Source: an uncultured Acidimicrobiales bacterium
Lineage (GTDB): Bacteria > Actinomycetota > Acidimicrobiia > Acidimicrobiales > VFJN01
Assembly (NCBI GenBank): GCA_963842015.1
Contig: CAWJFG010000016.1
Coordinates: forward strand, 11,059-75,058
Direction of reading: 5' to 3'
Length of the DNA: 64,000 bases
Shown here: in pieces, positions 1 through 64,000 of the stretch
Layout of the letters: every line of letters starts with the position of its first letter
Position numbering within the stretch: the stretch's first letter is position 1
Program-made: the position numbers and the translations under genes
The notes under the pieces: model-generated
Seen by the model: only the letters and a program-made list of their open reading frames with translations
Databases searched by the model: none
Told to the model about the DNA's origin: nothing

Positions 1-1096
1 GGAGCGCCAGGTAGCCGAGCTGGACGACCCGGCGGGGCGAGGCGTCGGGGAAGAGCTTGGGGATGCCGACGGCGGCCAGCAGCAGCGTGATCGACAGCGG
101 CAGGAGCCGGACACCCGTGGCGATCGCCGACAGCCCGAGGGCCACCGACAGGAACAGCGGCACGGCGAAGAACAGCCCGGCCTGCAACAGGTACTGGAGG
201 AAGAACGCGGTGAGGCCGCCGCGCAACACCGGGTTCCGGAGGATCGCCGGGTCGACGAGGGGCTCGGCACCCTGGTCGAGCTGCCGGTACTCCCATCCCA
301 TGAACACCCAGAGCACCACCCCGCCGCCGAGCATCAGCCAGATCGAGGGGGACAGGCCCAGCCACTCGGGGGCGGACTCCTTGGGCCGGACGAAGCCCCA
401 CTCACCCGCGCGCAGGATCCCGAACACGATCAGCCCGAGGCCGAGCGCCGACAGGGCGGTCCCGACGAGGTCGAGCCGGGCGCGCTCGGGCGTCGGTGCC
501 GACATGCGCCGGGTGAGCACCAGGATCGCGGCGACGATGAGCACCTCGCCCGCGAACACCCAGCGCCACGACAGGTAGGTCGTGAAGAGGCCCCCGATGA
601 GGGGGCCGGCGGCCACGGCGATGGCGCCGGCCGACGCCACCAACCCGTACGCCCGCGGCCGCTCGCTGCGGCCGAAGTTGGTGGCGACGAGCGCCACGAT
701 GGCGGGAAGGATCAGCGCCGCCCCGATGCCCTCGAGGAACGACCACCCGAGGATCAACACGCCGAGGTTCGGTGAGATCGCGGTGACGAACGATCCGCAG
801 CCGTAGATGACACACCCGATCGCGAACGCGCGCTTGCGGCCGATGATCTGACCGATCTTTCCGCCGGTGATCATCAACGACGCCATCACCAGCGTGTACA
901 GCGTGATGGCCGTCTGGATCCCGGTCACCGTCGTGTCGAGGTCCTTGGCCACCGTCGCGATCGACACGTTCATGACCGAGCTGTCGAGCGTCATCAGGAA
1001 CTGCCCGGCCGCCAGCGTGGCGAGCACCGTTCCGGCCGCCGCCGCCGCCGCGGCCGCTCCCGCACCCGACCCGCTCGCGGTATCTGCAGCGCTCAC
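1..1096 (-). CDS. MFS transporter, DHA2/EmrB-like (N-terminal part; the C-terminus runs off the left edge)
   Basis: My own reverse translation from GTG at 1096 gives VSAADTASG..GQFLMTLDSSVMNVSIATVAKDL..LYTLVMASLMITGGKIGQIIGRKRAF..GLVASAGAIAVAAGPLIGG. It has many hydrophobic helices and stays open to base 1. It is absent from the ORF track because it is truncated. Confidence 0.8.
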   Translation of the reverse strand, partial: MSAADTASGSGAGAAAAAAAAGTVLATLAAGQFLMTLDSSVMNVSIATVAKDLDTTVTGIQTAITLYTLVMASLMITGGKIGQIIGRKRAFAIGCVIYGCGSFVTAISPNLGVLILGWSFLEGIGAALILPAIVALVATNFGRSERPRAYGLVASAGAIAVAAGPLIGGLFTTYLSWRWVFAGEVLIVAAILVLTRRMSAPTPERARLDLVGTALSALGLGLIVFGILRAGEWGFVRPKESAPEWLGLSPSIWLMLGGGVVLWVFMGWEYRQLDQGAEPLVDPAILRNPVLRGGLTAFFLQYLLQAGLFFAVPLFLSVALGLSAIATGVRLLPLSITLLLAAVGIPKLFPDASPRRVVQLGYLAL

Positions 1097-1513
1097 GGGA
1101 CGTGCACCGAGGAGCTGTCGACTGGATCAGGCACGGCCCACCCTTGTCGTCCGCCGGCACCGAATGCCAGGTTCGCGCCATCTTGCCAGGCGAATCCCGT
1201 GCCGGACCACCATGTCGACGACGGTCGATCACCTCGCGCTACATCGGCGGCGACCTGATGGAAGCGATCGTCGCGACGGGTTCGCTCTCCGGCGAGCTCC
1301 TCGGTGACCCGAGCGCGGAGCTCAGAGCCAACCTGGCCGACAGCGAGGTCGGCCTGTTCACGCCTTACCAGTCGATGTAGCCACCACTCGCGGGGAGACT
1401 GGTCCTGACCTCCCGCCGAGAATTTCTGATCGGGATGTCGAGAGTCCGAGCTCTGGTCCGTCCCCGGTGGTGAATGCGGCCAGCAGGGTCGCCGTGACAC
1501 GAGGAGGACACAC

Positions 1514-1921
1514 ATGGCCAAGTACCTGTTGCTCAAGCACTACCGGGGCGCGCCGGCGCCGGCGAACGACGTCCCGATGGACCAGTGGACGCCGCAGGAG
1601 GTCGAGGCGCACATGCAGTTCATGCGCGACTGGGCCGCTCGGTTCGAGGGCACCGGCGAGTTCGTCGATGGACAGGCGTTGTCGCCCGACGGCGTCTGGG
1701 TCCGCTCCGACGGCGGGGGGCGGCCGCCGGTGACCGACGGTCCGTTCGCGGAGACGAAGGATCTGATCGCCGGATGGATGGTCATCGACGTCGACAGCTA
1801 CGAGCGAGCGATCGAGCTCGCCGGCGAGCTGTCATCGGCGCCCGGGGCCGGCGGCGAACCGATCCACGAATGGCTGGAGGTCCGGCCGTTCCTCACGGCG
1901 CCACCCACCATCACCGAGTGA
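1514..1921 (+). CDS. YCII-related (DGPF) domain protein
   Basis: The 135-aa ORF reads MAKYLLLKHY..DGPFAETKDLIAGWMVIDVDS. AGGAGG lies upstream. Its stop overlaps the next start (GTGA). Confidence 0.85.
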   Translation: MAKYLLLKHYRGAPAPANDVPMDQWTPQEVEAHMQFMRDWAARFEGTGEFVDGQALSPDGVWVRSDGGGRPPVTDGPFAETKDLIAGWMVIDVDSYERAIELAGELSSAPGAGGEPIHEWLEVRPFLTAPPTITE

Positions 1922-3075
1922 TCGTGGACGTCGTCGAGCTGCGCGGGCTCGCCCCGAAGGTCCTGAGCGTCCTCGTCCGTCGCGGTGCCGACTTCGCGAC
2001 GGCCGAGGACGCCGTGCAAGAGGGGCTGATCCGGGCACTCTCGGTGTGGGAGGACGACGCACCTTCGGATCCCGAGGGCTGGCTGATCACCGTGTCCTGG
2101 AGGGCGTTCCTCGACATGGCGCGATCGGACGCCGCACGTCGCGACCGAGAGGTCCGACTCGACAGCGATCCGCCCACGGGCATCGTGCCGTGCGCCGACG
2201 ACACCCTGCACCTCTACTTCCTGTGCGCGCATCCCGACCTGACGCCGTCATCAGCGGTCGCCCTCACGCTCCGGGCGGTGGGCGGGCTCACCACCCGCCA
2301 GATCGCGCAGGCCTACCTCGTGCCCGAGAGCACGATGGCGCAGCGCATCAGCCGCGCCAAGCGCACGGTCAGCCGGGCCGGTCTCGATCGTCCCGGCGAG
2401 GTGCGAACCGTGATGCACGTGCTCTACCTCGTCTTCAACGAGGGCTACTCAGGCGACGTCGACCTCGCGGCCGAGGCCATCCGGCTCGCCCGCCAGCTGG
2501 CCACGTTGGTCGACGACCCCGAGGTCGACGGTCTGCTCGCCCTGATGTTGCTGCACCACGCGCGCCGCCGCAGTCGCACCCGACCGGACGGAGGGATCGT
2601 GCCACTCGGCGAGCAGGACCGGAGCCAGTGGGACACCGAGCTCATCGCCGAGGGAGTCGACATCCTCCAAACCGCCCTCGCGCAGGACCGGCTCGGCGAA
2701 TACCAGGCCCAAGCGGCGATCGCCGCGCTGCACGCCGACGCCCGCCGCTTCGAGGACACCGACTGGGTGCAGATCCTCGAGTGGTACGACGAGCTGCTCC
2801 GGTTCGCCGACACCCCGATCATCCGGCTCAACCGTGCCGTCGCCCTCGGCGAAGCGGACGGCGCACCCGCGGGGTTGGCGGCACTGGCCGACATCGACGA
2901 GAACATCCCGCGTCGCGATGCGGTCGCTGCCCATCTCCAGGAGCGCAACGGCGATCTCGAGCTCGCTGCCCGCCTCTACGCCGCCGCGGCCCGCAACGCG
3001 CCGAACCTCGCAGAGCGCGATCACCAGACTCGCCAGGCCGCGCGGCTCAACCAACTCCTGCGTCACCCGCGATGA
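1918..3075 (+). CDS. ECF-type sigma-70 family sigma factor with a long helical C-terminal extension
   Basis: From GTG 1918 it reads ..FATAEDAVQEGLIRAL..GWLITVSWRAFLDMARS.. for region 2 and LTLRAVGGLTTRQIAQAYLVPESTMAQRISRAKR for the region 4 HTH. A TPR-like tail follows. It is coupled to the YCII gene, a pairing known in Actinobacteria. Confidence 0.85.
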   Translation: MIVDVVELRGLAPKVLSVLVRRGADFATAEDAVQEGLIRALSVWEDDAPSDPEGWLITVSWRAFLDMARSDAARRDREVRLDSDPPTGIVPCADDTLHLYFLCAHPDLTPSSAVALTLRAVGGLTTRQIAQAYLVPESTMAQRISRAKRTVSRAGLDRPGEVRTVMHVLYLVFNEGYSGDVDLAAEAIRLARQLATLVDDPEVDGLLALMLLHHARRRSRTRPDGGIVPLGEQDRSQWDTELIAEGVDILQTALAQDRLGEYQAQAAIAALHADARRFEDTDWVQILEWYDELLRFADTPIIRLNRAVALGEADGAPAGLAALADIDENIPRRDAVAAHLQERNGDLELAARLYAAAARNAPNLAERDHQTRQAARLNQLLRHPR

Positions 3076-3133
3076 CCGGGTCTCACGGCTCGACACGGTC
3101 GGAGCAACCGGGCCGGCGAGGGGCCAGACGATC

Positions 3134-3304
3134 GTGGCCGCCGACGGACGGGGCGGCATCTGGAGCATCCCCAGCGATCCCGACGAGTGGCAACGGCGCG
3201 CCTGCGACATCGCCGGACGCAACCCGTCCCGCGAGGAGTGGGCAGAGGTGCTGCCCGACCGGCCCTACCGCGAGACATGTCCGGAGCACCCGGCCAGCAC
3301 CTGA
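3134..3304 (+). pseudogene. Orphan C-terminal fragment resembling the tail of actinobacterial WD40/STAND proteins
   Basis: The frame reads ..GGIWSIPSDPDEWQRRACDIAGRNPSREEWAEVLPDRPYRETCP then stop. No matching N-terminal body lies upstream, where the sigma gene ends at 3075. Confidence 0.25.
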
Positions 3305-3440
3305 TCGACATCAGCTTTGAGACCTTCGTGCTCCGGTCGATGCTCTACACATCGGTTTCACCTGATGCTTGACGGGTCGACCGACACGCAGTGCTGGCAG
3401 CGACGGGCCCAGCTCTTGGCGGGCTCGAATCCGGCGGCAG
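3283..3440 (-). repeat. MITE/REP-like palindromic element, copy E1 (degenerate)
   Basis: Core TTCACCTGATGCTTGACG lies at 3357-3374. The flanks align by eye with both arms of the 14355-14540 copy. Confidence 0.45.
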
Positions 3441-3444
3441 AGCT

Positions 3445-4236
3445 TCAGCTCACGGTCTTCACGAACTGGCGGATCTCCCTCGCGCACGCTTCGGGGTCCT
3501 CGACCACACAGGCGTGGCCGAGCTTCGGAAGCACGACAAGCGCCGATGTCGAGATCGCGGCATGGAGCGCCTTGGCGTTCGCGAGCGGCGACCGAGCATC
3601 GGCGTCGCCGTGCAGGACGAGCGTCGGCACGTCGATCGTGGGCAGCACCGACCGTAGGTCGGTCTCCGCCCCAACATGGCCTGCTGCTCGAATCGTCGCC
3701 GGACGTATGTTCTCACGCATCATCGTGACCAACGCGGCGTCGCGGTCGGCCGGGATGAGGGCGGAGAACAAGCCCGGGTAGGACTTCGGGTCGAACGCGT
3801 CGCCGAGTTCAGCCATGCCGACGAACATCTCGAGCCGTCGTGCCACCTCGTCTTGGGGCAACGAACCTGCCCAGCCCGCGTAGCCGCCGACGAGCACGAG
3901 ACTCGCTGACAACTCGGGTTGGCGCTGGAACAACGACAAAGCGACCATCGTCCCGAACGAGTGACCCACCAGATGCGGCCGCTCGAGGCCGAGCGCGGCC
4001 ACGAACCCCGCCAGCGCGTCAGCGAACTGGGGCGCTCGCCAGCTGTCATCGATGTCCGACGACTCGCCGAAACCTGGAGCGTCCCACGCAATGACGGTGT
4101 GGTCACGTGAGAGGTCCGGGACCATCCACTGCCACGTGCGGCTGTCGCTCGGCGCACCGTGCACCATGACCAGGGCCGGCCCGCTGCCCACGCATGTGTA
4201 CGCGATCCGCATCCCGTCAACGTCGACGTGTTCCAC
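3445..4236 (-). CDS. alpha/beta hydrolase
   Basis: Motifs include VMVHGAPSDSRTW, the nucleophile elbow LVGHSFG, and LVLHGDADARSP..LGH. GTG 4236 (VEHVDVDGMRIAY) is preferred over the ORF-track start at 4353, which lies inside a repeat. Confidence 0.85.
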   Translation of the reverse strand: MEHVDVDGMRIAYTCVGSGPALVMVHGAPSDSRTWQWMVPDLSRDHTVIAWDAPGFGESSDIDDSWRAPQFADALAGFVAALGLERPHLVGHSFGTMVALSLFQRQPELSASLVLVGGYAGWAGSLPQDEVARRLEMFVGMAELGDAFDPKSYPGLFSALIPADRDAALVTMMRENIRPATIRAAGHVGAETDLRSVLPTIDVPTLVLHGDADARSPLANAKALHAAISTSALVVLPKLGHACVVEDPEACAREIRQFVKTVS

Positions 4237-4324
4237 CCTGCGATTCTGACGCAGGTGAGAACGATGACTTCGCCCGCAAGGTGCCGTACCGGGCGCTTGC
4301 GCCCGTCGTCCTGCCCGAGGCCTC

Positions 4325-4549
4325 GGAGGGGTAGAGGGTTCTCGGCCGAGCATCGCCCATCACCTGGAACCGAAACGTCAAGCATCAGGTGAAGCCAGAC
4401 AGCGGGACCGCAACCGTGTGCGGTCCCGCGTCATGGCTGACGATCGTGCCCCAGGACATGGTCGACAGTCGCCGTGATCGGTCTGCTGGCTGTTCGTCGC
4501 GCCACGTACGAACGACGATCCATCGAGCCCACGGAGGCGTCCGTCCTAG
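4325..4549 (-). repeat. MITE/REP-like palindromic element, copy E2 (expanded centre)
   Basis: Reverse-complemented, 4328-4402 reads CTGTCTGGCTTCACCTGATGCTTGACGTTTCGGTTCCAGGTGATGGGCGA.. and matches the 9876-9952 copy closely. The decayed second arm ends at CTAG 4546-4549. Confidence 0.55.
4402..4429. terminator. Perfect 11-bp stem hairpin (GCGGGACCGCA / TGCGGTCCCGC)
   Basis: Seen directly in the sequence. It lies about 115 nt downstream of the 4546 stop, inside copy E2, and has no T tract. Confidence 0.4.
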
Positions 4550-5823
4550 TGCGGCGACCTCTGGAAGTGGTGAGCGAGGACGTGGTTCACCGTCTTCTTG
4601 CCGATCGTGATTCCGTCCTCGACCGCGGAGCGGTAGTGGATGCCGCCCCAGATGCGGCCGTTGCCGACGTCGTATTCCAGGTCCTTGACCCGGTCGAAGT
4701 GGCGATCTCCGAGGCCCGTCAGGCTGGGGACCGTGAAGTCGATGTGGCCCGTTCCCAGGAAGTTCTGGATGACGCGCCCTCCGGCCGGGGTGATGCACGA
4801 GTGTGCGCTCGGATACTCCGGGTGGTTCGGTGTCGCCGGGAGCAGTGGAGTCCAGGCTGGGTCGGCCACCGTCGCGTCGTTGCCGTCGGTGTCCCCGGCC
4901 CGGATGGCGGTGATCGGGCGCCAGAACGGGTCGTGGTACTTGGCGTCGAAGCAGGCGATCAGCGCGTCGGCGTATGTCACGGACATCATCGCCATGAACC
5001 TCGACGCGTCCCCGACATCCAGGCCGTGGTCGAGCACGAACGTGCGGAAAGAGCCGCGTGCTTGTTGGACGGGGGGCTCGCCCCAGAACCGAGCCGCGAC
5101 TGTCTGCTCGTCGGTCCGCGTCGTGCTCGTGCTCGAGCCGATCTCCTTGACCTCGTTGTAGTCGCGTGCCCACGTCTTGCTGTCGAGTGCCGGGGGGCCG
5201 CTTGGCCGGAACTGGTCGGCGGTGGCGAGGCTGAACGGCCGCATGAGGCCGAGGTAGGGGCCGATCGGGGGCGTGGGCGCCGTCGGGATCCAGACTCCGG
5301 GGATCGGTGGATCCGGCGGCGTGTACGTCACCGGCGCTCGAAAGCCGTCGTCGGCGCGCTCGGCGATGAGGAGAGCTGCAACCTGCTCGCCCGTTGCCAC
5401 GCCGTCGGTCTTCGCCAAGCCGTCCGGGATCGTGGCCAGCGATTCGACGTACGCAGGATCGACGATCCCCGCCGCCTGGGCGGGCAGGTAGTGGACGAGA
5501 ATGCGATGGGCGGCGGCGGCAACGGCGGCCTCGGCCGAGGCACCGTCAGGTGCGTCGACATCGATCGCGAACGGCTGATACCCACCCTCGATGGCCATCA
5601 CAGAGTCGTAGACCGCGATGGCGACATAGGCGAAGATGGTGTGGCCCTCTGGGGGTGTGAGGCCCGCCGCGGTGAAGGCCCGTGAACCGACCAAGTCCCA
5701 GTCCGTGACGTACGTGTCCGGCGGGCCCGATGCTGGAGCATCCGCACTGCTCGCGGTGGCTCCGCTGGGCACAACGACCGCGGCGACGAGCAGTGCTGAA
5801 ATCATCAACCAGAGCCGTCTCAT
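4546..5823 (-). CDS. Secreted PAP2-superfamily / vanadium-haloperoxidase-like protein
   Basis: The signal-like N-terminus MRRLWLMISALLVAAVVVPSG starts at ATG 5823. Motifs include HPEYPSAHS and GRIWGGIHYRSA. Confidence 0.75.
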   Translation of the reverse strand: MRRLWLMISALLVAAVVVPSGATASSADAPASGPPDTYVTDWDLVGSRAFTAAGLTPPEGHTIFAYVAIAVYDSVMAIEGGYQPFAIDVDAPDGASAEAAVAAAAHRILVHYLPAQAAGIVDPAYVESLATIPDGLAKTDGVATGEQVAALLIAERADDGFRAPVTYTPPDPPIPGVWIPTAPTPPIGPYLGLMRPFSLATADQFRPSGPPALDSKTWARDYNEVKEIGSSTSTTRTDEQTVAARFWGEPPVQQARGSFRTFVLDHGLDVGDASRFMAMMSVTYADALIACFDAKYHDPFWRPITAIRAGDTDGNDATVADPAWTPLLPATPNHPEYPSAHSCITPAGGRVIQNFLGTGHIDFTVPSLTGLGDRHFDRVKDLEYDVGNGRIWGGIHYRSAVEDGITIGKKTVNHVLAHHFQRSPH

Positions 5824-6123
5824 GATGGCAACCCCTTCAAGAGGACGTGGGCGTGACACACCGTGATCGAAAGATCACGCGCGCCACTGCTTGAGCTTCA
5901 GCCGCCCGGAGAACATCGACATGGCGGATTGGGACGGGTGGCCCGCGCTCGCTACCGGCGGAGTGACGCCGTTGGACCCAGTCGGGCTCGCGGTCCGATT
6001 GCGCGCCAGGGAGGCGACACACTGGCCATTAGAGAAGGGCGCCGACATACACCCCACGAGGACGGCACGCATTGCGCCTCCTTGTGCAGGATGACCGCCC
6101 GCGCGCCCGCCCCGCGACGACAG

Positions 6124-6177
6124 CATGCCCTCACAGAGTGGCCGTGGCAAGCGTCATGCCCTCACAGAGTGGCCGTG
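6124..6177. repeat. Two perfect 23-bp direct repeats (CATGCCCTCACAGAGTGGCCGTG) with a 31-bp period
   Basis: The copies at 6124-6146 and 6155-6177 are identical. They lie in about 470 bp of non-coding DNA next to the tRNA island junction. Confidence 0.8.
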
Positions 6178-6296
6178 CCAGGCCTCCTGAGCTGATCCAC
6201 GCGCGAGGCCGCAGGCATCGAGGACGCATCGACCCGCCCGGTCGCGACCGTTGCCGTCGCCGAGTACGAACACTGCCTCGACCACTCCTACTCGCC

Positions 6297-6337
6297 GCGA
6301 GAGGAGAATCGAACTCCTGACCTACGCATCACGAGCC
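6297..6337 (-). repeat. Partial copy of the tRNA-Thr 3' half (att-like)
   Basis: CGAGAGGAGAATCGAACCTGACCTACGCATcACGAG-type sequence here matches 6572-6610 of the intact tRNA, from the anticodon loop to near the 3' end, with one mismatch. Confidence 0.75.
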
Positions 6338-6522
6338 TGGTCCATGGCGACGTGCAGACGATGCTCGGCCACGCCGAGGCGAGCCTGACGCTCGACGTTT
6401 ACGCGCAGGCGGACGCCAAGTTGGGTGAGGCAGCGGCCGAGGCGATGGGCGCCCGGTTCCTCGGGTCGGCGGCACGCGATGGACGCGCGATGGAGTCGGG
6501 TTATGACCGCGAGCCCGTTTGA
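6338..6522 (+). pseudogene. Tyrosine recombinase/integrase C-terminal remnant
   Basis: The frame reads LVHGDVQTMLGHAEASLTLDVYAQADAKLGEAAAEAMG.. then stop at 6520-6522. This is the LGH..T...Y catalytic-Tyr end of integrases. The N-terminal roughly 300 aa are absent. Confidence 0.5.
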
Positions 6523-6567
6523 CCGGTTCCTCGGGCCTGTGGTGGCTGACCTGGGGGTCTGCCGGAG

Positions 6568-6640
6568 AGCCCGAGAGGAGAATCGAACTCCTGACCTACG
6601 CATTACGAGTGCGTTGCTCTGCCGTCTGAGCTACTCGGGC
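6568..6640 (-). tRNA. tRNA-Thr (anticodon CGU)
   Basis: Hand-folded cloverleaf: GCCCGAG TA GCTC AGACGGCA GAGC A ACGCA CTCGTAA TGCGT AGGTC AGGAG TTCGATT CTCCT CTCGGGC T. It is 73 nt with no encoded CCA. Confidence 0.9.
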
Positions 6641-6775
6641 GGGACGAGTCACGATAGCAGCGGCCGTCCAGGTGACCGGAACCGGTTGTCCGTGCTGGTC
6701 AGGCACCACGGCCGGCACGCCACCGAGGCTGTCGTCGGCATCGTCGCCGCCCTCCCCCACCGTCTCGTCAGCGCC
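6603..6775. repeat. Left copy of a 145-170-bp direct repeat (tRNA 5' half plus upstream flank)
   Basis: It aligns with 15829-16000 with only a few mismatches as far as GGCATCGTC. Similarity then decays. Confidence 0.85.
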
Positions 6776-6885
6776 GTCGTTGTCTGGATAGCCGATCACG
6801 AACGCCTGGACGGGCCCGATGCTGATGGAGGTGTTGCTACTGGTGGGCGCCGTGCCATGCGACGCTGACACCTTGGCGAGGCACT

Positions 6886-7108
6886 CAGTGACCGACCTGG
6901 CCGCCGAACCGTGTACACCCATTGTCGATGGAACAGACACTGCCCGCATCACGCACATCAGGTGACTCGTGCACCGGTGTGACCACGTCATGAGCCAGGG
7001 AACGACACCGACCAGCGCCATCGCCACCCTGAAGATCACGGCCCGTCAGGCGGTCGGCGAAGCTGGTCCCTGGTGCGTGAAGGGGTCGGGGCAGCAGACC
7101 CTCAGAAC
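6886..7108 (+). repeat. MITE/REP-like element, copy E6 (expanded centre, decayed)
   Basis: CGCACATCAGGTGA lies at 6952-6965. The right arm CCTGGTGCGTGAAGGGGTCGGGG..CCCTCAGAAC at 7068-7108 aligns with CCTGATGCGTGACGG..CCCTAGGAC of copy E4. Confidence 0.4.
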
Positions 7109-7971
7109 ACGCTCGGGACCTGCCGGACGGCGAGGTTGGGGTCCTGGTAATCGCCGGCGCGTTGGCGCTTGGGCAGCTTGACGTCGCGCTGCTCGAGCGG
7201 CTGGTACGGGATCTGGCCCAGAAGGTGGGTGATGACGTTCAGGCGGGTGCGCTTCTTGTCGTCGGAGTTGACGACGTACCACGGGGCCCACGCCGTGTCG
7301 GTCGCGGCGAACATGGCGTCGCGCGCCCGCGCGTAGTCGAACCACCGGCTGTAGGACTTGAGGTCCATATCGGTGAGCTTCCAGCCCTTGCGCGGGTCGT
7401 TGATGCGGCTCTCCAGACGACTGGTCTGCTCGTCTGGGCTCACCTCGAGCCAGTACTTGAGGAGGACGATGCCGGACTCGATCATCGCCCGCTCCACGTT
7501 CGGAACGAGTTCGAGGAAGCGCTTGGTCTGCTCCTCGGTGCAGAAGCCCATGACCCGCTCCACGCCGGCGCGGTTGTACCAGCTGCGGTCGAAGATGACG
7601 ACCTCCCCGGCGGCCGGGAGGTGTGCGAGGTAGCGCTGGAAGTACATCTGCGACTTCTCGCGCTCGGTAGGCGCGGGGAGGGCGACGACGCGGAACGTTC
7701 GGGGGCTCACCCGCTCGGTGATCGCCTTGATGGTGCCGCCTTTGCCGGCGGTGTCGCGGCCTTCGAAGACGATGCAGATCTTGGCGCCCGACTCCTTCAC
7801 CCACTCCTGGAGGGCGACGACCTCGCCGTGCAGCCCGCGGAGCTTGAGCTCGTACTCCTTGCGCTTCATCTTCGGCCGCGGCTCGCTATCGTCCGCCGCT
7901 CTGGAGGCGGTCGGCTGAGATCCGAGCGTGTGGTCGCGGTGCTTCTTGTCCTTCTTCTTGGCGTTGCTCAT
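7102..7971 (-). CDS. ppk2: Polyphosphate kinase 2
   Basis: Motifs include VFEGRDTAGKGGTI, ERVSPR, FDRSWYNRAGVERVMGF and WKLTDMDL. The alternative start ATG 7869 (MKRKEYELKL) would remove the 86-nt overlap with the upstream gene. Confidence 0.9.
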   Translation of the reverse strand: MSNAKKKDKKHRDHTLGSQPTASRAADDSEPRPKMKRKEYELKLRGLHGEVVALQEWVKESGAKICIVFEGRDTAGKGGTIKAITERVSPRTFRVVALPAPTEREKSQMYFQRYLAHLPAAGEVVIFDRSWYNRAGVERVMGFCTEEQTKRFLELVPNVERAMIESGIVLLKYWLEVSPDEQTSRLESRINDPRKGWKLTDMDLKSYSRWFDYARARDAMFAATDTAWAPWYVVNSDDKKRTRLNVITHLLGQIPYQPLEQRDVKLPKRQRAGDYQDPNLAVRQVPSVF

Positions 7972-9406
7972 GTCGATCGACTTTCGGTGGTTGCGTTGGG
8001 GTGTGGGCGAAAGGTCGGGCTGTTAGCGCTGCGCTTCGTCGATGGGGGTCGTGTGGCCGGTGGCGGCCCGCGAGGGCGCGGAGCGTCCACCAGATCGAGG
8101 GCGACTTCAGCGCGGCCGGGGAGTAGCCGGGCGCCGAGGTGGGGATGCGGATCCGCAGCGCGCCGGGCAGGATGCGGAACTCCAGCGGCGGGTCGAACAG
8201 CATGGCCTCGCCGTCGACCCCGGCCTCGATGGGCGCACCAGATTCGACGGTGAAGGTGGGGGCGGCCCACTCGGTCCAGCCCGCGAAGCGGCCGACCCGG
8301 CGCGCCGACTCCGCGGCGACGAGAGCGGCGACGTCGCTGGCGCCACGGACCTTGGCCGCGGCGATGCCGAGCCGGCCGGTGTCGAGCCGGGCCCGGGTAC
8401 CGAGCCCGGCGAGCGTCGTCAGCTCGTAGGGGTTGTTCGAGACCTGGATGAGTTGGGCGCCGTCCTGGCGGGTGCCGTCACGATCGGCGAAATGAAGGTC
8501 GAACGGCTCGGCGTCGGGGCCCAGCAACGCGGGCAGCATCGCCGCGGTCGTCTGGCGTTTGGCGTCGCGGTACTCGGGCGACTGGATGATCTTGGCGTAG
8601 ACGCCCAGCGACACGTTGTTGACGAACACCCGGCCGCTCACCTCGGCGAGGTCGATGCGCCGCTCGACCGCCTCGTCGAAGGCGTCGAGCGCGCCGACGA
8701 CATCGTTGCGGTCGAGGCCGACGTCGAGGGCGAAGTGGTTGCGGGTACCGGCGGGGATGCAGACCAGCGGCACGTCGGCCGCCGCGGCCACCGAGGCAAC
8801 CAGCGCCTGGGACCCGTCACCGCCGGCCATACCGATCACGTCGGCGCCGCGGTCGATGGCACGCTGGGCCAGGTCGAGCATGTCATCACCGGGCTGGAGC
8901 ACCACGGGCTCGATGCCACGCCGGCGGCACTCCTCGACCAGATCGAACCGCTCCGCCTTCCCGCCCCCGGACTTCAGGTTCATGATGAGGACACCCTGCC
9001 GGGCCGGGCCCACCGGCGTGCCCGGGACCGCCTGCGCCTTCAGCGCGGCGGCGTCTCGCCGCAGGGCGTACCGGGCGAGAACGGCGGACACTGCCAGCAG
9101 GGCGACCACCACGACCAGGCCCAGCCCCTGGTCCTCGGCGGTGAGCACGACAGCGGCCAGCAGCACCAGCATCGCCACCGCGGCGACGCCGGCAACGATC
9201 CGGATCCGGCCCTTGCGGGTGGCTGCGATCCACGCCGCGGCGGCCAGCACTGCGGGCAGCACAAGCGCCACGATCAGCCGACCCACATCGCCCACAAGGC
9301 TGATGGCACCAACCACCACCGCGGCCCCAGCGAGTGCCAGGGCGCCGATGGCGGCGGCCCGACGCGCCGGGTCCAGTCGCTGAGCGGCTCCGTTCGTGTC
9401 GGTCAT
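7886..9406 (-). CDS. Diacylglycerol/lipid kinase family protein (LCB5/YegS-like) with an N-terminal transmembrane segment
   Basis: From ATG 9406 it reads MTDTNGAAQRLDP, followed by 3-4 hydrophobic helices. The kinase domain shows VLIMNLKSGGGK and VIGMAGGDGSQALV. The ORF-track extension to 10018 runs through a repeat and is rejected. Confidence 0.8.
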   Translation of the reverse strand: MTDTNGAAQRLDPARRAAAIGALALAGAAVVVGAISLVGDVGRLIVALVLPAVLAAAAWIAATRKGRIRIVAGVAAVAMLVLLAAVVLTAEDQGLGLVVVVALLAVSAVLARYALRRDAAALKAQAVPGTPVGPARQGVLIMNLKSGGGKAERFDLVEECRRRGIEPVVLQPGDDMLDLAQRAIDRGADVIGMAGGDGSQALVASVAAAADVPLVCIPAGTRNHFALDVGLDRNDVVGALDAFDEAVERRIDLAEVSGRVFVNNVSLGVYAKIIQSPEYRDAKRQTTAAMLPALLGPDAEPFDLHFADRDGTRQDGAQLIQVSNNPYELTTLAGLGTRARLDTGRLGIAAAKVRGASDVAALVAAESARRVGRFAGWTEWAAPTFTVESGAPIEAGVDGEAMLFDPPLEFRILPGALRIRIPTSAPGYSPAALKSPSIWWTLRALAGRHRPHDPHRRSAALTARPFAHTPTQPPKVDRHEQRQEEGQEAPRPHARISADRLQSGGR

Positions 9407-9814
9407 GACATCTCCTGGGTCTCGCGCCATGCAAGGCGAGGAACGCCGCCACGGTGTCGCCGACGGTGCCGAAGAGTGCATCTGGGTCGATGGCCTGAAC
9501 CGCCGGGGGTTCGTAGAGGTCTGGCTATTGAGTCCCGGCCTCGGCGATCGGGATCGTCTGACGATGGTCGACGGCCTCGAAGATGGACAGGCCCTCCTGC
9601 GTCTCGACTGGTGCCTGCGATTGTGCAGGGCGCCCGACCGACCGCGCATCGCCTGGTCTGCATGATTGTGTGGCACATGTCGACGGCCAGCGGCTCGGCG
9701 GCCCGGCACACAGCGACCGGCCTGCCATGGGCGGCGACCCCGGACGGAGGTCCTGAGCGCCAGCCGAGATCCCAGATTGCTCGTTCGCCGGGTCGAAGAG
9801 TCGCTCATGTCCGG

Positions 9815-9952
9815 GGACGGATCCGTCAACCGTGTCCCGGGATCGGACACAGATGCCAGGCAACATGCCAGCCAACTGTCCGGTTCCACCTGATGCGCGA
9901 CGTTTCGTTTCCAGGTGATGGGCGACACTCCGCCTAGAACCTCTACCGCTCC
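9815..9952 (+). repeat. MITE/REP-like element, copy E3 (right arm intact, left arm decayed)
   Basis: 9876-9952 reads CTGTCCGGTTCCACCTGATGCGCGACGTTTCGTTTCCAGGTGATGGGCGACACTCCGCCTAGAACCTCTACC. Confidence 0.55.
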
Positions 9953-10119
9953 GAGACTTGGGGCGCACAAGGGGGATGCCGCATGCGCCCAGATCGGCAC
10001 CTTGGGGGCACCCGCCAAGCTCGGTTGGGTGCTCAGGTCTGGTGACCTAGGCGCGACGAGCGCCCCGGCACCGGTCGAGCCGGCACCGGGGCTTGCGTCT
10101 GGCCGGAGGCTTCGTCGTC

Positions 10120-10980
10120 TCAGTCGGCGTCGCGTCGCACCAGCAGCGCCGTCCCGAGGACCAGGGCGGCGATGACGTAGCCCCAGAAGATCGATGCGTA
10201 GAGCGGGTTCGACAGCGCCGATGCCACGATCTCGGGCGAGTCGAAGTCCGATTCGACCCCGAGCGTGCGGAAGCCGGCATCGAAGGGCAGGAACCGCACG
10301 ACCTCAGCCGGGGCGAACTGGACGACGAGACCCTCGACGACCAGCCACCACACGAGCACACCGGAGACCGCGCCGGCGCTGTGGCGCACGACCATCCCCA
10401 CCCCGAGGCCGAGCAGCGCCGAGCCCCAGGTGTAGAGCAGCGCCCATAGCACGGTGGCGAGGAGGCCCGACGTGCTGCCGACTTCGATGCCCCCAGCGAT
10501 GGCGCCCAGGAAGCCGGTGGTCATGCCGACGACACCCAGCGCCAGGCCGAAGCCGGTGGCAAGGAGGGTCTTGGCGACCACGACGGGCCACCGCGACGGG
10601 TGGGCGGTGAGGGAGCCGGCCAGGGTGCCGTGCTGCACCTCGGCGGTGAACAGCAGGACTCCGGCGATGGCGGCCAGCACTGCGGTCAGCAGTGTCGGGT
10701 AGACGAAGACGTCGGTGACGGTCAGGACCTCGTCGGTGACGAAGGCGGCGGTGGCCCACGAGGTGAGCAGGCCGATGATCGCCGAGATGGCGAGGAGGAC
10801 CTTGTTGGCCCGCACGGTGGTGGACTTGATCCGTTCGCTGCGAAGGACCGCAGCGAGCTGGCCGGCGGGGCGCGGGCCGGCGGTGGTCGTGGCCTCGGCG
10901 GCCAGCGGGAGCGGTACCTCGGTGGTGGTCATGGGGGGTTCCTCGTGCTCAGTGGTGGAGTTGGCGGTGGCGGTGGTCAT
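10120..10980 (-). CDS. ABC-2 type transporter permease
   Basis: The 286-aa ORF has six hydrophobic segments. Its start overlaps the stop of the ATPase gene. Confidence 0.8.
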   Translation of the reverse strand: MTTATANSTTEHEEPPMTTTEVPLPLAAEATTTAGPRPAGQLAAVLRSERIKSTTVRANKVLLAISAIIGLLTSWATAAFVTDEVLTVTDVFVYPTLLTAVLAAIAGVLLFTAEVQHGTLAGSLTAHPSRWPVVVAKTLLATGFGLALGVVGMTTGFLGAIAGGIEVGSTSGLLATVLWALLYTWGSALLGLGVGMVVRHSAGAVSGVLVWWLVVEGLVVQFAPAEVVRFLPFDAGFRTLGVESDFDSPEIVASALSNPLYASIFWGYVIAALVLGTALLVRRDAD

Positions 10981-11696
10981 GCGGAGGCGAACTCGGCGGA
11001 TGCCGTGGTCATCTCGAGGAGGCTGTCCTCGAGTGACATCCCGGTCCGGGACGTGACGGATTCGACGGTCTCGGCGGCGATGAGCCGCCCGGCGCCGACG
11101 ACGACGAGGTCGTCGGCGAACTTGGCGAGCTCGGCGATGAGGTGGCTGGACACGAAGACCGTGCCGCCTGCGTCGGCGAAGCTGCGCAGCCGGTTCCGCA
11201 GCCAGCGGATGCCGTCGGGGTCGAGGCCGTTGGACGGCTCGTCGAGCAGCAGGACCCGGGGGTCGCCCAGCAGGGCGCTGGCGAGCGCGAGCCGCTGGCG
11301 CATGCCGAGCGAGAACCCGCCCGCCCGCTCGTCGGCCACGCTCTCGAGCCCGACGTCGGCCAGCACGTCATCGACCCGGGAGGTCGGGATGTTGCTGAGG
11401 GCGGCGGTGGCCCGCAGGTGGTTCCGGGCGGTGCGACCCGGGTGCATGCAGCGGGCGTCGAGGACGGAACCGACGGTTCGCGCGGGGTGGGCGAGGTCGA
11501 CGTAGCGGACACCGTCGTAGCGGACCTCGCCTCGGTCGGGCCGGGCGAGGTCGACCATCATCCGCATGGTGGTGGACTTGCCGGCGCCGTTGGGGCCGAC
11601 GAAGCCGGTGACCCGGCCGGCCTCCAGCTCGAAGCTGAGGTCGTCGACGGCGCGCCGCTCCCCGTAGTGCTTGGTGAGTCCGGTGACGTTGATCAT
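10977..11696 (-). CDS. ABC transporter ATP-binding protein
   Basis: It carries Walker A GPNGAGKST, the signature FSLGMRQRL and Walker B LLLDEPSNGLD. Confidence 0.9.
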   Translation of the reverse strand: MINVTGLTKHYGERRAVDDLSFELEAGRVTGFVGPNGAGKSTTMRMMVDLARPDRGEVRYDGVRYVDLAHPARTVGSVLDARCMHPGRTARNHLRATAALSNIPTSRVDDVLADVGLESVADERAGGFSLGMRQRLALASALLGDPRVLLLDEPSNGLDPDGIRWLRNRLRSFADAGGTVFVSSHLIAELAKFADDLVVVGAGRLIAAETVESVTSRTGMSLEDSLLEMTTASAEFASA

Positions 11697-11947
11697 GTCT
11701 GTGCTCCGTGGGTGTGGGCGGGGTGGTGGTGGGCGGCGTCGGTGGGCGCGATCGAGATCACGTCGACGTTCACCGACGTGAGGTGGGCGAGGACGCCGTG
11801 GAGGTGTGAGCGATCCCCGATCTCGCCGACGAGGCGGGTGATGCCGTCTCCGCCGTGGTCGAAGGTGAAGTCGTCGAGCAGTGGCCGTAGGAGCCGGGCG
11901 CTGGGCCGGCCCCGCAGGACGATCTCATAGGTGGTGTTCTCGGGCAT
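11693..11947 (-). CDS. Small hypothetical protein (84 aa) coupled to the ABC operon
   Basis: It reads MPENTTYEIVLRGRPSARLL..LHGVLAHLTSVNVDVISI. It shares an ATGA overlap with the ATPase start and has good GC3 usage. Confidence 0.55.
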   Translation of the reverse strand: MPENTTYEIVLRGRPSARLLRPLLDDFTFDHGGDGITRLVGEIGDRSHLHGVLAHLTSVNVDVISIAPTDAAHHHPAHTHGAQT

Positions 11948-11996
11948 GGAGGCACCATCGCCCCCACCTGGACGAGACCGCCTCATCCACCCCGTC

Positions 11997-12014
11997 ATCT
12001 CACCCGGGTGAGAT
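11997..12014. promoter_or_regulatory. Perfect 18-bp palindrome ATCTCACCCGGGTGAGAT in the divergent ABC/LuxR region
   Basis: Read directly from the sequence. It lies between ATG 11947 (minus strand) and the LuxR start candidates at 12008, 12026 and 12035. Confidence 0.5.
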
Positions 12015-14230
12015 CGAACCGTAGGGTGAGCCAGGTGACGCAGGACTGGGAGTCGGGCCTCGCCGCCACCAAGGTCCAGCCGCCGATGCCGCCCCGGCAC
12101 CTCGTCCAGCGTCCCCGACTCGATGTCGCCCTCGACACCGCCGTCGATGCGCAGGTCCGCCTGGTGCTGGTGAGCGCCCCGGCCGGCTCTGGCAAGTCCA
12201 CACTGCTGGGAGCCTGGCTGGCCACCCGGCCCGAGGCAGTGGCCTGGCTCCAGGTCGAGGACTCCGACTCCGACCCGGCCCGCTTCTGGTCCCACCTCGC
12301 GCAGGCCATCGGGCGGACCCAGCCGAGCATCGTCGCCGCGCTCCAACCGTTGGTCGCCGGGTCGAACGGCGACGAAGCCGCAGTGGTCCCCGCCCTCATC
12401 AACCGACTGGCAGAGCTCCCCGATCCGCTTCTGGTCGTCGTCGACGACTACCACCTCGTGGACGACGACCGAATCCACCGGGGCGTGGAGCGCCTCGTCG
12501 ACCTGTGCCCGCCGCAGGTCACCGTCGCGCTCGCCACCCGCATGGATCCGCCGTTTCGGATCGGGCGGCTGCGCGTGCGTGGACAGGTGGCGGAGATCCG
12601 CGCCCAGGACCTCCGGTTCACCCCCGAGGAGGCGGCCGGTCTGCTCGGTGGCACCGATCCCTCCCTCGACCCCCGCCTGATCACCCAGCTGTGCGGCCGC
12701 ACGGAGGGCTGGGCTGCGGGCCTCGTCCTCGCCGGTCTCTCCCTCCAGCACGCAGGCGACCCCGAAGGCTTCGTCGCGGCGTTCCGGGGCGACGACCGCC
12801 TCGTCGTCGAGTACCTCCGCGACGAGCTGCTCACGGGCCTCGACGCCGACGATCACCGACGGCTGCTGGAGACCTCGGTCCTCGACGAGTTCACCGGCGA
12901 TCTCGTCGATGCCGTCACCGACGACAGCGGCAGCGCCGAGTGGCTGCACGCGACGGCTCAGGCGAACCAGCTCCTCGTCGTCCTCGATCGCACCGGCACG
13001 TGGTTCCGCTACCACCACCTGCTACGAGATCTGCTCCGCCTCGAGGCACAGGCGGCCATGCCCGAGCGCCTCCCCGAGCTCCACCGGCGGGCCGCTTCCT
13101 GGTTCGAAGCCGCGGACGACCACGGCCGAGCGGTGAGCCACCGCCTCGCCGCCGGTGATCTCGGAGACGCCGCCCGGCTGATGCGCCTCCACGGGCCCCG
13201 GCTGCTGCGCGCCGGGCAGATCGACACTCTCCGCAGCCTGCTCGATCGGCTCGGTGAGGTCACCCGCACGGAGGTCGCGTGCGCCTTCCTCGCCGGGTGG
13301 TGCGAGTTCCTCGCCGGTCGCTACGCAGAGGCCGAGCGGTGGCTCGATATCGTGGTCGACCTCCTTCCCGCCGGCTCAACAGCGGCGACGTCGCTGCGCA
13401 TCAACCTCGCCCTGGCCACGGGCGACGTGGCCGGTGCGCTCGACGAGGCGAGGACCGCCCTGGCCGCGGGCCCGCTCGCCGACGGCCTCCCCGAGCTGGC
13501 CACCGCCATCGGTGCTGCGCACGCCTGGGCAGGCGTGGCCGACGAGGCGCGTTCCGCCCTCGACCTGGCAGTGGCGCGAGCCGACGTCGAGCAGAGCCGC
13601 ACGGCCCAAGCCGTGTCCCTCGTCCACCGGAGCGTGGTCGAGCTCGAGCACAGCGCGCCTGGCGTCGCTCACCGAGCAGCCCAGACGGCGATCGACAACG
13701 CCGAGCGGTTCGGGCTGTCCGGCTACCACGGCATCGCGCCGGCCTTCGCCATCCGGGCTCGAACGGGCGACGATGCAGCCCAGGTCCGCGATGACGTCGG
13801 CTACGCGCTGGCGAGCGCCCGGCGTTCATCGACCCCGCTGGCCTTCGGCTTCGTGCTCGCGGTCTGCGGCGACACGCTCCTCGATCACGGCGATCCCGCC
13901 GGCTCAGCGCTGCTCGAGGAGGCTCGCTCCGTCGTCGATCGGTTCCGAGACCCAGGCATCGCCGGCCGCTATCTCTCGCGCGCCGAGTCACGCCACGGCA
14001 AGACCACCGCACGGCCCGCACCGGTGGCCGACCTCGTCGAGCAGCTCACCGACCGCGAGATGGCAGTGCTGCGCTACCTGCCCAGCGGGCTGAACCAGCG
14101 CGACATCGCCCGGGAGCTGTACGTGTCGATCCACACCGTGCGGACCCACTGCCGCGCCATCTACCTCAAGCTCGGCGTCGGGGACCGCCACGCCGCCGTC
14201 CAGGCCGCCCGAGACCACCAGCTCATCTGA
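12008..14230 (+). CDS. LAL/MalT-like large ATP-binding LuxR-family regulator
   Basis: It has Walker A SAPAGSGKSTLL, a long helical repeat region, and the C-terminal HTH LTDREMAVLRYLPSGLNQRDIARELYVSIHTVRTHCRAIYLKLG. The true start may be GTG 12026 or 12035. Confidence 0.85.
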   Translation: MRSNRRVSQVTQDWESGLAATKVQPPMPPRHLVQRPRLDVALDTAVDAQVRLVLVSAPAGSGKSTLLGAWLATRPEAVAWLQVEDSDSDPARFWSHLAQAIGRTQPSIVAALQPLVAGSNGDEAAVVPALINRLAELPDPLLVVVDDYHLVDDDRIHRGVERLVDLCPPQVTVALATRMDPPFRIGRLRVRGQVAEIRAQDLRFTPEEAAGLLGGTDPSLDPRLITQLCGRTEGWAAGLVLAGLSLQHAGDPEGFVAAFRGDDRLVVEYLRDELLTGLDADDHRRLLETSVLDEFTGDLVDAVTDDSGSAEWLHATAQANQLLVVLDRTGTWFRYHHLLRDLLRLEAQAAMPERLPELHRRAASWFEAADDHGRAVSHRLAAGDLGDAARLMRLHGPRLLRAGQIDTLRSLLDRLGEVTRTEVACAFLAGWCEFLAGRYAEAERWLDIVVDLLPAGSTAATSLRINLALATGDVAGALDEARTALAAGPLADGLPELATAIGAAHAWAGVADEARSALDLAVARADVEQSRTAQAVSLVHRSVVELEHSAPGVAHRAAQTAIDNAERFGLSGYHGIAPAFAIRARTGDDAAQVRDDVGYALASARRSSTPLAFGFVLAVCGDTLLDHGDPAGSALLEEARSVVDRFRDPGIAGRYLSRAESRHGKTTARPAPVADLVEQLTDREMAVLRYLPSGLNQRDIARELYVSIHTVRTHCRAIYLKLGVGDRHAAVQAARDHQLI

Positions 14231-14354
14231 CGCCCGGTCGCCGCCGGTGGCTCGTCAGGAGCGGCGCTGGAGCACCATCCTCGGGGGATGGTCCGGTCGC
14301 TCGCACGCCCGGCGTAGGTGTCGTAGCCGCGGTACGCGTCGCCCGAGCGGCCTT

Positions 14355-14540
14355 CTAGGGGTGTCCCCTACCGCCGGTTCCGGGCGGTCAGCACGTGGCC
14401 GCCTGGCCCGGCGCGCCCAGTCGACGCGTCAAGCATCAGGTGAAACCGATCTGTCACGCATCACCCGAAGTCGGACAACTGTCTGGCTTCACCTGATGCG
14501 TGACGGAGCTGCGCCGGGTGATGGGCGACAACTTCCCTAG
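14355..14540 (+). repeat. MITE/REP-like palindromic element, copy E4 (best preserved, CTAG at both ends)
   Basis: The inner arms at 14427-14455 and 14479-14505 are inverted copies. The outer ends, read inward from CTAG 14355-14358 and 14537-14540, also align. Confidence 0.65.
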
Positions 14541-14619
14541 GACGCCTACATCTGCGGTCGGTGTCGGCCCGGACGGCTCGGAGGCGCCCCGACAGGCACT
14601 CTTGGGATGGCGGCGGGCG

Positions 14620-15630
14620 CTAGCTGGCAGCCGAAGCGAGGCGAGCGACCGCTTGCGCGTGTGTGACGGCGCTGTCGTACCTGGCTCCAGTGGGAACGCC
14701 TCCGATGGCCACCGTGACGAAGGTGTCACCGAACACAAGGGAGACCTCGTCGACGTACGGTCCCATGGTCACGGGTTGTATCCAGAGCCACTCGAAGGCC
14801 AGGAAGCGAACGCCTTGGGTCCCTGGTAAGTCGGGGACGTCGAAGGTCTCGACGGCAGCCTGGTCGACCCGCGCCATCCAGCGCCGGGCTGCCCTCATGG
14901 CGTCCTCGCCCGAAGGGAACCGCGTCGCCGACACGGCGACCCCGCCGTAGGTCTCGTGCTGCCAGTATCGGCTCCAGCCATCGACCGCGTCGTCGAGCGC
15001 GTCGCGGAATGTAGCGAGGTCCATCGGTCCGTCCATGGTCAACCTGTAGTCCGGGCCCGGGGACGAAGGCATGAGCGCGGCAAGCGTGTCCGGCCGGGCG
15101 GGACCCAGATCGGCAAGTACGTCGCCGAGGGTCGCCTGCATCCGTGCCAGCTCGGTGGTCGTGACCGCGCAGATGCGCCGCTCGCCGTTCTCGTCAACGA
15201 CGATGGCGACGAACGGTTCATCCACCTCGTCATCGTCGAACGTCAGCCAGTAGGTCAGCTCGACGGCGTTGTGGCCCTCGAGCGAAGGTTCGACATCCGG
15301 GTCCTCATCGGTGACCTCGATCCGGCCCATGGCCACGCGACCGACGGCTTCGGTGAAGCGGCGCAGGTCGCCCTCGAAGGCCTCGCGATCGTCGGCCGCG
15401 ATGCGACTCACCTCGCAGCGAAGGTCCATCGCCGCGTCGATGTCACCGTCGCTCATCGCCGCCGTATAGGCCCTGATCACCTCACCATCCGACGACTCCT
15501 GCCGCTCGCCCGGTATCGAAGTCGACGACGTGGTGGAACTCGACCCCTCGCCACCCCCGCCACATCCGACGCCGACAACCGCCACGAGCGCGGCGACACA
15601 GACCCGACGCACCGAGGTACCCAGCAACAT
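14620..15630 (-). CDS. Hypothetical lipoprotein
   Basis: The signal and lipobox read MLLGTSVRRVCVAALVAVVGVGC, followed by a Gly/Ser linker. No domain was recognised. Confidence 0.7.
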   Translation of the reverse strand: MLLGTSVRRVCVAALVAVVGVGCGGGGEGSSSTTSSTSIPGERQESSDGEVIRAYTAAMSDGDIDAAMDLRCEVSRIAADDREAFEGDLRRFTEAVGRVAMGRIEVTDEDPDVEPSLEGHNAVELTYWLTFDDDEVDEPFVAIVVDENGERRICAVTTTELARMQATLGDVLADLGPARPDTLAALMPSSPGPDYRLTMDGPMDLATFRDALDDAVDGWSRYWQHETYGGVAVSATRFPSGEDAMRAARRWMARVDQAAVETFDVPDLPGTQGVRFLAFEWLWIQPVTMGPYVDEVSLVFGDTFVTVAIGGVPTGARYDSAVTHAQAVARLASAAS

Positions 15631-15660
15631 CCCGGGAGTCTGCCAGCCGGCGCCGACCCG

Positions 15661-15810
15661 ACGTGTCCCGAATCGCCTGAGTCCAAGCCGGATCTGGGCG
15701 CCCCAGCGCGTCTCCGCTGCACAGTCAGCGCTGTCGGGGCGTCACGGATCAGGTGACACTGGATCGTCACGCCTCAGCCGGAGTCGGACAAACATGCCAG
15801 CCAACTCTCC
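15661..15810 (+). repeat. MITE/REP-like element, copy E5 (right arm truncated)
   Basis: GACGTGTCCCGAATCGCC.. aligns with the E4 left arm. CGTCACGGATCAGGTGA lies at 15740-15756. GTCGGACAAACATGCCAGCCAACT matches the leader of copy E3. Confidence 0.5.
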
Positions 15811-15828
15811 CACTCCCCGACGCCCAAG

Positions 15829-16000
15829 TTACGAGTGCGTTGCTCTGCCGTCTGAGCTACTCGGGCGGGACGAGTCACGAAAGCAGCGGCCGTCCAGGTG
15901 ACCGGAAACGGTTCTCCGTGCTGGTCAGGCACCAGGGCAGGCACGCCACCGAGGCCGTCGTCGGCATCGTCACACCCTTCCCATCGTCTCGTCGCCACCC
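15829..16000. repeat. Right copy of the direct repeat: tRNA-Thr 5' half (15829-15866) plus upstream flank
   Basis: TTACGAGTGCGTTGCTCTGCCGTCTGAGCTACTCGGGC is identical to 6603-6640. The flank is near-identical to 6641-6745. No 3' half is attached. Confidence 0.85.
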
Positions 16001-16087
16001 TCCGGCTGTCTGGGAGGTCCCGTCGGAGGACGGGCGTGTGCGCCGAGAACGGCACCTCGCGGGCAGTAGTTCGAGAGCCGGGCGCGG

Positions 16088-16570
16088 TCAGCCAGCGTCT
16101 CGCTCGCGTGCCCGGATCGTCTCGAGCGATTCCTGGAAATGCCAGTGGTGGCCTTCGAGATCGTCGGCCTCGTAGCGACGGTAACCGTAGAAGGCGTCCT
16201 CGATCGGCATGGTGATCGTGGCGCCCTCGGCGAGGGCACGTTCGTAGTGCGAGTCGATGCCGTTGACCGCGACGTTGATCATCACCGTCGCATGGCCGAC
16301 ATCGCCGGGGCTGTAGAGGTGGTGGACGTCCCGCGCGGCTGCGGTCGCCCGGCCGATCATGACCACGCCGTCGCCGAACTCGAGCCAGGCGAGCATCCCC
16401 TCGTCGTCGTCGCCATTGCCCATCCGGGCTTCGCGGCGTTCGGTGAACTGGAACACGCGGGTGAGGTACTCGAGCGCTGCGACTTCGTCCGCATAGGTGA
16501 GACGCGGGTACATCGCCGGTGTGCGGCTCCATGCGTCGGCTTGAGGTGTCGTGGTTCCGATGGTGGACAT
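16088..16570 (-). CDS. VOC (glyoxalase/bleomycin-resistance) family protein
   Basis: AAGGAG lies 6 nt upstream of ATG 16570. The protein reads MSTIGTT..MYPRLTYADEVAALEYLTRVFQF..AWLEFGDGVVMIG..YEADDLEGHHWHF. It is in frame with sigma region 4 upstream, with no intervening stop. Confidence 0.7.
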   Translation of the reverse strand: MSTIGTTTPQADAWSRTPAMYPRLTYADEVAALEYLTRVFQFTERREARMGNGDDDEGMLAWLEFGDGVVMIGRATAAARDVHHLYSPGDVGHATVMINVAVNGIDSHYERALAEGATITMPIEDAFYGYRRYEADDLEGHHWHFQESLETIRARERDAG

Positions 16571-17213
16571 CAGCCTCTCCTTCTGGCGCTTGAACAGTCC
16601 GGGGTCGCCCTCGTCGACGGGGTAGACCCGGTCGGGTCGAAGTGTCTCTGTCACGTGTTCTTCCTCGTTCTCGCCGACGAGTTCGCGGAGTCGGCGACGC
16701 GCCCGGTTCAGCCTCGAACGCACCGTGCCGACGGGAACGTCGAGCGCCGCAGCGATCTGGTCGTACGGCATGCCCTCCCAGGCGAAGAGCAGGAGGGTGT
16801 CGCGTTCTCCCTGCGGGAGCGTGGCGATCGCGGCGGCGACGTCGGCCCAGAGCACTCGAGGCGTCGAGGCGAGCGTCGACCTCGGAGAAGAGGTCGGGTG
16901 CGGTGATGGACGTGTTCACCAACCGTGCTGTCGCGTCGAGGCGGCGAGCCTCTCCCTGCCGATGGCGGGCCAGCAGGTTGCTCGCGATCCCGTACAGCCA
17001 GGGCCGCGCCGCCGCTCGCTCGGTGTCGAAGCCCGCCCGCTCCTCGAATGCGATCCGAAAGAGCTCCCCCAGCAGCGAGTCGGCGTCATCGGGGCCGACC
17101 CGGCGCACGAAGTAGCGGAACATCGTCGTCGCGTGCCGGTCGAACAGTTCGCCGAAGGAGGCCGGCGACGAGAACGAGCACGCGATGACCTCGGCGTCGG
17201 TGCGCGCATCCAT
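16571..17213 (-). pseudogene. ECF sigma factor with an apparent frameshift between regions 2 and 4
   Basis: From ATG 17213 it reads MDARTDAEVI..FDRHATTMFRYFVRRVG..RPWLYGIASNLLARH. Around 16850-16870 the frame changes to ..VLWADVAAAIATLPQGERDTLLLFAWEGMPYDQIAAALDVPVGTVRSRLNRARRRL. Confidence 0.6.
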
Positions 17214-17349
17214 CACCTCATGTTCTTCGCTCGCAGCGCCGAGTTCGGACCTGCTGCTGCGGACAGCCGCGTACCCGCCGAACTCGCCGCCCCGAGCCCG
17301 TCTCGGATCCCCGCTCACCGAGGGTCACGACCGGGGCGGACGTCGCCGA

Positions 17350-18075
17350 CTACGCGGACCGCACGACGCAGAGCTCGTTGTCGTCCGGATCGGTCATGAG
17401 CACCCGGTCGACGTCGCCCTGGCCGACGTCGACCCGGGTCGCGCCGAGCGCCACGAGACGGTCGATCTCGGCCTGCTGTTCGACGTCGTCGACCGGCGCG
17501 ACCTCGAGGTGCAGCCGGTTCTTGCCGAGCTTCGGGGGCAGCGGCGGACCACCCCAGGTGATCATCGGCCCGGTGCCGTCGGGAGCACGGATCGCTGTCT
17601 CCTCGTCCTGATCCCAGACCAACGGCCAGCCGAGCGCGGCGCTCCAGAAGTACCCGACCTCCCGCGTCCCGTCACAGGTGATCGAACCCAGACGCCCGCA
17701 GTCCGCGAGGAACGAGTTGCCCGGCTCGATCACGCAGAACTCGTTCCCCTCGGGATCGGCCAGCACGACATGGCCCTCCTCGGGTCGCTGCCCGATGTCG
17801 ATGTGGCGCGCGCCGAGGTCGACGAGCCTGGCCACAGATTCGCGCTGGTCGTCGAGGGACGTGCTCGTCAGATCGAGGTGGAGCCGGTTCGGGCCGACCT
17901 TCGGCTGTGGGACCGGCATGAAGTCCATCCGGAACCTCGTGCCGTCGGTCGGCACGAGACCGACCTTCCCAGCGGTCTCGTCGCCGACCTCCCAGCGCAG
18001 CGCCTCAGCCCAGAACCGCGCGAGACCGGGCGGATCGTTCGCATCGACGCAGAGCGCAACGAGCCGAAGAGACAT
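17350..18075 (-). CDS. Two-domain VOC/glyoxalase-like protein
   Basis: From ATG 18075 it reads MSLRLVALCVDANDPPGLARFWAEALRW. It contains the repeated modules ..LADPEGNEFCV.. and ..MTDPDDNELCV... Confidence 0.8.
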   Translation of the reverse strand: MSLRLVALCVDANDPPGLARFWAEALRWEVGDETAGKVGLVPTDGTRFRMDFMPVPQPKVGPNRLHLDLTSTSLDDQRESVARLVDLGARHIDIGQRPEEGHVVLADPEGNEFCVIEPGNSFLADCGRLGSITCDGTREVGYFWSAALGWPLVWDQDEETAIRAPDGTGPMITWGGPPLPPKLGKNRLHLEVAPVDDVEQQAEIDRLVALGATRVDVGQGDVDRVLMTDPDDNELCVVRSA

Positions 18076-18246
18076 CCCGCTCCCAGCATCGCAGCCTCGG
18101 TTGGCGACGACCTCCCGACATTCGTCGTCGCCGAACTGGTGACCCCGAACGCCCGCGTGCCGGGTTGGGCACGCGAGGATCTCGCTGCGACACTCCGCCC
18201 GCTCCGCTGAGAGCGTCATCGGGGAGCCAGCATCCGGCTCGGTGGT

Positions 18247-19197
18247 CTAGCGGGGATGTCCCCTCAGCCAGTCGACGTAGTCCGGCACGGCGCGCTCGAC
18301 GTCGTAGGCCGGTCGGAAGCCGGTGTCTGCCCGCAGCCGGGTGGTGTCGAGGTGATTGTCCGGGGGCCTGTCCGGGTTGCGACCCGGCGGGAGGGTGATG
18401 GCGGCGCCCGGTACCGCAGCGTTGATCGCGGCCACGACCTCGCTGTACTGCACCAGCCGTCCGCTCGACACGTTGTAGATGCGGTGGTTCAGCCGCTCCG
18501 CGACCATGAGCAGCGCGATGGCCCGGCCGCAGTCCTTCACGTAGCAGAGGTCCGTGCGGTCCTCGGCGTACGCGGCCGGGCGGGGCGGGGTGAGATCGGG
18601 GTCCTCCCCCCAGACCGCTGCGCTGAGCAGGCGGGGAAGCGCGAAGAACGGGTTGTCGGGCAGGCCGAGGGGTCCCCAGATGGTGCCGATTCGCAGGCTC
18701 ACCGTGTCGAACCCCGCACTGTCGCCGGTCAGCGTGGCGAACAGCTCTGCGGTCTTCTTGAACACCGGGATCTGGTGCGCTGCGACCACCGGCAGTGGGG
18801 CGTCCTCGCGCCACGGGACCTCGTCGACCCCCGCGTACACGCCGATGGTGCTGGCGACGGAGAACCGCCGCACGCCCCAGACCGTCGCCGCCTCGAGGGC
18901 GTTGAGCAGGCCGAGGCTGTCGGCGCGGAGGTACTCGACCGGATCGGGCAGGTCGTGGCGGGCGGCTGCGAGGTGCACGATGCCGGTGATCTCGTGCCGC
19001 CTTCCGATGTCGAGGAAGGTCGTCTCGTCCGCGGTGTCCAGCGGCTCGACGACGACTCGGCCGCCGGGCTCGCCGGCGAGGTGCTCCGGCAGCTGGGTGG
19101 ACCGGTGCGCAGTGAGCACGACGGATTCTCCCAGGTCGAGCAGCGCCCGAGCGGTGTGGGACCCGATGGAACCCAGGCCGCCGGTGACGAGGATCAT
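18247..19197 (-). CDS. NAD-dependent epimerase/dehydratase family protein
   Basis: The Rossmann N-terminus [14 protein letters not shown] starts at ATG 19197. The longer ORF-track start is rejected. Confidence 0.85.
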
Positions 19198-19724
19198 TCG
19201 TGATCCTCCACCGCAGGTGTGGTCATGACGCCGGGGAGGCGGTCGCCGGCGAAGTCGAGCAGGCCGACCCATGTCGGACGGACGGTGATGCGTGCCATGC
19301 GGGTGCCGGTCTGGTCGGCCATGGCGAGGTAGTGGCCGGCGGCTTCTGCGCCGAGGTACTGCCGCGCTGAGCGGGCGTAGTCGGGATCGATCCCGTCGAC
19401 CTCGGTGACCTCCGCCTTGCCTCGGATGAGGAGCACCTGTGCGGGTGCGCTCTCGGTGTCGATCGAGACGGCGACGTCGGGTCGGGCGCGCAAGGCGGAC
19501 AGCCGACGTGAGGGCTCGGCGACGTGCGGTGCGCGGATGAACGTGGGCATGACCAGCTCGCCATCGGTCCACTGGAACCAGCTGGCGACGATCCGTGGGG
19601 TGCCGTCCTTCGCCGTGTAGGCGACGCGGGCCGGGATGGCTGCGGCCAGCAGCGTCCTCGCGAGAGGGCTGTCGAGCAGCTCCGGATTCCCCTGTGGCAG
19701 GGCGGCGAGGTCAGCGTCGGTCAT
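19194..19724 (-). CDS. Pyridoxamine 5'-phosphate oxidase family (PPOX-class, possibly F420-dependent) protein
   Basis: The 176-aa ORF has a 4-nt overlap with the epimerase start. It shows a split-barrel-like pattern [29 protein letters not shown]. Confidence 0.7.
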
Positions 19725-19769
19725 GGCTGCGTCTCCTGTTGGTCTCGGTGTCGCCTTCGGTCGCGAGGG

Positions 19770-20375
19770 TCATCGCTCGACCGCGTAGTGGAGATGGGTG
19801 ACGCCCGGGGCGGGCACCGCCTCGACGAGGCGGAGCCGGATGTGCCCGGGCAGCTCCTGGAAGAACGGACGGCCGGCGCCGAGCAGGACCGGCACCTGGT
19901 GGAGGACCAGCTCGTCGACGAGCCCTGCCTTCAGGGCCTCGGTCACCACACCGCCGCCCATCAGCGCGACGTCCTTGTCGCCGGCTGCCTCCCGGGCTGC
20001 CGCGACCGCGTCCTCGATCCCGGTCGTGATCAGCGTCTGGCGGCCGCCCATCTGCGGCGCCGGCCGGTGGCTGAGGACGAACAGCGGAGCCGTCGGGTGC
20101 GGACCGCCGTCGTCGCCGAAGCGGTCGGAGTCCTCGTAGGTGTTGCGCCCGGCGAGGCTCGCGCCGACACGACGGGCGCCGGCGTCGAAGACCCGGGCGC
20201 TGGGCTCGCTGAGCGTGAAGCCGTCGAACACCTGGCTGGGGACGTCACCGTCGCCGTACCAGTCGAAGAGCGTCGCTCCGTCGCCGAGCCCTCGCCCGGG
20301 GCCAGGGTCGCGACCGGTGATGTACCCGTCGACCGAGACGGCCATCGCACTGAAGACCTTGCTCATCTCCGTCAC
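19770..20375 (-). CDS. Dihydrofolate reductase family protein (RibD C-terminal domain)
   Basis: Motifs include AMAVSVDGYITG, LAGRNTYE, LMGGGVVTEALKAGLVDELVLHQVPVLLGAG. Confidence 0.8.
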   Translation of the reverse strand: MTEMSKVFSAMAVSVDGYITGRDPGPGRGLGDGATLFDWYGDGDVPSQVFDGFTLSEPSARVFDAGARRVGASLAGRNTYEDSDRFGDDGGPHPTAPLFVLSHRPAPQMGGRQTLITTGIEDAVAAAREAAGDKDVALMGGGVVTEALKAGLVDELVLHQVPVLLGAGRPFFQELPGHIRLRLVEAVPAPGVTHLHYAVER

Positions 20376-20422
20376 CCCTCCCGAGTTCCTTCAAGAGACG
20401 CTGTGAACCCTAACACAGCAGC

Positions 20423-20437
20423 GTTCCCTGAGGGAAC
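20423..20437. promoter_or_regulatory. 15-bp palindrome GTTCCCTGAGGGAAC in the DHFR-like/HxlR divergent region
   Basis: Read directly from the sequence. A second small inverted repeat CTGTG..CACAG lies at 20401-20418. Confidence 0.35.
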
Positions 20438-20458
20438 CCCGCTTGCTAGGCTGCGCCC

Positions 20459-20911
20459 ATGCAACGCACGAACTTCGGGGAGATGGCCTGCTCCATCGCG
20501 CGCACCCTCGACGTGATCGGCGAGCCGTGGTCGCCGCTGATCCTGCGTGACGTGTGGGTCGGGATGCGCCGGTTCGACCAGCTCCAGGCCGACCTCGGGA
20601 TCTCGCGCAAGGTCCTGACCGAGCGGCTCAACCACCTCGTCGACCACGGCGTGCTCGAGCGCCGTCCCTACGACCGGCGGCCACGCCACGAGTACCACCT
20701 CACGTCCAAGGGCACCGAGCTCGTGGACCTGCTCATGGTCATGGCCGGCTGGGGCGACAGGTGGCTGGCGGGCGACGCCGGCCCGCCCGCGCTCTACCGC
20801 CACCACGCGTGCGGTGAGATCAGCCACGTCGAGCTGCGCTGCGCACACTGCGGCGAGCCGATGCACGCAGGCGACGTCGACCTGCTGTCCGGCCCCGGCG
20901 CAGCCCCGTGA
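20459..20911 (+). CDS. HxlR-family winged-helix transcriptional regulator
   Basis: Motifs include CSIARTLDVIGEPWSPLILRDV and RFDQLQADLGISRKVLTERLNHLVDHGVLERRPY. Confidence 0.9.
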   Translation: MQRTNFGEMACSIARTLDVIGEPWSPLILRDVWVGMRRFDQLQADLGISRKVLTERLNHLVDHGVLERRPYDRRPRHEYHLTSKGTELVDLLMVMAGWGDRWLAGDAGPPALYRHHACGEISHVELRCAHCGEPMHAGDVDLLSGPGAAP

Positions 20912-20944
20912 TCGAGGCGGATCCAGAGCATCCCGGTCGTTACC

Positions 20945-21736
20945 GTGCCGTTCGTGACCTTCACGCTGTTACCCGCCGTCGACGTCGCCGACGGTCGAGC
21001 CGTCCGGCTCGTCCAGGGCGAGGCCGGCAGCGAGGCCACCGACGGCGACCCGCGCGACGCCGCGCTCGCGTGGCAGGCCGGCGGAGCGGAGTGGATCCAC
21101 CTGGTCGACCTGGACGCGGCGTTTCGTCGGGGCTCCAACGCCGAGCTGCTCGCCGCCGTGATCGGGGAGCTGGACGTCGAGGTGCAACTGTCGGGCGGCA
21201 TCCGCGACGACCCCTCGCTGGAGAGGGCGCTTTCCACCGGCTGTGCGCGGGTCAACCTCGGCACGGCGGCGTTGGAGGACCGGGCATGGTGCGCACGAAC
21301 GATCGCCGCGCACGGCGACCGCATCGCCGTCAGCCTCGACGTGCGCGTCGTCGACGATCCGGGCGGCTCGACGCAGCACCGGCTCGCCGCCCGTGGCGGG
21401 ACCGCCGAGGGCGGCGACCTGTGGGAGGCGCTGGCGCGGCTGGAAGAGGACGGCTGCGCCCGCTACGTCGTCACCGACGTGAGCAGAGACGGCATGCTGC
21501 GCGGCCCCAACGTGGAGCTCTACCGGGCGGTCACCCGCGCCACCACGGCCCCGGTGATCGCCTCCGGCGGTATCTCGTCGATCGAGGACCTGGTCGTCCT
21601 GGCCGAGGCCGCCGCAGCGGGCGCGAACCTCGAGGGCTCGATCGTCGGCAGAGCGCTCGACGCCGGCCGATTCACCCTGCCCGACGCGCTCGAGGCGATG
21701 CGGCGGATCGACGAGGCCGCGCGATTCGTGGTGTGA
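20945..21736 (+). CDS. priA: HisA/PriA-type (beta/alpha)8 phosphoribosyl isomerase
   Basis: Motifs include [60 protein letters not shown] and GSIVGRAL. Confidence 0.85.
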
Positions 21737-21861
21737 CCGGGGAGGCGTGACGCCGCGTCGTCCCCCGTCTGGGCATCAACGCGGGGGCAGTCCGTGCAGA
21801 GCGTGCCTGCGGGACACAGACAGGACACGGCCTTCACGGTTCCGGCCGGCGGCCGGCACCA

Positions 21862-22944
21862 CTAGTACGAACGCACCGGCGGGAGGTGGGCGACGAGCGA
21901 CTGCAGCAGCAACGTCTCGTTGGGGTAGCGCTGGAGCGAGACCGCGGCGGCGTCGAGGCGCGTCGTCGCTTCGACGAGGTCGCGTCGCGGGCCGAGCGCG
22001 GCGATGGCGTCGCGGTACGCGCCTGCGAGCGTGGCGAGGCCGAGGCGCAGCTCGGCGGTGCGGAACCGGCGGACCTCACGCTTGTGACGGGCCTCGAGGT
22101 CCTTGCGGCCCGAGCCCCGCAGGCCGTACTGCTCGATCTGCTCGTCGACCGCGGCGATCTCGGCCGCCTGGCGCTCCTGCAGCGGGCCGAGGGCCTCGCC
22201 GATCATCGACTGGAGCTCGGCCACCAGCGTCGCCGCCCGATGCCCGGTCCCGTCGAGCCGGCCGGGGACGTCGCGCCACGCCTGGTGCCGCAGCGCCAAG
22301 CGGTCGTCGGTGGCCAAGGTGCGGGCCCGGTCGAGGTCGCCGGCCGCCGCGGCTGCGGCGGCCGCAGCGCGCTGGGGGTCGGCCCCCTCGGCCAGCAGCC
22401 GGTCGGTCACGACGTCGGTGGGCAGCGCGAACAGCTCGACCCGCACGCACCGGCTGGCGATGGTGACGATCTCGGGGACGACCTCGGTGGTGAGCAGGAC
22501 GAACACGGTCGAGGCCGGCGGTTCCTCGACGGTCTTGAGCAGGTAGCCGGCGGCCTCGTCCTCCATGTCCTCGCAGCCGTCGGCGACGATCACCTTGCGG
22601 GCGCCCTCGACCGGCGCCAGCGTGGCGCTGCGCACCACCCGCTCGGCGTCGCCCTTGCGGAACGTGTTGCCCTCGGGCTCGACCAGACGCAGGTCGGGGT
22701 GCTGACCTGCCAGCGCCAGGCGCACGTGGCGCTCGCGCGCCTCCTCGTCCGCCGCACCGACCGACAGCAGGGCGGCGGCGAAGGCGCGTGCCACACCCTG
22801 CTTGCCGGACCCGGGCGGGCCCACCAGCAGGTAGGCGTGGACCGGATCGGCGACGGAGGCGGCCAACCGCCGCACCGCGCCCTCCTGCCCGACCACGTCC
22901 CGCCAGGGGTCGACGGCGGCGTCGGGCGGGGCGGCAGCACTCAC
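21862..22944 (-). CDS. holB: DNA polymerase III subunit delta'
   Basis: Motifs include GQEGAVRRL, HAYLLVGPPGSGK, HPDLRLVEPEG and LLKTVEEPP. GTG 22944 is preferred. The ORF-track start 23025 lies inside a repeat array. Confidence 0.8.
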   Translation of the reverse strand: MSAAAPPDAAVDPWRDVVGQEGAVRRLAASVADPVHAYLLVGPPGSGKQGVARAFAAALLSVGAADEEARERHVRLALAGQHPDLRLVEPEGNTFRKGDAERVVRSATLAPVEGARKVIVADGCEDMEDEAAGYLLKTVEEPPASTVFVLLTTEVVPEIVTIASRCVRVELFALPTDVVTDRLLAEGADPQRAAAAAAAAAGDLDRARTLATDDRLALRHQAWRDVPGRLDGTGHRAATLVAELQSMIGEALGPLQERQAAEIAAVDEQIEQYGLRGSGRKDLEARHKREVRRFRTAELRLGLATLAGAYRDAIAALGPRRDLVEATTRLDAAAVSLQRYPNETLLLQSLVAHLPPVRSY

Positions 22945-23027
22945 CGCGCCATCATCGCATCGCCAGCGGGCCCGTCCCGAGGCGACCGGTTCCACCGCGG
23001 CGAGGATGAGGCCACAGTTCCGCATAC

Positions 23028-23159
23028 GGAACCCATCGCCTCGCCCCCGATCCGATGGAACCCATTGCCTCGCCCTCGGTCCGGTGGAACCGATTGCCTC
23101 GCCCCGGGCCCGGGCCCGGCGCGACCCGGGTTCCGGCGAGGCCGAACCGATTGCCTCGG
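23028..23159. repeat. Four direct copies of GGAACC(C/G)AT(T/C)GCCTCG(C/G)C in the tmk-holB spacer
   Basis: The copies lie at 23028-23045, 23057-23074, 23086-23103 and 23143-23159. Inverted partial copies lie near 22975-22995 and 23128-23141. Confidence 0.75.
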
Positions 23160-23160
23160 G

Positions 23161-23805
23161 TCAGGTGGTTGCCAGGTCGGGGAGGCGGGCGGTGACGGCG
23201 GCCCACACCGCGGCCTCGACCGCGTCGGCGGGCGCCGAGCCGTCGATCGTCGCCCAGTGGAGGGGGTCGGCGCTGGCGAGGGCGTGGTAGCCCCGCGCCA
23301 CGCGGTCGTGGAAGTCGGCCCCGGCTGCCTCGACCCGGTCGGGGGCGCCCGACGCCCGGGCCGCGGCCACCTCGGGCGGCACGTCGAGCAGGACGATGAG
23401 GTCGGGCCACAGATCGCCGCTCGCCCACGCCGACATCCGCCGCAGCTCGATGATCGGCAGGCCCCGGCCGTGGCCCTGGTACGCCAGGGTCGATCCGACG
23501 TACCGGTCGGACACGACGTGGCGGCCGGCGACCAGGGCCGGGCGCACGACCTCGGCGACGTGTTGCGCCCGGTCGGCGGCCATCAGCAGCGCCTCGGCGC
23601 GGTCGGCGAGACCGGTCGTGCGGGCGTCGAGCATCAGCTCGCGGAGCCGGCGGCCGATGGCCGTGCCGCCCGGCTCGTGCGTGTGCACCGCGCCGAGCCG
23701 CTCGGCGAGCCGGGTGGACTGGGTCGACTTGCCGCTGGCATCGCCGCCTTCGAACACGATGAACCGCGCCACGGCGCCGAGCTTGCCAGGTGCCGCCCGG
23801 AACAT
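23161..23805 (-). CDS. tmk: dTMP (thymidylate) kinase
   Basis: Motifs include FIVFEGGDASGKSTQ and DRYVGSTLAYQG. The start is ATG 23805 or GTG 23772. Confidence 0.85.
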   Translation of the reverse strand: MFRAAPGKLGAVARFIVFEGGDASGKSTQSTRLAERLGAVHTHEPGGTAIGRRLRELMLDARTTGLADRAEALLMAADRAQHVAEVVRPALVAGRHVVSDRYVGSTLAYQGHGRGLPIIELRRMSAWASGDLWPDLIVLLDVPPEVAAARASGAPDRVEAAGADFHDRVARGYHALASADPLHWATIDGSAPADAVEAAVWAAVTARLPDLATT

Positions 23806-23901
23806 CGGCCATGGGATGTCGAGAGCGGGCGCTCGGCACCGACCATGGACGACGGATGTGCCCGGCACGCCCGCCCGCGCCCACGACGAGAGGAACCCTG
23901 C

Positions 23902-24816
23902 ATGAGCCCGAGCACCAGCCCCACCCCCGGTCCCGACAGCCGGCACGCCCGCGTCGGCGTCACCCTCCCGACGTTCGGGCCGCACGCCGGGCCGGAGGCG
24001 ATCGTGACCGTGGCCCGGGCGGCCGACCGGCTCGGCCTGCACACGGTGGCCGCGACCGAGCGTCTGCTGTTCCCGGCCGGCGAGGGCTGGGACAACGCCT
24101 ACGGCCTGCCCGACGCCTACGTGTGGGAGCCCATCGAGGTGCTCACGTGGGCGGCGGCCCACACCGAGCGCGTCCGGCTGGCGACCGGCATCGTCAACGC
24201 CCTGTTCCAGTCACCGATCGTGCTGGCCCGCCGGCTCGCCACGCTCGACCGGCTGTCGGGCGGACGGCTGGACGTCGGGCTCGGGCAGGGCTGGCTACCC
24301 GAGGAGTTCGTCGCCACCGGCGTCCCGACCGCACGTCGGGGAGCCGGCTTCGAAGACCACCTCGCGGCCATGCGGGCCTGCTGGGGGCCCGACCCGGTCG
24401 AGCACGACGGCGCCGACTACGTGATCCCCACCGCCAAGGTGGGGCCGAAGCCCGTGCGCGGTGCGGACATCCCGCTGCTGGTCGGGGCGGTGGCCCGGCC
24501 CGCCGTCGAGCGGGCGGCCCGCCTCGGCGGGTTCGTCACGGCCGTGCGCGACTGGGACAGCAGCGCCACCGAGATCGGCTGGTACCACGCCGCCGGCGGG
24601 ACGGGACCGGTGGTGGTGCAGGTGATGTCGACCTGGGGCGCGGACGCCGGCGACCCTGTCGACGCCTTCGCGGCCTGGGCGGTGAGCGAGGTCGACCACG
24701 CGGGTGCGGTCGGTGCCGACGAGATCCGCTTCGAGCTCAACCTCACGAGCGTCCCGATCGACCGGCAGGTCGCAGCGCTGGAGGCGCTGGCGACCGCCCT
24801 CGACCTGGGTTCCTGA
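23902..24816 (+). CDS. LLM-class (luciferase-like) F420-dependent oxidoreductase
   Basis: From ATG 23902 it reads VGVTLPTFGP..LSGGRLDVGLGQGWLPEEF... The rest of the 976-aa ORF-track entry is an antisense shadow. Confidence 0.8.
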   Translation: MSPSTSPTPGPDSRHARVGVTLPTFGPHAGPEAIVTVARAADRLGLHTVAATERLLFPAGEGWDNAYGLPDAYVWEPIEVLTWAAAHTERVRLATGIVNALFQSPIVLARRLATLDRLSGGRLDVGLGQGWLPEEFVATGVPTARRGAGFEDHLAAMRACWGPDPVEHDGADYVIPTAKVGPKPVRGADIPLLVGAVARPAVERAARLGGFVTAVRDWDSSATEIGWYHAAGGTGPVVVQVMSTWGADAGDPVDAFAAWAVSEVDHAGAVGADEIRFELNLTSVPIDRQVAALEALATALDLGS

Positions 24817-24877
24817 GCGCGGTCAGCGGGCGACGGTCACCCGCGTCGCCGGTCGGCCGGCGACGAGTGGTGTGCGG

Positions 24878-27718
<2,841 letters not shown>

Positions 27719-27863
27719 CGGCGACAGTTGAAAGGCATCGCGGCGTGACTGTCAAACACCTGGTGGCCAGGACGGCCCTTTCGCCGACCGCCTCGTCCGT
27801 ATCACAGGTACCCACGCCGGGTAGCCCGTGGGGCGCGACGGGCACGACCGAGAGGACACCGAC

Positions 27864-28067
27864 ATGAGCGGTACCGGCGACGACATGAAGGGTCGGGCGA
27901 AGGAGGCCCTCGGGGACCTCACCGACGACGAGCGCCTGCAGCGCGAGGGCAAGGCCGACCGGGCCTCCGGCGCGCTGAAGGACAAGGTGAACGGCGCCAA
28001 GAACTGGGTCGAGGAGAAGATCGACCGCGTCCGGAACAAGGCGCAGCATCACGACGACCGGAGCTGA
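27864..28067 (+). CDS. CsbD-family stress protein
   Basis: It reads MSGTGDDMKGRAKEALGDLTDDERLQREGKADRASGALKDKV. GAGAGGA lies upstream of ATG 27864. Confidence 0.8.
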   Translation: MSGTGDDMKGRAKEALGDLTDDERLQREGKADRASGALKDKVNGAKNWVEEKIDRVRNKAQHHDDRS

Positions 28068-28127
28068 GCAACACCCGACCTCCGGCACCGGCCCACCGCT
28101 CGCGACGACCGCACCGGGGGTCGACTA

Positions 28128-28170
28128 GGGGTCATCCCCGATGGCGGGCGGGGGGACCGCCCGTAGCCTG
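28128..28170 (+). promoter_or_regulatory. Conserved bipartite box GGGGTCATCCCC-N22-CGTAGCCTG (copy 1 of 3)
   Basis: It has the same architecture and the same 22-nt spacing as 29190-29232 and 30598-30640. It lies about 90 nt upstream of ATG 28218. Confidence 0.55.
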
Positions 28171-28217
28171 ACCGTGTCCCCGACCGCCGCCGGGGGCGAC
28201 GGACCCAGGAGGACAGG

Positions 28218-28934
28218 ATGGACGGCATGTCACTGCTCGACGTGCTGCGTGGCGTGATGCTCGACCCGGCTGAACAGGCCGTCTACGACGCCGACCCCGG
28301 CGCGTACCTCGAGCAGTACGGCTACGAGGACGTCGACGCTGCCGACCTGTCCGAGGCGTTCGGGCTCGTCGCCGACACGCTGCCCGCCGACCAGGCGATG
28401 GCGGCGTGGACAGGCGAGTCGGGTCCCGAGTCTCCCCTGCTCGGCGACGACACGACCGACTTCGACGTCGGTGAGCCCGATGACGCCGCTCTGTCCGGCG
28501 ACGACGCGGGTGACCCGATCGACGACCTCGACCACCTCGACGGTTTCGACGGCACCGGCGACCGCGGCGCCGACGCGGACGACTCGGGTGACGAACCGGC
28601 GCTGTCGTTCGGGCGCGGGGACGAGGACGCCGACGACGACGACGCATTGCCCGACGATCTCGACGGCGACCTCGGGCTGTTCGGCACGGCTGCTCCCGAC
28701 GAGATCGACACGGGCGGGCTCGACAGCGCGGATCCCGACGGCGACGGCGACGTCGATCTCGACGACGCGTTCGGCACGTTCGCCGCCGACGACCCCGACG
28801 ACGACCTGGGCGACCACGACGGCCTCGGCCACGGTCTCGCCGACGATGCCGACGACGTCGACGACCTGGCCGAGATCGAGGGGCTGGGACCCGTCGACGA
28901 CGGCCCGGACGAGGTCGACATCGGCTCCTTCTGA
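28218..28934 (+). CDS. IniB-N-terminal-domain protein with a hyper-acidic Asp-rich body
   Basis: GGAGGA is the RBS. The N-terminus M(DG)MSLLDVLRGVMLDPAEQAVYDADPGAYLEQYG resembles the M. tuberculosis IniB N-terminus as I recall it (MTSLIDYILSLFRSEDAARSFV..). The rest is D/G/L low complexity. Confidence 0.6.
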   Translation: MDGMSLLDVLRGVMLDPAEQAVYDADPGAYLEQYGYEDVDAADLSEAFGLVADTLPADQAMAAWTGESGPESPLLGDDTTDFDVGEPDDAALSGDDAGDPIDDLDHLDGFDGTGDRGADADDSGDEPALSFGRGDEDADDDDALPDDLDGDLGLFGTAAPDEIDTGGLDSADPDGDGDVDLDDAFGTFAADDPDDDLGDHDGLGHGLADDADDVDDLAEIEGLGPVDDGPDEVDIGSF

Positions 28935-29004
28935 CGCCCGGACGAGGTCGACATCGGCTCGTTCTGACCGGCCCGGACGAGCTCGACATCGGCTCGTTCC
29001 GACC
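28904..29004 (+). repeat. Three tandem 33-35-bp copies of the gene's 3' end (CCCGGACGAGGTCGACATCGGCTC(C/G)TTCTGAC)
   Basis: Copy 1 encodes ..PDEVDIGSF-stop. Copy 2 is in frame and again reads RPDEVDIGSF-stop. Copy 3 is out of frame. Confidence 0.8.
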
Positions 29005-29025
29005 CCGCTCCGACCCCTCCCCCAC

Positions 29026-29052
29026 GGTGCCCTGCCCCTGCGGCGGGGCACC
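29026..29052 (+). terminator. Hairpin GGTGCCC..GGGCACC downstream of the first iniB-like gene
   Basis: It has a 7-bp GC stem and a 12-nt loop with no T tract, which is common in high-GC Actinobacteria. Confidence 0.4.
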
Positions 29053-29189
29053 GTCGCGTTCGGCCTCGCGGCGCTTGACGCTGCGACTACGGTTGCGCCC
29101 GCACAGCCTCCGGCCGCCGCGACTGGGCGGGGCGCCGGGGGTGGTGCGGTGGGGCGGCGCGATCCCCTAGGGGAGGTTCGGTCGGGCAC

Positions 29190-29232
29190 GGGGTGATCCC
29201 CGATTCCCGACTGACGACCCCACCGTACGTTG
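29190..29232 (+). promoter_or_regulatory. Conserved bipartite box GGGGTGATCCCC-N22-CGTACGTTG (copy 2 of 3)
   Basis: See 28128-28170. It lies about 97 nt upstream of ATG 29287. Confidence 0.55.
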
Positions 29233-29286
29233 CTGACACACACGGTCGCTCGAGAGGCGGGTGGCCCGACAACCAGGAGCGAACCA

Positions 29287-30474
29287 ATGTCCCTCTTCGA
29301 CACCCTGCTCGGCATCTTCACCGACGACGACACGAACACCGAGTTCAACCAGAACCCGTCGGGCTTCCTGAACCAGAACGGGCTCGGGAACGTGACGAGC
29401 CAGGACATCGAGGCCGAGATGCCCCGGGTCCTCGAGGCGATCCAGGGCAACAGCGGCGGTGCGACCCAGGGTGGGGTCGCCAACTTCGCCGGCAGTGGCA
29501 ACGTCACGCTTCCCCCGCCGCCCGTGGGTGGCGGCGAGGGCGGCGGCGAGGGCGGCCTGGCGGGCGCCATCGAGTCGATCAACCACTACACCGACGTCGT
29601 CAACGTCACGAACCAGCAGTTCCAGGACAACGACGTCACCAACATCGACGACTCCGACACCACCGTCGACGCCTCGGTCAACCAGAACATCACCGCCTTC
29701 GGCGATGTGAACCAGGACTTCGACCAGGACGTCGTGACCGGAGACGGGGCCGTGGCCGCCGGCGACAACGCTCAGGTCAACACCGGCGACGGGGCCGTGC
29801 AGGCCGGCGACGACATCGAGGACTCGAACGTCGTCACCGGCAACGTCACCGACTCGGTCCTCGCCGACGACATCAGCGACTCGGTCGTGGGCGACGGCAA
29901 CCAGGTGATCGACGACTCCACGGTCGGCGCGGCCAGCTTCGGCGAGGGCGACGCCACCAACGTCGAGGCCGACAACGCCGTGCTGGGCGACGGCACGCTC
30001 GTCGACGGCGGCAGCGGCGACATCACGCTGAACCAGGGCGAGGGCGACCTCACGCAGATCGACGACTCGACGCTGAGCGAGTCGGTGGTCGGCGACGGCA
30101 CCGTCCAGTCGAACGACGTCACCATCGACGCCGACGACGGCAGCTCGGTCGCCTTCGGCGACGGGTCCACCGCCACCGCCGAGACGCAGGACGTCGACAT
30201 CGACGGCAACTACGGCACCGTCCAGGTCGCCGACGACGCCACGCAGACGGCCAGCACCGACAACTCGGTCAACGACAGCGGCAACCTCGATGCGTCGGTG
30301 AACGACAGCGGCAACATCGATGCCTCCGTGAACGACAGCTACAACATCGAGGACAGCTTCGACACGGCCGACAGCTTCAACACCGACAACTCGGTCGACG
30401 ACAGCGGCAACATCGACGACAGCTTCAACCCCCAGACCACGGTCGAGGACAACGACGTCGTCGACCTCCTCTGA
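29287..30474 (+). CDS. IniB-N-terminal-domain protein with an Asp/Asn/Val/Gly repeat (beta-solenoid-like) body
   Basis: AGGAG is the RBS. It reads MSLFDTLLGIFTDDDTNTEFNQNPSGFLNQNGL, then repeated GDGAV.AGD / DNSVNDSGN.DAS motifs. It has no signal peptide. Confidence 0.65.
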   Translation: MSLFDTLLGIFTDDDTNTEFNQNPSGFLNQNGLGNVTSQDIEAEMPRVLEAIQGNSGGATQGGVANFAGSGNVTLPPPPVGGGEGGGEGGLAGAIESINHYTDVVNVTNQQFQDNDVTNIDDSDTTVDASVNQNITAFGDVNQDFDQDVVTGDGAVAAGDNAQVNTGDGAVQAGDDIEDSNVVTGNVTDSVLADDISDSVVGDGNQVIDDSTVGAASFGEGDATNVEADNAVLGDGTLVDGGSGDITLNQGEGDLTQIDDSTLSESVVGDGTVQSNDVTIDADDGSSVAFGDGSTATAETQDVDIDGNYGTVQVADDATQTASTDNSVNDSGNLDASVNDSGNIDASVNDSYNIEDSFDTADSFNTDNSVDDSGNIDDSFNPQTTVEDNDVVDLL

Positions 30475-30522
30475 TCCTCGGTCGGCACGGCCGACCCGGA
30501 TCGACCGAATGAACGCCGCCAT

Positions 30523-30545
30523 GGCCCCCGGCACCGCCGGGGGCC
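30523..30545 (+). terminator. Hairpin GGCCCCCGG-CACCG-CCGGGGGCC
   Basis: A 9-bp perfect stem lies about 50 nt after the 30474 stop. Confidence 0.5.
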
Positions 30546-30597
30546 GAGGCGCGTGTTCCGGCGACGTCGACCATCCCCCGACAGGGTCCGGGGACAC

Positions 30598-30640
30598 GGG
30601 GTGATCCCCCATGTGCCCGACCGCCGGGCGTCGTACGTTG
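30598..30640 (+). promoter_or_regulatory. Conserved bipartite box GGGGTGATCCCC-N22-CGTACGTTG (copy 3 of 3)
   Basis: See 28128-28170. It lies about 104 nt upstream of ATG 30702. Confidence 0.55.
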
Positions 30641-30701
30641 CGATCACGGCCTCCCGAGCGGGCGAGGCACAAGCAGAGCACGAGCACAGGGAGTGCCAGA
30701 C

Positions 30702-31934
30702 ATGAGCGTCATCGACCTTCTCCTCGACCTGTTCCGCAGCGAAGAGTCGCAGGAGTCCCTCGCCAACGACCCGACCACGTTCCTCAACGAGAACGCACCC
30801 GAGGGCCTCACGGCCGAACAGGTGCTGGCGGCGATGCCCGGCGTGTGCGCCGCGCTGCCGCCCGAGCAGGCCGAGTCGCTGCGCACGGCCTACGGGCTCT
30901 CGAGCGTCGGCGCCTCCGAGGCCGCCTCCGGCGGCGCCGGCGGCGGCGGGGCCTTCGACATCGACCCCTCGGGCGGGCCCGCGGGGCCGCCTCCGGTCGA
31001 CCCGGGTGACAACCCGGTCGAGCAGGTGCTGCAACAGCTCAACTACTACACGACCGTCGTGAACACGACGAACCAGACGTTCGAGGACAACGACGTCACC
31101 AACATCGACGACTCCGACACCACCGTCGACGCCTCGGTCAACCAGAACATCACCGCCTTCGGCGATGTGAACCAGGACTTCGACCAGGACGTCGTGACCG
31201 GCGACGGGGCCGTGGCCGCGGGCGACGACGCTCAGGTCAACACCGGCGACGGGGCCGTGCAGGCCGGCGGCGACATCGAGGACTCGAACGTCGTCACCGG
31301 CGACGTCGAGGGCTCGGTCCTCGCCGACGACATCAGCGACTCGGTCGTGGGCGACGGCAACCAGGTCATCTCCGACTCGACCGTCGGCGCGGCCACGTTC
31401 GGCGAGGGCGACGCCACCAACGTCGAGGCCGACAACGCCGTGCTGGGCGACGGCACGCTGGTCGACGGCGGCAGCGGCGACATCGCTCTGAACCAGGGCG
31501 AGGGCGACCTCACGCAGATCGACGACTCGACGCTGAGCGAGTCGGTGGTCGGCGACGGCACCGTCCAGTCGAACGACGCCGACATCACCGCCGACGACGG
31601 CAGCTCGGTCGCCTTCGGCGACGGGTCCACCGCCACCGCCGAGACGCAGGACGTCGACATCGACGGCAACTACGGCACCGTCCAGGTCGCCGACGACGCC
31701 ACGCAGACGGCCAGCACCGACAACTCGGTCAACGACAGCTACAACGTCGATGCGTCGACGAACGACAGCTTCAACACCGACGTGTCGACCAACGACAGCT
31801 ACAACGTCGAGGACAGCTTCGACACCGCCGACAGCTTCAACACCGACAACTCGGTCGACGACAGCGGCAACGTCGACGACAGCTTCAACCCCCAGACCAC
31901 GGTCGAGGACAACGACGGGATCGACGTCGTCTAG
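30702..31934 (+). CDS. IniB-N-terminal-domain protein, paralogue of 29287-30474
   Basis: It reads MSVIDLLLDLFRSEESQESLANDPTTFLNENAPEGLTAEQV. The body is near-identical to the preceding gene. For example, 31086-31201 is identical to 29626-29741. Confidence 0.65.
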   Translation: MSVIDLLLDLFRSEESQESLANDPTTFLNENAPEGLTAEQVLAAMPGVCAALPPEQAESLRTAYGLSSVGASEAASGGAGGGGAFDIDPSGGPAGPPPVDPGDNPVEQVLQQLNYYTTVVNTTNQTFEDNDVTNIDDSDTTVDASVNQNITAFGDVNQDFDQDVVTGDGAVAAGDDAQVNTGDGAVQAGGDIEDSNVVTGDVEGSVLADDISDSVVGDGNQVISDSTVGAATFGEGDATNVEADNAVLGDGTLVDGGSGDIALNQGEGDLTQIDDSTLSESVVGDGTVQSNDADITADDGSSVAFGDGSTATAETQDVDIDGNYGTVQVADDATQTASTDNSVNDSYNVDASTNDSFNTDVSTNDSYNVEDSFDTADSFNTDNSVDDSGNVDDSFNPQTTVEDNDGIDVV

Positions 31935-31948
31935 CCCGGCCCGACCGG

Positions 31949-31979
31949 GTGCCGGCGGCCCATCTGCGGCCGCCGGCAC
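31949..31979 (+). terminator. Hairpin GTGCCGGCGGCC-CATCTGC-GGCCGCCGGCAC
   Basis: A 12-bp perfect stem lies directly after the 31934 stop. Confidence 0.55.
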
Positions 31980-32041
31980 CGGCGTGCCGGGCCTCGATCC
32001 GTGTGCGTTAACTTGGTTGGTCACCCAAGGGAGCACCAGTC

Positions 32042-33922
32042 ATGGCGGGAGACCCGAACGCCGGCGCACGGTCGCCGGCTGTCCAGAGCGCCCTCAGCGT
32101 CGTCGACCTGGGGCGGCAGGCGAGCACCGCGTACGCGCGCCCCGACCTCACGGCACGCCTCGCCACCACGCGCAAGCGCCTGGCCGACCCGGCGTTCCAC
32201 GTGTTCGTCATCGGCGAGTTCAAGCAGGGGAAGTCGTCGCTGGTCAACGCCCTGCTGAACGCCCCGGTCTGCCCGGTCGACGACGACATCGCCACCTCCG
32301 TCCCCACCGCCATCCGCTTCGGCGAGCCGCCGGCGGCGGCCGTGCTGTTCGACCCGGGCGGCGATCCGTCCGACCCCGACCGCGAGCCCATCCGTGAGGA
32401 GATCGCGGTCGACCGCGTCGCCGGATACGTCACCGAGGCCGCCGACCCCGAGGGCGAGCGGCAGGTGAGCTCCGTCGAGGTGTCGCTGCCCCGCAAGCTG
32501 CTCAGCGACGGCCTCGTCATCGTCGACACGCCGGGGGTGGGCGGGCTGGGCTCGGCGCACAGCGCGGCCACGATCGGCGCCCTGCCGATGGCCGACGCCG
32601 TCGTGTTCGTGTCCGACGCCAGCCAGGAGTTCACCGGCCCCGAGCTCGAGTTCCTCCAGACGGCCCGGCGCATGTGCCCGAACGTCGTGTGCGTCCAGAC
32701 CAAGATCGACTTCTACCCCGCGTGGCGCAAGATCCGCGACCTCAACGTGGGCCACCTCGCGCGGCAGGGCGTGGACGCCGAGATCCTGTGCGTGTCGTCG
32801 TCGTTGCGCATCCACGCGCTGCGGGCCAACGACCGCGAGCTCAACCGCGAGTCGGGGTTCCCCCAGCTCGCCAACTACCTGCAGAACACCATCGCCGCCA
32901 ACGCCGAGCGCCTCAGCGTGCGGGCGGCGGCCAACGACGTCGTGGCCGTGGCCGCCATGCTCGAGGCGCAGTTCCAGAGCGAGCGCCAGGCCCTCGACGA
33001 CCCCGACCAGGCCCAGCAGATGGTCGCCAACCTCACCGAGGCGAAGGCCAAGGCCGAGCGGCTCAAGAGCGGCGTGTCCAAGTGGCAGCAGACGCTCAGC
33101 GACGGTGTGATCGACCTGCAGGCCGACGTCGACCACGACCTGCGCGGCCGCCTCCGCCAGGTGACCCGCCAGGCCGACGAGGCGCTCGAGGCCAGCGACC
33201 CCGGCGAGACGTGGGACGACTTCCAGGCCTGGCTCTACCGACGGGTGGCCGAGGACGTCGTCCACAACTACACGTTCCTCCACTTCCGGGCGCAGGAGCT
33301 CACGGCCCGGGTGGCCGAGCACTTCGGCGAGGACGGCGTCGACATCGTCGTCGACCTCGACGTCGCCAACCCCACCGAGGTGCTGACCACCGTCGACGCC
33401 AACACCGACGTCGACATGCGCAAGATGGGCGTCGGCACCCAGGGGATGGCCGCCCTGCGAGGGAGCTACGGCGGCCTGCTCATGTTCGGCATGCTCGGCC
33501 GCATGGCCGGGCTGGCGATGGCCAACCCGGCCACGATCATCATCGGGTTGTTCATGGGTCGCTCCGCCCTCAAGGGCGAGAAGGATCGCCAGCTCCAGAT
33601 GCGCCGCGGCCAGGCGCGCCAGGCCCACCGCAAGTACACCGACGAGGTCAGCTTCGTCGTGGGCAAGGACTCCCGCGACACGTTGCGCCGCGTGCAGCGG
33701 CGGATGCGCGACTTCTTCGCGGCCCGTGCGGAGGAGCTGCACCGCTCGACCACCGAGGCCCTCGCCGCCGCTCAGCAGGCGGTGAAGTCCGACGCGTCCA
33801 CCCGGCAGAAGCGCCTGCGTGACGTCGACGCCGAGCTCAAGCGCATCGGCGTCCTCCGCGACAAGGCGTACGCCCTCGCGCCCGATCTGAAGCCGGCCAC
33901 GAGCAAGGGAGCGGCGTCGTGA
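32042..33922 (+). CDS. Dynamin-like GTPase (IniA/DynA-type bacterial DLP)
   Basis: It has the P-loop VIGEFKQGKSSLVNALL, G2-G3 motifs IVDTPGVGG, long helical stalk segments, and a hydrophobic paddle GGLLMFGMLGRMAGLAMANPATIIIGLFMG. Confidence 0.8.
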   Translation: MAGDPNAGARSPAVQSALSVVDLGRQASTAYARPDLTARLATTRKRLADPAFHVFVIGEFKQGKSSLVNALLNAPVCPVDDDIATSVPTAIRFGEPPAAAVLFDPGGDPSDPDREPIREEIAVDRVAGYVTEAADPEGERQVSSVEVSLPRKLLSDGLVIVDTPGVGGLGSAHSAATIGALPMADAVVFVSDASQEFTGPELEFLQTARRMCPNVVCVQTKIDFYPAWRKIRDLNVGHLARQGVDAEILCVSSSLRIHALRANDRELNRESGFPQLANYLQNTIAANAERLSVRAAANDVVAVAAMLEAQFQSERQALDDPDQAQQMVANLTEAKAKAERLKSGVSKWQQTLSDGVIDLQADVDHDLRGRLRQVTRQADEALEASDPGETWDDFQAWLYRRVAEDVVHNYTFLHFRAQELTARVAEHFGEDGVDIVVDLDVANPTEVLTTVDANTDVDMRKMGVGTQGMAALRGSYGGLLMFGMLGRMAGLAMANPATIIIGLFMGRSALKGEKDRQLQMRRGQARQAHRKYTDEVSFVVGKDSRDTLRRVQRRMRDFFAARAEELHRSTTEALAAAQQAVKSDASTRQKRLRDVDAELKRIGVLRDKAYALAPDLKPATSKGAAS

Positions 33923-35403
33923 CCCCGTCCACCTCGGCGGCGCTGCTCGACAGCGTCCGCGGACTGCTCGAGCACGCGACGCGGTCGTATGCCGCCACGC
34001 CCGCGGCCGTCCAGCGCCTCCAGGCCGTGCTCGACCGGCTCGACGAGCCGCTGCGCGTCGCCATCGCCGGCAAGGTCAAGGCCGGCAAGTCGACGCTGCT
34101 GAACGCCCTGGTGGGCGAAGAGCTCGCCCCCACCGACGCGGGCGAGTGCACCCGCATCGTGACCTGGTACCGCGACGGCATCACCTACCGGGCGACGCTC
34201 GAGCCGACCCAGGGCGAGCCCCGCCAGGTGCCGTTCACCCGCGACGGCGGCGCCATCTCGATCGATCTCGGCGGCACCGAGCCCGGCGAGATCACGCGGC
34301 TCGTCATCGAGTGGCCGTCGTCGTCGCTGCGACAGATGACGCTCATCGACACGCCGGGCATCGCCTCGCTGTCGACCGACGTCTCGGCCCGCACCACCGC
34401 CTTCCTCACCCCGGGCGAGGACCAGGTCACCCCCGCCGACGCGGTGCTGTACCTGATGCGCCACCTCCACGCCTCCGACATCAACTTCCTCGAGGCGTTC
34501 CACGACGAGGAGTTCTCGCAGGCCACACCGGTCAACGCAGTGGCCGTGCTGTCCCGCGCCGACGAGGTGGGCGTCGGTCGCATCGACTCGATGGCGTCCG
34601 CGCAGCGCATCGCCGGCCGGTACCGCCAGGACCCCAAGGTCCGGCGCCTGGCCCAGACGGTCGTGCCCGTGGCGGGCCTGCTCGCCCAGTCGGGTGCCAC
34701 CCTGCGCGAGGCCGAGTACAAGGCGCTCGACGCCATCGCCTCGGCGCCGCGGGACGACGCCGAGGCCCTGTTCCTGTCGGCCGACCGGTTCGTGCAGGCC
34801 GAGACGCCGATCCCGCTCACGTCGATGGAGCGCGAGCACCTGCTCGACCGGTTCGGCCTGTTCGGGGTCCGACTCGCGGTGGCCCTCATCCGGCAGGGGG
34901 CGGCCGCCACCGCCACCGCCCTGTCCACCGAGCTGGTCCGCCGCAGCGGCCTGGTCGAGCTGCGCGACGTGCTGCTCAGCCAGTTCGCCCAACGCCGTGA
35001 CGTGCTCAAGGCTCGGTCGGCGCTGCTGGCCCTCGAGTCGGTGCTGCACGAGCACCCCGTGTCCGACCGGGACGTGCTGGCGTCCGAGCTCGAGCGCATC
35101 ACCGCCGCGGCCCACGAGTTCGCGGAGATCCGGTTGCTCAACGCGCTGCGGGCCGGAGGCGTGAAGGTCAAGCCCGCCGAGGCCACCGAGATGGAGCGCC
35201 TGCTGGGCGCCGAGGGCACCGCGATGCACGTGCGCCTCGGCCTCAGCCCCGAGGCAGACACGTCCGAGGTGCGGCGGGCCCTCGGCAACGCCATCGGGCG
35301 CTGGCAGCGCCGGGCCGAGAGCCCGATGTCCTCGCGTGAGGTGGCCGACGCGGCGAGAGTGGTGATACGTACCTGCGAAGGGCTGCTCGTCTCGCTGGGG
35401 TGA
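33919..35403 (+). CDS. Dynamin-like GTPase (IniC/DynB-type)
   Basis: It has the P-loop AIAGKVKAGKSTLLNALVG and LIDTPGIAS. It overlaps the upstream stop by 4 nt. Confidence 0.8.
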   Translation: MTPSTSAALLDSVRGLLEHATRSYAATPAAVQRLQAVLDRLDEPLRVAIAGKVKAGKSTLLNALVGEELAPTDAGECTRIVTWYRDGITYRATLEPTQGEPRQVPFTRDGGAISIDLGGTEPGEITRLVIEWPSSSLRQMTLIDTPGIASLSTDVSARTTAFLTPGEDQVTPADAVLYLMRHLHASDINFLEAFHDEEFSQATPVNAVAVLSRADEVGVGRIDSMASAQRIAGRYRQDPKVRRLAQTVVPVAGLLAQSGATLREAEYKALDAIASAPRDDAEALFLSADRFVQAETPIPLTSMEREHLLDRFGLFGVRLAVALIRQGAAATATALSTELVRRSGLVELRDVLLSQFAQRRDVLKARSALLALESVLHEHPVSDRDVLASELERITAAAHEFAEIRLLNALRAGGVKVKPAEATEMERLLGAEGTAMHVRLGLSPEADTSEVRRALGNAIGRWQRRAESPMSSREVADAARVVIRTCEGLLVSLG

Positions 35404-37058
35404 GCGGCGACGGCGGAAGGTTCACGGGGGAGGGGAACGCGCAGGTGTCCACGCAGCACGAGGGCGACCGCGACGCGCCTGCGGACGCTGACGGCGACCG
35501 CGCCGGAGACGGGGACGGGGACGGACCCGATCCCGACGCGGCCACGGTCTCTCCCGAGGACTGGCACGAGACCGAGCGTTGGCTCGACGAGTGGACCCGG
35601 CCCTCCGCCGATCCCGGCGCCGGCGACGAGGAGAGCGCCCAGGACGGCGACCCGGCCGCCACCACGGCGGATGCCCCCGACGGGCTCGCCCCCGAGGGGG
35701 AGCCCGTGGCTGCCGGGTTCTGGCCTCAGGAGTACAAGCCCCCGCCCTCGCCTGCCTACGCGCCCGGCGGCCCGCCGTCCCCGCAGTTCACCCGCTCGAC
35801 CCCGGCGCCCCGCCCGGCCGCGCCGACGCCGGCCTCGCCGCCGACACCGCCTCCACCCCCGCCCGACGCCGGGTTGCGCGCCGCCCCGGTCTCCCGCGGG
35901 CGCCAGCGTGCCGGACAGCTGCTGTTCGCAGGCCTCGCCCTGGCGGTGGCGGCTCTGGCGTCGGTCACCCTGCTCATGATCGACGGCGACGACAGCCCCC
36001 GGACGGTAGCGCTCGGCGAGGTCTGGGCGGCCGGGGCGGGGGCGACCGTCCGCTCCGGCGCCGCCTCACGGCCCCTCGAGGCCGGCGAGCAGATCGTGTC
36101 CGGCGACGTCGTCCAGGCAGCCTCGGCGGGAGCGGTCACGGTCGACCTCGAAGGCGGCGGTGTCGTGCGCTTCGACACCGGCGCGAGCGTCACGTTCATC
36201 GACGACGCCATCGACGCCGAGACGGGCGAGCGTGACGGCGACAGCGAGCCGGCGCTGCAGATCCTCGCCGGGCGGGCATGGGTCAACCCCGCCGACGGCA
36301 CCACCGTCGAGGTGCGGCTCCCGGGGGGCCGGGCGACCACGGTGGCCAACCCGTTGGCGATCGAGTGCCCTGGCGACTGCACGCTCCACGCCCCGGCGGC
36401 GGGGGTCGACATCGACAGCGACGGCGGGGGCGACGCGGCGCCGATCCCGAGCGAGATCGTGACCCTGCGGCCCGACGGCGGCATGAGCCTCGCCGTCGAT
36501 TCGCCCGAGACGGCGTGGGCGCAGCAGAACCTCGACGCCGACCGGAGCGCGGGCCTGCCCGACGCCGAACCGGGCGACGACCCCGGCGTCGTGGCGTCGG
36601 CCGTGTTCGACGGCGTGTACCCGTTCCGCATCGACGTCACGGGCGCGCCGACCGGCGACCCGCTGCCCGAGGCTCTGATCTACGGCGCGGGCGAGAGCTA
36701 CTCGCTCGAGCTGCACGCCGACGGCAGCGCCTGCCCGCCGACCTCCTGCGAGCTGCCGGTGACCGCGGCCGACGGCGCCACCGGGACGGCCGACGTGGGT
36801 GACGGCACCCTCACGGTCAGGTTCACCCAGCCCATCAACTGCTACGACGAGTCACGCGACAACGTGGTCGTCGCCGGCATCGGCACGACCACGGTCACGG
36901 CCGAGCTGGCGGTGGGCGGCGTGACCCAGGACGGTCCTCGCTGGCGCGTCCTCACCTCGTCGGGCGCGGGCACCGTGTCGACGACGCTCACGACGCCGTG
37001 CAACCCCGGCGACGTGCTCGGCACGTCCTCGTCGTCCACCTCTGTCGCCCTCGGCTGA
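35400..37058 (+). CDS. Single-pass membrane protein with an acidic/Pro-rich cytoplasmic N-terminus and a FecR-like extracytoplasmic domain
   Basis: The GTG start overlaps the DLP stop (GTGA). The TM segment is LLFAGLALAVAALASVTLLMI. VSGDVVQAASAGAVTVDLEGGGVVRFDTGASVTF resembles the FecR sensor fold. The domain call is tentative. Confidence 0.55.
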   Translation: MSGDGGRFTGEGNAQVSTQHEGDRDAPADADGDRAGDGDGDGPDPDAATVSPEDWHETERWLDEWTRPSADPGAGDEESAQDGDPAATTADAPDGLAPEGEPVAAGFWPQEYKPPPSPAYAPGGPPSPQFTRSTPAPRPAAPTPASPPTPPPPPPDAGLRAAPVSRGRQRAGQLLFAGLALAVAALASVTLLMIDGDDSPRTVALGEVWAAGAGATVRSGAASRPLEAGEQIVSGDVVQAASAGAVTVDLEGGGVVRFDTGASVTFIDDAIDAETGERDGDSEPALQILAGRAWVNPADGTTVEVRLPGGRATTVANPLAIECPGDCTLHAPAAGVDIDSDGGGDAAPIPSEIVTLRPDGGMSLAVDSPETAWAQQNLDADRSAGLPDAEPGDDPGVVASAVFDGVYPFRIDVTGAPTGDPLPEALIYGAGESYSLELHADGSACPPTSCELPVTAADGATGTADVGDGTLTVRFTQPINCYDESRDNVVVAGIGTTTVTAELAVGGVTQDGPRWRVLTSSGAGTVSTTLTTPCNPGDVLGTSSSSTSVALG

Positions 37059-37130
37059 CCCCGGCGCACCCTCGGGTCGGACGGGCTCGGTCACCGGGCC
37101 CGCGCCGAGGCCGCGGCACCGCCGCGACCG

Positions 37131-39221
37131 TCACAGCGCGGCGTCGGGCGGCAGCTCGGGGATCGCGGGTCCTTCGGAGGCCGGGGGCCGGTGCGGGGGC
37201 GCCAGCGGGTTGGGTTCGGCGGCGATGGCGTCGAGCAGGGCCTGCCCGAGCCAGGCGTCGGCCACCTCGTACGCGGTCTGCAGCGTGAAGTGCACGCCGT
37301 CGGCGCGCAGGTCGTCGTCCATCTCGCCGCCCGGCTGGCCCGCGAGGTAGCCCGGCAGGTCGACGGTCACCGCACCCTGGCGCTCGTCGGCCACCCGTTG
37401 CACGATCTCGTTGAGGCGATCCATCCGGGCGGGGTCGGACTCGGGGTAGGGGTCCTCGGGCGGCGGTTCCTCGTTGGCGCCGATGTCGATGTGTGGCGCC
37501 AACACCCACACGACGACCAGGCCCTGGTCCATGAAGGCGTCGGTCACGGCCGCGAACTCGTGGGCGAGGAAGTCGTCGTAGACCGGATCACCCGGGGCGC
37601 GCCACTCGTCGTCTCCGGGGAGCCGGCGGTCGGTGACCTCCCACGGCCCGGTCTGGATCACCGCGAAGTCGAGGTGCCCGTAGGCGTCGCGGATCCGTTG
37701 CGCCTCGGAGGGGATGGTGTCGACCCAGGCCTCGCACCCCGCGGGCACGGTTCCGACATCGCCTCGCGACCGTCGTTCGCCGCCGCGCGACACCGAGCAG
37801 CCGAGGGCTCCTGTGAGGTTGGCGGGCGGCAACACGAGGGCCTCGGTCTCGTTGCCCCACGCGCTGAGGCCCAGGCCGGTCTGCAGCATCGTCGAGTCGC
37901 CGAAGGCCATGCCGATCTGAGCGTCGGCCGGGACCTGGGGCGGGTAGAGGAACTTGGTGTCGTCGTAGAGCGCCTGGACCTGCTCGTCGATGCCGTCGCT
38001 CGGTTCGGGAGGCACGACCACCCCGACCACCGTCACGAGCACGACCGCCCCGCCCGCGACCGCGGCCATGGGCACCCGGGGCAGCGACCACCCGCGCCGG
38101 ATGGGCAATTCGAGCAGGAAGTACGACACCGTCGCCACCGCCAGCGTGACCGCGAGGCGCACGCCGAACAGGGGCACCCGGTCGAGGCCCGTGCGCTGGC
38201 CGTCGAGCACCAGGAAGATCGGCCAGTGCACGAGGTAGACGCCGTAGGAGATGAGGCCGAGCAGCCGCAGCGGCTCGATGGCGAGGGCGCGCCGTACCGG
38301 CCCCGGCACGCAGGCCGCCAGCACGAGCGTGCCCGACAGCAGGGCGTACACCAGGAGCCCGCCGCGCGAGATGAAGGGCGTCTCCTGTTCGAGGTTCCAC
38401 CAGCACCACACCATCGCGACGAGGGCGATGACCCCCGCGACGGCGGCCAGGCGTGGCACGGCGCGGAGGCCGGTGAGCCCGACCGACACGGCCACCGCCA
38501 GCAGCGACCCGACCAGGATCTCGCCCATGCGGGTGTAGGTGGCGTAGTAGACGGTGGTGCTCTCGCTGAACCCGAGCATGGCCGTCGCCACGGCCGACAC
38601 GGCCAGCAGTGCGGCCAGCACCCCGGCGTAGACCTTCACCGAGCCGCGGCCGACCAGGAACACGCCGGCGCTGAGCAGCGGGAACAGCCAGTAGAACTGC
38701 TCCTCGATCGCCAACGACCAGAAGTGCAGCACCGGCGACGGCGAGGCGAAGAGGTCGGCGTAGCTCTGGTCGTCGAACAGGAAGCGCCAGTTGGCGACCT
38801 GGAGCCCCGAGGCCACGATGTCGCCCGAGAGCCCCTCGGTGCGGAGGTCGACGAACACCAGCGACCCGAACGCGACCGCCAGGAGCGTGACCACCGAGGC
38901 GGGGAACAACCGCCGCAGCCGCCGGGCCCAGAAGGCGCCGAGCGAGATGCGTCCGTTGGCGCCGTGCTCGCCGAGGAGCAGGGACGTGATCAGGAAGCCC
39001 GACAGCGTGAAGAACGTGGACACCCCGAGGTAGCCGCCCCGGGCCCACGGGAAACCGGCGTGGAAGAGCAGGACGACGCCGACGGCGATCCCGCGGATGC
39101 CGTCGAGGGCCGGGTTGTAGCTGAGGCGCCACCCGCGGGCCGCGGACCGCTCGACCGGGCGCTCGCCACCGGTCTCGTCGACCCCGGGGGGCCGCTCGAT
39201 CACGTTGGTCGCTTCGTCCAT
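37131..39221 (-). CDS. Acyltransferase-3 (OafA/YrhL-like) membrane protein with a C-terminal SGNH domain
   Basis: From ATG 39221 the motifs include NPALDGIRGIAVGVVLLFH, YLGVSTFFTLSGFLIT and HFWSLAIEEQFY. About 10 TM segments follow, then an SGNH-like tail. Confidence 0.85.
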   Translation of the reverse strand: MDEATNVIERPPGVDETGGERPVERSAARGWRLSYNPALDGIRGIAVGVVLLFHAGFPWARGGYLGVSTFFTLSGFLITSLLLGEHGANGRISLGAFWARRLRRLFPASVVTLLAVAFGSLVFVDLRTEGLSGDIVASGLQVANWRFLFDDQSYADLFASPSPVLHFWSLAIEEQFYWLFPLLSAGVFLVGRGSVKVYAGVLAALLAVSAVATAMLGFSESTTVYYATYTRMGEILVGSLLAVAVSVGLTGLRAVPRLAAVAGVIALVAMVWCWWNLEQETPFISRGGLLVYALLSGTLVLAACVPGPVRRALAIEPLRLLGLISYGVYLVHWPIFLVLDGQRTGLDRVPLFGVRLAVTLAVATVSYFLLELPIRRGWSLPRVPMAAVAGGAVVLVTVVGVVVPPEPSDGIDEQVQALYDDTKFLYPPQVPADAQIGMAFGDSTMLQTGLGLSAWGNETEALVLPPANLTGALGCSVSRGGERRSRGDVGTVPAGCEAWVDTIPSEAQRIRDAYGHLDFAVIQTGPWEVTDRRLPGDDEWRAPGDPVYDDFLAHEFAAVTDAFMDQGLVVVWVLAPHIDIGANEEPPPEDPYPESDPARMDRLNEIVQRVADERQGAVTVDLPGYLAGQPGGEMDDDLRADGVHFTLQTAYEVADAWLGQALLDAIAAEPNPLAPPHRPPASEGPAIPELPPDAAL

Positions 39222-39333
39222 CAATGGCCCCCAGTGCCACGGCTCGCCGCGAGCCGGTGCCCGGGCCGAGATGGCAGACGGGGACGCGGCGAGGCACCCC
39301 GTCCCCGCGCCGAGAGTAGTCGGGAGGTGGGGG

Positions 39334-40512
39334 TCAGACCGAGAGCAGGATGGCGTCGCCCTGGCCGCCGCCACCGCACAGCGCGGCGGCCCCGAGGCCC
39401 CCGCCGCGGCGCTTGAGCTCGTGCAGCATCGTGAGCGCCACCCGGGTCCCGGACATGCCGACCGGGTGGCCGAGGGCGATGGCGCCGCCGTTGACGTTCA
39501 CCACGTCGTCGGAGATGCCGAGGTCCTGCATCGAGGCGAGGCCGACGGCGGCGAAGGCCTCGTTGAGCTCGAACAGGTCGACGTCGCCGACCGAGCGGCC
39601 CGCGGACTCGAGGGCGGCGTTGATGGCCCGCGACGGCTGCGTCAGCAGCGACGGGTCGGGGCCGGCGACCTGCCCGTACCCGACGACCTCGCCGAGGGTG
39701 TCGAGACCCAGGCGCTCGGCGACGGCCTTGGACGTCACGATCACGGCGGCGGCGCCGTCGGAGATCTGCGAGGCGTTGCCGGCCGTGATGTTCCCGGCCT
39801 TGTCGAACGCCGGGCGCAGCCCGCCCAGGGACTCGACCGTGGTGCCGGGGCGCACGCCCTCGTCGGTGTCGACCACGACGGGGTCGCCCCTGCGCTGGGG
39901 GACCTCGACCGGGACGATCTCGTCGGCGAAGCGGCCCTCCTTGATGGCCGCGGCGGCCCGCTCGTGCGACTTGGCCGCCAGGTCGTCCTGCGGGGCCCGC
40001 TCGAGGCCGGCGGAGGCCGCGTACTTCTCGGTGCCGGCACCCATGGCCACCTGGTCGAACGCACAGAACAGGCCGTCGTACATCATCGAGTCGACGACCG
40101 ACTTGTCGCCGAGGCGGTAGCCCTCACGTGCCCCCGGCAGCAGGTAGGGAGCCTGGGTCATCGACTCCATCCCGCCGGCGACGACGATCTCGGCCGCCCC
40201 TGCCTGGATCATGAGGTCGGCCAGGTAGATCGTGTTGAGGCCCGACAGGCACACCTTGTTGACCGTCGTGGCGGGCACGGTCATGGGGATGCCGGCGTTG
40301 GCCGCGGCCTGGCGGGCGGTGATCTGACCGGTACCGGCCTGCAGCACCTGGCCCATGAACACGTAGTCGACCTGGTCGGGGCTGACGCCCGCCCGGTCGA
40401 GGGCGGCCTTGATGGCGAACCCGCCCAGGTCGGTGGCGGCGAAGCCCCCGAGGGCCCCCGACAGCTTGCCGATGGGCGTCCGGGCACCGGCGATGATCAC
40501 GGAACCGGCCAT
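39334..40512 (-). CDS. Acetyl-CoA C-acetyltransferase (thiolase)
   Basis: From ATG 40512 it reads MAGSVIIAGARTPIGK. Motifs include NKVCLSGLN, NEAFA and CGGGGQG. Confidence 0.95.
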   Translation of the reverse strand: MAGSVIIAGARTPIGKLSGALGGFAATDLGGFAIKAALDRAGVSPDQVDYVFMGQVLQAGTGQITARQAAANAGIPMTVPATTVNKVCLSGLNTIYLADLMIQAGAAEIVVAGGMESMTQAPYLLPGAREGYRLGDKSVVDSMMYDGLFCAFDQVAMGAGTEKYAASAGLERAPQDDLAAKSHERAAAAIKEGRFADEIVPVEVPQRRGDPVVVDTDEGVRPGTTVESLGGLRPAFDKAGNITAGNASQISDGAAAVIVTSKAVAERLGLDTLGEVVGYGQVAGPDPSLLTQPSRAINAALESAGRSVGDVDLFELNEAFAAVGLASMQDLGISDDVVNVNGGAIALGHPVGMSGTRVALTMLHELKRRGGGLGAAALCGGGGQGDAILLSV

Positions 40513-40764
40513 GGTGGTGCTTCCCCCCGAGGTGAGGTCGGTACGAACGAAACCGAGGCTACCCAGGGCCCGGCGGGTTCCCGAAACCCGGCGGCCCCGC
40601 CCGGTCGTGGTCCGGCCGGGCCGCCCGGGTGCCCGGTGGCCGAGCGTGGAATACTTTCCCGCGGTCCCTGGTGGCTCCCCGCGGGGCAGCGCCGAGGGCT
40701 GGGGACGCCGCCTGCCGCCCGCGGACGGCCGGCCGCCGGAGGAGACGGTGACATCGCAGTCGAG

Positions 40765-41967
40765 GTGACCGAGGCATCGCGGCCACGAGAGCCGGCCGCG
40801 ACCGCACCAGACGGGGCGCCCGCGCCCGCGGAACGGATCGCGTACCAGCCGGGCATCGACGGGCTGCGGGCCCTGGCCCTGCTGGCGATCTTCGTGGTCC
40901 ACGCCGACATGGGTCTCGCCTCGGGCGCGTTCCTGGCGGTGTCGACGTTCTTCACCCTGTCGGGCTTCCTCATCACGAGCCTGCTCGTGATCGAGCACCG
41001 CAACAACGGGCGCGTCGACCTGCGCACGTTCTGGTCGCGGCGGGCGCGCCGGTTGCTGCCCGCCTCGCTGGTCGCCATCGTCGTCATCGGCCTGGCGACG
41101 GTCGTGCTCGGTGACGCCAACCAGGTGCGCAACCTGGCCGGCGACGAGCTGGGGGCGCTGACCTACGTCGCCAACTGGCACTACGTCCTGACCGACACCA
41201 CCTACGGCGCCCGCTTCGGCGGCGAGTCGCCGTTGCTGCACTTCTGGTCGTTGGCGATCGAGGAGCAGTTCTACGTGGTGTTCCCGCTGCTGGCGGCGCT
41301 GGGCCTGGCGTGGGCCCGGCGGTGGCGCGGGGGCCTCGCCGTCGTCCTCGGCGCCGGGGTGGCGTTGTCGCTGGCGGTCGGCGCCATCGGCTCGTTCCGC
41401 AACTGGGACGTCGACCGGCTGTACTTCGGCACCGACGTCCGCTCGGCCGAGCTGCTGGTCGGCGCGCTGGTGGCGCTGTGGTGGGTGCCTCGGCGCGACC
41501 GGCTGTCCGACCGGACGCACACCACCATTCGCGGCGCCGGCGCCGTGCTGGTGGTGGTGATGCTGGGCCTGATCGCCACCGCCCAGTCGACCGACATGTT
41601 CTGGTACCGGGGCGGGCTCGTGCTCTACGCCCTCGTCACGGCGACCGTCGTGCTGGCCGCGGTCGAGAGCCGCGGTCCGGTGCGGCGGGTGCTGTCGTCG
41701 CGGGTCCTCGTCTCCGTGGGCGTGGTGTCGTACGGCGCCTACCTGTTCCACTGGCCGATGTTCGTGTGGCTGCGGTCCGAGACCGGGCTGCCGGGCGGGG
41801 CGCGCCTCGTCGTCGGGACGCTGGCGTCGGTGGCGATCGCGTTCGCCTCGTACCGGCTTGATCGAGGAACCGGTCCGCCGCGGGAAGCGCTTCCCGGTGC
41901 GGGTGCTCGTCCCCACCGGAGCCGCCCTCGTGTGCCTGGCCCTGCTCGCCGGGGTCCTGGCTCCTGA
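40765..41967 (+). CDS. Acyltransferase-3 domain, paralogue of 37131-39221, cut off by a frameshift
   Basis: Motifs include QPGIDGLRALALLAIFVVH, VSTFFTLSGFLIT and HFWSLAIEEQFY. The frame leaves coding-like sequence after ..IAFASYRL near 41857. The GTG 40765 start is tentative. Confidence 0.7.
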   Translation: MTEASRPREPAATAPDGAPAPAERIAYQPGIDGLRALALLAIFVVHADMGLASGAFLAVSTFFTLSGFLITSLLVIEHRNNGRVDLRTFWSRRARRLLPASLVAIVVIGLATVVLGDANQVRNLAGDELGALTYVANWHYVLTDTTYGARFGGESPLLHFWSLAIEEQFYVVFPLLAALGLAWARRWRGGLAVVLGAGVALSLAVGAIGSFRNWDVDRLYFGTDVRSAELLVGALVALWWVPRRDRLSDRTHTTIRGAGAVLVVVMLGLIATAQSTDMFWYRGGLVLYALVTATVVLAAVESRGPVRRVLSSRVLVSVGVVSYGAYLFHWPMFVWLRSETGLPGGARLVVGTLASVAIAFASYRLDRGTGPPREALPGAGARPHRSRPRVPGPARRGPGS

Positions 41968-42820
41968 CCTCAGCTCGGCCGACGACGAGACCACGCTCGA
42001 CGAAGCCGGGGGCGAGCTCGAGCTGGCGCTCGCCCGCACTGCGGCCGCGCCCGGCGAGGCGCCCACGGTGGGCGCGTTCGGCGACTCGACCGCCCTCGTC
42101 ACGGGCCTGTCGATGGCGCGGTGGGACGACACCAACCCGGCGGTGATCTCGGTGCGGGGCTCCGCCCGGCTGGGATGCTCGATCATGAGCCCGGCCATGA
42201 TCCGTTCGGCCGGCCGCGAGTTCGCCACGCCCGACCACTGCGCCGGCTGGCAGAGCGCCTGGCACGACCAGGCGGCCGAGGGCGAGATCGACGTCGCCTG
42301 GGTCCAGTTCGGGCCGTGGGAGGTCTACGAGATGCGGCCCGAGGGCCACGACGACTTCGGCGTCATCGGCGACCCCGAGATCGACCGGACGATCGCGGAG
42401 AACCTGTCGGCCCGCATCGAGGACCTGCTCGAGCACTCGCGGGTCGTGGCCGTCGCCACGAGCCCGCACGTCGAGGTCGGACGGGTGAACGGCCGGTCGC
42501 CCGGCGTCACCGCGCCCGAGAGCGATCCCGCCCGGATGGACCGCTTGAACGAGATCATCCGCGAGGTCGCCGCCCGCTACCCGCGGGTGGCGGTCGTCGA
42601 CCTCGCCGGCTGGGTCGAGAGCATGCCCGACGACCGCAGCCGGCGTCCCGACGGGGTCCACTTCGACGAGGCGTCGGCCGAGCTGTTCAGCGACCACCTG
42701 GGCGTGACGCTGGCACGCCTCGCTCCGATCGCCGGGCACCCTGCACCGCCCGGCGACGGACTGCCGGTGCTGCAGGAGCCGACGGGCGTGCCGCCCGAGC
42801 GGCCGGCGCCCGCGGGCTGA
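41858..42820 (+). CDS. SGNH-hydrolase-like C-terminal part of the same acyltransferase (other frame)
   Basis: It begins (L)IEEPVRRGKRF, which continues ..ASYRL of the previous frame, then a TM segment, then GAFGDSTAL..DGVHFDE. Confidence 0.7.
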   Translation: MIEEPVRRGKRFPVRVLVPTGAALVCLALLAGVLAPDLSSADDETTLDEAGGELELALARTAAAPGEAPTVGAFGDSTALVTGLSMARWDDTNPAVISVRGSARLGCSIMSPAMIRSAGREFATPDHCAGWQSAWHDQAAEGEIDVAWVQFGPWEVYEMRPEGHDDFGVIGDPEIDRTIAENLSARIEDLLEHSRVVAVATSPHVEVGRVNGRSPGVTAPESDPARMDRLNEIIREVAARYPRVAVVDLAGWVESMPDDRSRRPDGVHFDEASAELFSDHLGVTLARLAPIAGHPAPPGDGLPVLQEPTGVPPERPAPAG

Positions 42821-42889
42821 TCGGGCGCGCCGGCGCACGGCGCGGCCCCGGTGGAGGCCGCCGGTTACCGCCGAGTACCTTTCCCCGCC

Positions 42890-44239
42890 ATGCAGGAGAT
42901 CCTCGAGGCCATCCAGGGGGGCGCTTCGGGCGACGAGATCGCCGCGCTGCCCATCCCCGAGAGCTACCGGGCGGCCCACGTGCTGCGCGCCGAGCAGGAC
43001 ATGTGGGAGGGCGTCCCGTCCGAGGACAAGGATCCGCGCAAGTCCCTCCACATCGGCGACGTGCCGACGCCCGAGCTGGCGCCCGACGAGGTCTACCTCG
43101 CCGTCATGGCCAGCTCGATCAACTTCAACACGGTGTGGACGTCGATCTTCGAGCCGCTGTCGACGTTCGCCTTCCTCGACCGGCTCGGCCGGGAGTCGGT
43201 GTGGGGCGCCCGCCACGCCACCGACCACCACGTGGTCGGCTCCGACGCCTCGGCCGTCGTGCTGCGGGTCGGGTCTGCCGTGCGCAACTGGAAGCCGGGC
43301 GACCGCGTGGTGGTGCACTGCAACTACGTCGACGACCAGGACCCCTCGGCCCACGACGACTCGATGCTCGCCGCCAACCAGCGCATCTGGGGCTTCGAGT
43401 CGAACTTCGGCGGCCTCGCAGACCTGTCGATCGTCAAGGCCAACCAGCTCATGCCCAAGCCGTCCCACCTCACGTGGGAGGAGTCGGCGGTCAACGGGCT
43501 GTGCGCCTCGACCAGCTACCGCATGCTCGTCGGCCGGCACGCCGCCCGCATGAAGCAGGGCGACAACGTGTTCATCTGGGGGGCCACCGGCGGCATCGGC
43601 GCCTACGCCACCCAGCTCGTGCTGAACGGGGGCGGCACGCCCATCGGCGTCGTGTCGAGCGACGACCGCGCCCGGCTGCTGAACGCCATGGGCTGCGACG
43701 ACGTGATCGACCGCAAGGCCGAGGGCTACCGGTTCTGGTCCGACGAGCACACGCAGGACGAGGGCGAGTGGCGCCGGCTCGGCAAGAAGGTGCGCTCGCT
43801 GGTGGGCGAGGACCCCGACATCGTGTTCGAGCACCCCGGCCGCCAGACGATGGGCGCCTCGGTGTTCATCACCAAGCGGGGCGGCACGATCGTCACCTGC
43901 GCCGCCACCAGCGGCTTCATGATCGAGTACGACAACCGCCACCTGTGGATGAAGCTCAAGAGCATCGTCTCGAGCCACTTCGCCAACTACCGCGAGGCGT
44001 GGGAGATGAACCGCCTGATCGACAAGGGCGCCATCCAGCCCGTCATGTCGGCGGTGTACCCGCTCGAGCAGGTCGGCGAGGCGGCGCGGGCCGTCCACCG
44101 CAACGAGGCCGAGGGCAAGCTGGCCGTGCTGTGCCTGTCGCCCGAGCCCGGCCTGGGCATCACCGACCCCGACAAGCGGGCCCGCGTCGGCGAGGACCGC
44201 ATCACCCTGTTCCAGCGCCACGCTGCCGGCCAGCTCTGA
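42890..44239 (+). CDS. ccr: Crotonyl-CoA carboxylase/reductase
   Basis: Motifs include MQEILEAI.., SSINFNTVW, IWGFESNFGGLA, IWGATGGIGAYATQL and NYREAWEMNRL. Confidence 0.9.
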   Translation: MQEILEAIQGGASGDEIAALPIPESYRAAHVLRAEQDMWEGVPSEDKDPRKSLHIGDVPTPELAPDEVYLAVMASSINFNTVWTSIFEPLSTFAFLDRLGRESVWGARHATDHHVVGSDASAVVLRVGSAVRNWKPGDRVVVHCNYVDDQDPSAHDDSMLAANQRIWGFESNFGGLADLSIVKANQLMPKPSHLTWEESAVNGLCASTSYRMLVGRHAARMKQGDNVFIWGATGGIGAYATQLVLNGGGTPIGVVSSDDRARLLNAMGCDDVIDRKAEGYRFWSDEHTQDEGEWRRLGKKVRSLVGEDPDIVFEHPGRQTMGASVFITKRGGTIVTCAATSGFMIEYDNRHLWMKLKSIVSSHFANYREAWEMNRLIDKGAIQPVMSAVYPLEQVGEAARAVHRNEAEGKLAVLCLSPEPGLGITDPDKRARVGEDRITLFQRHAAGQL

Positions 44240-44304
44240 CCCCCGGTCGCGCCGGTGGTCGCCGCGCTCGGCTGGGCCGTCGCACCCGCGCCCGGGCGCG
44301 CGAC

Positions 44305-44328
44305 GAAGGGGCCCCGGAGGGCCCCTTC
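44305..44328. terminator. Bidirectional hairpin GAAGGGGCC..GGCCCCTTC between convergent ccr and rpf
   Basis: It has a 9-bp perfect stem and a 6-nt loop. Confidence 0.6.
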
Positions 44329-44368
44329 GCTCCCAGTTCTGGTGAACCTCAGCCGCGGGGGCTGGTGA

Positions 44369-44962
44369 TCAGCGCAGCCCGAGCTGGCTGGAGCACGACG
44401 GCCAGGCGCCCCATCCCTGCGAGGCCTGCAGGTTCTCGGCCACTCGGATCTGCTCTTCGCGCGAGGCGTTGGCCGGGCTGCCCGAGCCACCGGCGGCGTT
44501 CCAGCTGCCCTGCGAGAACTGCAGGCCGCCGTAGTAGCCGTTGCCGGTGTTGATCGACCAGTCGCCGCCCGACTCGCACTGGGCAAGCTGGTCCCACACA
44601 CCGCTGCCCGAGCTGCTCGAGCCGCTCGACTCGGCGGCCGGCGCGGCCTCGGGGGCGGGCGCCGACTCCGCCTGCGACGACGAGTCGTCCGAGGACGACT
44701 GCGCGGGCTGGTAGGCGGGGGCCGCGGCGGTGGCGGAGAGGTCGATGACCTGGCCGACGAAGATCAGGTCGGGGTTGTCGATGCCGTTGCCGGCGGCGAC
44801 CTCGCGCCAGTTGTCCGGGGCGATCCGCGACAGCGTGTCGCCGGACTGGACCGTGTAGGTCGAGGCGGTGGGGCTCGCACCGGCGACGCTGCCGAAGCCG
44901 ATGACGCCGACGGTGGCCACCGCCGCGGTGGCGGCGGCGCGCTTCATTGTTCGTGAAAGCAC
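44369..44962 (-). CDS. rpf: Resuscitation-promoting factor with a LysM domain
   Basis: GGAAG lies 8 nt upstream of GTG 44962. A signal peptide is present. The LysM domain reads [13 protein letters not shown]. The Rpf domain reads [32 protein letters not shown]. Confidence 0.85.
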
Positions 44963-45246
44963 AGGGGTCTTCCTTCTCGGTAGGGGAGAACCCGCCCCAG
45001 CTCCACCGGCGCGCCAGATCGGCGCTCCTCGTGGTGTCCCAGCTGTTCGAAACCGACAACCTGCGGGGGTGCAGGCGCGGCGGCGATCGCGGCGGGCGAT
45101 TGCTCCCACCACCAAACACCGACCGACCACACCAGGTCAGGAGTGGCCACTACTCGCGTTCAGTACGCGCGACACTCTCTCGCAACAATCGTCACATGTC
45201 TGTCATGTGACGCACAGGGGTCGAGAAGCTCTCAGGATGACGGAGG

Positions 45247-47943
45247 ATGGACGCGTACCGGGCCATGAACTGCCGCCCCGACGGTGGTCGGGCCCCCTTC
45301 GACCGCCAGACTGGTCCGGTGCGTGACTGGCCGCTGGTCGGGCGCGAGGCGGCGCTCGCAGAGCTGCGGGAGCTGGTGACCGGCCCCCAACCCCACGGGG
45401 TCGTCCTCGCCGGGCCCTCGGGGGTCGGCAAGACCTCCCTCGGGCGCGCGTGCGTGCGCGCCGCCGCGGAGGACGGCATCGACACCGCCGAGGTCACCGC
45501 CACGCGGTCGGCCGCCCAGCTGCCCTTCGGCGCCGTCGCCCCCCTGCTGGACGTGGCGGCTCCCGGCCGGGCCGCGGCCGGCGACCGCGCCGATCTGCTG
45601 CACCGCTCGGTCGCCGCCCTGGCGGCCCGGGCGGAGGACCGCGGCCTGCTGCTCTTCGTCGACGACGCCCACCTGCTCGACGACGCGTCCGCGACGCTCG
45701 TCCACCAGGTCGCCGTGTCGGGCGCGGCCGTCGTGCTCGCCACCGTGCGGTCAGGCGACCCGGCTCCCGACCCCGTCGTCGCCCTGTGGAAGGACGGTCT
45801 GGCCGAGCGCATCGAGGTGGCCGGCCTCGACGCCGACGCCACCGCCGCGCTGCTCGTCGCCGTGCTGGACGGACCGGTCGACCCGGCCACCGCCGCGCAG
45901 CTCACCGAGCGGAGCCAGGGCAACGCCCTGTTCATCCGCGAGCTCGTGGAGGGGGCCCTCGACGACGGGAGCCTGCGGGCCGACGACGGGATCTGGCGGC
46001 TGGTCGGCGAGATCGCACCATCGGCGCGGCTCGTCGAGATCGTCGAGGCGCGCCTGGGCCGGCTCGACCCCGACGAACGCGCCCTGCTCGAGCTCGTGGC
46101 CTACGGCGAGCCGCTGGGCCAGGCCGAGCTCACGACGCTGTCCGACCCGGGGATCGCCGAGGCGCTCGAGCGCCGCGGGCTGCTCGCCAGCCATCTCGAC
46201 GGGCGCCGCCTGCAGGTCCGCCTCGCCCACCCCCTCTACGGCGACGTGGTGCGCGCCCGCACCCCGGCCGTGCGTGCCCGCGCCATCGCCGAGTCGCTGG
46301 CCGACGCCGTCGAGCAGGCCGGAACGGCCCGCCACGAGGACGCCCTGCGCATCGCCACGTGGCGCCTGACCGCGGGCGACGGCGACCCGCGGCTGCTGCT
46401 CGAGGGCGCCACGATCGCCCGCTGGCGCGACGACTTCCCCCTCGCCGAGAGGCTGGCCCGGGCCGCCGCCGACGCCGGCGCCGGGTTCGATGCCGACCTG
46501 CTGGCGGCGCACGTCACCGGCCTCCTCGGCCGACCCGACGTCGCAGACGCCGAGCTCGCGGATCTGGAGGAGCGGGTCGACGACGACGCCGAGCGCAGCC
46601 GCGTCGCCATCGCCCGCTTCGACACGTCGGCCGTGTGGACCGCCGTCGACGACGACGACGTCCTCGGCACCGCACTGGCGGCGGTCGCCGACCCGACGTG
46701 GCGCGACCGCCTCGAGGCCCGCCGGCTGGCCGTCGTGCTCAACGCCGAGGGGCCGCGTGCGGCCGTGGACGCCGCCGGGCCCGTGCTCGCCCGCGCCGAG
46801 GGCGAAGCTCTGGCGTTCGCCTCGCTCGTCGCCGCCTACGGACTCGCCCGTTGCGGGCGCATCGACGAGGCGCTCGCGCTGTCCGAGCAGGGCGCCGCGG
46901 CGCGCCGCGAGGTCGACAGCCCGCTTGCGTGGCCCGCGTGGTGGCATGCCGTCACGGGGTGCATGGCCCTGCTCTACGCCGGGAGGTTCGACGAGGCGAC
47001 GGCCATGGCCGGCGACCAGCACCGCGACGCGGTGGCCGAGGGAGTGATCGAAGCCCAGGCGATGTTCGCGCTGCTGGAGGCCACCGCGGCGGCCGACCGG
47101 GGGCGGGTCCGCACCGCGGTTCGGCGGGCCCGCGAGGCGCTGGGCGTGCACCAGGCGCTCGACCGGCCCGTGCTGGTCCGCCAGGACCTCATCGTCAGCG
47201 CCATGGCGGCCGCGCTCACGGGGGACGCCGCCGCCGCCACCACCGACCTCGCCGAGCTCGACGCCCTGGGCCTGCCCCCGGTGCGGCGCGACGAGGTCGA
47301 CCTGCTCGGGGCCCGCGGGTGGACCGCGGCGGCCGCCGGCGACCTCCCCGGGCGCGCGCCCATCTCGAGCGCGCGGCCGCCCTGGGCGCCACGATCGGCG
47401 ACGCCGTCGGCGAGGCCGCCGCGCTGCACGGCCTCGCCCGTCTCGGACGGCCCGGCGACGTGCGCGAGCGGCTGGCGACGCATCGCCGCCGAGGTCGGCG
47501 GTGTCCTCGTGCCGGCCCGCCTCGCCCACGCCGAGGCGCTGGCGGCAGGCGACGCCGCCGCGCTCGACGAGGTCGTCACCCGGTTCGAGGACATGGGTGC
47601 CGTCCTGCTGGCCGCCGAGGCGGCCGCCGACGCCGCTGTCGCCCTCCGCCGGGCCGGCGATCCGCGGGCCGCGGCTGCCGCCGAGCGCCGGGCCGGCGCC
47701 CTCGCGGCGCAGGCCGAGGATCCGGTCACCCCGGCGCTGCAGGGCGTCGAGACCCGGGCGGTGCTGACGCCGGCCGAGCGCGAGACGGCGGTGCTGGCGG
47801 CGACCGGGCGGGCGAACAAGGAGATCGCCGAGCAGCTGCACCTCTCGCCCCGCACGGTCGAGAACCGGCTGCAGCGGGTCTACGACAAGCTGGGCATCGC
47901 GGGACGGGGCGAGCTCGGCGAAGTGCTCGACAAGGCCGGTTGA
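45247..47943 (+). CDS. Large ATP-binding LuxR-family regulator (STAND/LAL type)
   Basis: It has Walker A LAGPSGVGKTSL and the C-terminal HTH LTPAERETAVLAATGRANKEIAEQLHLSPRTVENRLQRVYDKLG. See the finding on 47350-47482. Confidence 0.8.
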   Translation: MDAYRAMNCRPDGGRAPFDRQTGPVRDWPLVGREAALAELRELVTGPQPHGVVLAGPSGVGKTSLGRACVRAAAEDGIDTAEVTATRSAAQLPFGAVAPLLDVAAPGRAAAGDRADLLHRSVAALAARAEDRGLLLFVDDAHLLDDASATLVHQVAVSGAAVVLATVRSGDPAPDPVVALWKDGLAERIEVAGLDADATAALLVAVLDGPVDPATAAQLTERSQGNALFIRELVEGALDDGSLRADDGIWRLVGEIAPSARLVEIVEARLGRLDPDERALLELVAYGEPLGQAELTTLSDPGIAEALERRGLLASHLDGRRLQVRLAHPLYGDVVRARTPAVRARAIAESLADAVEQAGTARHEDALRIATWRLTAGDGDPRLLLEGATIARWRDDFPLAERLARAAADAGAGFDADLLAAHVTGLLGRPDVADAELADLEERVDDDAERSRVAIARFDTSAVWTAVDDDDVLGTALAAVADPTWRDRLEARRLAVVLNAEGPRAAVDAAGPVLARAEGEALAFASLVAAYGLARCGRIDEALALSEQGAAARREVDSPLAWPAWWHAVTGCMALLYAGRFDEATAMAGDQHRDAVAEGVIEAQAMFALLEATAAADRGRVRTAVRRAREALGVHQALDRPVLVRQDLIVSAMAAALTGDAAAATTDLAELDALGLPPVRRDEVDLLGARGWTAAAAGDLPGRAPISSARPPWAPRSATPSARPPRCTASPVSDGPATCASGWRRIAAEVGGVLVPARLAHAEALAAGDAAALDEVVTRFEDMGAVLLAAEAAADAAVALRRAGDPRAAAAAERRAGALAAQAEDPVTPALQGVETRAVLTPAERETAVLAATGRANKEIAEQLHLSPRTVENRLQRVYDKLGIAGRGELGEVLDKAG

Positions 47944-47950
47944 CCCCGCC

Positions 47951-48841
47951 TCAGATCATGGAGCGGATCTCGGACGCGACCACGTCGGGGGCCTCCAGCG
48001 GCGGCCAGTGGCCGACGTCGTCGAGCGCGACGATCCGACCCTGCGGCACGTGGTCGATCAGCCGCGGGACCACGTGGCCGCCCGACACCGGATCGAGCAG
48101 GCCCCAGACGAACACCATCGGGACGTCCGCGCCCTCGAGCGCGCCGCGCCACCGGACGGCGTGCGCACGACGGTCGGCGACGTAGTGCAACAGGTCGTGC
48201 ATGAGCGGGACGCCGCCGCCCTCGTCCATCGACCGGAAGATCTCGTGCACCGCCGCCTCGTCGAACGGCCGCCGCTCGCCCCAGGTGCCGCGCAGGCCGT
48301 TGGTGAACGCGGCCTCGTCGACGGCCGCGGCGATCTCGGCCCCGTGCTCTGGGTCGAGGAGCATCTGCTGGCCCGGGGTCGGCCGGTGGAGGTCGGGGTA
48401 CACCCCGCCGTTCATCCAGACGACGCCGGTGATCTCGGGAGGGCCGTCCCCACTGGCGCCGAGCGAGCCCTCGGCCCGGCGGGCGAGCAGCTCCTGGGCG
48501 ACCGACACGCTGTAGTCGTGGGCCACGAGCAGGGTGCTCGTCGTCCCCTTCGCCGCCCACAGCGCCTCGACCGCATCGGCGGCCGCGTGGATCGAGTACG
48601 TGTGCCCGCCCTCGCCGGCCGGCGGCTTGTCCGACATCCCGAACCCCGGCATGTCGAGGGCGAGGAGCCGCAGCCCGTCGAGCTGTTCCGCCGCCTCCGC
48701 GATGTCCAGCGACGCCGAGGGGTAGCCGTGGCAGAAGGTGTACGACGGTGCGTCCGCCGGCCCGACGTCGTAGGTCGCCACCCGCAGCCCGCCGCTGTCG
48801 ATGGGCGTCGCCCGCGCCCGCCACTCGTCCCAGGTCGCCAT
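47951..48841 (-). CDS. alpha/beta hydrolase
   Basis: From ATG 48841 the motifs include FCHGYPSAS, DMPGFGMSD, VAHDYS and VGHWP. Confidence 0.85.
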   Translation of the reverse strand: MATWDEWRARATPIDSGGLRVATYDVGPADAPSYTFCHGYPSASLDIAEAAEQLDGLRLLALDMPGFGMSDKPPAGEGGHTYSIHAAADAVEALWAAKGTTSTLLVAHDYSVSVAQELLARRAEGSLGASGDGPPEITGVVWMNGGVYPDLHRPTPGQQMLLDPEHGAEIAAAVDEAAFTNGLRGTWGERRPFDEAAVHEIFRSMDEGGGVPLMHDLLHYVADRRAHAVRWRGALEGADVPMVFVWGLLDPVSGGHVVPRLIDHVPQGRIVALDDVGHWPPLEAPDVVASEIRSMI

Positions 48842-48989
48842 GCGCTCAGCTTGGCACGGGGCCGGATCGTCGCGTGGCGGGGACGAGACCCCGGACCGTC
48901 CGACCGCCAGAGTCGGGACCGGCCCTTGCCTCCCGCTCACCGCCGGACGGGCGGGCTACGCTCCCGCATCCGATCGGAGGTGGGCGGGC

Positions 48990-49283
48990 ATGAACATCGG
49001 GGCACCCGAGCTCCTCATCGTGATGCTGGTGGTCCTGGTGCCGCTGGCCCTGTCGATCTGGGGACTGGTCGACGCATCGTCGCGGCCGGACTGGGCGTGG
49101 CAGCGGTCGGGGCAGAATCGGACGCTGTGGATCGTGCTGCTCGCCGTGAGCCTCCCCATGTGCTTCGTGGGCGCCGTCATCGCCCTCGTCTACCTGCTCG
49201 CGGTGCGTCCCCAGGTCGCCCGCCAGCAGGGCGCCGGGCCGTCTCCGGGGACGCCCCCACCTCCCGACGTCCCGTTCGCCTGA
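48990..49283 (+). CDS. Small two-TM membrane protein (PLDc_N / cardiolipin-synthase-N-like)
   Basis: GGAGG is the RBS. It reads MNIGAPELLIVMLVVLVPLALSIWGLVDAS..RTLWIVLLAVSLP. The domain call is tentative. Confidence 0.55.
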   Translation: MNIGAPELLIVMLVVLVPLALSIWGLVDASSRPDWAWQRSGQNRTLWIVLLAVSLPMCFVGAVIALVYLLAVRPQVARQQGAGPSPGTPPPPDVPFA

Positions 49284-49313
49284 CTCGCCCGGGCGGTCCG
49301 GCCCGCACCGCCG

Positions 49314-50120
49314 ATGACCACAGACGAGACCCACGCCGACCGGCTCCTCGCGGGGGGCATCGCCAACGCCGGCGCGATCGTCCGTCGCGGCGACCTCGTG
49401 CTGCGGCCGGGCGGGCCCCACACGGCAGGGGTGCACCGGTTCCTGGCGGGTCTCCGGACGGCCGGCTTCGACGGCGCACCCGAGCCGCACGGCGTCGGGG
49501 ACGACGGGCGCGAGCGGCTGGGCTTCATCCCGGGCGACGTGGCGGTGCCGCCGTACCCGGCATGGGTGCAGACCGACGCGGCCCTGGCCTCGATCGCCCG
49601 CCTCGCCCGCCGCCTCCACGACGCCGCGGCCGCGGTCGGCGTGCCGGACGGCGACTGGAACGACGAGCTGGCCGATCCGGCCGGCGGCCCGATCGTGTGC
49701 CACAACGACCTGTGCCTCGAGAACGTGGTGTTCCGCGGCGGCGAGGCGGTCGGGCTCATCGACTTCGACTTCGCCGCCCCCGGCCGTGCGCTCCACGACC
49801 TGGTCCACTTCGCCCGCATGTGCGTCCCGCTCGATGACGACGTCACCGCGGCGCGTCGTGGCTGGATGCCCGACGACCGCTCGCGTCGGCTGCGGCTCGT
49901 GTGCGACGCCTACGGCCTCGCTCACGACGACCGCCACCGGGTCGTCGAGCAGATCGGTGCGTCGATCGCGCAGGCGACGGCGTTCGTCCGCCGCCGCATC
50001 GAGGCAGGCGAGACGGCGTTCGCGACGACGCTCGACGAGCTGGGCGGTGAGGACCGGTTCCGGCGACGAGACGAGTGGTGGCGAGACCATCGCGACGCCG
50101 TCGCCGATGCCCTCCGGTGA
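49314..50120 (+). CDS. Aminoglycoside/choline-kinase-type phosphotransferase family protein
   Basis: It has the catalytic loop VCHNDLCLENVVF and GLIDFDFA. Confidence 0.8.
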   Translation: MTTDETHADRLLAGGIANAGAIVRRGDLVLRPGGPHTAGVHRFLAGLRTAGFDGAPEPHGVGDDGRERLGFIPGDVAVPPYPAWVQTDAALASIARLARRLHDAAAAVGVPDGDWNDELADPAGGPIVCHNDLCLENVVFRGGEAVGLIDFDFAAPGRALHDLVHFARMCVPLDDDVTAARRGWMPDDRSRRLRLVCDAYGLAHDDRHRVVEQIGASIAQATAFVRRRIEAGETAFATTLDELGGEDRFRRRDEWWRDHRDAVADALR

Positions 50121-50232
50121 CCCCGCGGCCCGATCAACCCGGGCGACCGGCCGCTGATCCGCGCCCGCACCGCCTCGCCTCCGCCCGCCAACGTGCCGCC
50201 ATGCAGAGCGTGGCGCCAGGCGCACGCTCACG

Positions 50233-50739
50233 CTATGCAGCGGGTGGGCGACCGACGGGGACCGCGGCGACGATCCCGGCGTCTGCGCACGCCGCGGCGA
50301 AGGCGTCGAGCCGCCGGCGGATGTCACGGCCCAGCAGCCACACACCGACGCGGTCGGCGACGGGCGCCAGCCAGCCGGGGCGGATGGTGAAGTTGTAGCG
50401 CCAGGTCGCCTCTGTGCGCGGCTCGCCGTCGGCGCCCGGGGCGGAGGGAGTGAAGTTCCAGCCACCCGAGAACGTCCGGAAGAACCACGGGCCGCGCACC
50501 ATCTTCATGCCCACGTGCCCGGGTGGGCGGAAGGTGACGTACTCGGACACCATCGTCAGCCGGTGGCGCGACCGCGTCCAGGTGCGCACGCCCTTGGCGG
50601 CCGCGGTGGCCCCGTCGAGGAGGCGCTGCTCACGCACGAACGGGTCCCAGCGGTACCGCAGCTCGCCGTAGGTCTGGGAGAGGGCGAAGGCCCGCGCCGG
50701 GTCGAGGGGCACGGTGACGGTCGACGACACGCGGGGCAC
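50233..50739 (-). CDS. SRPBCC (START/polyketide-cyclase-like) family protein
   Basis: From GTG 50739 it reads VPRVSSTVTVPLDPARAF..MVRGPWFFRTFSGGWNF... The upstream part of the ORF-track entry is antisense to mce. Confidence 0.65.
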   Translation of the reverse strand: MPRVSSTVTVPLDPARAFALSQTYGELRYRWDPFVREQRLLDGATAAAKGVRTWTRSRHRLTMVSEYVTFRPPGHVGMKMVRGPWFFRTFSGGWNFTPSAPGADGEPRTEATWRYNFTIRPGWLAPVADRVGVWLLGRDIRRRLDAFAAACADAGIVAAVPVGRPPAA

Positions 50740-50826
50740 GCCGCCAGTGTCGCCTGCCGCACGGAGGGGCGGGCGTCGCCCCCGCGGCTGGGCCCCTCCC
50801 AGGGCGCGCCCACTAGGTTTCTCCAC

Positions 50827-51228
50827 GTGCTGCTGACCGAGATCGACCACGTCGCCATCGCCGTCAACGACCTCGAGGCGGCCATCGCCTACTACCGCGA
50901 CACCTTCGGCGCCGAGGTCGACCACCGCGAGGTGGTCGAGTCCGACGGGGTGGAGGAAGCGCTGCTGAAGGTCGCCGACAGCTACGTCCAACTTCTCACC
51001 CCCACCCGCGGCGATTCGCCCGTCGCCAAGTACCTCGAGCGCAAGGGCGAAGGGCTGCACCACATCGGCTACCGGGTCGACGACTGCGCGGCCGCCCTCG
51101 ACGCCGTCAAGGCGCAGGGCGGGCGGGTCATCGACGAGGCTCCCCGCCCGGGCAGCCGCGGCACGACGGTGGCGTTCGTCCACCCGAAGACCGCGTTCGG
51201 CACGCTCATCGAGCTCGTCCAGGAGTAA
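50827..51228 (+). CDS. mce: Methylmalonyl-CoA epimerase
   Basis: From GTG 50827 it reads IDHVAIAVNDLEAAIAYYRDTFG..GEGLHHIGYRVDD..PRPGSRGTTVAFVHPK. Confidence 0.9.
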   Translation: MLLTEIDHVAIAVNDLEAAIAYYRDTFGAEVDHREVVESDGVEEALLKVADSYVQLLTPTRGDSPVAKYLERKGEGLHHIGYRVDDCAAALDAVKAQGGRVIDEAPRPGSRGTTVAFVHPKTAFGTLIELVQE

Positions 51229-51290
51229 CCACACCGCAACGAGCACCGCTGGTACCGTCCGAGCGACGCAGCGTCAGGCTGCTAGCGCTC

Positions 51291-51914
51291 ATGACGGAGG
51301 CGCTCATGGAACCCGCAGTTCCCATCGGCCCCGCATACCCGGCGACCTACGAGGTCGACGACGCGGGACCGATCGACCGCTGGCGGCCATTCGTCCAGTG
51401 GTTCCTCGCCATCCCGCACTACGTCGTGCTGTACGCCCTGGGCATCGTCTCGAGCGTGCTCGCCTTCGTGGCGTGGTTCGTGATCCTGTTCACCGGCAAG
51501 CTCCCCGAGGGCCTCGCCGGCTGGCAGGCGCTGTTCCTCCGCTACACGAACCGCACGTACGGGTACGCGGACTTCCTCCGCGAGGAGTACCCGCCGTTCA
51601 CGTTCGACCTCACGGGGGCCGACCCTGGCGACTACCCCGGCATCCGGACGGACGTCGCCATCGCCCACGAGGACCGCAACCGCCTCACCGTGGGGTTCCG
51701 GTTCATCCTCGTCATCCCGCACGCCATCGCGCTGTTCTTCCTGGGCATCGGCGCCTGGGTGGCGATGATCATCGGGGCGTTCGCCATCCTCTTCACCGGT
51801 GCCTGGCCCGAGGGCCTGCGCCGGTTCGTGGTCGGGGTGTGGCGGTGGAGCACCCGGGTCAACGCCTACTACCTGCTGCTCGTCGACGACTACCCGCCGT
51901 TCAGCCTCGACTGA
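51291..51914 (+). CDS. DUF4389-like membrane protein
   Basis: It has the duplicated module RW.PF..WFLAIPHY..F..WF.ILFTGK.PEGL and ends in YPPFSLD. Confidence 0.75.
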   Translation: MTEALMEPAVPIGPAYPATYEVDDAGPIDRWRPFVQWFLAIPHYVVLYALGIVSSVLAFVAWFVILFTGKLPEGLAGWQALFLRYTNRTYGYADFLREEYPPFTFDLTGADPGDYPGIRTDVAIAHEDRNRLTVGFRFILVIPHAIALFFLGIGAWVAMIIGAFAILFTGAWPEGLRRFVVGVWRWSTRVNAYYLLLVDDYPPFSLD

Positions 51915-51983
51915 ACCCGGGCGGGGGCGCGCCGATGGCCGGGTCCCCGTTGACCCGGCCACCGACTTGCCTGCAGGAAGGGA

Positions 51984-52505
51984 TCAGCCGCCGGCCGCCG
52001 AGGGCGGCACCATCACGGCGTCGATCAGGTGCACGGTGGCGTTGGCCGTCGTGATGTCGGGCACCACGACCTCGGCCTGATCGCCGAGCGTCACGGTGTC
52101 GCCCTCCACGCTGATCGACAGCTCCTCGCCGGTGAGCGTGGTCACAGAGGTCTCGCCGGCCAGCGCCGCGGCGTCGAGCTGCTCGCCCGGGACGACGTGG
52201 AACCCGAGCACGGTCGTCAGCAGGCCCGACGGGTCGGCCAGCGCCGCCTCGATCGTGGCCGGGTCAGCGGCGGCGAAGGCGCAGTCGGTCGGGGCGAACA
52301 CCGTGAGCGCCGGCGCCGAGTTGAGCGTGTCGACGAGGTTGGCGGCGGTCACGGCCTCGGTCAGCGTGGTGAGCACCGGGTTGTTCGAGGCCGCCGTCCC
52401 CACCGGATCGTCGGTCATGCCCTCGAGCGTGCCCTCGTCCTGGCCGCTCTGCACCATGGCCGTGATCTGCTCGGCATCGCACGCCTCGGCCGAGCTGGCC
52501 GGCAT
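51984..52505 (-). CDS. Fasciclin (FAS1) domain protein
   Basis: Motifs include [20 protein letters not shown] and [13 protein letters not shown] lipoprotein signal peptide sits upstream in another frame (52509-52678). Confidence 0.8.
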
Positions 52506-52770
52506 GGCGCGTCCTCGGACCCGTCGGCCATCGTCGTGTCGCTGTCGTCGGACTGCTGCTCGGTCGTGTTGGCAGTCGCCTCGTCGTCGTCGCCCGAGCA
52601 GGCAGCCGCACCGGCCGTCACCAGCGCGACAGCGGCGAACATCCCGGCGATGCCTCGAAGAGCCTTGGTACCTCGCATGGGGTTCCCTTTCGTGGTGGGG
52701 GTCGTGGAGTCATTCGGCGCCAGTCCCCCGCACGGACGCAGGAGATCCGGGACCGAGCTCCCGCGCCTGC

Positions 52771-53850
52771 TCACTCGACGTCGACGACCAGCGACATCCA
52801 GCCGCTGGCGCCGTCGGGGAGCGGCTCGGCCCGATCCTCGGTCTGGCGCTCTCCCGTGCCGTCGACGGCCCGCACGGTCAGGTCGTGGCGGCCGGGGGTG
52901 GCATCCCACTCGTAGCGCCACTGTCGCCACGTCTCCCGTGCGACCTCGCCGGCCAGCACGGCCGGCTCGAAGTCGCCGTCATCGACGCGGACCTCGACCG
53001 CGCGGATGCCGCGCGTCTGCGCCCAGGCCACCCCGCCGACCGTCACGCGACCGGCGGCGACCGACTCGAAGCTGCGGGGCGTGTCGATGCGGGCCATGGT
53101 CTTGATCGGCGCCTGCTCGGCGTAGCCCCGCGGCACCCAGTACTGGTCGAAGGCGTCGAACGTCGTGACCTCGAGCTCGGTCAGCCATTTGGTCGACCCG
53201 ACGTAGCCGTAGATGCCCGGCGTCACCAGCCGGGCGGGGAAGCCATGGCGCAGCGGGAGCGCCTCGCCGTTCATGCCGATGGCGACGAGGCACGGACGGT
53301 CGTACGCGGCCTCGATCGGGAACCCGCACGTGTAGCCGTCGGTGGAGCGGCCGACGAGCTGGTCGGCTCGGCCCTGCGGCCGCGCCCGGTCGAGCAGGTC
53401 GCGGGTGCGCACGCCGAGCCAGCGGGCGTTGCCGACGAGGTTCCCGCCCACCTGGTTCGAGATGCACGTCATCGTGATGTCGGCCTCGACGACGTCCAGG
53501 TCGGACAGCTCGGCGTAGGTGAGCTCGAACGGCTCGTCGACCATGCCGGTGACCGACAGCGTCCAGTCCTCGGCCCGCACCTGCGGGACGATCAGGGCCG
53601 TGTCGACCCGGTAGAAGTCGCGGTTCGGGGTCACGAACGGCGCGATGCCCGCGACCCCGGCCTCCGCGGTCGCCGGGACGGCCGGCAGGGGCACGGCGGG
53701 TCGCGGCAGGGTCACGCCGGCACGCGACTCGGCCGCGCTGAACCGTCCGCGCAGCGCCCGCCCGCCCGCGCCGGCCAGGGCCGCTCCCGCGGCGACGGCC
53801 GCGGTGACACCGAGGAAGGCGCGCCGCGAGCCCACCCCACCGCGGGTCAA
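52771..53850 (-). CDS. Molybdopterin-dependent (sulfite-oxidase-family) oxidoreductase domain
   Basis: It has a twin-arginine-like motif GSRRAFLG, then FYRVDTAL, MTCISNQVGG, GFPARLVTPGIYGYVGSTKWL and an Ig-like dimerisation tail. Confidence 0.85.
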   Translation of the reverse strand: MTRGGVGSRRAFLGVTAAVAAGAALAGAGGRALRGRFSAAESRAGVTLPRPAVPLPAVPATAEAGVAGIAPFVTPNRDFYRVDTALIVPQVRAEDWTLSVTGMVDEPFELTYAELSDLDVVEADITMTCISNQVGGNLVGNARWLGVRTRDLLDRARPQGRADQLVGRSTDGYTCGFPIEAAYDRPCLVAIGMNGEALPLRHGFPARLVTPGIYGYVGSTKWLTELEVTTFDAFDQYWVPRGYAEQAPIKTMARIDTPRSFESVAAGRVTVGGVAWAQTRGIRAVEVRVDDGDFEPAVLAGEVARETWRQWRYEWDATPGRHDLTVRAVDGTGERQTEDRAEPLPDGASGWMSLVVDVE

Positions 53851-54472
53851 TGCGATCGGCGACGGGCCGTCGGGCGCCGAGGTCCCCGGGCGCCGGGCCC
53901 CCGGACGAGGGGCGCGGCGCCGGGCGCGGCACGAGCACCCGCAACGCGAGCGCCCCGGCGACGGCCGCGGCGACGCTCGGCAGGGCGGCCGCCGCGGTGG
54001 CGTTGGGGGTCGCGAGCGAGGCGAGCACGCCGACCAGCCCGAACGCCGCCATGCCCATGGTGCCGGCGAGCGGCCGGCGGCGCGACGCGAGCCCGAGGAG
54101 GGCGCCGAACACGGCGGACATGACCAGGATCCCGATGACGAGCGCCAGCTTGTCGTTGGTCCCGAAGGTCTCGATGGCGAACCGCTCGACCGGCTTCGGC
54201 GCCCGATCGATCACCTCGGTGGCGACCGCCTCGACCGGTGAGCGCAGGCTCGGGTCCAGCCCGGCGACGAGCTCGCCGGCCCCGAGCGCCAGCCCGGCCG
54301 ACACCAGGCCGGCCGTCGCCGCCCGCAGGCGACCGGCGGGGGCGGTCGTGCCGCCTCCCGACCGGTCGCCCCGCACCGGGGGGAGGGGGCCCGGGGCGCC
54401 GGCCGGCGGCGAACCGGCAGCCGTGGGGGGCGATGGCGTCAGGGCGTGGTGGGGATCCGCGTCGTGTGCCAT
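53851..54472 (-). CDS. Polytopic membrane segment. It is probably the N-terminal part of the Moco oxidoreductase in another frame.
   Basis: From ATG 54472 it reads ..LVSAGLALGAGELVAGL..LALVIGILVMSAVFGALLGL..GMAAFGLVGVLASL... The frame then degrades into Arg/Gly junk after about 53860. Confidence 0.5.
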
Positions 54473-54550
54473 CGCCCCGTCGATTCGTCGCCGGAGGGGG
54501 CGCCGGATGACCGGGGCCGACGATCGGTTCGGGCGGGGGCGGCGCGGCGC

Positions 54551-55282
54551 TCAGGCGGGGGCGAGCGCGCCGGTGCCCACGATGGTGCCCGTGGGCTGTG
54601 GCGAGCCGGATGCCGGCTCCTCGCTGATCGCCACCTGCGTCGTGGACGCGGGCAGGGCGACGCGGACCTCGTCGGCGGTCCCGGCGCCGAGGACGCCCAG
54701 CGACACCGGCGCGGGCCCGTCGAGCGACCACAGCTGGTATGCCTGCTCGGGCGGCAGCGGCGTCGCCTGCTCGAACCGCACGAACGAACCGTCGTCGTCG
54801 GCCTCGACCCGAGCGATCGGGGTGCCGTCCTCGGCCGCGATGGTGCCGACCGGCAGGTCCTCGGCCGCCACCTCGCTGCCGTCGTCGTCGGAGACCCGGG
54901 CGGCGATCACCGGACCGAGCACCAGCGCCAGCACCACGACCGCGGCCGCGGCGAGCGCCGCGACCATCCGGCGTTGCCGGCGGGGCTGCAGGTGGCGCGG
55001 CGGCTCGTAGCCGGCTGCGGGGGCACGGTCCTCCACGCCCGTGGCGGGCGCGGGGCCCGGCGGGACCGCGCGCGCGTCGGCGGCGATCTGATCCCACAGC
55101 CACGGCGGCGGCTGCTCGTCCTCGATCGTGAGCGACATCGTCTCGCGATAGACCGCGAGCTCTTGCTGGCACGCCGCACAGGTGGCGACGTGCGCCTCGA
55201 CGGCGGCGCGCTCGTCGCCCTCGAGCCCGTCGATCGCGTAGACGGCCAGGTCGTCGTGAGGGTGTGCGTCGGGGAAGCCCAT
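54551..55282 (-). CDS. Anti-sigma-K factor RskA-like (zf-HC2 plus TM plus RskA domain)
   Basis: The zinc motif reads HVATCAACQQEL. The TM segment is MVAALAAAAVVVLALVLGPV. The C-terminal domain shows YQLWSL..PVSLGVL. Confidence 0.8.
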   Translation of the reverse strand: MGFPDAHPHDDLAVYAIDGLEGDERAAVEAHVATCAACQQELAVYRETMSLTIEDEQPPPWLWDQIAADARAVPPGPAPATGVEDRAPAAGYEPPRHLQPRRQRRMVAALAAAAVVVLALVLGPVIAARVSDDDGSEVAAEDLPVGTIAAEDGTPIARVEADDDGSFVRFEQATPLPPEQAYQLWSLDGPAPVSLGVLGAGTADEVRVALPASTTQVAISEEPASGSPQPTGTIVGTGALAPA

Positions 55283-55290
55283 GCGGTCGC

Positions 55291-55947
55291 TCACGACGTC
55301 AGCCCCTCGGACTCGAGCGCGTGGCGCAGGCCCGCCAGGGCACGACGGATGCGGGACTTCACGGTTCCCTCGGGCTCCCCGAGCATCTCGGCCGTCTCGC
55401 GGTACGAATGGCCCCCGAAGTAGGCGAGGACGATGGCTCGACGCTCGTCCTCGTCGAGGCGCGACACCGCGCGCCGCACCCCTTCGGACAGCGCGGCCAG
55501 GTGCACCTCGGCCTCCACCTCGGGCGACGGAGGCGGCGCCAGCCGCACCTCCCGCTCCTGGCGCCGCTGGCGCGCGGCCTCGGAGCGGACGGTGTCGACC
55601 GCGCGGGCGTGCGCCTGGGCCACCAACCACGGACGGAGTGCCCCGCGCGTCGGATCGAACCGTTGCGGGCGGCGCCACAGATCGACGAAGACGGTCTGGG
55701 TCACGTCCTCCGCGAGCGTGCGGTCGCCGCACACCCGCCGGGCGACCGCCCACACGGCGCCCGCGTAGCGGCGGTACAGCTCGGCGAGCGCGTCGCCGTC
55801 GCCGTCCACCATCGCCGCCACCACGGCGACGTCGTCTGCGGCCTGAGGGTCACGCACGGGCGGGCTCCGGCGCGTCACACCGACGATCCGCGGGGCGGGA
55901 GCCGGCGAGCGCGCCTCGGACGGCCCGGTGGCCGTCGTGAGCGTCAC
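55291..55947 (-). CDS. ECF sigma factor (SigK-like)
   Basis: Motifs include ALAELYRRYAGAVWAVARRV, EDVTQTVFVDLWR, and the HTH YFGGHSYRETAEMLGEPEGTVKSRIRRAL. The anti-sigma gene starts 8 nt downstream. Confidence 0.85.
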   Translation of the reverse strand: MTLTTATGPSEARSPAPAPRIVGVTRRSPPVRDPQAADDVAVVAAMVDGDGDALAELYRRYAGAVWAVARRVCGDRTLAEDVTQTVFVDLWRRPQRFDPTRGALRPWLVAQAHARAVDTVRSEAARQRRQEREVRLAPPPSPEVEAEVHLAALSEGVRRAVSRLDEDERRAIVLAYFGGHSYRETAEMLGEPEGTVKSRIRRALAGLRHALESEGLTS

Positions 55948-56160
55948 CCCGGACTCCGGACAGGGAAGGCCGATCGGAAGGGGGGCATCTCACCGGTGAT
56001 TCGACGCCGACGGCGCGCCGGATGTCTCCCGGCTGGCGTCGGTGCCCCGCGGAACGCACCGAGGAACAGTGCCGCGCCGGGGCCGTGGCTTCAAGGCGAA
56101 CGGCGGTCGTCCGTGGAAAGAGTGTGGAACGCGGCGCCGCGGCTGCCACGATGGTCGGCC

Positions 56161-57774
56161 ATGTTGTCGGTCCGCGGTCTCACGGTCGAGGTCGGCGGCA
56201 CCCTCGTCGTCGAGGGCGCCGCCTTCTCCGTGCGCGCCGGCGACCGGGTGGGGCTCGTCGGGCGCAACGGCGCCGGCAAGACGTCGCTCCTCAAGGTCGT
56301 GGGCGGGATGGCCGAGCCCAAGGCCGGGGTGATCCAGCGTCCGGCGCAGTTCGGCTACCTGCCCCAGGACCCGCGGCTCGACCACATCCCTCCCACCCGC
56401 TCCGCGCTCGCACACGTCCTCGGCGGGCGCGACCTCGACGTGTTGGTCGGCCGCCTCGAGGAGCTGCGCCTGAAGATGGAGGCCCAGCCCGGCGACGAGC
56501 GACTGGTGGCGAAGTGGAGCCGCGCCCACGACGCGTTCGAGCACGCCGGCGGGTACGCGGCCGAGTCCGAGGCCCGGAGGCTGCTGGCCGGCCTCGGCCT
56601 GTGCGGTGACCGCGTCGAGCGCCCGATCACCGTGCTGTCAGGCGGCGAGCGCCGCCGCGCCGAGCTGGCCCGCATCCTGTTCGCGGGCAGCGACCTGCTG
56701 ATGCTCGACGAGCCCACCAACCACCTCGACAACGACGCCCGCGACTGGCTGCTCGACTTCCTGCGCACCTACCGCGGCGCGTTGATCGTGATCAGCCACG
56801 ACCTCGAGCTGCTCGACGAGTCGATCACCCGCGTCCTGCACCTCGACCGCCCGGGCGAGGCCGACGTCGGCGAGCTGACCGACTACAAGGGCACCTACTC
56901 GCAGTACAAGGCGGCCCGCGAGCGCGACGAGGCCCGGCTGGCCAAGATCGCGGCCCGCCAGCAGACCGAGATCGCCCGCTTGCAGACGCTGGTCGACCGG
57001 TGGGGGGCCAAGGCCAGCAAGGCGGCGTTCGCCAAGTCGCTCGAGACGCGCATCGAGCGGATCCGCTCCGAGGGCGTCGAGGCCCCGACGGCCCGGCGCG
57101 GCCTCCGGCTCCACCTCCCCGATCCGCCTCCCTCCGGGCGCACCGCGCTCACCGTGCACCGCCTCGCCAAGAGCTACGGCGACGGGCCGACGGTGTTCGA
57201 CGACCTGGCCTTCGAGGTCGGGCGGGGCGAGCGGCTGCTCGTGCTGGGCCTCAACGGGGCCGGGAAGACCAGCCTCCTGCGCATCCTCGCCGGCACGTCC
57301 GAGGCCGACCACGGCAGCCTCACGTGGGGATACCAGGTCGGCGTCGGCTACTACGCGCAGGAACACGAAGGGATCCGGGCCGGCGCCTCGGTGCTCGATC
57401 ACATGGACGAGGCCGCGCCCGGGCAACCCACGCAGGTCCGGCGGCGGCTGCTCGGCATGTTCGGCCTCAGCGGCGACAAGGTCCACCAGGATGCGTCGAC
57501 CCTGTCGGGCGGCGAGAAGACCAAGCTCGCCCTGTCGCTGCTCGTCGCCGGTCGCCACAACCTGCTGCTCCTCGACGAGCCGACCAACAACCTCGATCCG
57601 CCGTCGCGCGAGGCGGTCGCCGCCGCGCTGGCGAGCTGGGGCGGCACGATGGTCATCGTCAGCCACGATGTCGGGTTCGTGCGCGACCTCGCCCCCGACC
57701 GGGCGCTGCTCATGCCCGACGGTGACCTCGACCACTGGTCCGACGACCTGCTCGACCTCGTCGAGCTGGCCTGA
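56161..57774 (+). CDS. ABC-F family ATPase (two ABC domains, no TMD)
   Basis: It has the paired motifs GRNGAGKTS with LSGGERRR and LLMLDEPTNHLD, then GLNGAGKTS with LSGGEKTK and LLLLDEPTNNLD, joined by a charged linker. Confidence 0.9.
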   Translation: MLSVRGLTVEVGGTLVVEGAAFSVRAGDRVGLVGRNGAGKTSLLKVVGGMAEPKAGVIQRPAQFGYLPQDPRLDHIPPTRSALAHVLGGRDLDVLVGRLEELRLKMEAQPGDERLVAKWSRAHDAFEHAGGYAAESEARRLLAGLGLCGDRVERPITVLSGGERRRAELARILFAGSDLLMLDEPTNHLDNDARDWLLDFLRTYRGALIVISHDLELLDESITRVLHLDRPGEADVGELTDYKGTYSQYKAARERDEARLAKIAARQQTEIARLQTLVDRWGAKASKAAFAKSLETRIERIRSEGVEAPTARRGLRLHLPDPPPSGRTALTVHRLAKSYGDGPTVFDDLAFEVGRGERLLVLGLNGAGKTSLLRILAGTSEADHGSLTWGYQVGVGYYAQEHEGIRAGASVLDHMDEAAPGQPTQVRRRLLGMFGLSGDKVHQDASTLSGGEKTKLALSLLVAGRHNLLLLDEPTNNLDPPSREAVAAALASWGGTMVIVSHDVGFVRDLAPDRALLMPDGDLDHWSDDLLDLVELA

Positions 57775-59062
57775 CGGCGCCGGCCTCCGACGGGTCGGCC
57801 GCGTCGGGCCAGTCGCCCACCACCCGCAGCCGCGGCGCCGACGGGGCCGGAAGGTGGTCGACGATCCGGCGATGGGCGTCGAGCCGCGAGATGTTCATCA
57901 CCAGCCCGTCGCCGGTACGAGCCACCAGGACGTCCGGCACGGCGCCGCTGTCCGCCGCGGCCACCTGGCGGAACAGGCGCCGCCGACGGAACGCGTAGTA
58001 GACGGTCCGCCCGATCTCGACCACACCGACGAGGACCACCGCGGCCGCGGCCACGACGGCCGCGGGGACGCCGCGCACGACGCCCGGCCCGCCGGGATCG
58101 GCGAACGCCGCCCCCGCCGTGGCCGCGGTGAGCGCAGCGGTGGTGATCGCACGATCGAGCCACAGCCGCGGCAGGCGGAAGCCGTGGTGGCCGCTGGCGA
58201 TGCGCAGCATCGACGCCACCAGCGAGAACAGGGCGGCGAACGCGGTCACCGCCCCCCAGGCCGGGTGGCCGGCGAGGTAGAGGCCGAGGCCCAACCCGGC
58301 CACGATGGCGGCGTCGCCGAGATGCGTGCACACGAAGGCGGCCCAGGCCGGGTCGTACCCGAGGACGCGCCCCGGGCGGCCGTCCGGCGCCTCGGGCGCG
58401 AACAGCGTCACCGACAGCGCCGACCGCACGGCGACCACCAGAGCGGCGGCCACGGCCGCCCCGACGGCGAGCAGCAGCGCCGCGGCCAGGGCGAGGCCGA
58501 GGCGCGTCCACCGCCCGTTGCGGGCCCACCAGTTCACGCTGCCCTGGGGACGGCGCCCGCCGACGGCGGCGCGTCCCAGCAGCCGGCCCAGCCACTCGTC
58601 GGCGCACCGGGCGGCCATCACCGGTCGGTGCGGGGGCTCGATCTCGACGTCGTAGCCGTCGACGATGCGGTGCAGGGCCTCGGCGAGGACGCGCGTGGCG
58701 GCGCGGCGCTCCCGCGGCGACGCCGACCGCAGCCGGCGCTCGTGGAGGGCGTCGATGTGCTCGAGCAGGTCGACGTCGTGGTCGAGCATCTCGGTCAGGT
58801 CGCGCCACGCATCGACCGTGTCCGACCCGTCGGACGGGGCCCCGGTCGGCACGACGGTGCCGTCCTCCAGCAGGTGGCCCGCGGTGACGAGGCGGTGCTC
58901 GATCCGGGTGCGGGTGCGGCGCGACTCCTCCCGCAGTCGGGCGGCGACCGCCCCGTCGATCCCGACGTCGCCGGCGAGCAGCGTGCGGGTGGCGTCGGGG
59001 TCGGGGTCGTCCGGGGGCTCGCCCCGGGCGACGGCGGCGGCGGTGTGGTCGGTGGCGTTCAT
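57710..59062 (-). CDS. Hypothetical polytopic membrane protein with a roughly 170-aa soluble N-terminal domain
   Basis: ATG 59062 shares an ATGA overlap with the upstream stop. It has about six hydrophobic helices and no recognisable catalytic motif. Its tail overlaps the ABC-F stop convergently. Confidence 0.6.
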   Translation of the reverse strand: MNATDHTAAAVARGEPPDDPDPDATRTLLAGDVGIDGAVAARLREESRRTRTRIEHRLVTAGHLLEDGTVVPTGAPSDGSDTVDAWRDLTEMLDHDVDLLEHIDALHERRLRSASPRERRAATRVLAEALHRIVDGYDVEIEPPHRPVMAARCADEWLGRLLGRAAVGGRRPQGSVNWWARNGRWTRLGLALAAALLLAVGAAVAAALVVAVRSALSVTLFAPEAPDGRPGRVLGYDPAWAAFVCTHLGDAAIVAGLGLGLYLAGHPAWGAVTAFAALFSLVASMLRIASGHHGFRLPRLWLDRAITTAALTAATAGAAFADPGGPGVVRGVPAAVVAAAAVVLVGVVEIGRTVYYAFRRRRLFRQVAAADSGAVPDVLVARTGDGLVMNISRLDAHRRIVDHLPAPSAPRLRVVGDWPDAADPSEAGAVRPARRGRAGRRTSGRGHRRA

Positions 59063-59988
59063 CGGTCCTCGTCCTCGTCGTTGTCGACCGTGCGCTCGAT
59101 GTCCCAGATGACCCGCATCTCCTCGCCCAGACGGGCCCGGAACCGCTTCAGGCTCTGGGCCAGCGTGTTCGGCTTCATGCCGAGGAAGGCGGCCATGTGG
59201 CGTTGCTCCAGCAGTCCGTGCCTGGTGCGGATCCCGACGGTGTTGAGCTCGTCGAGCCGGCGGGCGTGCCGTTCGATCGCCCACACGGCGAGAAGGGCGG
59301 GCACGCACTCGGCGCCGGTCATCAGCGCATCGATGCGCCGGTGGTGACGCTCGACCGCCAGCCGGTCGGCCGACGGCGGCACGGACAGGAGGCTCCTGTC
59401 CTGGACGTAGCGCCAGGCGGCCCTGGCCCTGCGGTCCTCGTCGCAGATGTGGTCCCACAGCCGGGCGTGGAACTCGGCGCGCACGCAGACGCCGGAGCGG
59501 ACGGCGTCGTAGGCCGCCAGCCAGGCGGTGTCCTTCAGCGGGCGCACGTCGCCGTCGAAGAAGGGCCCGGCGAGGCCGAGGTTCGGGTACACGAAGTAGA
59601 GCCCGAAGAAGGCCCGGGCCACCTCGCCCGGTGAGCGCTCGTCTCGGGTCGCCCCTCGCGCCAGGGCCTCGGCCGCGGCGCCCGCCGCTGCACGATGCTC
59701 GGCCGCGTGGCGCTGCCGATCGAGGCCGTCGAGCCCCTCGTACAGCGCCACGAGGGCGATCTGGCGCAGGTCGATGCTGGCGATCGCCTGCTCGGGAGGG
59801 ACCCGGTCCGCCGTGGGTCGCTGTCGTCGCTCGGGACCGACGGCTCGTCGATGCCCTGACTCGGTCTGCACGCCGCCTCCTCTCCACCTCGGTCGGTGGG
59901 GTTCGACGGCGCTGTCGAGCAATACGGATGGTTGCGGGACAGTACCCAGGGTCCCCGACGGAGATGACACGGCGAGGGTGATCGTCAC
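59059..59988 (-). CDS. Hypothetical protein with a sigma-region-4-like HTH tail
   Basis: GC3-rich ORF. The C-terminus reads LLEQRHMAAFLGMKPNTLAQSLKRFRARLGEE followed by an acidic tail. The true start may lie further downstream, making the gene shorter. Confidence 0.5.
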   Translation of the reverse strand: MTITLAVSSPSGTLGTVPQPSVLLDSAVEPHRPRWRGGGVQTESGHRRAVGPERRQRPTADRVPPEQAIASIDLRQIALVALYEGLDGLDRQRHAAEHRAAAGAAAEALARGATRDERSPGEVARAFFGLYFVYPNLGLAGPFFDGDVRPLKDTAWLAAYDAVRSGVCVRAEFHARLWDHICDEDRRARAAWRYVQDRSLLSVPPSADRLAVERHHRRIDALMTGAECVPALLAVWAIERHARRLDELNTVGIRTRHGLLEQRHMAAFLGMKPNTLAQSLKRFRARLGEEMRVIWDIERTVDNDEDEDR

Positions 59989-60034
59989 GACATCGTCCCG
60001 AACGTCACGATCGTCATCGGGTCGTCACCTCGGC

Positions 60035-60352
60035 CTAGCAGAGGCCGAGTCGATAGCGGGCCATGCGCAGCACATGCCCCGTGAGCTGGCGGAACTCGTC
60101 GTTGAGCTCGGCGATGGCCGCCTCGGTGGCATCGACGTAGCGCCCCACCACCGCCGCGGCCAGCGGGGCGTCGAGCGCAGCGTCGGCGATCAGCCGGTCG
60201 GCCTCCGCCCGCAGGCGCAGCGCAGCGGTGGCGGCCTCGAGACCATGGAGGACCACGCGGTCGAGCGCGGCCCGCTGGAGCGCGGTGTACTCGTCGACGG
60301 CCCCCACCCGCGGCGGCGGCCGCGGGGCGAGGCGGGTGCGGGTCTCGGTCAT
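60035..60352 (-). CDS. Small all-helical hypothetical protein (105 aa)
   Basis: It is GC3-rich, looks helical and Ala/Leu/Arg-rich, and is the first gene of an apparent three-gene unit. Confidence 0.45.
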   Translation of the reverse strand: MTETRTRLAPRPPPRVGAVDEYTALQRAALDRVVLHGLEAATAALRLRAEADRLIADAALDAPLAAAVVGRYVDATEAAIAELNDEFRQLTGHVLRMARYRLGLC

Positions 60353-60423
60353 GGCGCGACGATGCCAGCACCCCCCGACCGGGATGACAGGCTCCGCACG
60401 ACCATCTCGGCGGCGCAGCTCGT

Positions 60424-60507
60424 GCCGTAGCTACGTCGAGGACGAGGACGCCGCCAGCGGCGAATCTGGCCGGCGTGACGGGCGCAAACGTCTGCGGCCA
60501 GGGCACT
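60424..60507 (+). repeat. 84-bp direct repeat, copy 1
   Basis: GCCGTAGCTACGTCGAGGACGAGGACGCCGCCAGCGGCGAATCTGGCCGGCGTGACGGGCGCAAACGTCTGCGGCCAGGGCACT has 2 mismatches against 60584-60667. Confidence 0.85.
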
Positions 60508-60519
60508 CGTGCCCTGGCC
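60496..60519. promoter_or_regulatory. Perfect 11+11 palindrome GGCCAGGGCAC-TC-GTGCCCTGGCC
   Basis: Read directly from the sequence. Its left half belongs to repeat copy 1. Copy 2 lacks the right half. Confidence 0.5.
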
Positions 60520-60583
60520 ATGAACGTTCGCCCGTCAGGCCGAGTCAGATTCGTCGTTGGCAAGGACGCAGGACGAAGGCATA

Positions 60584-60667
60584 GCCGTAGCTACGTCGAG
60601 GACGAGGACGCCGCCAGCGGCGAATCTGGCCGGCGTGACGGGCGCAAACGTTTGTGGCCAGGGCACT
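60584..60667 (+). repeat. 84-bp direct repeat, copy 2
   Basis: It ends 16 nt upstream of the exonuclease ATG 60683. Confidence 0.85.
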
Positions 60668-60682
60668 AGGGTCGGCGGCCGC

Positions 60683-61555
60683 ATGGACGTCCACCTCGTC
60701 GACGGGACCTACGAGCTGTTCCGCTACCACTTCGCGCCCAACAACCGCGACCAGGACCGCGGGGCCACCATCGGTGTGGTCGGCACCCTGCTCCAGCTCG
60801 TCGACGACGGGGCCACCCACATCGGCGTCGCCACCGACCACGTGATCGAGTCCTTCCGGAACGACATGTGGGCCGGTTACAAGTCGTCGGCCGGGATGCC
60901 CCGCGAGCTGCTGGCGCAGTTCCCGCTGGTCGAGTCGGCCATGGAGATGGCGGGCTTCACGGTGTGGCCGCAGGTCGCCTTCGAGGCCGACGACGGCATG
61001 GCCGCCGGCGCGGTCATGGCCGCGGCCGACCCCCGGGTCGAACGGGTCGTCATCTGCACGCCCGACAAGGACCTCGGGCAGTGCGTCGGCGGCAAGGTCG
61101 TGCAGCTCGACCGGCGCAAGGACATGATCTTCGACGCCGCCGGGGTCGAGGAGCGGCTCGGCGTGCCGCCCGCGTCGATCCCCGACCTGCTGGCGCTCGT
61201 GGGCGACGCCGCCGACGGGTTCCCCGGCCTCGCCGGGTGGGGCGCCAAGTCGGCGGCTGCGGTGCTCCGGCGCTGGGGCCACCTCGAGGGCATCCCTGCC
61301 GACCCGACCACGTGGGACTCGGGCGTGCGCGGGGCGGCCAAGCTCAACGCCACCCTCCGGGAGCAGTTCGAGCTGGCCCTGCTGTTCCGGCGCATCGCCA
61401 CCGTCGAGACCGACGCCCCGGTGAGCGAGAGCGTCGACGACCTGCGCTGGAGCGGGCCACCCGACGCCGCGGCCTTCGCCGAGCTGTGCGAGGTCCTCGG
61501 TGCGCCGCGGCTGTCCGAACGTGCGGCTCGCCTCGCCGACCGGGCGGCCGGCTGA
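60683..61555 (+). CDS. 5'-3' exonuclease (FEN/PIN-like, Pol I N-terminal-domain family)
   Basis: It reads MDVHLVDGTYELFRYHFA. Motifs include FEADDGMA, ICTPDKDLGQC and LVGDAADGFPGLAGWGAKSAA. Confidence 0.85.
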   Translation: MDVHLVDGTYELFRYHFAPNNRDQDRGATIGVVGTLLQLVDDGATHIGVATDHVIESFRNDMWAGYKSSAGMPRELLAQFPLVESAMEMAGFTVWPQVAFEADDGMAAGAVMAAADPRVERVVICTPDKDLGQCVGGKVVQLDRRKDMIFDAAGVEERLGVPPASIPDLLALVGDAADGFPGLAGWGAKSAAAVLRRWGHLEGIPADPTTWDSGVRGAAKLNATLREQFELALLFRRIATVETDAPVSESVDDLRWSGPPDAAAFAELCEVLGAPRLSERAARLADRAAG

Positions 61556-62482
61556 TCACTCGATCGGATCGGTGAGCGCGAGAGCCGCCAGCTTGTCCGG
61601 GCTGACCACCGTGTCCACCTCGGTGACGAGCCCGCCTTCGACCGCGACCGCCGTCACGAACACCGGGACGTCCCCCCAGAGCGCCAACGCGCCCTGCTGG
61701 CCGTTGTAGATGCGCCTCTCGAAGCGGACGCCGACCTCGGCCGCCCGGCGCGAGAGGTTGAGCAACAGCCGACCGACCCGCTCGGGCCCGACCACCGGGC
61801 GGCGCGCCGCACGCCGCTCGGCGCCGCCGTCGCTGACGAGCACGACATCGGGGGCCAGCAGCGACAGCACCCGGTCGGTGTCGCCCGCCCTGAGGGCGGC
61901 CACCAGGGCGTCGGCGACCTGTTCGGCATCGTCGGCGGCGGCCCCCGTCCGGTGCTCGTCCCGCACTCGGCTCCGCGCCCGGCTGGCCACCTGCCGGCAC
62001 GCATCGGGGCTGCGGTCGACCACCGCGGCGATCTCGCCGAACGGCACGCCGAACACGTCGGCCAGCAGGAACACCACCCTTTCCACCGGGGTGAGCGACT
62101 CGAGCACGCGCAGGAACCCGAACGTCAGCGACTCGCCCATCTCCGCGAGGTGGGCGGGATCTGCGCCGGGCCCGCTCGGTTCGTCGACCGCCACCACCGG
62201 CTCGGGCAGCCACGGACCGACGTAGCTCTCGCGCCGTCGCTGCGTGGCCCGCAGCCGGTCGAGGGCCAGCCGCGACACCACCGTCGTCAGCCAGGCGGAC
62301 GGGCGCTCGACCGTCGCCTCCCCCGGGCGGCGGGCCCGCACCCAGGCCTCCTGCACCACGTCCTCGGCGTCGACCCGCGATCCCGTGATGCGGTAGGCGA
62401 GGCCGAGGAGCCGGGGGCGCTCGTCGACGAGGGCCCGCTCGACCGCGGTCGCGAGTGGCCCGATCGCGGCCGGCTCAGCCAC
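61556..62482 (-). CDS. ECF41/SigJ-like sigma factor with a SnoaL/NTF2-like C-terminal extension
   Basis: From GTG 62482 the motifs include LLGLAYRITGSRVDAEDVVQEAWVR, ERVVFLLADVFGVPFGEIAAVVDRSPDACRQVASRAR, and the tail LLAPDVVLVSDGG..ALALWGD. Confidence 0.85.
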   Translation of the reverse strand: MAEPAAIGPLATAVERALVDERPRLLGLAYRITGSRVDAEDVVQEAWVRARRPGEATVERPSAWLTTVVSRLALDRLRATQRRRESYVGPWLPEPVVAVDEPSGPGADPAHLAEMGESLTFGFLRVLESLTPVERVVFLLADVFGVPFGEIAAVVDRSPDACRQVASRARSRVRDEHRTGAAADDAEQVADALVAALRAGDTDRVLSLLAPDVVLVSDGGAERRAARRPVVGPERVGRLLLNLSRRAAEVGVRFERRIYNGQQGALALWGDVPVFVTAVAVEGGLVTEVDTVVSPDKLAALALTDPIE

Positions 62483-63917
62483 CGGCAGCCCCCGCGTCGG
62501 CCATCCCCGCGCCGGCCACCACCGGGCGGCGCACGTCGTCGGCCCTGTCGGCGGCGCGGCGGCCGGCCTCCTCACCGGTGGCCAGGGCTGCGTCGGCGAG
62601 GTGAGCACCGGGGCCGAGCCAGTCGCCGGCGACGAAGACGCCGTCGAGGCCCGCGCTGGGCACGCCCGGGCGCCCCGCGAGCCCGCCCGTCTCGGGGGTC
62701 GGCAGGGCGCCGGCGCTGACCATGCGATGACGGTACCGGGCCTCTTCGGCGTCGTCGGGCTCGATCCCGGCCAGCCGGGCGTGGTCCTCGAGCTCGCCTC
62801 GGAGCTCCGCGGCCGACAGGGCCTCGGCGGCGTGGAGGTAGCGCATGCCGTGCACGACCGCGCCCCCGGAAGGGGCGAGGCGCGCCGGAGGCCCGTGGCA
62901 GATGAGGTACAGCGGGCGGTCGAGGGCCAGCAGCACCCGGGTGGCGGGCGGTTCGGTCAGCCCGAGGTCGAGGCACGCGGTGTGGATCGGCCCGGCCAGA
63001 CCGGCCCACGCGGCGGGGCGCTCGGGAAGCACGGTGGCCATGGCGTCCGGCGTCCCGGTTGCCACCACGACCGCCCCGGCCAGGAAGGTGGACACCGCCC
63101 CGCCGCCCGCCGCGCCGTCGCCGCCCGCCGGGCCGGAGCCGTCGCGCACGGGCGCGACGTCGACCCGGACCCGCCGGCCCTCGGGCACCACGGACCGCGC
63201 CGCGGCCGGGACCCGTTCGACCCCGACCTGCCGGCCGGCGGCGGCCAGGCCGTCGAGCAGCGTCTGCCAGCCCCCGTCCAGGTATTCCACGTTGCCCTGG
63301 GCGGCCAGCTTCACCTGGAGCGCGACCAGGTCTGCGGCGGCGGTGTCGAGGTCGGCGACGTACGTCGCGGTGCGGGCGAGCATCTCGATCATCTGGCGCT
63401 CGCCGCCCTCCAGCCCGAGATCGTCGAACCAGGCCGCCGCCGTCCGGTCGGCCAGCTCGTGGGGCCGCCAGCCCGGCATCCCCGCCAGCGTGCGGGCCAG
63501 CCGCGCCAGACCCTTACCTGGCACGAGCCGGCTGCGCACGAGGGAGACCGGTCCGAGCGGCAGCCGGTCGACGATGTCGCCCCGCCGGCCCATGCCCCCG
63601 CGGAGTGGCGGCCGCGCCCCGCGGATCGACACGCCCAGCCGGGCCAGGACCGGGCGCCCGGCGCCCTTGCGGTAGAGCGCGTGGGCACCGCGGTTGAACA
63701 GGAACCGACCCGCGCGCTCGGTGGCGGCCCGGTTCGCTCCCGGGTGCCCGTCGAGCACGACCACGGACCGCCCGGCACCCGAGGCGGTCGCGGCGGCGGT
63801 CAGGCCGGCGAGCCCTCCGCCGACCACCACGACGTCGACCGTGCGGCGGCCCGTCGACTCACCCGTCTCGCCCGTCGGGACTCGTGCTGCCATGGGGGGC
63901 CTCCTCCGCATCGTCAC
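62475..63917 (-). CDS. FAD/NAD(P)-dependent oxidoreductase (phytoene-desaturase-like)
   Basis: The dinucleotide fold reads VDVVVVGGGLAGLTAA and the C-terminal motif is VFVAGDW. Its stop overlaps the sigma start by 8 nt. Confidence 0.8.
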   Translation of the reverse strand: MTMRRRPPMAARVPTGETGESTGRRTVDVVVVGGGLAGLTAAATASGAGRSVVVLDGHPGANRAATERAGRFLFNRGAHALYRKGAGRPVLARLGVSIRGARPPLRGGMGRRGDIVDRLPLGPVSLVRSRLVPGKGLARLARTLAGMPGWRPHELADRTAAAWFDDLGLEGGERQMIEMLARTATYVADLDTAAADLVALQVKLAAQGNVEYLDGGWQTLLDGLAAAGRQVGVERVPAAARSVVPEGRRVRVDVAPVRDGSGPAGGDGAAGGGAVSTFLAGAVVVATGTPDAMATVLPERPAAWAGLAGPIHTACLDLGLTEPPATRVLLALDRPLYLICHGPPARLAPSGGAVVHGMRYLHAAEALSAAELRGELEDHARLAGIEPDDAEEARYRHRMVSAGALPTPETGGLAGRPGVPSAGLDGVFVAGDWLGPGAHLADAALATGEEAGRRAADRADDVRRPVVAGAGMADAGAAGG

Positions 63918-64000
63918 CGGTCATGACGCCGCGAGGGCAGGGGTTGTGACAGCCCGATCGGATCGGCACCTCCCGAGCCGGACCCGACACGTTGCGGATG

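Follow-up and report, generated by a model that had tools for sequence, protein, structure and literature searches.

The repeat arms that cluster in the analyzed DNA (a window of 64,000 nucleotides) are very likely long, structured terminal inverted repeats of the IS481 family of insertion sequences (IS), which enclose transposase-less passenger genes as three mobile insertion cassettes (MICs), c1, c2 and c3. Mobile elements of this kind are known; the parent family, IS481, and the host group are new. The assignment of the ends, the lack of a transposase in the window, the 15-bp repeats and the occurrence of c2 as a discrete unit elsewhere were directly observed. All three units (3/3) consist of IS-type inverted repeats around passenger genes, in the order IRR-cargo-IRL. 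Cassettes c2 and c3 follow each other head to tail, and the units form tandem arrays beside a live and a disrupted tRNA-Thr. The general idea of the preliminary description, a piecemeal-assembled accessory region of repeat-delimited units, is borne out.

Repeat arms and cassettes in the window

The features are as follows.

~3324-4401: c1 unit, IRR-cargo-IRL, alpha/beta hydrolase, one decayed terminus
3324..3440 (+): c1 left end, A type (IRL), reads inward; core 3357-3374; profile match 3327-3375, E = 2.4e-10; 84% identity to the reverse complement (rc) of 14420-14470 (self-blastn); last 7 nt degenerate, CTTCGTG versus TGTCCGR
3445..4236 (-): c1 cargo, alpha/beta-hydrolase gene (Pfam Abhydrolase_1, 3.8e-25)
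4272..4401 (-): c1 right end, B type (IRR), TGTCTGG terminus ends at 4401; core 4376-4393; profile alignment 4401-4349 from model position 1, E = 3.7e-10; 78.7% identity over 136 nt to 9876-10009 (self-blastn)
4402..4416: 15-nt spacer, c1 IRR terminus to terminus of the adjoining diverged end
4417..4476 (+): D-type end, IRL-like, two CATGTCCYGGGAC-type boxes, terminus at 4417
6567..6640 (-): intact tRNA-Thr(CGT) (ARAGORN; Rfam tRNA, 69 bits)
9790..9849 (+): second D-type end, terminus ..GGACA at 9849, body leftward toward DAGK and PPK2
9862..9876: direct repeat, left copy, 15 bp AACATGCCAGCCAAC, abuts the c2 IRR terminus
9877-14477: c2 unit, ABC-2 permease, ABC ATPase and LuxR-STAND regulator
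9877..9995 (+): c2 right end, B type (IRR), TGTCCGG from 9877; core 9885-9902; second box 9914-9927
9996..14377: c2 cargo module, three genes (Pfam), edged by an imperfect inner inverted repeat, GGCACCTTGGGGGCACC and GGGGTGTCCCCTACCGCCGG
10120-10980 (-): ABC-2 permease, c2 cargo (Pfam)
10977-11696 (-): ABC ATPase, c2 cargo (Pfam)
12035-14230 (+): LuxR/STAND regulator, c2 cargo (Pfam)
14378..14477 (-): c2 left end, A type (IRL), terminus ..GTCGGACA ends at 14477; core (rc) 14427-14444; profile alignment 14477-14420 from model position 1, E = 2.5e-13
14478..14479: 2-nt spacer AC between c2 IRL and c3 IRR
14480-15790: c3 unit, IRR-cargo-IRL, lipoprotein cargo
14480..14600 (+): c3 right end, B type (IRR), TGTCTGG from 14480; core 14488-14505; profile alignment 14480-14547 from model position 1, E = 4.5e-8
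14620..15630 (-): c3 cargo, putative lipoprotein (ORF; N terminus MLLGTSVRRVCVAALVAVVGVGCG); no family in a Pfam search
15660..15790 (-): c3 left end, A type (IRL), terminus ..GTCGGACA ends at 15790; core (rc) 15740-15757; profile alignment 15790-15737 from model position 1, E = 1.2e-7; 82% identity to 14420-14478 (self-blastn)
15791..15805: direct repeat, right copy, 15 bp AACATGCCAGCCAAC, identical to 9862-9876
15806..15982 (-): disrupted second tRNA-Thr copy with upstream flank (pairwise alignment; direct repeat)

A motif scan with the core T(T/C)CACCTGAT(G/C)C(G/T)(T/C)GACG returned 6 occurrences, all inside 3357-15757, against an expectation of 0.10 from shuffles. The cores lie at 3357, 4376 (rc), 9885, 14427 (rc), 14488 and 15740 (rc), as previously reported, and there are zero further matches across the 64 kb, in agreement with the earlier statement that none were seen by eye elsewhere. 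Similarity between loci extends beyond the core (self-blastn, E values of 1e-8 to 1e-26). The repeat is real, but the six copies initially counted are five loci with six arms, the locus at 14386-14568 having two arms placed back to back. Likewise, the arms do delimit gene blocks, but they define three cassettes only and do not separate every block. The copy formerly placed at 6886-7108 was rejected: it gave no blastn match, and the best score among two successive sets of end profiles and one D-type profile was E = 1.4, obtained with broad end profiles. Several boundaries had been drawn too wide: for the copy given as 4325-4549 the conserved IRR end is 4272-4401, and the segment 4417-4476 inside it is instead the diverged end of a neighboring element. 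The predicted genes (alpha/beta hydrolase, VCPO-like, PPK2, DAGK, ABC-2, ABC ATPase and LuxR) were all upheld by Pfam; exact-protein look-ups returned a record for the ABC ATPase only, and no entry for PPK2, the hydrolase, the lipoprotein, the ABC-2 permease or LuxR.

Each end has a conserved terminal part of ~85-95 nt, with weaker similarity out to ~140 nt, and carries two subterminal TGATGCTTGAC-type boxes. The termini read TGTCCGG at 9877, TGTCTGG at 14480 and 4401 (rc), and TGTCCGAC at 14477 (rc) and 15790 (rc). Profiles trained solely on the ends of transposase-carrying (autonomous) relatives, with the window sequence left out, detected 6/6 arms (E = 2.5e-13 to 4.5e-8) and no other window segment below E = 0.1; for 5/6 arms the alignment begins at model position 1, the TGT terminus. 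The arms fall into two types, A and B, which these profiles assign to the left end (IRL) and right end (IRR), respectively, of an IS481-family IS; A is the transposase-proximal end. A leader peptide, MGDxxPRT, was considered at the B ends and dropped, as its conservation spans a 1-nt indel and is therefore at the nucleotide level.

Two further ends belong to a diverged D type. The body of the one at 4417..4476, found by pattern match and alignment with weak profile matches (E = 0.16, and E = 3.7e-4 for 4433-4488), extends rightward toward the VCPO-like gene (4546-5859), and the second matches the pattern with 1 mismatch and a window-free profile at 9811-9849 (E = 3e-7). These ends, adjoining c1 and c2, are probably the diverged ends of older cassettes from a sister subfamily.

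The intact tRNA-Thr(CGT) is flanked by two cassette arrays in mutually opposite orientation. In the disrupted copy, the 5' half together with the flank shares 94% identity with 6603-6756. The 3' half is decayed, and the duplication and the c3 IRL interrupt it within the T-loop. The region 6297-6523 holds a C-terminal integrase remnant (6340-6523), for which no Pfam match was found, together with a copy of a tRNA 3' half.

Transposase-carrying relatives

At four loci from elsewhere (L084, L104, L078 and L097) the A end lies immediately upstream of a gene whose product has the Pfam domains HTH_32, rve, rve_3 and LZ_Tnp_IS481, and two of them (L084 and L078) have an additional B end beyond the transposase gene. 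The L104 protein scored 287.7 bits against the NCBIfam model NF033577 (transpos_IS481), for which the cut-off is 224. A search returned 6804 homologues, one of which is labelled "IS481 family transposase" by NCBI. Searching the window with two family transposases (tblastn) gave no match at 1e-3. Full copies at L117, L118 and L119 have the order IRL-tnp-IRR and measure 3.1-3.3 kb; typical IS481 members in ISfinder are ~1-1.3 kb. The transposase of the autonomous relatives is 588 aa long with a ~290-aa C-terminal extension, and extra ORFs are also present.

Members of IS481 have TGT termini and target duplications of 2-15 bp, with a subgroup at ~15 bp (PMC10045372). The window elements share with this subgroup the TGT..ACA termini, the terminal inverted repeats and the 15-bp duplication, and the IS481-type transposase encoded by autonomous relatives with the same ends has HTH, rve and rve_3 domains and exceeds the cut-off of the NCBIfam IS481 model. 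They differ in that the window copies have no transposase and that the ends are unusually long, with two subterminal boxes each. The IS1202 family (ISTde1 subgroup, 15-17-bp duplication) was considered for the 15-bp duplication and rejected, the score against NF033594 (transpos_ISNCY_2) being 71.3 bits with a cut-off of 250.

Target duplications

The c2+c3 pair is flanked by a perfect 15-bp direct repeat, AACATGCCAGCCAAC, at 9862-9876 and 15791-15805, which abuts the termini exactly. Neither c2 nor c3 alone has its own duplication in the window, and at the c2/c3 junction 2 nt stand in place of the expected 15-nt copy. No target duplication was seen at the ends of c1. Elsewhere, perfect 15-bp duplications surround L084, L117 and L118, and at L119 the 15-bp duplications enclose an IS and a MIC together. 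The target sequence varies by locus (AACATGCCAGCCAAC in the window, TTCGTTGCTGTTCGT at L084, TGGACAACACCCGTT at L117 and CCGGGCACCAGGCAC at L118), and the junction spacers differ between loci and are duplicated within a locus. The duplicated target is thus a locus-specific 15-bp stretch and not the TAG or CTAG site suggested at first.

Cassettes at other loci

In four soil metagenomes from four studies, the c2 span 9882-14477 is continuously covered at >=98% identity (short assembled contigs rather than reads), with c1, c3 and the flanks barely covered at that identity. On the IRR side 9882 is the first position of one contig and a second contig diverges at 9876, on the IRL side three contigs (X1, X3 and X4) stop or diverge at 14477, and contigs that break at the c2 termini continue into other flanks. 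The c2 flanks of X1 and X4 share a 14-16-nt duplication, (CA)CCTGACTGACGATC. As a whole unit at different sites with a duplication we thus found c2, and in the window the c2+c3 pair; c1 was not found as a whole mobile unit with a duplication, and c3 alone was not seen elsewhere at high identity in the soil metagenome search. Transposase-less cassettes with other cargo include one with a methyltransferase (L012), two with hydrolase-cyclase genes (L076 and L095, the latter with a 13/14 duplication) and one with a DUF1963 gene (L119).

The c2 cargo module also occurs at L112, L113 and L114 without any IS end and with an identical left inner boundary, and in one contig the c2 IRR-side sequence is joined to different sequence at a 9996 breakpoint. 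The presence of this cargo without IS ends implies that a second process also moves or exchanges cargo, and its occurrence with the same inner boundaries is the one point that the MIC model leaves unexplained. A general ML/MR motif bounding all cassettes was sought, but approximate matching yields ~7 chance matches per 64 kb and inner boundaries are therefore claimed for c2 only.

Proposed mechanism and alternative explanations

We infer that the cassettes are mobilized in trans and that box binding and a targeting rule direct their insertion. A cognate IS481-type DDE transposase of ~588 aa, encoded elsewhere, would bind the two TGATGCTTGAC-type boxes of each end, cleave at the TGT..ACA termini and insert the element by a 15-bp staggered cut, such that 15 bp of target would be duplicated. 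In the relatives, the IRL appears to land exactly one duplication length from a specific site, which is a conserved "C-type" sequence or, at L097, the 3' end of a partial tRNA; beside the IRR, the recognizable flanks are a tRNA 3' end (L006) or a resident element's end. A common upstream gene was sought for the "C-type" landing site and none was found. Each insertion would regenerate the target, and repeated rounds would therefore build tandem arrays.

The arms could instead be recombination sites of a tyrosine recombinase, either integron-like or left by accreted tRNA-targeting integrative elements, with the palindromic A.B junction resembling attC or attP. Consistent with this, the region encloses a tRNA and holds the integrase remnant and tRNA 3'-half copy described above, tyrosine-recombinase genes or fragments are found near L073, L112 and L114, and the c2 cargo recurs without IS ends, with an imperfect inverted repeat at its fixed inner boundaries. 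Conservative recombination needs one shared core, however, whereas the spacers are locus-specific yet duplicated within a locus, and no identical core common to the junctions and the tRNA target was found. The gene consistently beside the A end encodes a DDE transposase and no integrase, the termini are TGT..ACA and the arms show no identity to the tRNA (blastn, pairwise alignment), all of which make such sites very unlikely. An integron in particular was rejected, the sole integrase trace being the C-terminal remnant and the cargo genes lying in both orientations. It is also highly improbable that the ends, although real, are solo ends of independently inserted and decayed IS copies with host genes trapped between them. 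The decayed terminus of c1 and its missing duplication, the failure to see c3 elsewhere at high identity and the existence of decayed D-type ends would fit; against them stand the recurrence of c2 as IRR-cargo-IRL in other contexts, the perfect duplication around c2+c3 and the identical architecture with other cargo in unrelated contigs.

The preliminary description had offered a 3'-end or terminator module as its second option, and ordinary intergenic repeats (REP/BIME-like) would be a related possibility. The arms are indeed intergenic and partly palindromic (14450-14507 is 76% self-complementary), and certain arms lie near stop codons. This proximity is not a property of the repeat: it arises because the cargo genes merely occupy the interval between long ends. 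Orientation relative to genes is inconsistent with a 3'-end role, the hydrolase running B to A, the lipoprotein and the L012 methyltransferase A to B and the c2 genes both ways. Rfam searches of the region and eight related loci yielded only tRNAs, with no family match for the arms, and the structured-RNA reading was therefore dropped. An exact-core scan of 185,579 GTDB species genomes, a set outside which the source genome lies, gave <=1 match per fetched 8-kb locus, <=1-2 per genome and ~15 true relatives in total, and lends no support to hundreds of evenly dispersed copies, the outcome that was to have made the clustering a coincidence; six arms fall within 12.5 kb of the 64 kb. With the arms tied to a transposase and to target duplications as well, a REP or terminator origin is extremely unlikely. 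A full-text literature search for the core sequence returned nothing.

Comparison with known systems

MICs derived from IS231 in the Bacillus cereus group and from Tn3 in Xanthomonas reportedly consist of transposase-less passenger genes between IS-type inverted repeats, are said to show target duplications and are presumed to be mobilized in trans. The window cassettes have the same layout of IS-type inverted repeats, passenger genes, duplications and no transposase. They differ in their parent family (IS481), in their hosts (Acidimicrobiales-like soil actinobacteria) and in being stacked in oriented tandem arrays beside tRNA genes.

The ISAba32 subgroup of the IS1202 family targets XerCD sites with a duplication of 5-6 bp; the distance between its inserted IRL and a specific site is exactly the length of one duplication, insertion restores that site and the elements of a tandem array share one duplication (bioRxiv 10.1101/2022.12.17.520857). 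The insertion spacing at L117-L119, site regeneration and shared-duplication arrays resemble this behavior. In contrast, the duplication here is 15 bp, the target is no xrs but a "C-type" site, a tRNA 3' end or another element's end, and the transposase fails the ISNCY_2 model (71 bits, cut-off 250). Integron cassette arrays and Acinetobacter pdif modules are similar in that small accessory-gene units (here methyltransferase, glyoxalase, hydrolase, GNAT and transporter genes) are separated by imperfect palindromic junctions. Unlike in those systems, there is no IntI, attI, attC or Xer site; transposon termini abut at the junctions, with a DDE transposase as the associated enzyme.

A broader reading, speculative and in our view rather unlikely, is that these elements form a DDE-transposon counterpart of the integron, combining site-adjacent, IRL-first IS481 insertion, oriented arrays at tRNA loci and cargo exchange at the inner inverted repeat. 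IS481 elements and transposase-less cassettes would insert exactly 15 bp, one duplication length, from a landing site that could be the "C-type" sequence, a tRNA T-arm/3' end or a resident element terminus. The site would be regenerated at each insertion, so that oriented accessory-gene arrays would accumulate at tRNA loci, and cargo modules would be swappable at the inner inverted repeat GGCACCTTGGGGG.. / ..CCCCTACCGCCGG. Such exchange, if real, would explain both the c2 cargo with and without IS ends and the contig with the 9996 breakpoint.

Significance

The MIC reading gives a puzzling repeat cluster a concrete, testable mechanism. For annotation, such arms are best masked as IS ends, and regulatory RNA or terminator calls avoided. 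In soil Acidimicrobiales-like actinobacteria, small accessory genes would be carried by transposase-less cassettes that belong to an abundant IS481 lineage with thousands of transposase homologues in soil metagenomes, and the ABC transporter and LuxR-type regulator cassette (c2) circulates nearly unchanged among soils of several studies. Oriented arrays at a distance of one duplication length from a fixed site would extend IS1202-type site-abutting insertion to IS481 and, if true, this would provide an integron-like route to cassette accumulation.

Repeat arms in the window

Six occurrences of the repeat's 18-nt core were counted in the window, namely at 3357, 4376 (reverse complement), 9885, 14427 (reverse complement), 14488 and 15740 (reverse complement), against 0.10 occurrences expected from shuffles, and the other 48 kb contain none; the clustering reported in the preliminary description is genuine. 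Its gene identifications were likewise borne out by Pfam. An Rfam search of the region returned tRNA only, with no other family, and tRNA-Thr(CGT) lies at 6567-6640. Comparison of the window with itself showed that the likeness extends far past the core and separates two types of arm, A and B, which correspond to the left end (IRL) and the right end (IRR) of insertion sequences of the IS481 family:

Arms found by self-comparison
14420-14478, type A
15733-15791, type A
3331-3381, reverse complement, type A
14476-14549, type B
9873-9946, type B
4353-4402, reverse complement, type B

The type B likeness is 136 nt long (9876-10009 versus 4402-4272). The locus 14386-14568 consists of one A and one B arm placed back to back, and the stretch 6886-7108, which had also been counted as a copy, has no match in the self-comparison and reaches E = 1.4 at best against broad end profiles. 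The six copies originally proposed are therefore five loci with six arms.

Repeats of other kinds are also present in the window. At 29579-29878 and 31039-31338 are paralogous stretches with 93% identity, and after each of them come arrays of 30-nt repeats, whose units, translated by eye, give Asp/Asn/Ser-rich peptide repeats (..SVNDSGNIDA..); the region 29579-31950 resembles a tandem pair of genes coding for acidic repeat proteins. Just 5' of these, at 28901-29006, are three tandem 33-35-nt repeats (CGGCCCGGACGAGGTCGACATCGGCTCGTTCTGAC) that are 84-89% alike. An 84-nt direct repeat (60424-60507 and 60584-60667, 98% identity) has starts 160 nt apart. The long inverted repeat 38674-39044 / 40918-41291, with arms totaling about 350 nt, 72-75% complementary and approximately 1.9-2.3 kb apart, probably represents two paralogous genes in divergent or convergent arrangement.

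The arms are ends of IS481-family elements

Relatives of the arms were sought by scanning one genome per species for the exact core. This yielded mostly lone chance matches and about 15 true relatives, which came chiefly from Acidimicrobiales MAGs; the A-type matches from Pseudonocardiales, Mycobacteriales and Streptomyces were shorter. With a longer pattern, 36 contigs from soil metagenomes were recovered, and almost all of them have real arms. Four related loci (L084, L104, L078 and L097) have an A arm immediately 5' of a gene that encodes HTH_32, rve, rve_3 and LZ_Tnp_IS481 domains, and the element ends in a B arm in L084 and L078. The L104 protein, which is intact and 588 aa long, scores 287.7 bits against the NCBI IS481 equivalog model (cut-off 224) and has 6804 homologues at E <=1e-50, nearly all about 588 aa long and from soil, one of which carries the NCBI name 'IS481 family transposase'. 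An ISNCY_2 identity was rejected for this protein, which fails that model. Three full copies of 3.1-3.3 kb (L117, L118 and L119), fetched via the transposase homologues, share the order IRL (type A), transposase, small open reading frames and IRR (type B); their termini are TGT..ACA, and the direct repeats around them are perfect and 15 bp long. L084 is likewise flanked on both sides by TTCGTTGCTGTTCGT. Two subterminal boxes of the TTCnnnTGATGCnTGAC type, in direct orientation, are present in each end. According to PMC10045372, IS481 members have TGT termini and their duplications reach 15 bp, 'not a few' of them being about 15 bp long.

Three transposase-less cassettes

End profiles built solely from the ends of transposase-carrying copies recovered all six window arms:

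Matches to the end profiles
14477-14420, IRL, E 2.5e-13
3327-3375, IRL, E 2.4e-10
15790-15737, IRL, E 1.2e-7
4401-4349, IRR, E 3.7e-10
9882-9930, IRR, E 1.2e-8
14480-14547, IRR, E 4.5e-8

Five of the six alignments begin at model position 1, on TGT termini. Besides these arms, the profiles gave no match below E 0.1 in the 64 kb, and tblastn with two family transposases detected no transposase within the window. The arms pair as IRR-cargo-IRL into three units:

Units in the window
~3324-4401, minus strand, c1, alpha/beta hydrolase
9877-14477, c2, ABC-2 permease, ABC ATPase and LuxR-STAND regulator
14480-15790, c3, lipoprotein

Only the dinucleotide AC separates c2 from c3, and on either side of the pair stands AACATGCCAGCCAAC, at 9862-9876 and at 15791-15805, with no gap to the termini. 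The IRL terminus of c1 is degenerate and its duplication absent, so this unit looks old and immobile. One of the two roles first suggested for the repeats was that of a 3'-end or terminator module; the cargo genes occur in both orientations relative to the ends, which rules out a promoter or terminator role of the arms.

Units with the same ends and no transposase were also found elsewhere:

Transposase-less units in related loci
L012, 0.9 kb, methyltransferase
L076, hydrolase-cyclase genes
L095, hydrolase-cyclase genes, duplication 13/14
L119, DUF1963 gene, adjoining an autonomous copy, with one shared duplication enclosing both

Such units, having IS481 ends and other cargo in place of a transposase, match the definition of the mobile insertion cassette (MIC).

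Mobility of c2 and its cargo

We compared positions 2500-17500 with contigs of soil and rhizosphere metagenomes from four different studies. At >=98% identity, the contigs cover 9882-14477 without a break, whereas c1, c3, the PPK2-DAGK region and the right flank have essentially no such cover and are 90-95% alike in the same samples. Contigs begin at 9882 or stop at 14477, and those that continue carry flanks unlike those of the window. In one contig of metagenome X1, a D-type end (a diverged end, probably of a sister subfamily) is followed by CCTGACTGACGATC and then the c2 IRR terminus; past the c2 IRL terminus, an X4 contig carries CACCTGACTGACGATC and another X1 contig carries 15 nt followed by the 'C-type' sequence that is conserved outside the IRL of transposase-carrying copies. 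The shared span with differing flanks therefore shows that c2 is a discrete unit, inserted elsewhere with a 14-16-nt duplication.

The c2 cargo also occurs without any IS end. An ABC ATPase protein identical to that of c2 is recorded for five further contigs, and the end-less cargo was found in three loci at 96.7-98.5% identity:

Cargo (LuxR-STAND, ABC ATPase, ABC-2 permease) in the window and without ends
Window 9996-14377
L112 7328-12803
L113 1-4278
L114 1-2484

Its left boundary is GGCACCTTGGGGGCACC at window position 9996 in all three contigs, and its right boundary, ..GGGGTGTCCCCTACCGCCGG at 14377, was seen in L112 and in contigs of X1 and X8. Together these two motifs make up an imperfect inverted repeat and are the innermost part of the long ends, and boundary-like motifs lie at the same place in c1, c3, L076 and L095. 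TGGAAC/CTGGAAC, which may be a direct repeat of 6-7 bp, flanks the L112 module; a tyrosine-recombinase gene in L114 stops 60 nt short of another GGCACCTTGAGGG, and one X1 contig has the IRR side of c2 joined to a different sequence at 9996. Cargo may be captured or exchanged at these inner sites. A general search for boundary motifs across cassettes was too noisy to extend the c2 boundaries. Separately, the L112 copy is interrupted at 11654-12747 by a different IS of about 1.1 kb with GTGTAC.. inverted repeats and an rve_3 fragment, whose uninterrupted site lies at about 10046 in the window; it duplicated CTAG, the classical IS481-type NCTAGN target.

Landing sites, arrays and tRNA context

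Where an arm has enough outer flank, this flank in most cases contains, at about 15 nt, either a tRNA end or a further terminus-like sequence. The IRL of autonomous copies always faces the C-type sequence, in which CTTGAAgtcgtAcAGAAAGTTcTCAC or a variant of it comes after a GC hairpin. This sequence of about 30 nt, preceded by the GC-rich hairpin, lies 15-18 nt outside the IRL (L078, L084, L104, L107, L117-L119 and others); it matched no Rfam family and has no common gene upstream. The IRR of the window's lineage often faces a D-type end with two CATGTCCYGGGAC boxes and the terminus ..GGACA, as located here:

D-type ends in the window
9790-9849
4417-4476

In L006 the IRR lies 16 nt past the CCA end of tRNA-Gly, and in L097 the IRL comes after the 3' end of a partial tRNA sequence, where ARAGORN called no intact tRNA gene. 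Two different IS copies stand in tandem in L118 with the same 15-mer three times, and in L119 one duplication encloses IS and MIC. The ISAba32 group of the IS1202 family inserts at XerCD sites with its IRL one duplication length from the site, which is regenerated, and forms tandem arrays (bioRxiv 10.1101/2022.12.17.520857); this site-abutting, array-forming behavior matches the L118 and L119 tandems. Together these patterns suggest, partly by inference, a targeting and array-building rule for these ends.

On the minus strand of the window, c3, c2 and a D-ended unit with DAGK and PPK2 all run in the same direction, and the c3 IRL with its duplication lies in a second, disrupted tRNA-Thr copy, within its T-loop. 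Across the live tRNA from these is a second array, oppositely oriented, which consists of c1 and a D-ended VCPO unit. A 154-bp direct repeat (6603-6756 and 15829-15982, 94% identity), comprising the tRNA-Thr 5' half and 116 nt of upstream flank, brackets the entire 9-kb right-hand array. The second tRNA copy is a pseudo-tRNA with a decayed 3' half, a 4-nt insertion past the anticodon loop and a T-loop cut by the c3 duplication and IRL. After a copy of the tRNA-Thr 3' half at 6297-6340, which matches 6569-6607, comes a tyrosine integrase remnant, C-terminal in origin (..LGHAEASLTLDVYAQ..), ending 44 nt before the live tRNA; this stretch, 6297-6523, resembles a scar left by a tRNA-targeting integrative element of the classical type. 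A homologous integrase remnant is found beside tRNA-Pro in L073.

In summary, the finding is real but ordinary in kind: cassettes that lack a transposase and are bounded by terminal repeats of the IS481 family are stacked at a tRNA hotspot. It belongs to two known kinds, the IS481 family and the MIC. Its notable features are that insertion seems to occur one duplication length away from a fixed landing site, and that a cargo recurs without its ends.

What the first reader, a model, noticed from the sequence alone, without database searches (positions are those of the whole stretch)
28128..37058. Expanded ini-like locus: three IniB-N-domain hyper-acidic repeat proteins, two dynamin-like GTPases and a coupled FecR-like membrane protein
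The mycobacterial iniBAC operon has one Gly/Ala-rich IniB plus the dynamin-like IniA and IniC. Here the IniB-type N-terminal domain (MS.ID.LL.LF....) heads three separate genes. Their bodies are extremely Asp/Asn-rich instead. One is D/G/L low complexity. Two carry roughly 300 aa of GDGAV.AGD / DNSVNDSGN.DAS repeats that suggest a beta-solenoid or Ca-binding fold. None has a signal peptide. Each has its own promoter box and terminator hairpin. The two DLP genes overlap by 4 nt, and a third gene is coupled by GTGA. That gene encodes a Pro-rich, single-pass protein with a FecR-like outer domain and has no counterpart in the described iniBAC operon. This composition looks like an uncharacterised variant of a membrane-stress or remodelling system.
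Basis: partly seen in the sequence, partly recalled or inferred. Interest (0 to 1): 0.7.

Follow-up and report, generated by a model that had tools for sequence, protein, structure and literature searches.

The report
Acidimicrobiales version of the iniBAC cassette
This is the version, in uncultured Acidimicrobiales bacteria, of the actinobacterial IniB–IniA–IniC membrane-remodelling gene cluster known from the tuberculosis bacillus, with three acidic IniB-type genes that share a conserved control box and one extra lineage-specific membrane protein; it is a variant of a known, catalogued system, not a new kind.

Summary
IniA (32042-33922) is a clear orthologue of mycobacterial IniA (PDB 6J72, E=1e-119). 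A second dynamin-like GTPase of IniC size (33919-35403) overlaps it by GTGA. Three upstream genes (g1, g2, g3) carry the IniB N-terminal domain. Their scores are significant but below NCBIfam's curated cut-off; all 38 aligned relatives match the model. Each has a conserved box, GGGGnGATCCCCGATG, then 20 nt, then TAnnnT, and each is followed by a GC-rich hairpin.

The locus is syntenic in at least 15 Acidimicrobiales genomes. It is less unusual than proposed. Acidic Asp/Asn-rich IniB proteins next to a dynamin pair are common in cultured Micrococcales and already named by RefSeq and Pfam (PF27122). Tandem IniB paralogues occur there too, and the same box precedes them.

The beta-solenoid or calcium-binding idea got no support: AlphaFold pLDDT was 44, no repeat family matched, and the 5-residue periodicity was not significant. 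The FecR-like call for the sixth protein is weakly supported by Foldseek and by faint Pfam hits in relatives. That gene is confined to this clade, evolves fast, and occurs without the ini genes in one genome.

New here: gene conversion homogenises the g2 and g3 bodies while their heads stay distinct.

The parts
28128..28169 (+). Promoter-like region of g1: box GGGGTCATCCCCGATG (28128-28143), 20-nt spacer, TAGCCT (28164-28169).
   Evidence: The 12-mer has exact matches only at three sites in the window. Position and sequence are conserved in about 11 species.
28218..28934 (+). g1: a 238-aa IniB-N protein. It has a 65-aa head that is nearly invariant among orthologues, a variable hyper-acidic D/G/L linker, and a conserved C-terminal PDDxDIGSF (DIGSF in 11 of 12 orthologues).
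   Evidence: NF038175 at 27.6 bits, E=2e-6. The head HMM gives E=5e-10. Orthologue alignment. Composition.
28901..29007 (+). Tandem triplication (period 33-35 nt) of the 3' end of g1, including its stop codon.
29024..29054 (+). GC-rich hairpin downstream of g1, without a T tract.
   Evidence: RNAfold. Hairpins at the equivalent place in orthologous loci.
29190..29231 (+). Promoter-like region of g2: box GGGGTGATCCCCGATT, 20-nt spacer, TACGTT (29226-29231). A distal ATCCCCTAGGGGA palindrome lies just upstream.
29287..30474 (+). g2: a 395-aa acidic IniB-family protein made of a head, a Gly/Pro linker, a conserved hinge motif, a D/N/G/V/T-rich body and a DNS/DSF repeat tail.
   Evidence: NF038175 at 37.8 bits. 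318 homologues, many with precomputed PF27122 IniB. AF2 is confident only for the helical head.
30505..30561 (+). GC-rich hairpin downstream of g2.
   Evidence: The arm sequence differs between species while the pairing is kept.
30598..30639 (+). Promoter-like region of g3: box GGGGTGATCCCCCATG, 20-nt spacer, TACGTT (30634-30639).
30702..31934 (+). g3: a 410-aa acidic IniB-family paralogue. Its head is only 31% identical to the g2 head; its body is 93% identical to the g2 body.
   Evidence: NF038175 at 31.0 bits. Regional identities.
29599..30474 (+). Gene-conversion tract in g2, whose partner tract is 31059-31934 in g3. DNA identity jumps from about 50% to 85-100% in 60-nt windows at this boundary.
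   Evidence: The within-genome body identity of 79-99% equals or exceeds the between-species orthologue identity of 71-83% in 10 genomes.
31935..31991 (+). Strong GC hairpin (-50.6 kcal/mol) between g3 and iniA.
   Evidence: Equivalent hairpins with different arm sequences occur in 8 of 9 loci.
32003..32014 (+). Conserved G.GTTAGCGTTG-type element (window sequence GTGCGTTAACTT; TAACTT at 32009-32014) about 30 nt upstream of iniA. It is a possible separate -10 element for iniA-iniC-g6.
   Evidence: Intergenic alignment of 12 loci. Inference only.
32042..33922 (+). IniA orthologue: a 626-aa bacterial dynamin-like GTPase with GEFKQGKS, DTPG and TKID motifs and a hydrophobic membrane-proximal segment around residue 488.
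   Evidence: PDB 6J72 at E=1.2e-119 over residues 22-614. Dynamin_N at 75.7 bits. Hydropathy.
33919..35403 (+). IniC-like second DLP of 494 aa. Its start overlaps the iniA stop (GTGA).
   Evidence: Dynamin_N at 47.7 bits. BDLP 2J68 at E=5e-8. Junction sequence. 89-96% identical across the clade.
35400..37058 (+). g6: a single-pass membrane protein. The conserved start is probably GTG 35445. It has an acidic, Pro-rich cytoplasmic tail with an invariant PPSPAYA motif, a TM helix at about residues 168-192, and an ectodomain (about 204-552) with six invariant Cys.
27864..28067 (+). CsbD-like small stress protein directly upstream (context only).
   Evidence: Pfam CsbD at 56.6 bits.

Best explanation
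The locus is the Acidimicrobiales form of the actinobacterial IniB-IniA-IniC module, a system for cytoplasmic-membrane remodelling and envelope stress.

Shown here:
- IniA is an orthologue of the structurally solved mycobacterial fission DLP.
- A second DLP of IniC size is translationally coupled to it.
- Three genes with the IniB N-terminal domain lie upstream as separate units. Each has the same conserved upstream box plus a TAnnnT element, a conserved leader hairpin and a trailing GC hairpin.
- The box also accompanies IniB genes in Micrococcales, where a STAND/LuxR regulator with the same C-terminal LuxR/GerE HTH and similar size as mycobacterial IniR lies immediately upstream.

Inferred:
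- The box, centred about 43 nt upstream of the deduced start site, with extra ATCCCC half-sites further upstream, is the operator of an IniR-type activator. It switches on all three IniB paralogues together.
- The trailing hairpins and separate promoters let the IniB proteins be made in excess over the DLPs.
- iniA-iniC(-g6) are transcribed by read-through and/or from their own weak promoter.
- The ~50-aa helical IniB-N head is the common docking module, for the DLP pair or for the membrane site they act on. The acidic bodies are the payload or scaffold.
- g2 and g3 keep two different heads, implying two different partners or sites, while gene conversion keeps their bodies the same. That pattern fits bodies that must work, or co-assemble, as one material.
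- g1 looks like an adaptor: a head, a disordered acidic linker and a conserved C-terminal DIGSF peptide.
- g6 is a clade-specific, probably co-transcribed envelope protein with a FecR-like sensor-type outer domain. It may localise or modulate the system but is not an obligate part of it.
For: - IniA: 6J72 at E=1.2e-119. Both DLPs pass Dynamin_N, and they overlap by GTGA.
- IniB-N. Orthologues are named 'IniB N-terminal domain-containing protein' and carry PF27122 IniB.
- Synteny: the order topA(-)|g1|g2|g3|iniA|iniC|g6 holds across the Acidimicrobiales loci.
- Box: only upstream of g1, g2 and g3 in the window. It is conserved in position and sequence in about 11 species.
- Box elsewhere: it is upstream of IniB genes in Arthrobacter, Georgenia, Agromyces, an unnamed Logan contig encoding the protein RefSeq lists under '[Micrococcus luteus] ATCC 49442', and a further MAG.
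- Regulator: in three of those four Micrococcales loci an HSP70-like gene and a STAND/LuxR gene precede IniB (in L026 the first gene carries no Pfam hit). This matches the dnaK-like/iniR arrangement described for M. smegmatis (PMC5760070).
- Stoichiometry: hairpins follow each IniB gene in most species. In mycobacteria RNA-seq suggests IniB in excess over IniA and IniC (PMC5760070).
- Function of the DLPs: IniA and IniC are both needed for membrane-vesicle release, and IniA carries out fission (PMC10240201, PMC6715688).
- Paralogue pattern: heads 29-44% identical and bodies 79-99% identical within genomes, with a sharp conversion boundary. The same pattern is seen by inspection in Georgenia.
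Against: - No experiment exists for any non-mycobacterial member.
- The IniB-N scores of the window's own proteins are below NCBIfam's curated cut-off.
- No IniR-like regulator is adjacent here. The two STAND/LuxR genes in the window resemble the Micrococcales regulators only in the ~50-aa HTH.
- The box could instead be the -35 region of an alternative sigma factor.
- Nothing tested here shows that the IniB-N head contacts a DLP.
- The body did not fold in AF2, so its physical nature is unknown.
- IniB is dispensable for vesicle production in M. smegmatis, which lacks it.
- g6 occurs without ini genes in L008.
Confidence: 0.7

Rival explanations
1. The three acidic proteins are exported cargo or envelope material, not cytoplasmic partners. 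On this reading the IniB-N head is a signal for unconventional export, such as loading into DLP-generated membrane vesicles or a dedicated secretion route. Outside the cell, the Asp/Asn-rich bodies bind divalent cations or form a surface matrix.
For: Mycobacterial IniB is reported as vesicle cargo and has been called a membrane or cell-wall protein (PMC10240201, PMC6715688). [quoted passage not shown] The proteins have extreme acidity and D/N/G/S motifs. Strong individual promoters and hairpins fit abundant structural products.
Against: None has a signal peptide or hydrophobic segment. No secretion genes lie in the locus. No Ca-binding repeat family is detected. Nothing here tests localisation.
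Confidence: 0.2
2. g6 is not part of the ini system. It is an independent envelope protein, possibly working with the neighbouring AT3/SGNH acyltransferase, next to which the five-gene ini block happens to sit in this clade.
For: L008 has topA(-), csbD, g6 and the acyltransferase(-) with no ini genes and no box in the spacer. g6 diverges much faster than IniA and IniC: 37-48% identity in most loci (76% in L012), against 79-96%. It is tandemly duplicated in several genomes. Ini cassettes in Micrococcales and L023 lack it. Its conserved start is probably not overlapped with iniC.
Against: It lies on the same strand within about 0-50 nt of the iniC stop in several of the loci examined (larger gaps in others, e.g. 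263 nt), with no hairpin or box between. Co-transcription is therefore likely.
Confidence: 0.45
3. The DLP pair is an anti-phage 'dynamin' defence system of the LeoA/LeoBC type, with accessory proteins.
For: The PADLOC LeoA and LeoBC models hit IniA at 64 and 63 bits, and IniC at 47 and 37 bits.
Against: These are generic BDLP similarities; the match to IniA is 403 bits. The locus sits in a conserved housekeeping neighbourhood (holB, tmk, topA). It has the same order and 79-96% protein identity across species, which is unlike a mobile defence island.
Confidence: 0.05
4. The acidic bodies are DNA mimics acting on the neighbouring topoisomerase I, by analogy with acidic pentapeptide-repeat proteins such as MfpA.
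For: topA is adjacent in this clade. The proteins carry a strong negative charge. The strongest spectral peak of hydrophobic residues is near a 5-residue period.
Against: The period-5 signal is not significant against shuffles (p 0.02-0.4; no member of 38 at p<=0.01). There is no Pentapeptide Pfam hit. In Micrococcales and L023 the same proteins travel with the DLP pair and not with topA.
Confidence: 0.02

Closest known systems
Mycobacterial iniB*(Rv0340)-iniB-iniA-iniC cluster with its activator IniR
   Same: There is an IniA orthologue (E=1e-119 to 6J72), with a second, shorter DLP immediately downstream. Upstream genes are headed by the IniB N-terminal domain, and more than one such gene is present (iniB* and iniB in mycobacteria). 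IniB-type genes appear to be expressed separately or more strongly than the DLPs.
   Different: There are three IniB-N genes, each apparently with its own promoter and hairpin, instead of one iniBAC promoter. The bodies are Asp/Asn-rich with pI about 4, instead of Gly/Ala-rich. No IniR-type gene is adjacent. An extra membrane protein, g6, follows iniC. The host is an Acidimicrobiales lineage, a class separate from the mycolic-acid-bearing mycobacteria (own knowledge).
Micrococcales cassettes of [HSP70-like]-STAND/LuxR-IniB(-IniB2)-DLP-DLP (Arthrobacter, Georgenia, Agromyces and an unnamed contig encoding the '[M. luteus] ATCC 49442' protein). These are annotated in databases only.
   Same: The protein family is the same acidic IniB family: head, hinge motif (..DDRDTxxDQSVNQNIWAxGDVTQxFDN..) and DSFN/DNS repeat tail. 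The DLP pair overlaps in the same way. The same upstream box, GGGG-N5-7-CCCGATG-N21-TAnnnT, is present. In Georgenia there are two tandem paralogues whose bodies look nearly identical by inspection.
   Different: There the regulator and the HSP70-like gene are adjacent (except in Arthrobacter pigmenti, where an ArsR-type HTH gene lies upstream); here they are not. There is no g1-type short adaptor in the loci examined (a g1-like gene does exist in MAG L023). There is no g6.
Other paired bacterial dynamin-like proteins (Nostoc BDLP, Campylobacter DLP1/DLP2, E. coli LeoA/B/C, Streptomyces DynA/DynB)
   Same: Two adjacent DLP genes are expected to act as a hetero-complex on membranes.
   Different: Sequence similarity is confined to the generic BDLP level (2J68 E=3e-17, 5OWV E=3.5e-6). 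None of the descriptions of those systems read here mentions IniB-type partners.
FecR/PupR-type transmembrane anti-sigma regulators
   Same: g6 is single-pass with its N-terminus in the cytoplasm. The membrane-proximal outer domain of g6 gives FecR/PupR periplasmic domains as its best structural matches.
   Different: No anti-sigma N-domain is detected; the tail is disordered, acidic and Pro-rich. No ECF sigma gene is adjacent. An additional C-terminal all-beta domain with conserved cysteines is present. The window protein has no FecR Pfam hit.

Membership tests
iniBAC-type cassette | IniA: a BDLP with a GTPase domain plus neck and trunk helical bundles and a membrane-interacting distal segment. 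| tested here: met
   phmmer against PDB gives 6J72 at E=1.2e-119, aligned over residues 22-614. Dynamin_N scores 75.7 bits. The motifs GEFKQGKS, DTPG and TKID can be read in the sequence. The hydrophobic maximum is at residue 488.
iniBAC-type cassette | IniC: a second, shorter DLP encoded directly downstream of iniA. | tested here: met
   The protein is 494 aa with Dynamin_N at 47.7 bits against a cut-off of 27. Its start overlaps the iniA stop. It is 27% identical to IniA in the GTPase domain. Direct orthology to M. tuberculosis IniC could not be tested because no IniC sequence or structure was available.
iniBAC-type cassette | IniB N-terminal domain (NCBIfam NF038175; Pfam PF27122) on the upstream gene or genes. 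| tested here: met
   E-values are 2e-6, 1.3e-9 and 1.8e-7, but the bit scores of 27.6, 37.8 and 31.0 are below the curated cut-off of 40. All 38 family members match, best E 2e-14, and 7 also hit the Rv0340 family model. Orthologues carry precomputed PF27122 IniB hits, marked weak or faint, and RefSeq's IniB-N name. g1 is found by an independent head HMM at E=5e-10.
iniBAC-type cassette | A Gly/Ala-rich IniB body, as in M. tuberculosis. | tested here: not met
   The bodies have D+E of 20-33%, N up to 10% and pI about 4. This is the form that is common in Micrococcales.
iniBAC-type cassette | A dedicated STAND/LuxR activator (IniR) encoded next to the cluster. | tested here: not met
   The neighbours are topA, csbD and an acyltransferase. 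The STAND/LuxR genes at 12008-14230 and 45247-47943 match the Micrococcales IniB-adjacent regulators only over about 50 aa of HTH.
iniBAC-type cassette | Induction by cell-envelope stress. | not testable with these tools
   This needs transcriptomics in a cultured relative.
FecR/PupR-type regulators | FecR domain (PF04773) in the extracytoplasmic part. | tested here: inconclusive
   The window protein has no Pfam hit at E<=10. Five of 17 homologues hit FecR, best E 0.0034. The top Foldseek matches are 4m0n, 4m0h and 6ovk_R, with prob 1.00 but E of 3e-3 to 1e-2 and TM-score about 0.49; no match has E<=1e-3.
FecR/PupR-type regulators | A cytoplasmic anti-sigma domain and an adjacent ECF sigma gene. 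| tested here: not met
   Residues 1-167 are disordered in AF2 except for helix 52-66, and have no Pfam or NCBIfam hit. No sigma-factor gene was found among the adjacent genes that were scanned.
Beta-solenoid or Ca-binding repeat proteins (pentapeptide, RTX and similar) | A match to a repeat family, a regular repeat period, or a confidently predicted solenoid. | tested here: not met
   No Pfam family matches at E<=1. AF2 with 38 sequences gives pLDDT 44 and pTM 0.17, with the body below 50. The period-5 peak is not significant: no member of 38 reaches p<=0.01. DNA tandem repeats occur only in the tail.
Leo-type dynamin anti-phage system (PADLOC) | LeoA and LeoBC proteins in a defence-island context. 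| tested here: inconclusive
   The LeoA and LeoBC models hit at 37-64 bits, far below the IniA match. The context is a conserved housekeeping region.

The most novel reading that the evidence does not exclude
The IniB box (GGGG-N5-7-CCCGATG-N20-21-TAnnnT) and the acidic IniB family may together form an ancient, pan-actinobacterial envelope-stress regulon, of which the mycobacterial iniBAC operon is a derived special case. On this reading, the paired IniB paralogues carry different heads that each address a different DLP (IniA or IniC). Gene conversion forces their bodies to stay identical because they co-assemble into one polyanionic scaffold or coat at the remodelled membrane. g1 bridges the assembly through its C-terminal DIGSF peptide, and g6 reports wall status from outside.
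Probability: 0.15. Interest if true: 0.7.

Novelty: new variant of a known kind. Interest (0 to 1): 0.4.

Why it matters
IniB is the least understood product of the operon most strongly induced by the cell-wall drugs isoniazid and ethambutol in M. tuberculosis. This locus and its relatives show three things:
- The IniB head, a DLP pair and a specific upstream box travel together across at least two actinobacterial classes.
- Acidic Asp/Asn-rich bodies are common outside mycobacteria, whose Gly/Ala-rich IniB may therefore be a derived form.
- Paralogous heads are kept distinct while bodies are homogenised.

These are concrete, testable leads for what IniB does and how the system is controlled. 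They can be followed in easy, non-pathogenic cultured hosts such as Arthrobacter or Georgenia. The Acidimicrobiales locus itself adds little beyond a lineage-specific extra membrane protein.

Tried and rejected
- Exact-sequence look-ups of the window's own IniA and g6 found nothing on record. The source contig is therefore not identified, and taxonomy rests on homologues.
- The sigma-70 and terminator consensus scan found nothing.
- The Rfam scan of 27000-38000 returned only sub-threshold chance miRNA hits, so the conserved leaders are not a known RNA family.
- The AF2 model of g2 was too poor for a fold search, so none was run.
- A profile of the g6 family against PDB sequences gave only a marginal hit, E=0.058, to the N-terminal region of the Marinomonas ice-binding adhesin (PDB 5IX9). 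This is consistent with the weak NCBIfam retention_LapA hit but not decisive.
- My first attempt to test hairpin covariation with RNAalifold used wrong coordinates and is uninformative. It was replaced by per-locus folding.
- The Alland 2000 promoter paper is not held. I therefore could not check whether the box exists in the M. tuberculosis iniBAC promoter. The HpoR site described for that promoter, CAGAC-N7-TGTCTG, is different.
- Literature searches for IniB-like proteins outside mycobacteria, and for dynamins in Acidimicrobiia, returned no papers.
- The DNA-mimic/topA idea and the anti-phage reading were considered and set aside (see rivals).

Full report
**What is there.**
The window has about 72% G+C. 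Its homologues come from uncultured Acidimicrobiales. Between topA on the minus strand (24878-27718) and an AT3/SGNH acyltransferase on the minus strand (37131-39374) lie, on the plus strand:
- a CsbD-like gene (27864-28067);
- g1 (28218-28934), g2 (29287-30474) and g3 (30702-31934);
- an IniA-like gene (32042-33922) and an IniC-like gene (33919-35403);
- g6 (35400 or 35445 to 37058).

All have coding-type GC3 of 0.90-0.97.

**The dynamin-like GTPases.**
The 626-aa protein aligns with M. smegmatis IniA (PDB 6J72) over residues 22-614 at E=1.2e-119. It passes Pfam Dynamin_N at 75.7 bits. The P-loop, DTPG and TKID motifs are visible in the sequence. Its most hydrophobic stretch is at residue 488, within the segment that aligns to the distal hydrophobic stretch of IniA's trunk.

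The 494-aa protein passes Dynamin_N at 47.7 bits. It matches Nostoc BDLP at E=5e-8 and is 27% identical to IniA in the GTPase domain. It starts with a GTG that overlaps the iniA stop, behind an AAGGGAG ribosome-binding site. By size, position and family it is IniC-like. Direct orthology to M. tuberculosis IniC could not be tested.

**The three IniB-N proteins.**
NCBIfam NF038175 hits all three with E from 2e-6 to 1.3e-9. The bit scores of 27.6, 37.8 and 31.0 are below the curated cut-off of 40. At the family level the assignment is solid:
- All 38 aligned homologues hit the model, best E 2e-14, and seven also hit the Rv0340-family model.
- Orthologues carry Pfam PF27122, named 'IniB', and RefSeq's name 'IniB N-terminal domain-containing protein'.
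- An HMM built only from g2/g3-type heads finds g1 at E=5e-10 and nothing else in the 64 kb window.

AF2 predicts the head as four short helices with pLDDT 63-79.

All three proteins are hyper-acidic, with pI about 4 and K+R of 1.3% or less. None has a signal peptide or hydrophobic segment.

g1 has a nearly invariant 65-aa head, a variable acidic linker, and a conserved C-terminal PDDxDIGSF (DIGSF in 11 of 12 orthologues).

g2 and g3 consist of a head, a Gly/Pro linker, a strongly conserved hinge motif, a D/N/G/V/T-rich body and a DNS/DSF repeat tail.

**Repeats and fold.**
DNA-level tandem repeats exist only in the tails (30264-30451 and 31715-31911; periods 18, 30, 48 and 66 nt) and at the 3' end of g1. 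The roughly 220-aa body is compositionally biased but is a conserved unique sequence. It holds most of the alignment's 45 invariant columns.

Its hydrophobic pattern has its highest spectral peak near 5 residues. This is not significant against shuffles: p ranges from 0.02 to 0.4 in most of the members listed, and no member of 38 reaches p<=0.01.

No Pfam repeat family matches. AF2 with 38 sequences gives pLDDT 44 and pTM 0.17. The beta-solenoid or Ca-binding proposal is therefore unsupported, though not excluded.

**Cis elements.**
The 12-mer GGGGTSATCCCC occurs exactly three times in the window, each about 100 nt upstream of g1, g2 or g3.

An alignment of 33 upstream regions from 12 loci shows a shared architecture:
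- GGGGnGaTCCCCGATG;
- about 20 nt of spacer;
- (C)GTAnnnTG;
- a gene-specific conserved leader hairpin;
- AGGAG and then ATG.

The box is absent upstream of iniA, iniC and g6.

Each of the three genes is followed by a GC-rich hairpin of -30 to -50 kcal/mol without a T tract. This holds in most species, and the arm sequences differ while pairing is kept.

The g3-iniA spacer also contains a conserved G.GTTAGCGTTG element about 30 nt upstream of iniA. This may be a separate -10 element.

The consensus scan finds no canonical promoters or terminators, and Rfam finds nothing.

The box centre lies about 43 nt upstream of the deduced start site, and additional ATCCCC half-sites occur further upstream. 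That suits an activator site abutting the -35 region. An alternative-sigma -35 element is not excluded.

**Concerted evolution.**
Within each of 10 genomes the g2 and g3 heads are only 29-44% identical, while the bodies are 79-99% and the tails 61-95% identical. Body identity within a genome equals or exceeds that between orthologues of different species, which are 71-83% (body) and 33-68% (tail).

In the window, DNA identity jumps from about 50% to 85-100% (in 60-nt windows) at 29599 in g2 and 31059 in g3, and stays high to the stop codons. Gene conversion thus homogenises the bodies while two distinct heads are preserved.

**Distribution.**
A scan of one genome per GTDB species with the g6 profile returned 17 loci, all from Acidimicrobiales-type MAGs (one titled only 'Actinomycetota bacterium').

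The order topA(-)|g1|g2|g3|iniA|iniC|g6|acyltransferase(-) is kept wherever the contig is long enough. In some loci a second g6 copy and a thiolase gene follow g6 in place of the acyltransferase. Identity to the window:

| Protein | Identity to window |
|---|---|
| IniA | 79-94% |
| IniC | 89-96% |
| g2 | 65-75% |
| g3 | 60-72% |
| g1 | 44-62% |
| g6 | 37-48% in most loci; 76% in L012 |

g6 is tandemly duplicated in several genomes.

Locus L008 has topA(-), csbD, g6 and the acyltransferase(-) with no ini genes and no box in between.

A profile of the g2/g3 family against 1.84 billion representative proteins found only 369 clusters. The distant members share the head and the hinge motif.

One distant member is a RefSeq protein of Arthrobacter pigmenti. 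A search from it shows that acidic IniB-N proteins are common in cultured Micrococcales: Arthrobacter, Pseudarthrobacter, Paenarthrobacter, Georgenia, Agromyces, Cryobacterium and a strain deposited as '[Micrococcus luteus] ATCC 49442'. Nearly all of those listed carry PF27122.

Their loci read [HSP70-like]-STAND/LuxR-IniB(-IniB2)-DLP-DLP, with overlapping DLP genes and no g6. In Arthrobacter pigmenti an ArsR-type HTH gene lies upstream instead.

This matches the dnaK-like/iniR/iniB*/iniBAC layout described for mycobacteria (PMC5760070).

The same box, GGGG-N5-7-CCCGATG-N21-TAnnnT, precedes these IniB genes. In Agromyces only the box is evident.

Georgenia has two tandem paralogues whose bodies look nearly identical on inspection of the sequences. 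MAG L023 has a g1-like gene plus an IniB gene, both behind the box.

The window's two STAND/LuxR genes (12008-14230 and 45247-47943) resemble the Micrococcales regulators only in the HTH. The regulator for this clade is therefore unidentified.

**g6.**
Only 26 homologues were found, all unnamed. The alignment shows four features:
- an acidic, Pro-rich N-terminal region with an invariant PPSPAYA motif;
- a DWxETERWLDEW helix in the closer relatives;
- one transmembrane helix;
- a roughly 350-aa ectodomain with six invariant cysteines.

AF2 gives pLDDT about 90 for residues 200-552 and disorder for most of residues 1-199.

The best Foldseek matches are FecR-family periplasmic domains (4m0n and 4m0h; PupR 6ovk_R). 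They have probability 1.00 but E of 3e-3 to 1e-2 and TM-score about 0.49; no match has E<=1e-3.

Pfam FecR hits 5 of 17 homologues weakly, best E 0.0034, and does not hit the window protein.

There is no detectable anti-sigma domain and no sigma-factor gene among the adjacent genes scanned. The C-terminal half is an all-beta domain of undetermined affinity.

Most homologues start at the position of GTG 35445, which is preceded by GGAGG. The GTGA overlap at 35400 is therefore probably not the real start.

**Interpretation.**
The locus is the Acidimicrobiales form of a widespread actinobacterial IniB-IniA-IniC module.

By established work on mycobacteria, IniA carries out membrane fission (PMC6715688). 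IniA and IniC are both needed for vesicle release. IniB is of unknown function, is absent from some species and is reported as vesicle cargo (PMC10240201). The operon is switched on by IniR under envelope stress (PMC5760070).

I infer that the box is the operator of an IniR-type activator and that the IniB paralogues are made in excess. I also infer that the head is a docking module, and that the homogenised bodies act as one material.

The main rivals are that the acidic proteins are exported cargo, and that g6 is an unrelated neighbour. An anti-phage reading (PADLOC Leo models at 37-64 bits) and a DNA-mimic reading were considered and are unlikely.

**Novelty.**
No paper in the held library describes IniB-type proteins outside mycobacteria or dynamins in Acidimicrobiia. 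The family is nevertheless already catalogued by NCBIfam, Pfam and RefSeq.

The locus is a new variant of a known kind. Its own peculiarities are three separately promoted IniB-N genes and the clade-specific g6.

The more general by-products are the cross-class box, the gene conversion of the bodies and the g1 C-terminal motif. These are the parts worth following up.

Noticed in passing
window 28901-29007: The last ~33 nt of g1, including its TGA stop, are repeated three times in tandem (period 33-35 nt, about 90% identical). The second copy is in frame and would encode RPDEVDIGSF-stop again after the real stop. This looks like slipped duplication of the C-terminal motif.
   Followed up: partly
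window 29599-30474 and 31059-31934: There is a sharp gene-conversion boundary between g2 and g3. DNA identity is about 50% upstream of it and 85-100% (60-nt windows) downstream. The same head-distinct, body-identical pattern holds in 10 Acidimicrobiales genomes and appears, by inspection, in Georgenia sp. AZ-5 (L025 6001-7140 and 7341-8528).
   Followed up: yes
L022 about 9876, L024 about 5900, L025 about 5901 and 7235, L026 about 5895, L023 about 8825 and 9907: The box-plus-TAnnnT architecture seen upstream of g1, g2 and g3 also precedes IniB-type genes in Micrococcales and in a further MAG. The invariant core is CCCGATG, 20-21 nt before the TAnnnT element. A distal CCCCTAGGGG-like palindrome often lies about 25-30 nt further upstream.
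   Followed up: partly
window 27864-28067; L022 17183-17356; L008 9122-9306: A CsbD-like small stress-protein gene sits directly upstream of g1. One is also about 2 kb from the Arthrobacter pigmenti ini cassette. In L008 it stays next to g6 although the ini genes are missing.
   Followed up: no
window 12008-14230 and 45247-47943: Two STAND-type AAA ATPase plus LuxR/GerE regulators share the domain architecture of IniR. They lie 14 kb upstream and 8 kb downstream of the locus. They match the Micrococcales IniB-adjacent regulators only in the HTH.
   Followed up: partly
L008 8900-11400: One Acidimicrobiales species representative has topA(-), csbD, g6 and the acyltransferase(-) with the whole g1-g3/iniA/iniC block absent and no box remnant in the 455-nt spacer.
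   Followed up: partly
L009, L010, L016, L017, L020 and a JGI contig: g6 is tandemly duplicated, in two or three copies about 30% identical to each other, in several related genomes.
   Followed up: no
window about 40700-42820: A second AT3-type acyltransferase appears split. An ORF ending at 41967 reads like an AT3 N-terminal region by inspection of its translation. An overlapping ORF at 41858-42820 in another frame carries the SGNH/GDSL domain. L001 has a single 672-aa AT3 gene at the same place. This may be a frameshift or an assembly error.
   Followed up: no
L024 1744-5835, L025 1118-5628, L026 1139-5784, L023 1571-8746: HSP70/DnaK-like genes accompany the regulator-IniB-DLP cassettes in Micrococcales, and there are three of them in MAG L023 (in L026 the gene in that position has no Pfam hit). 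This echoes the dnaK-like gene next to iniR in M. smegmatis.
   Followed up: no
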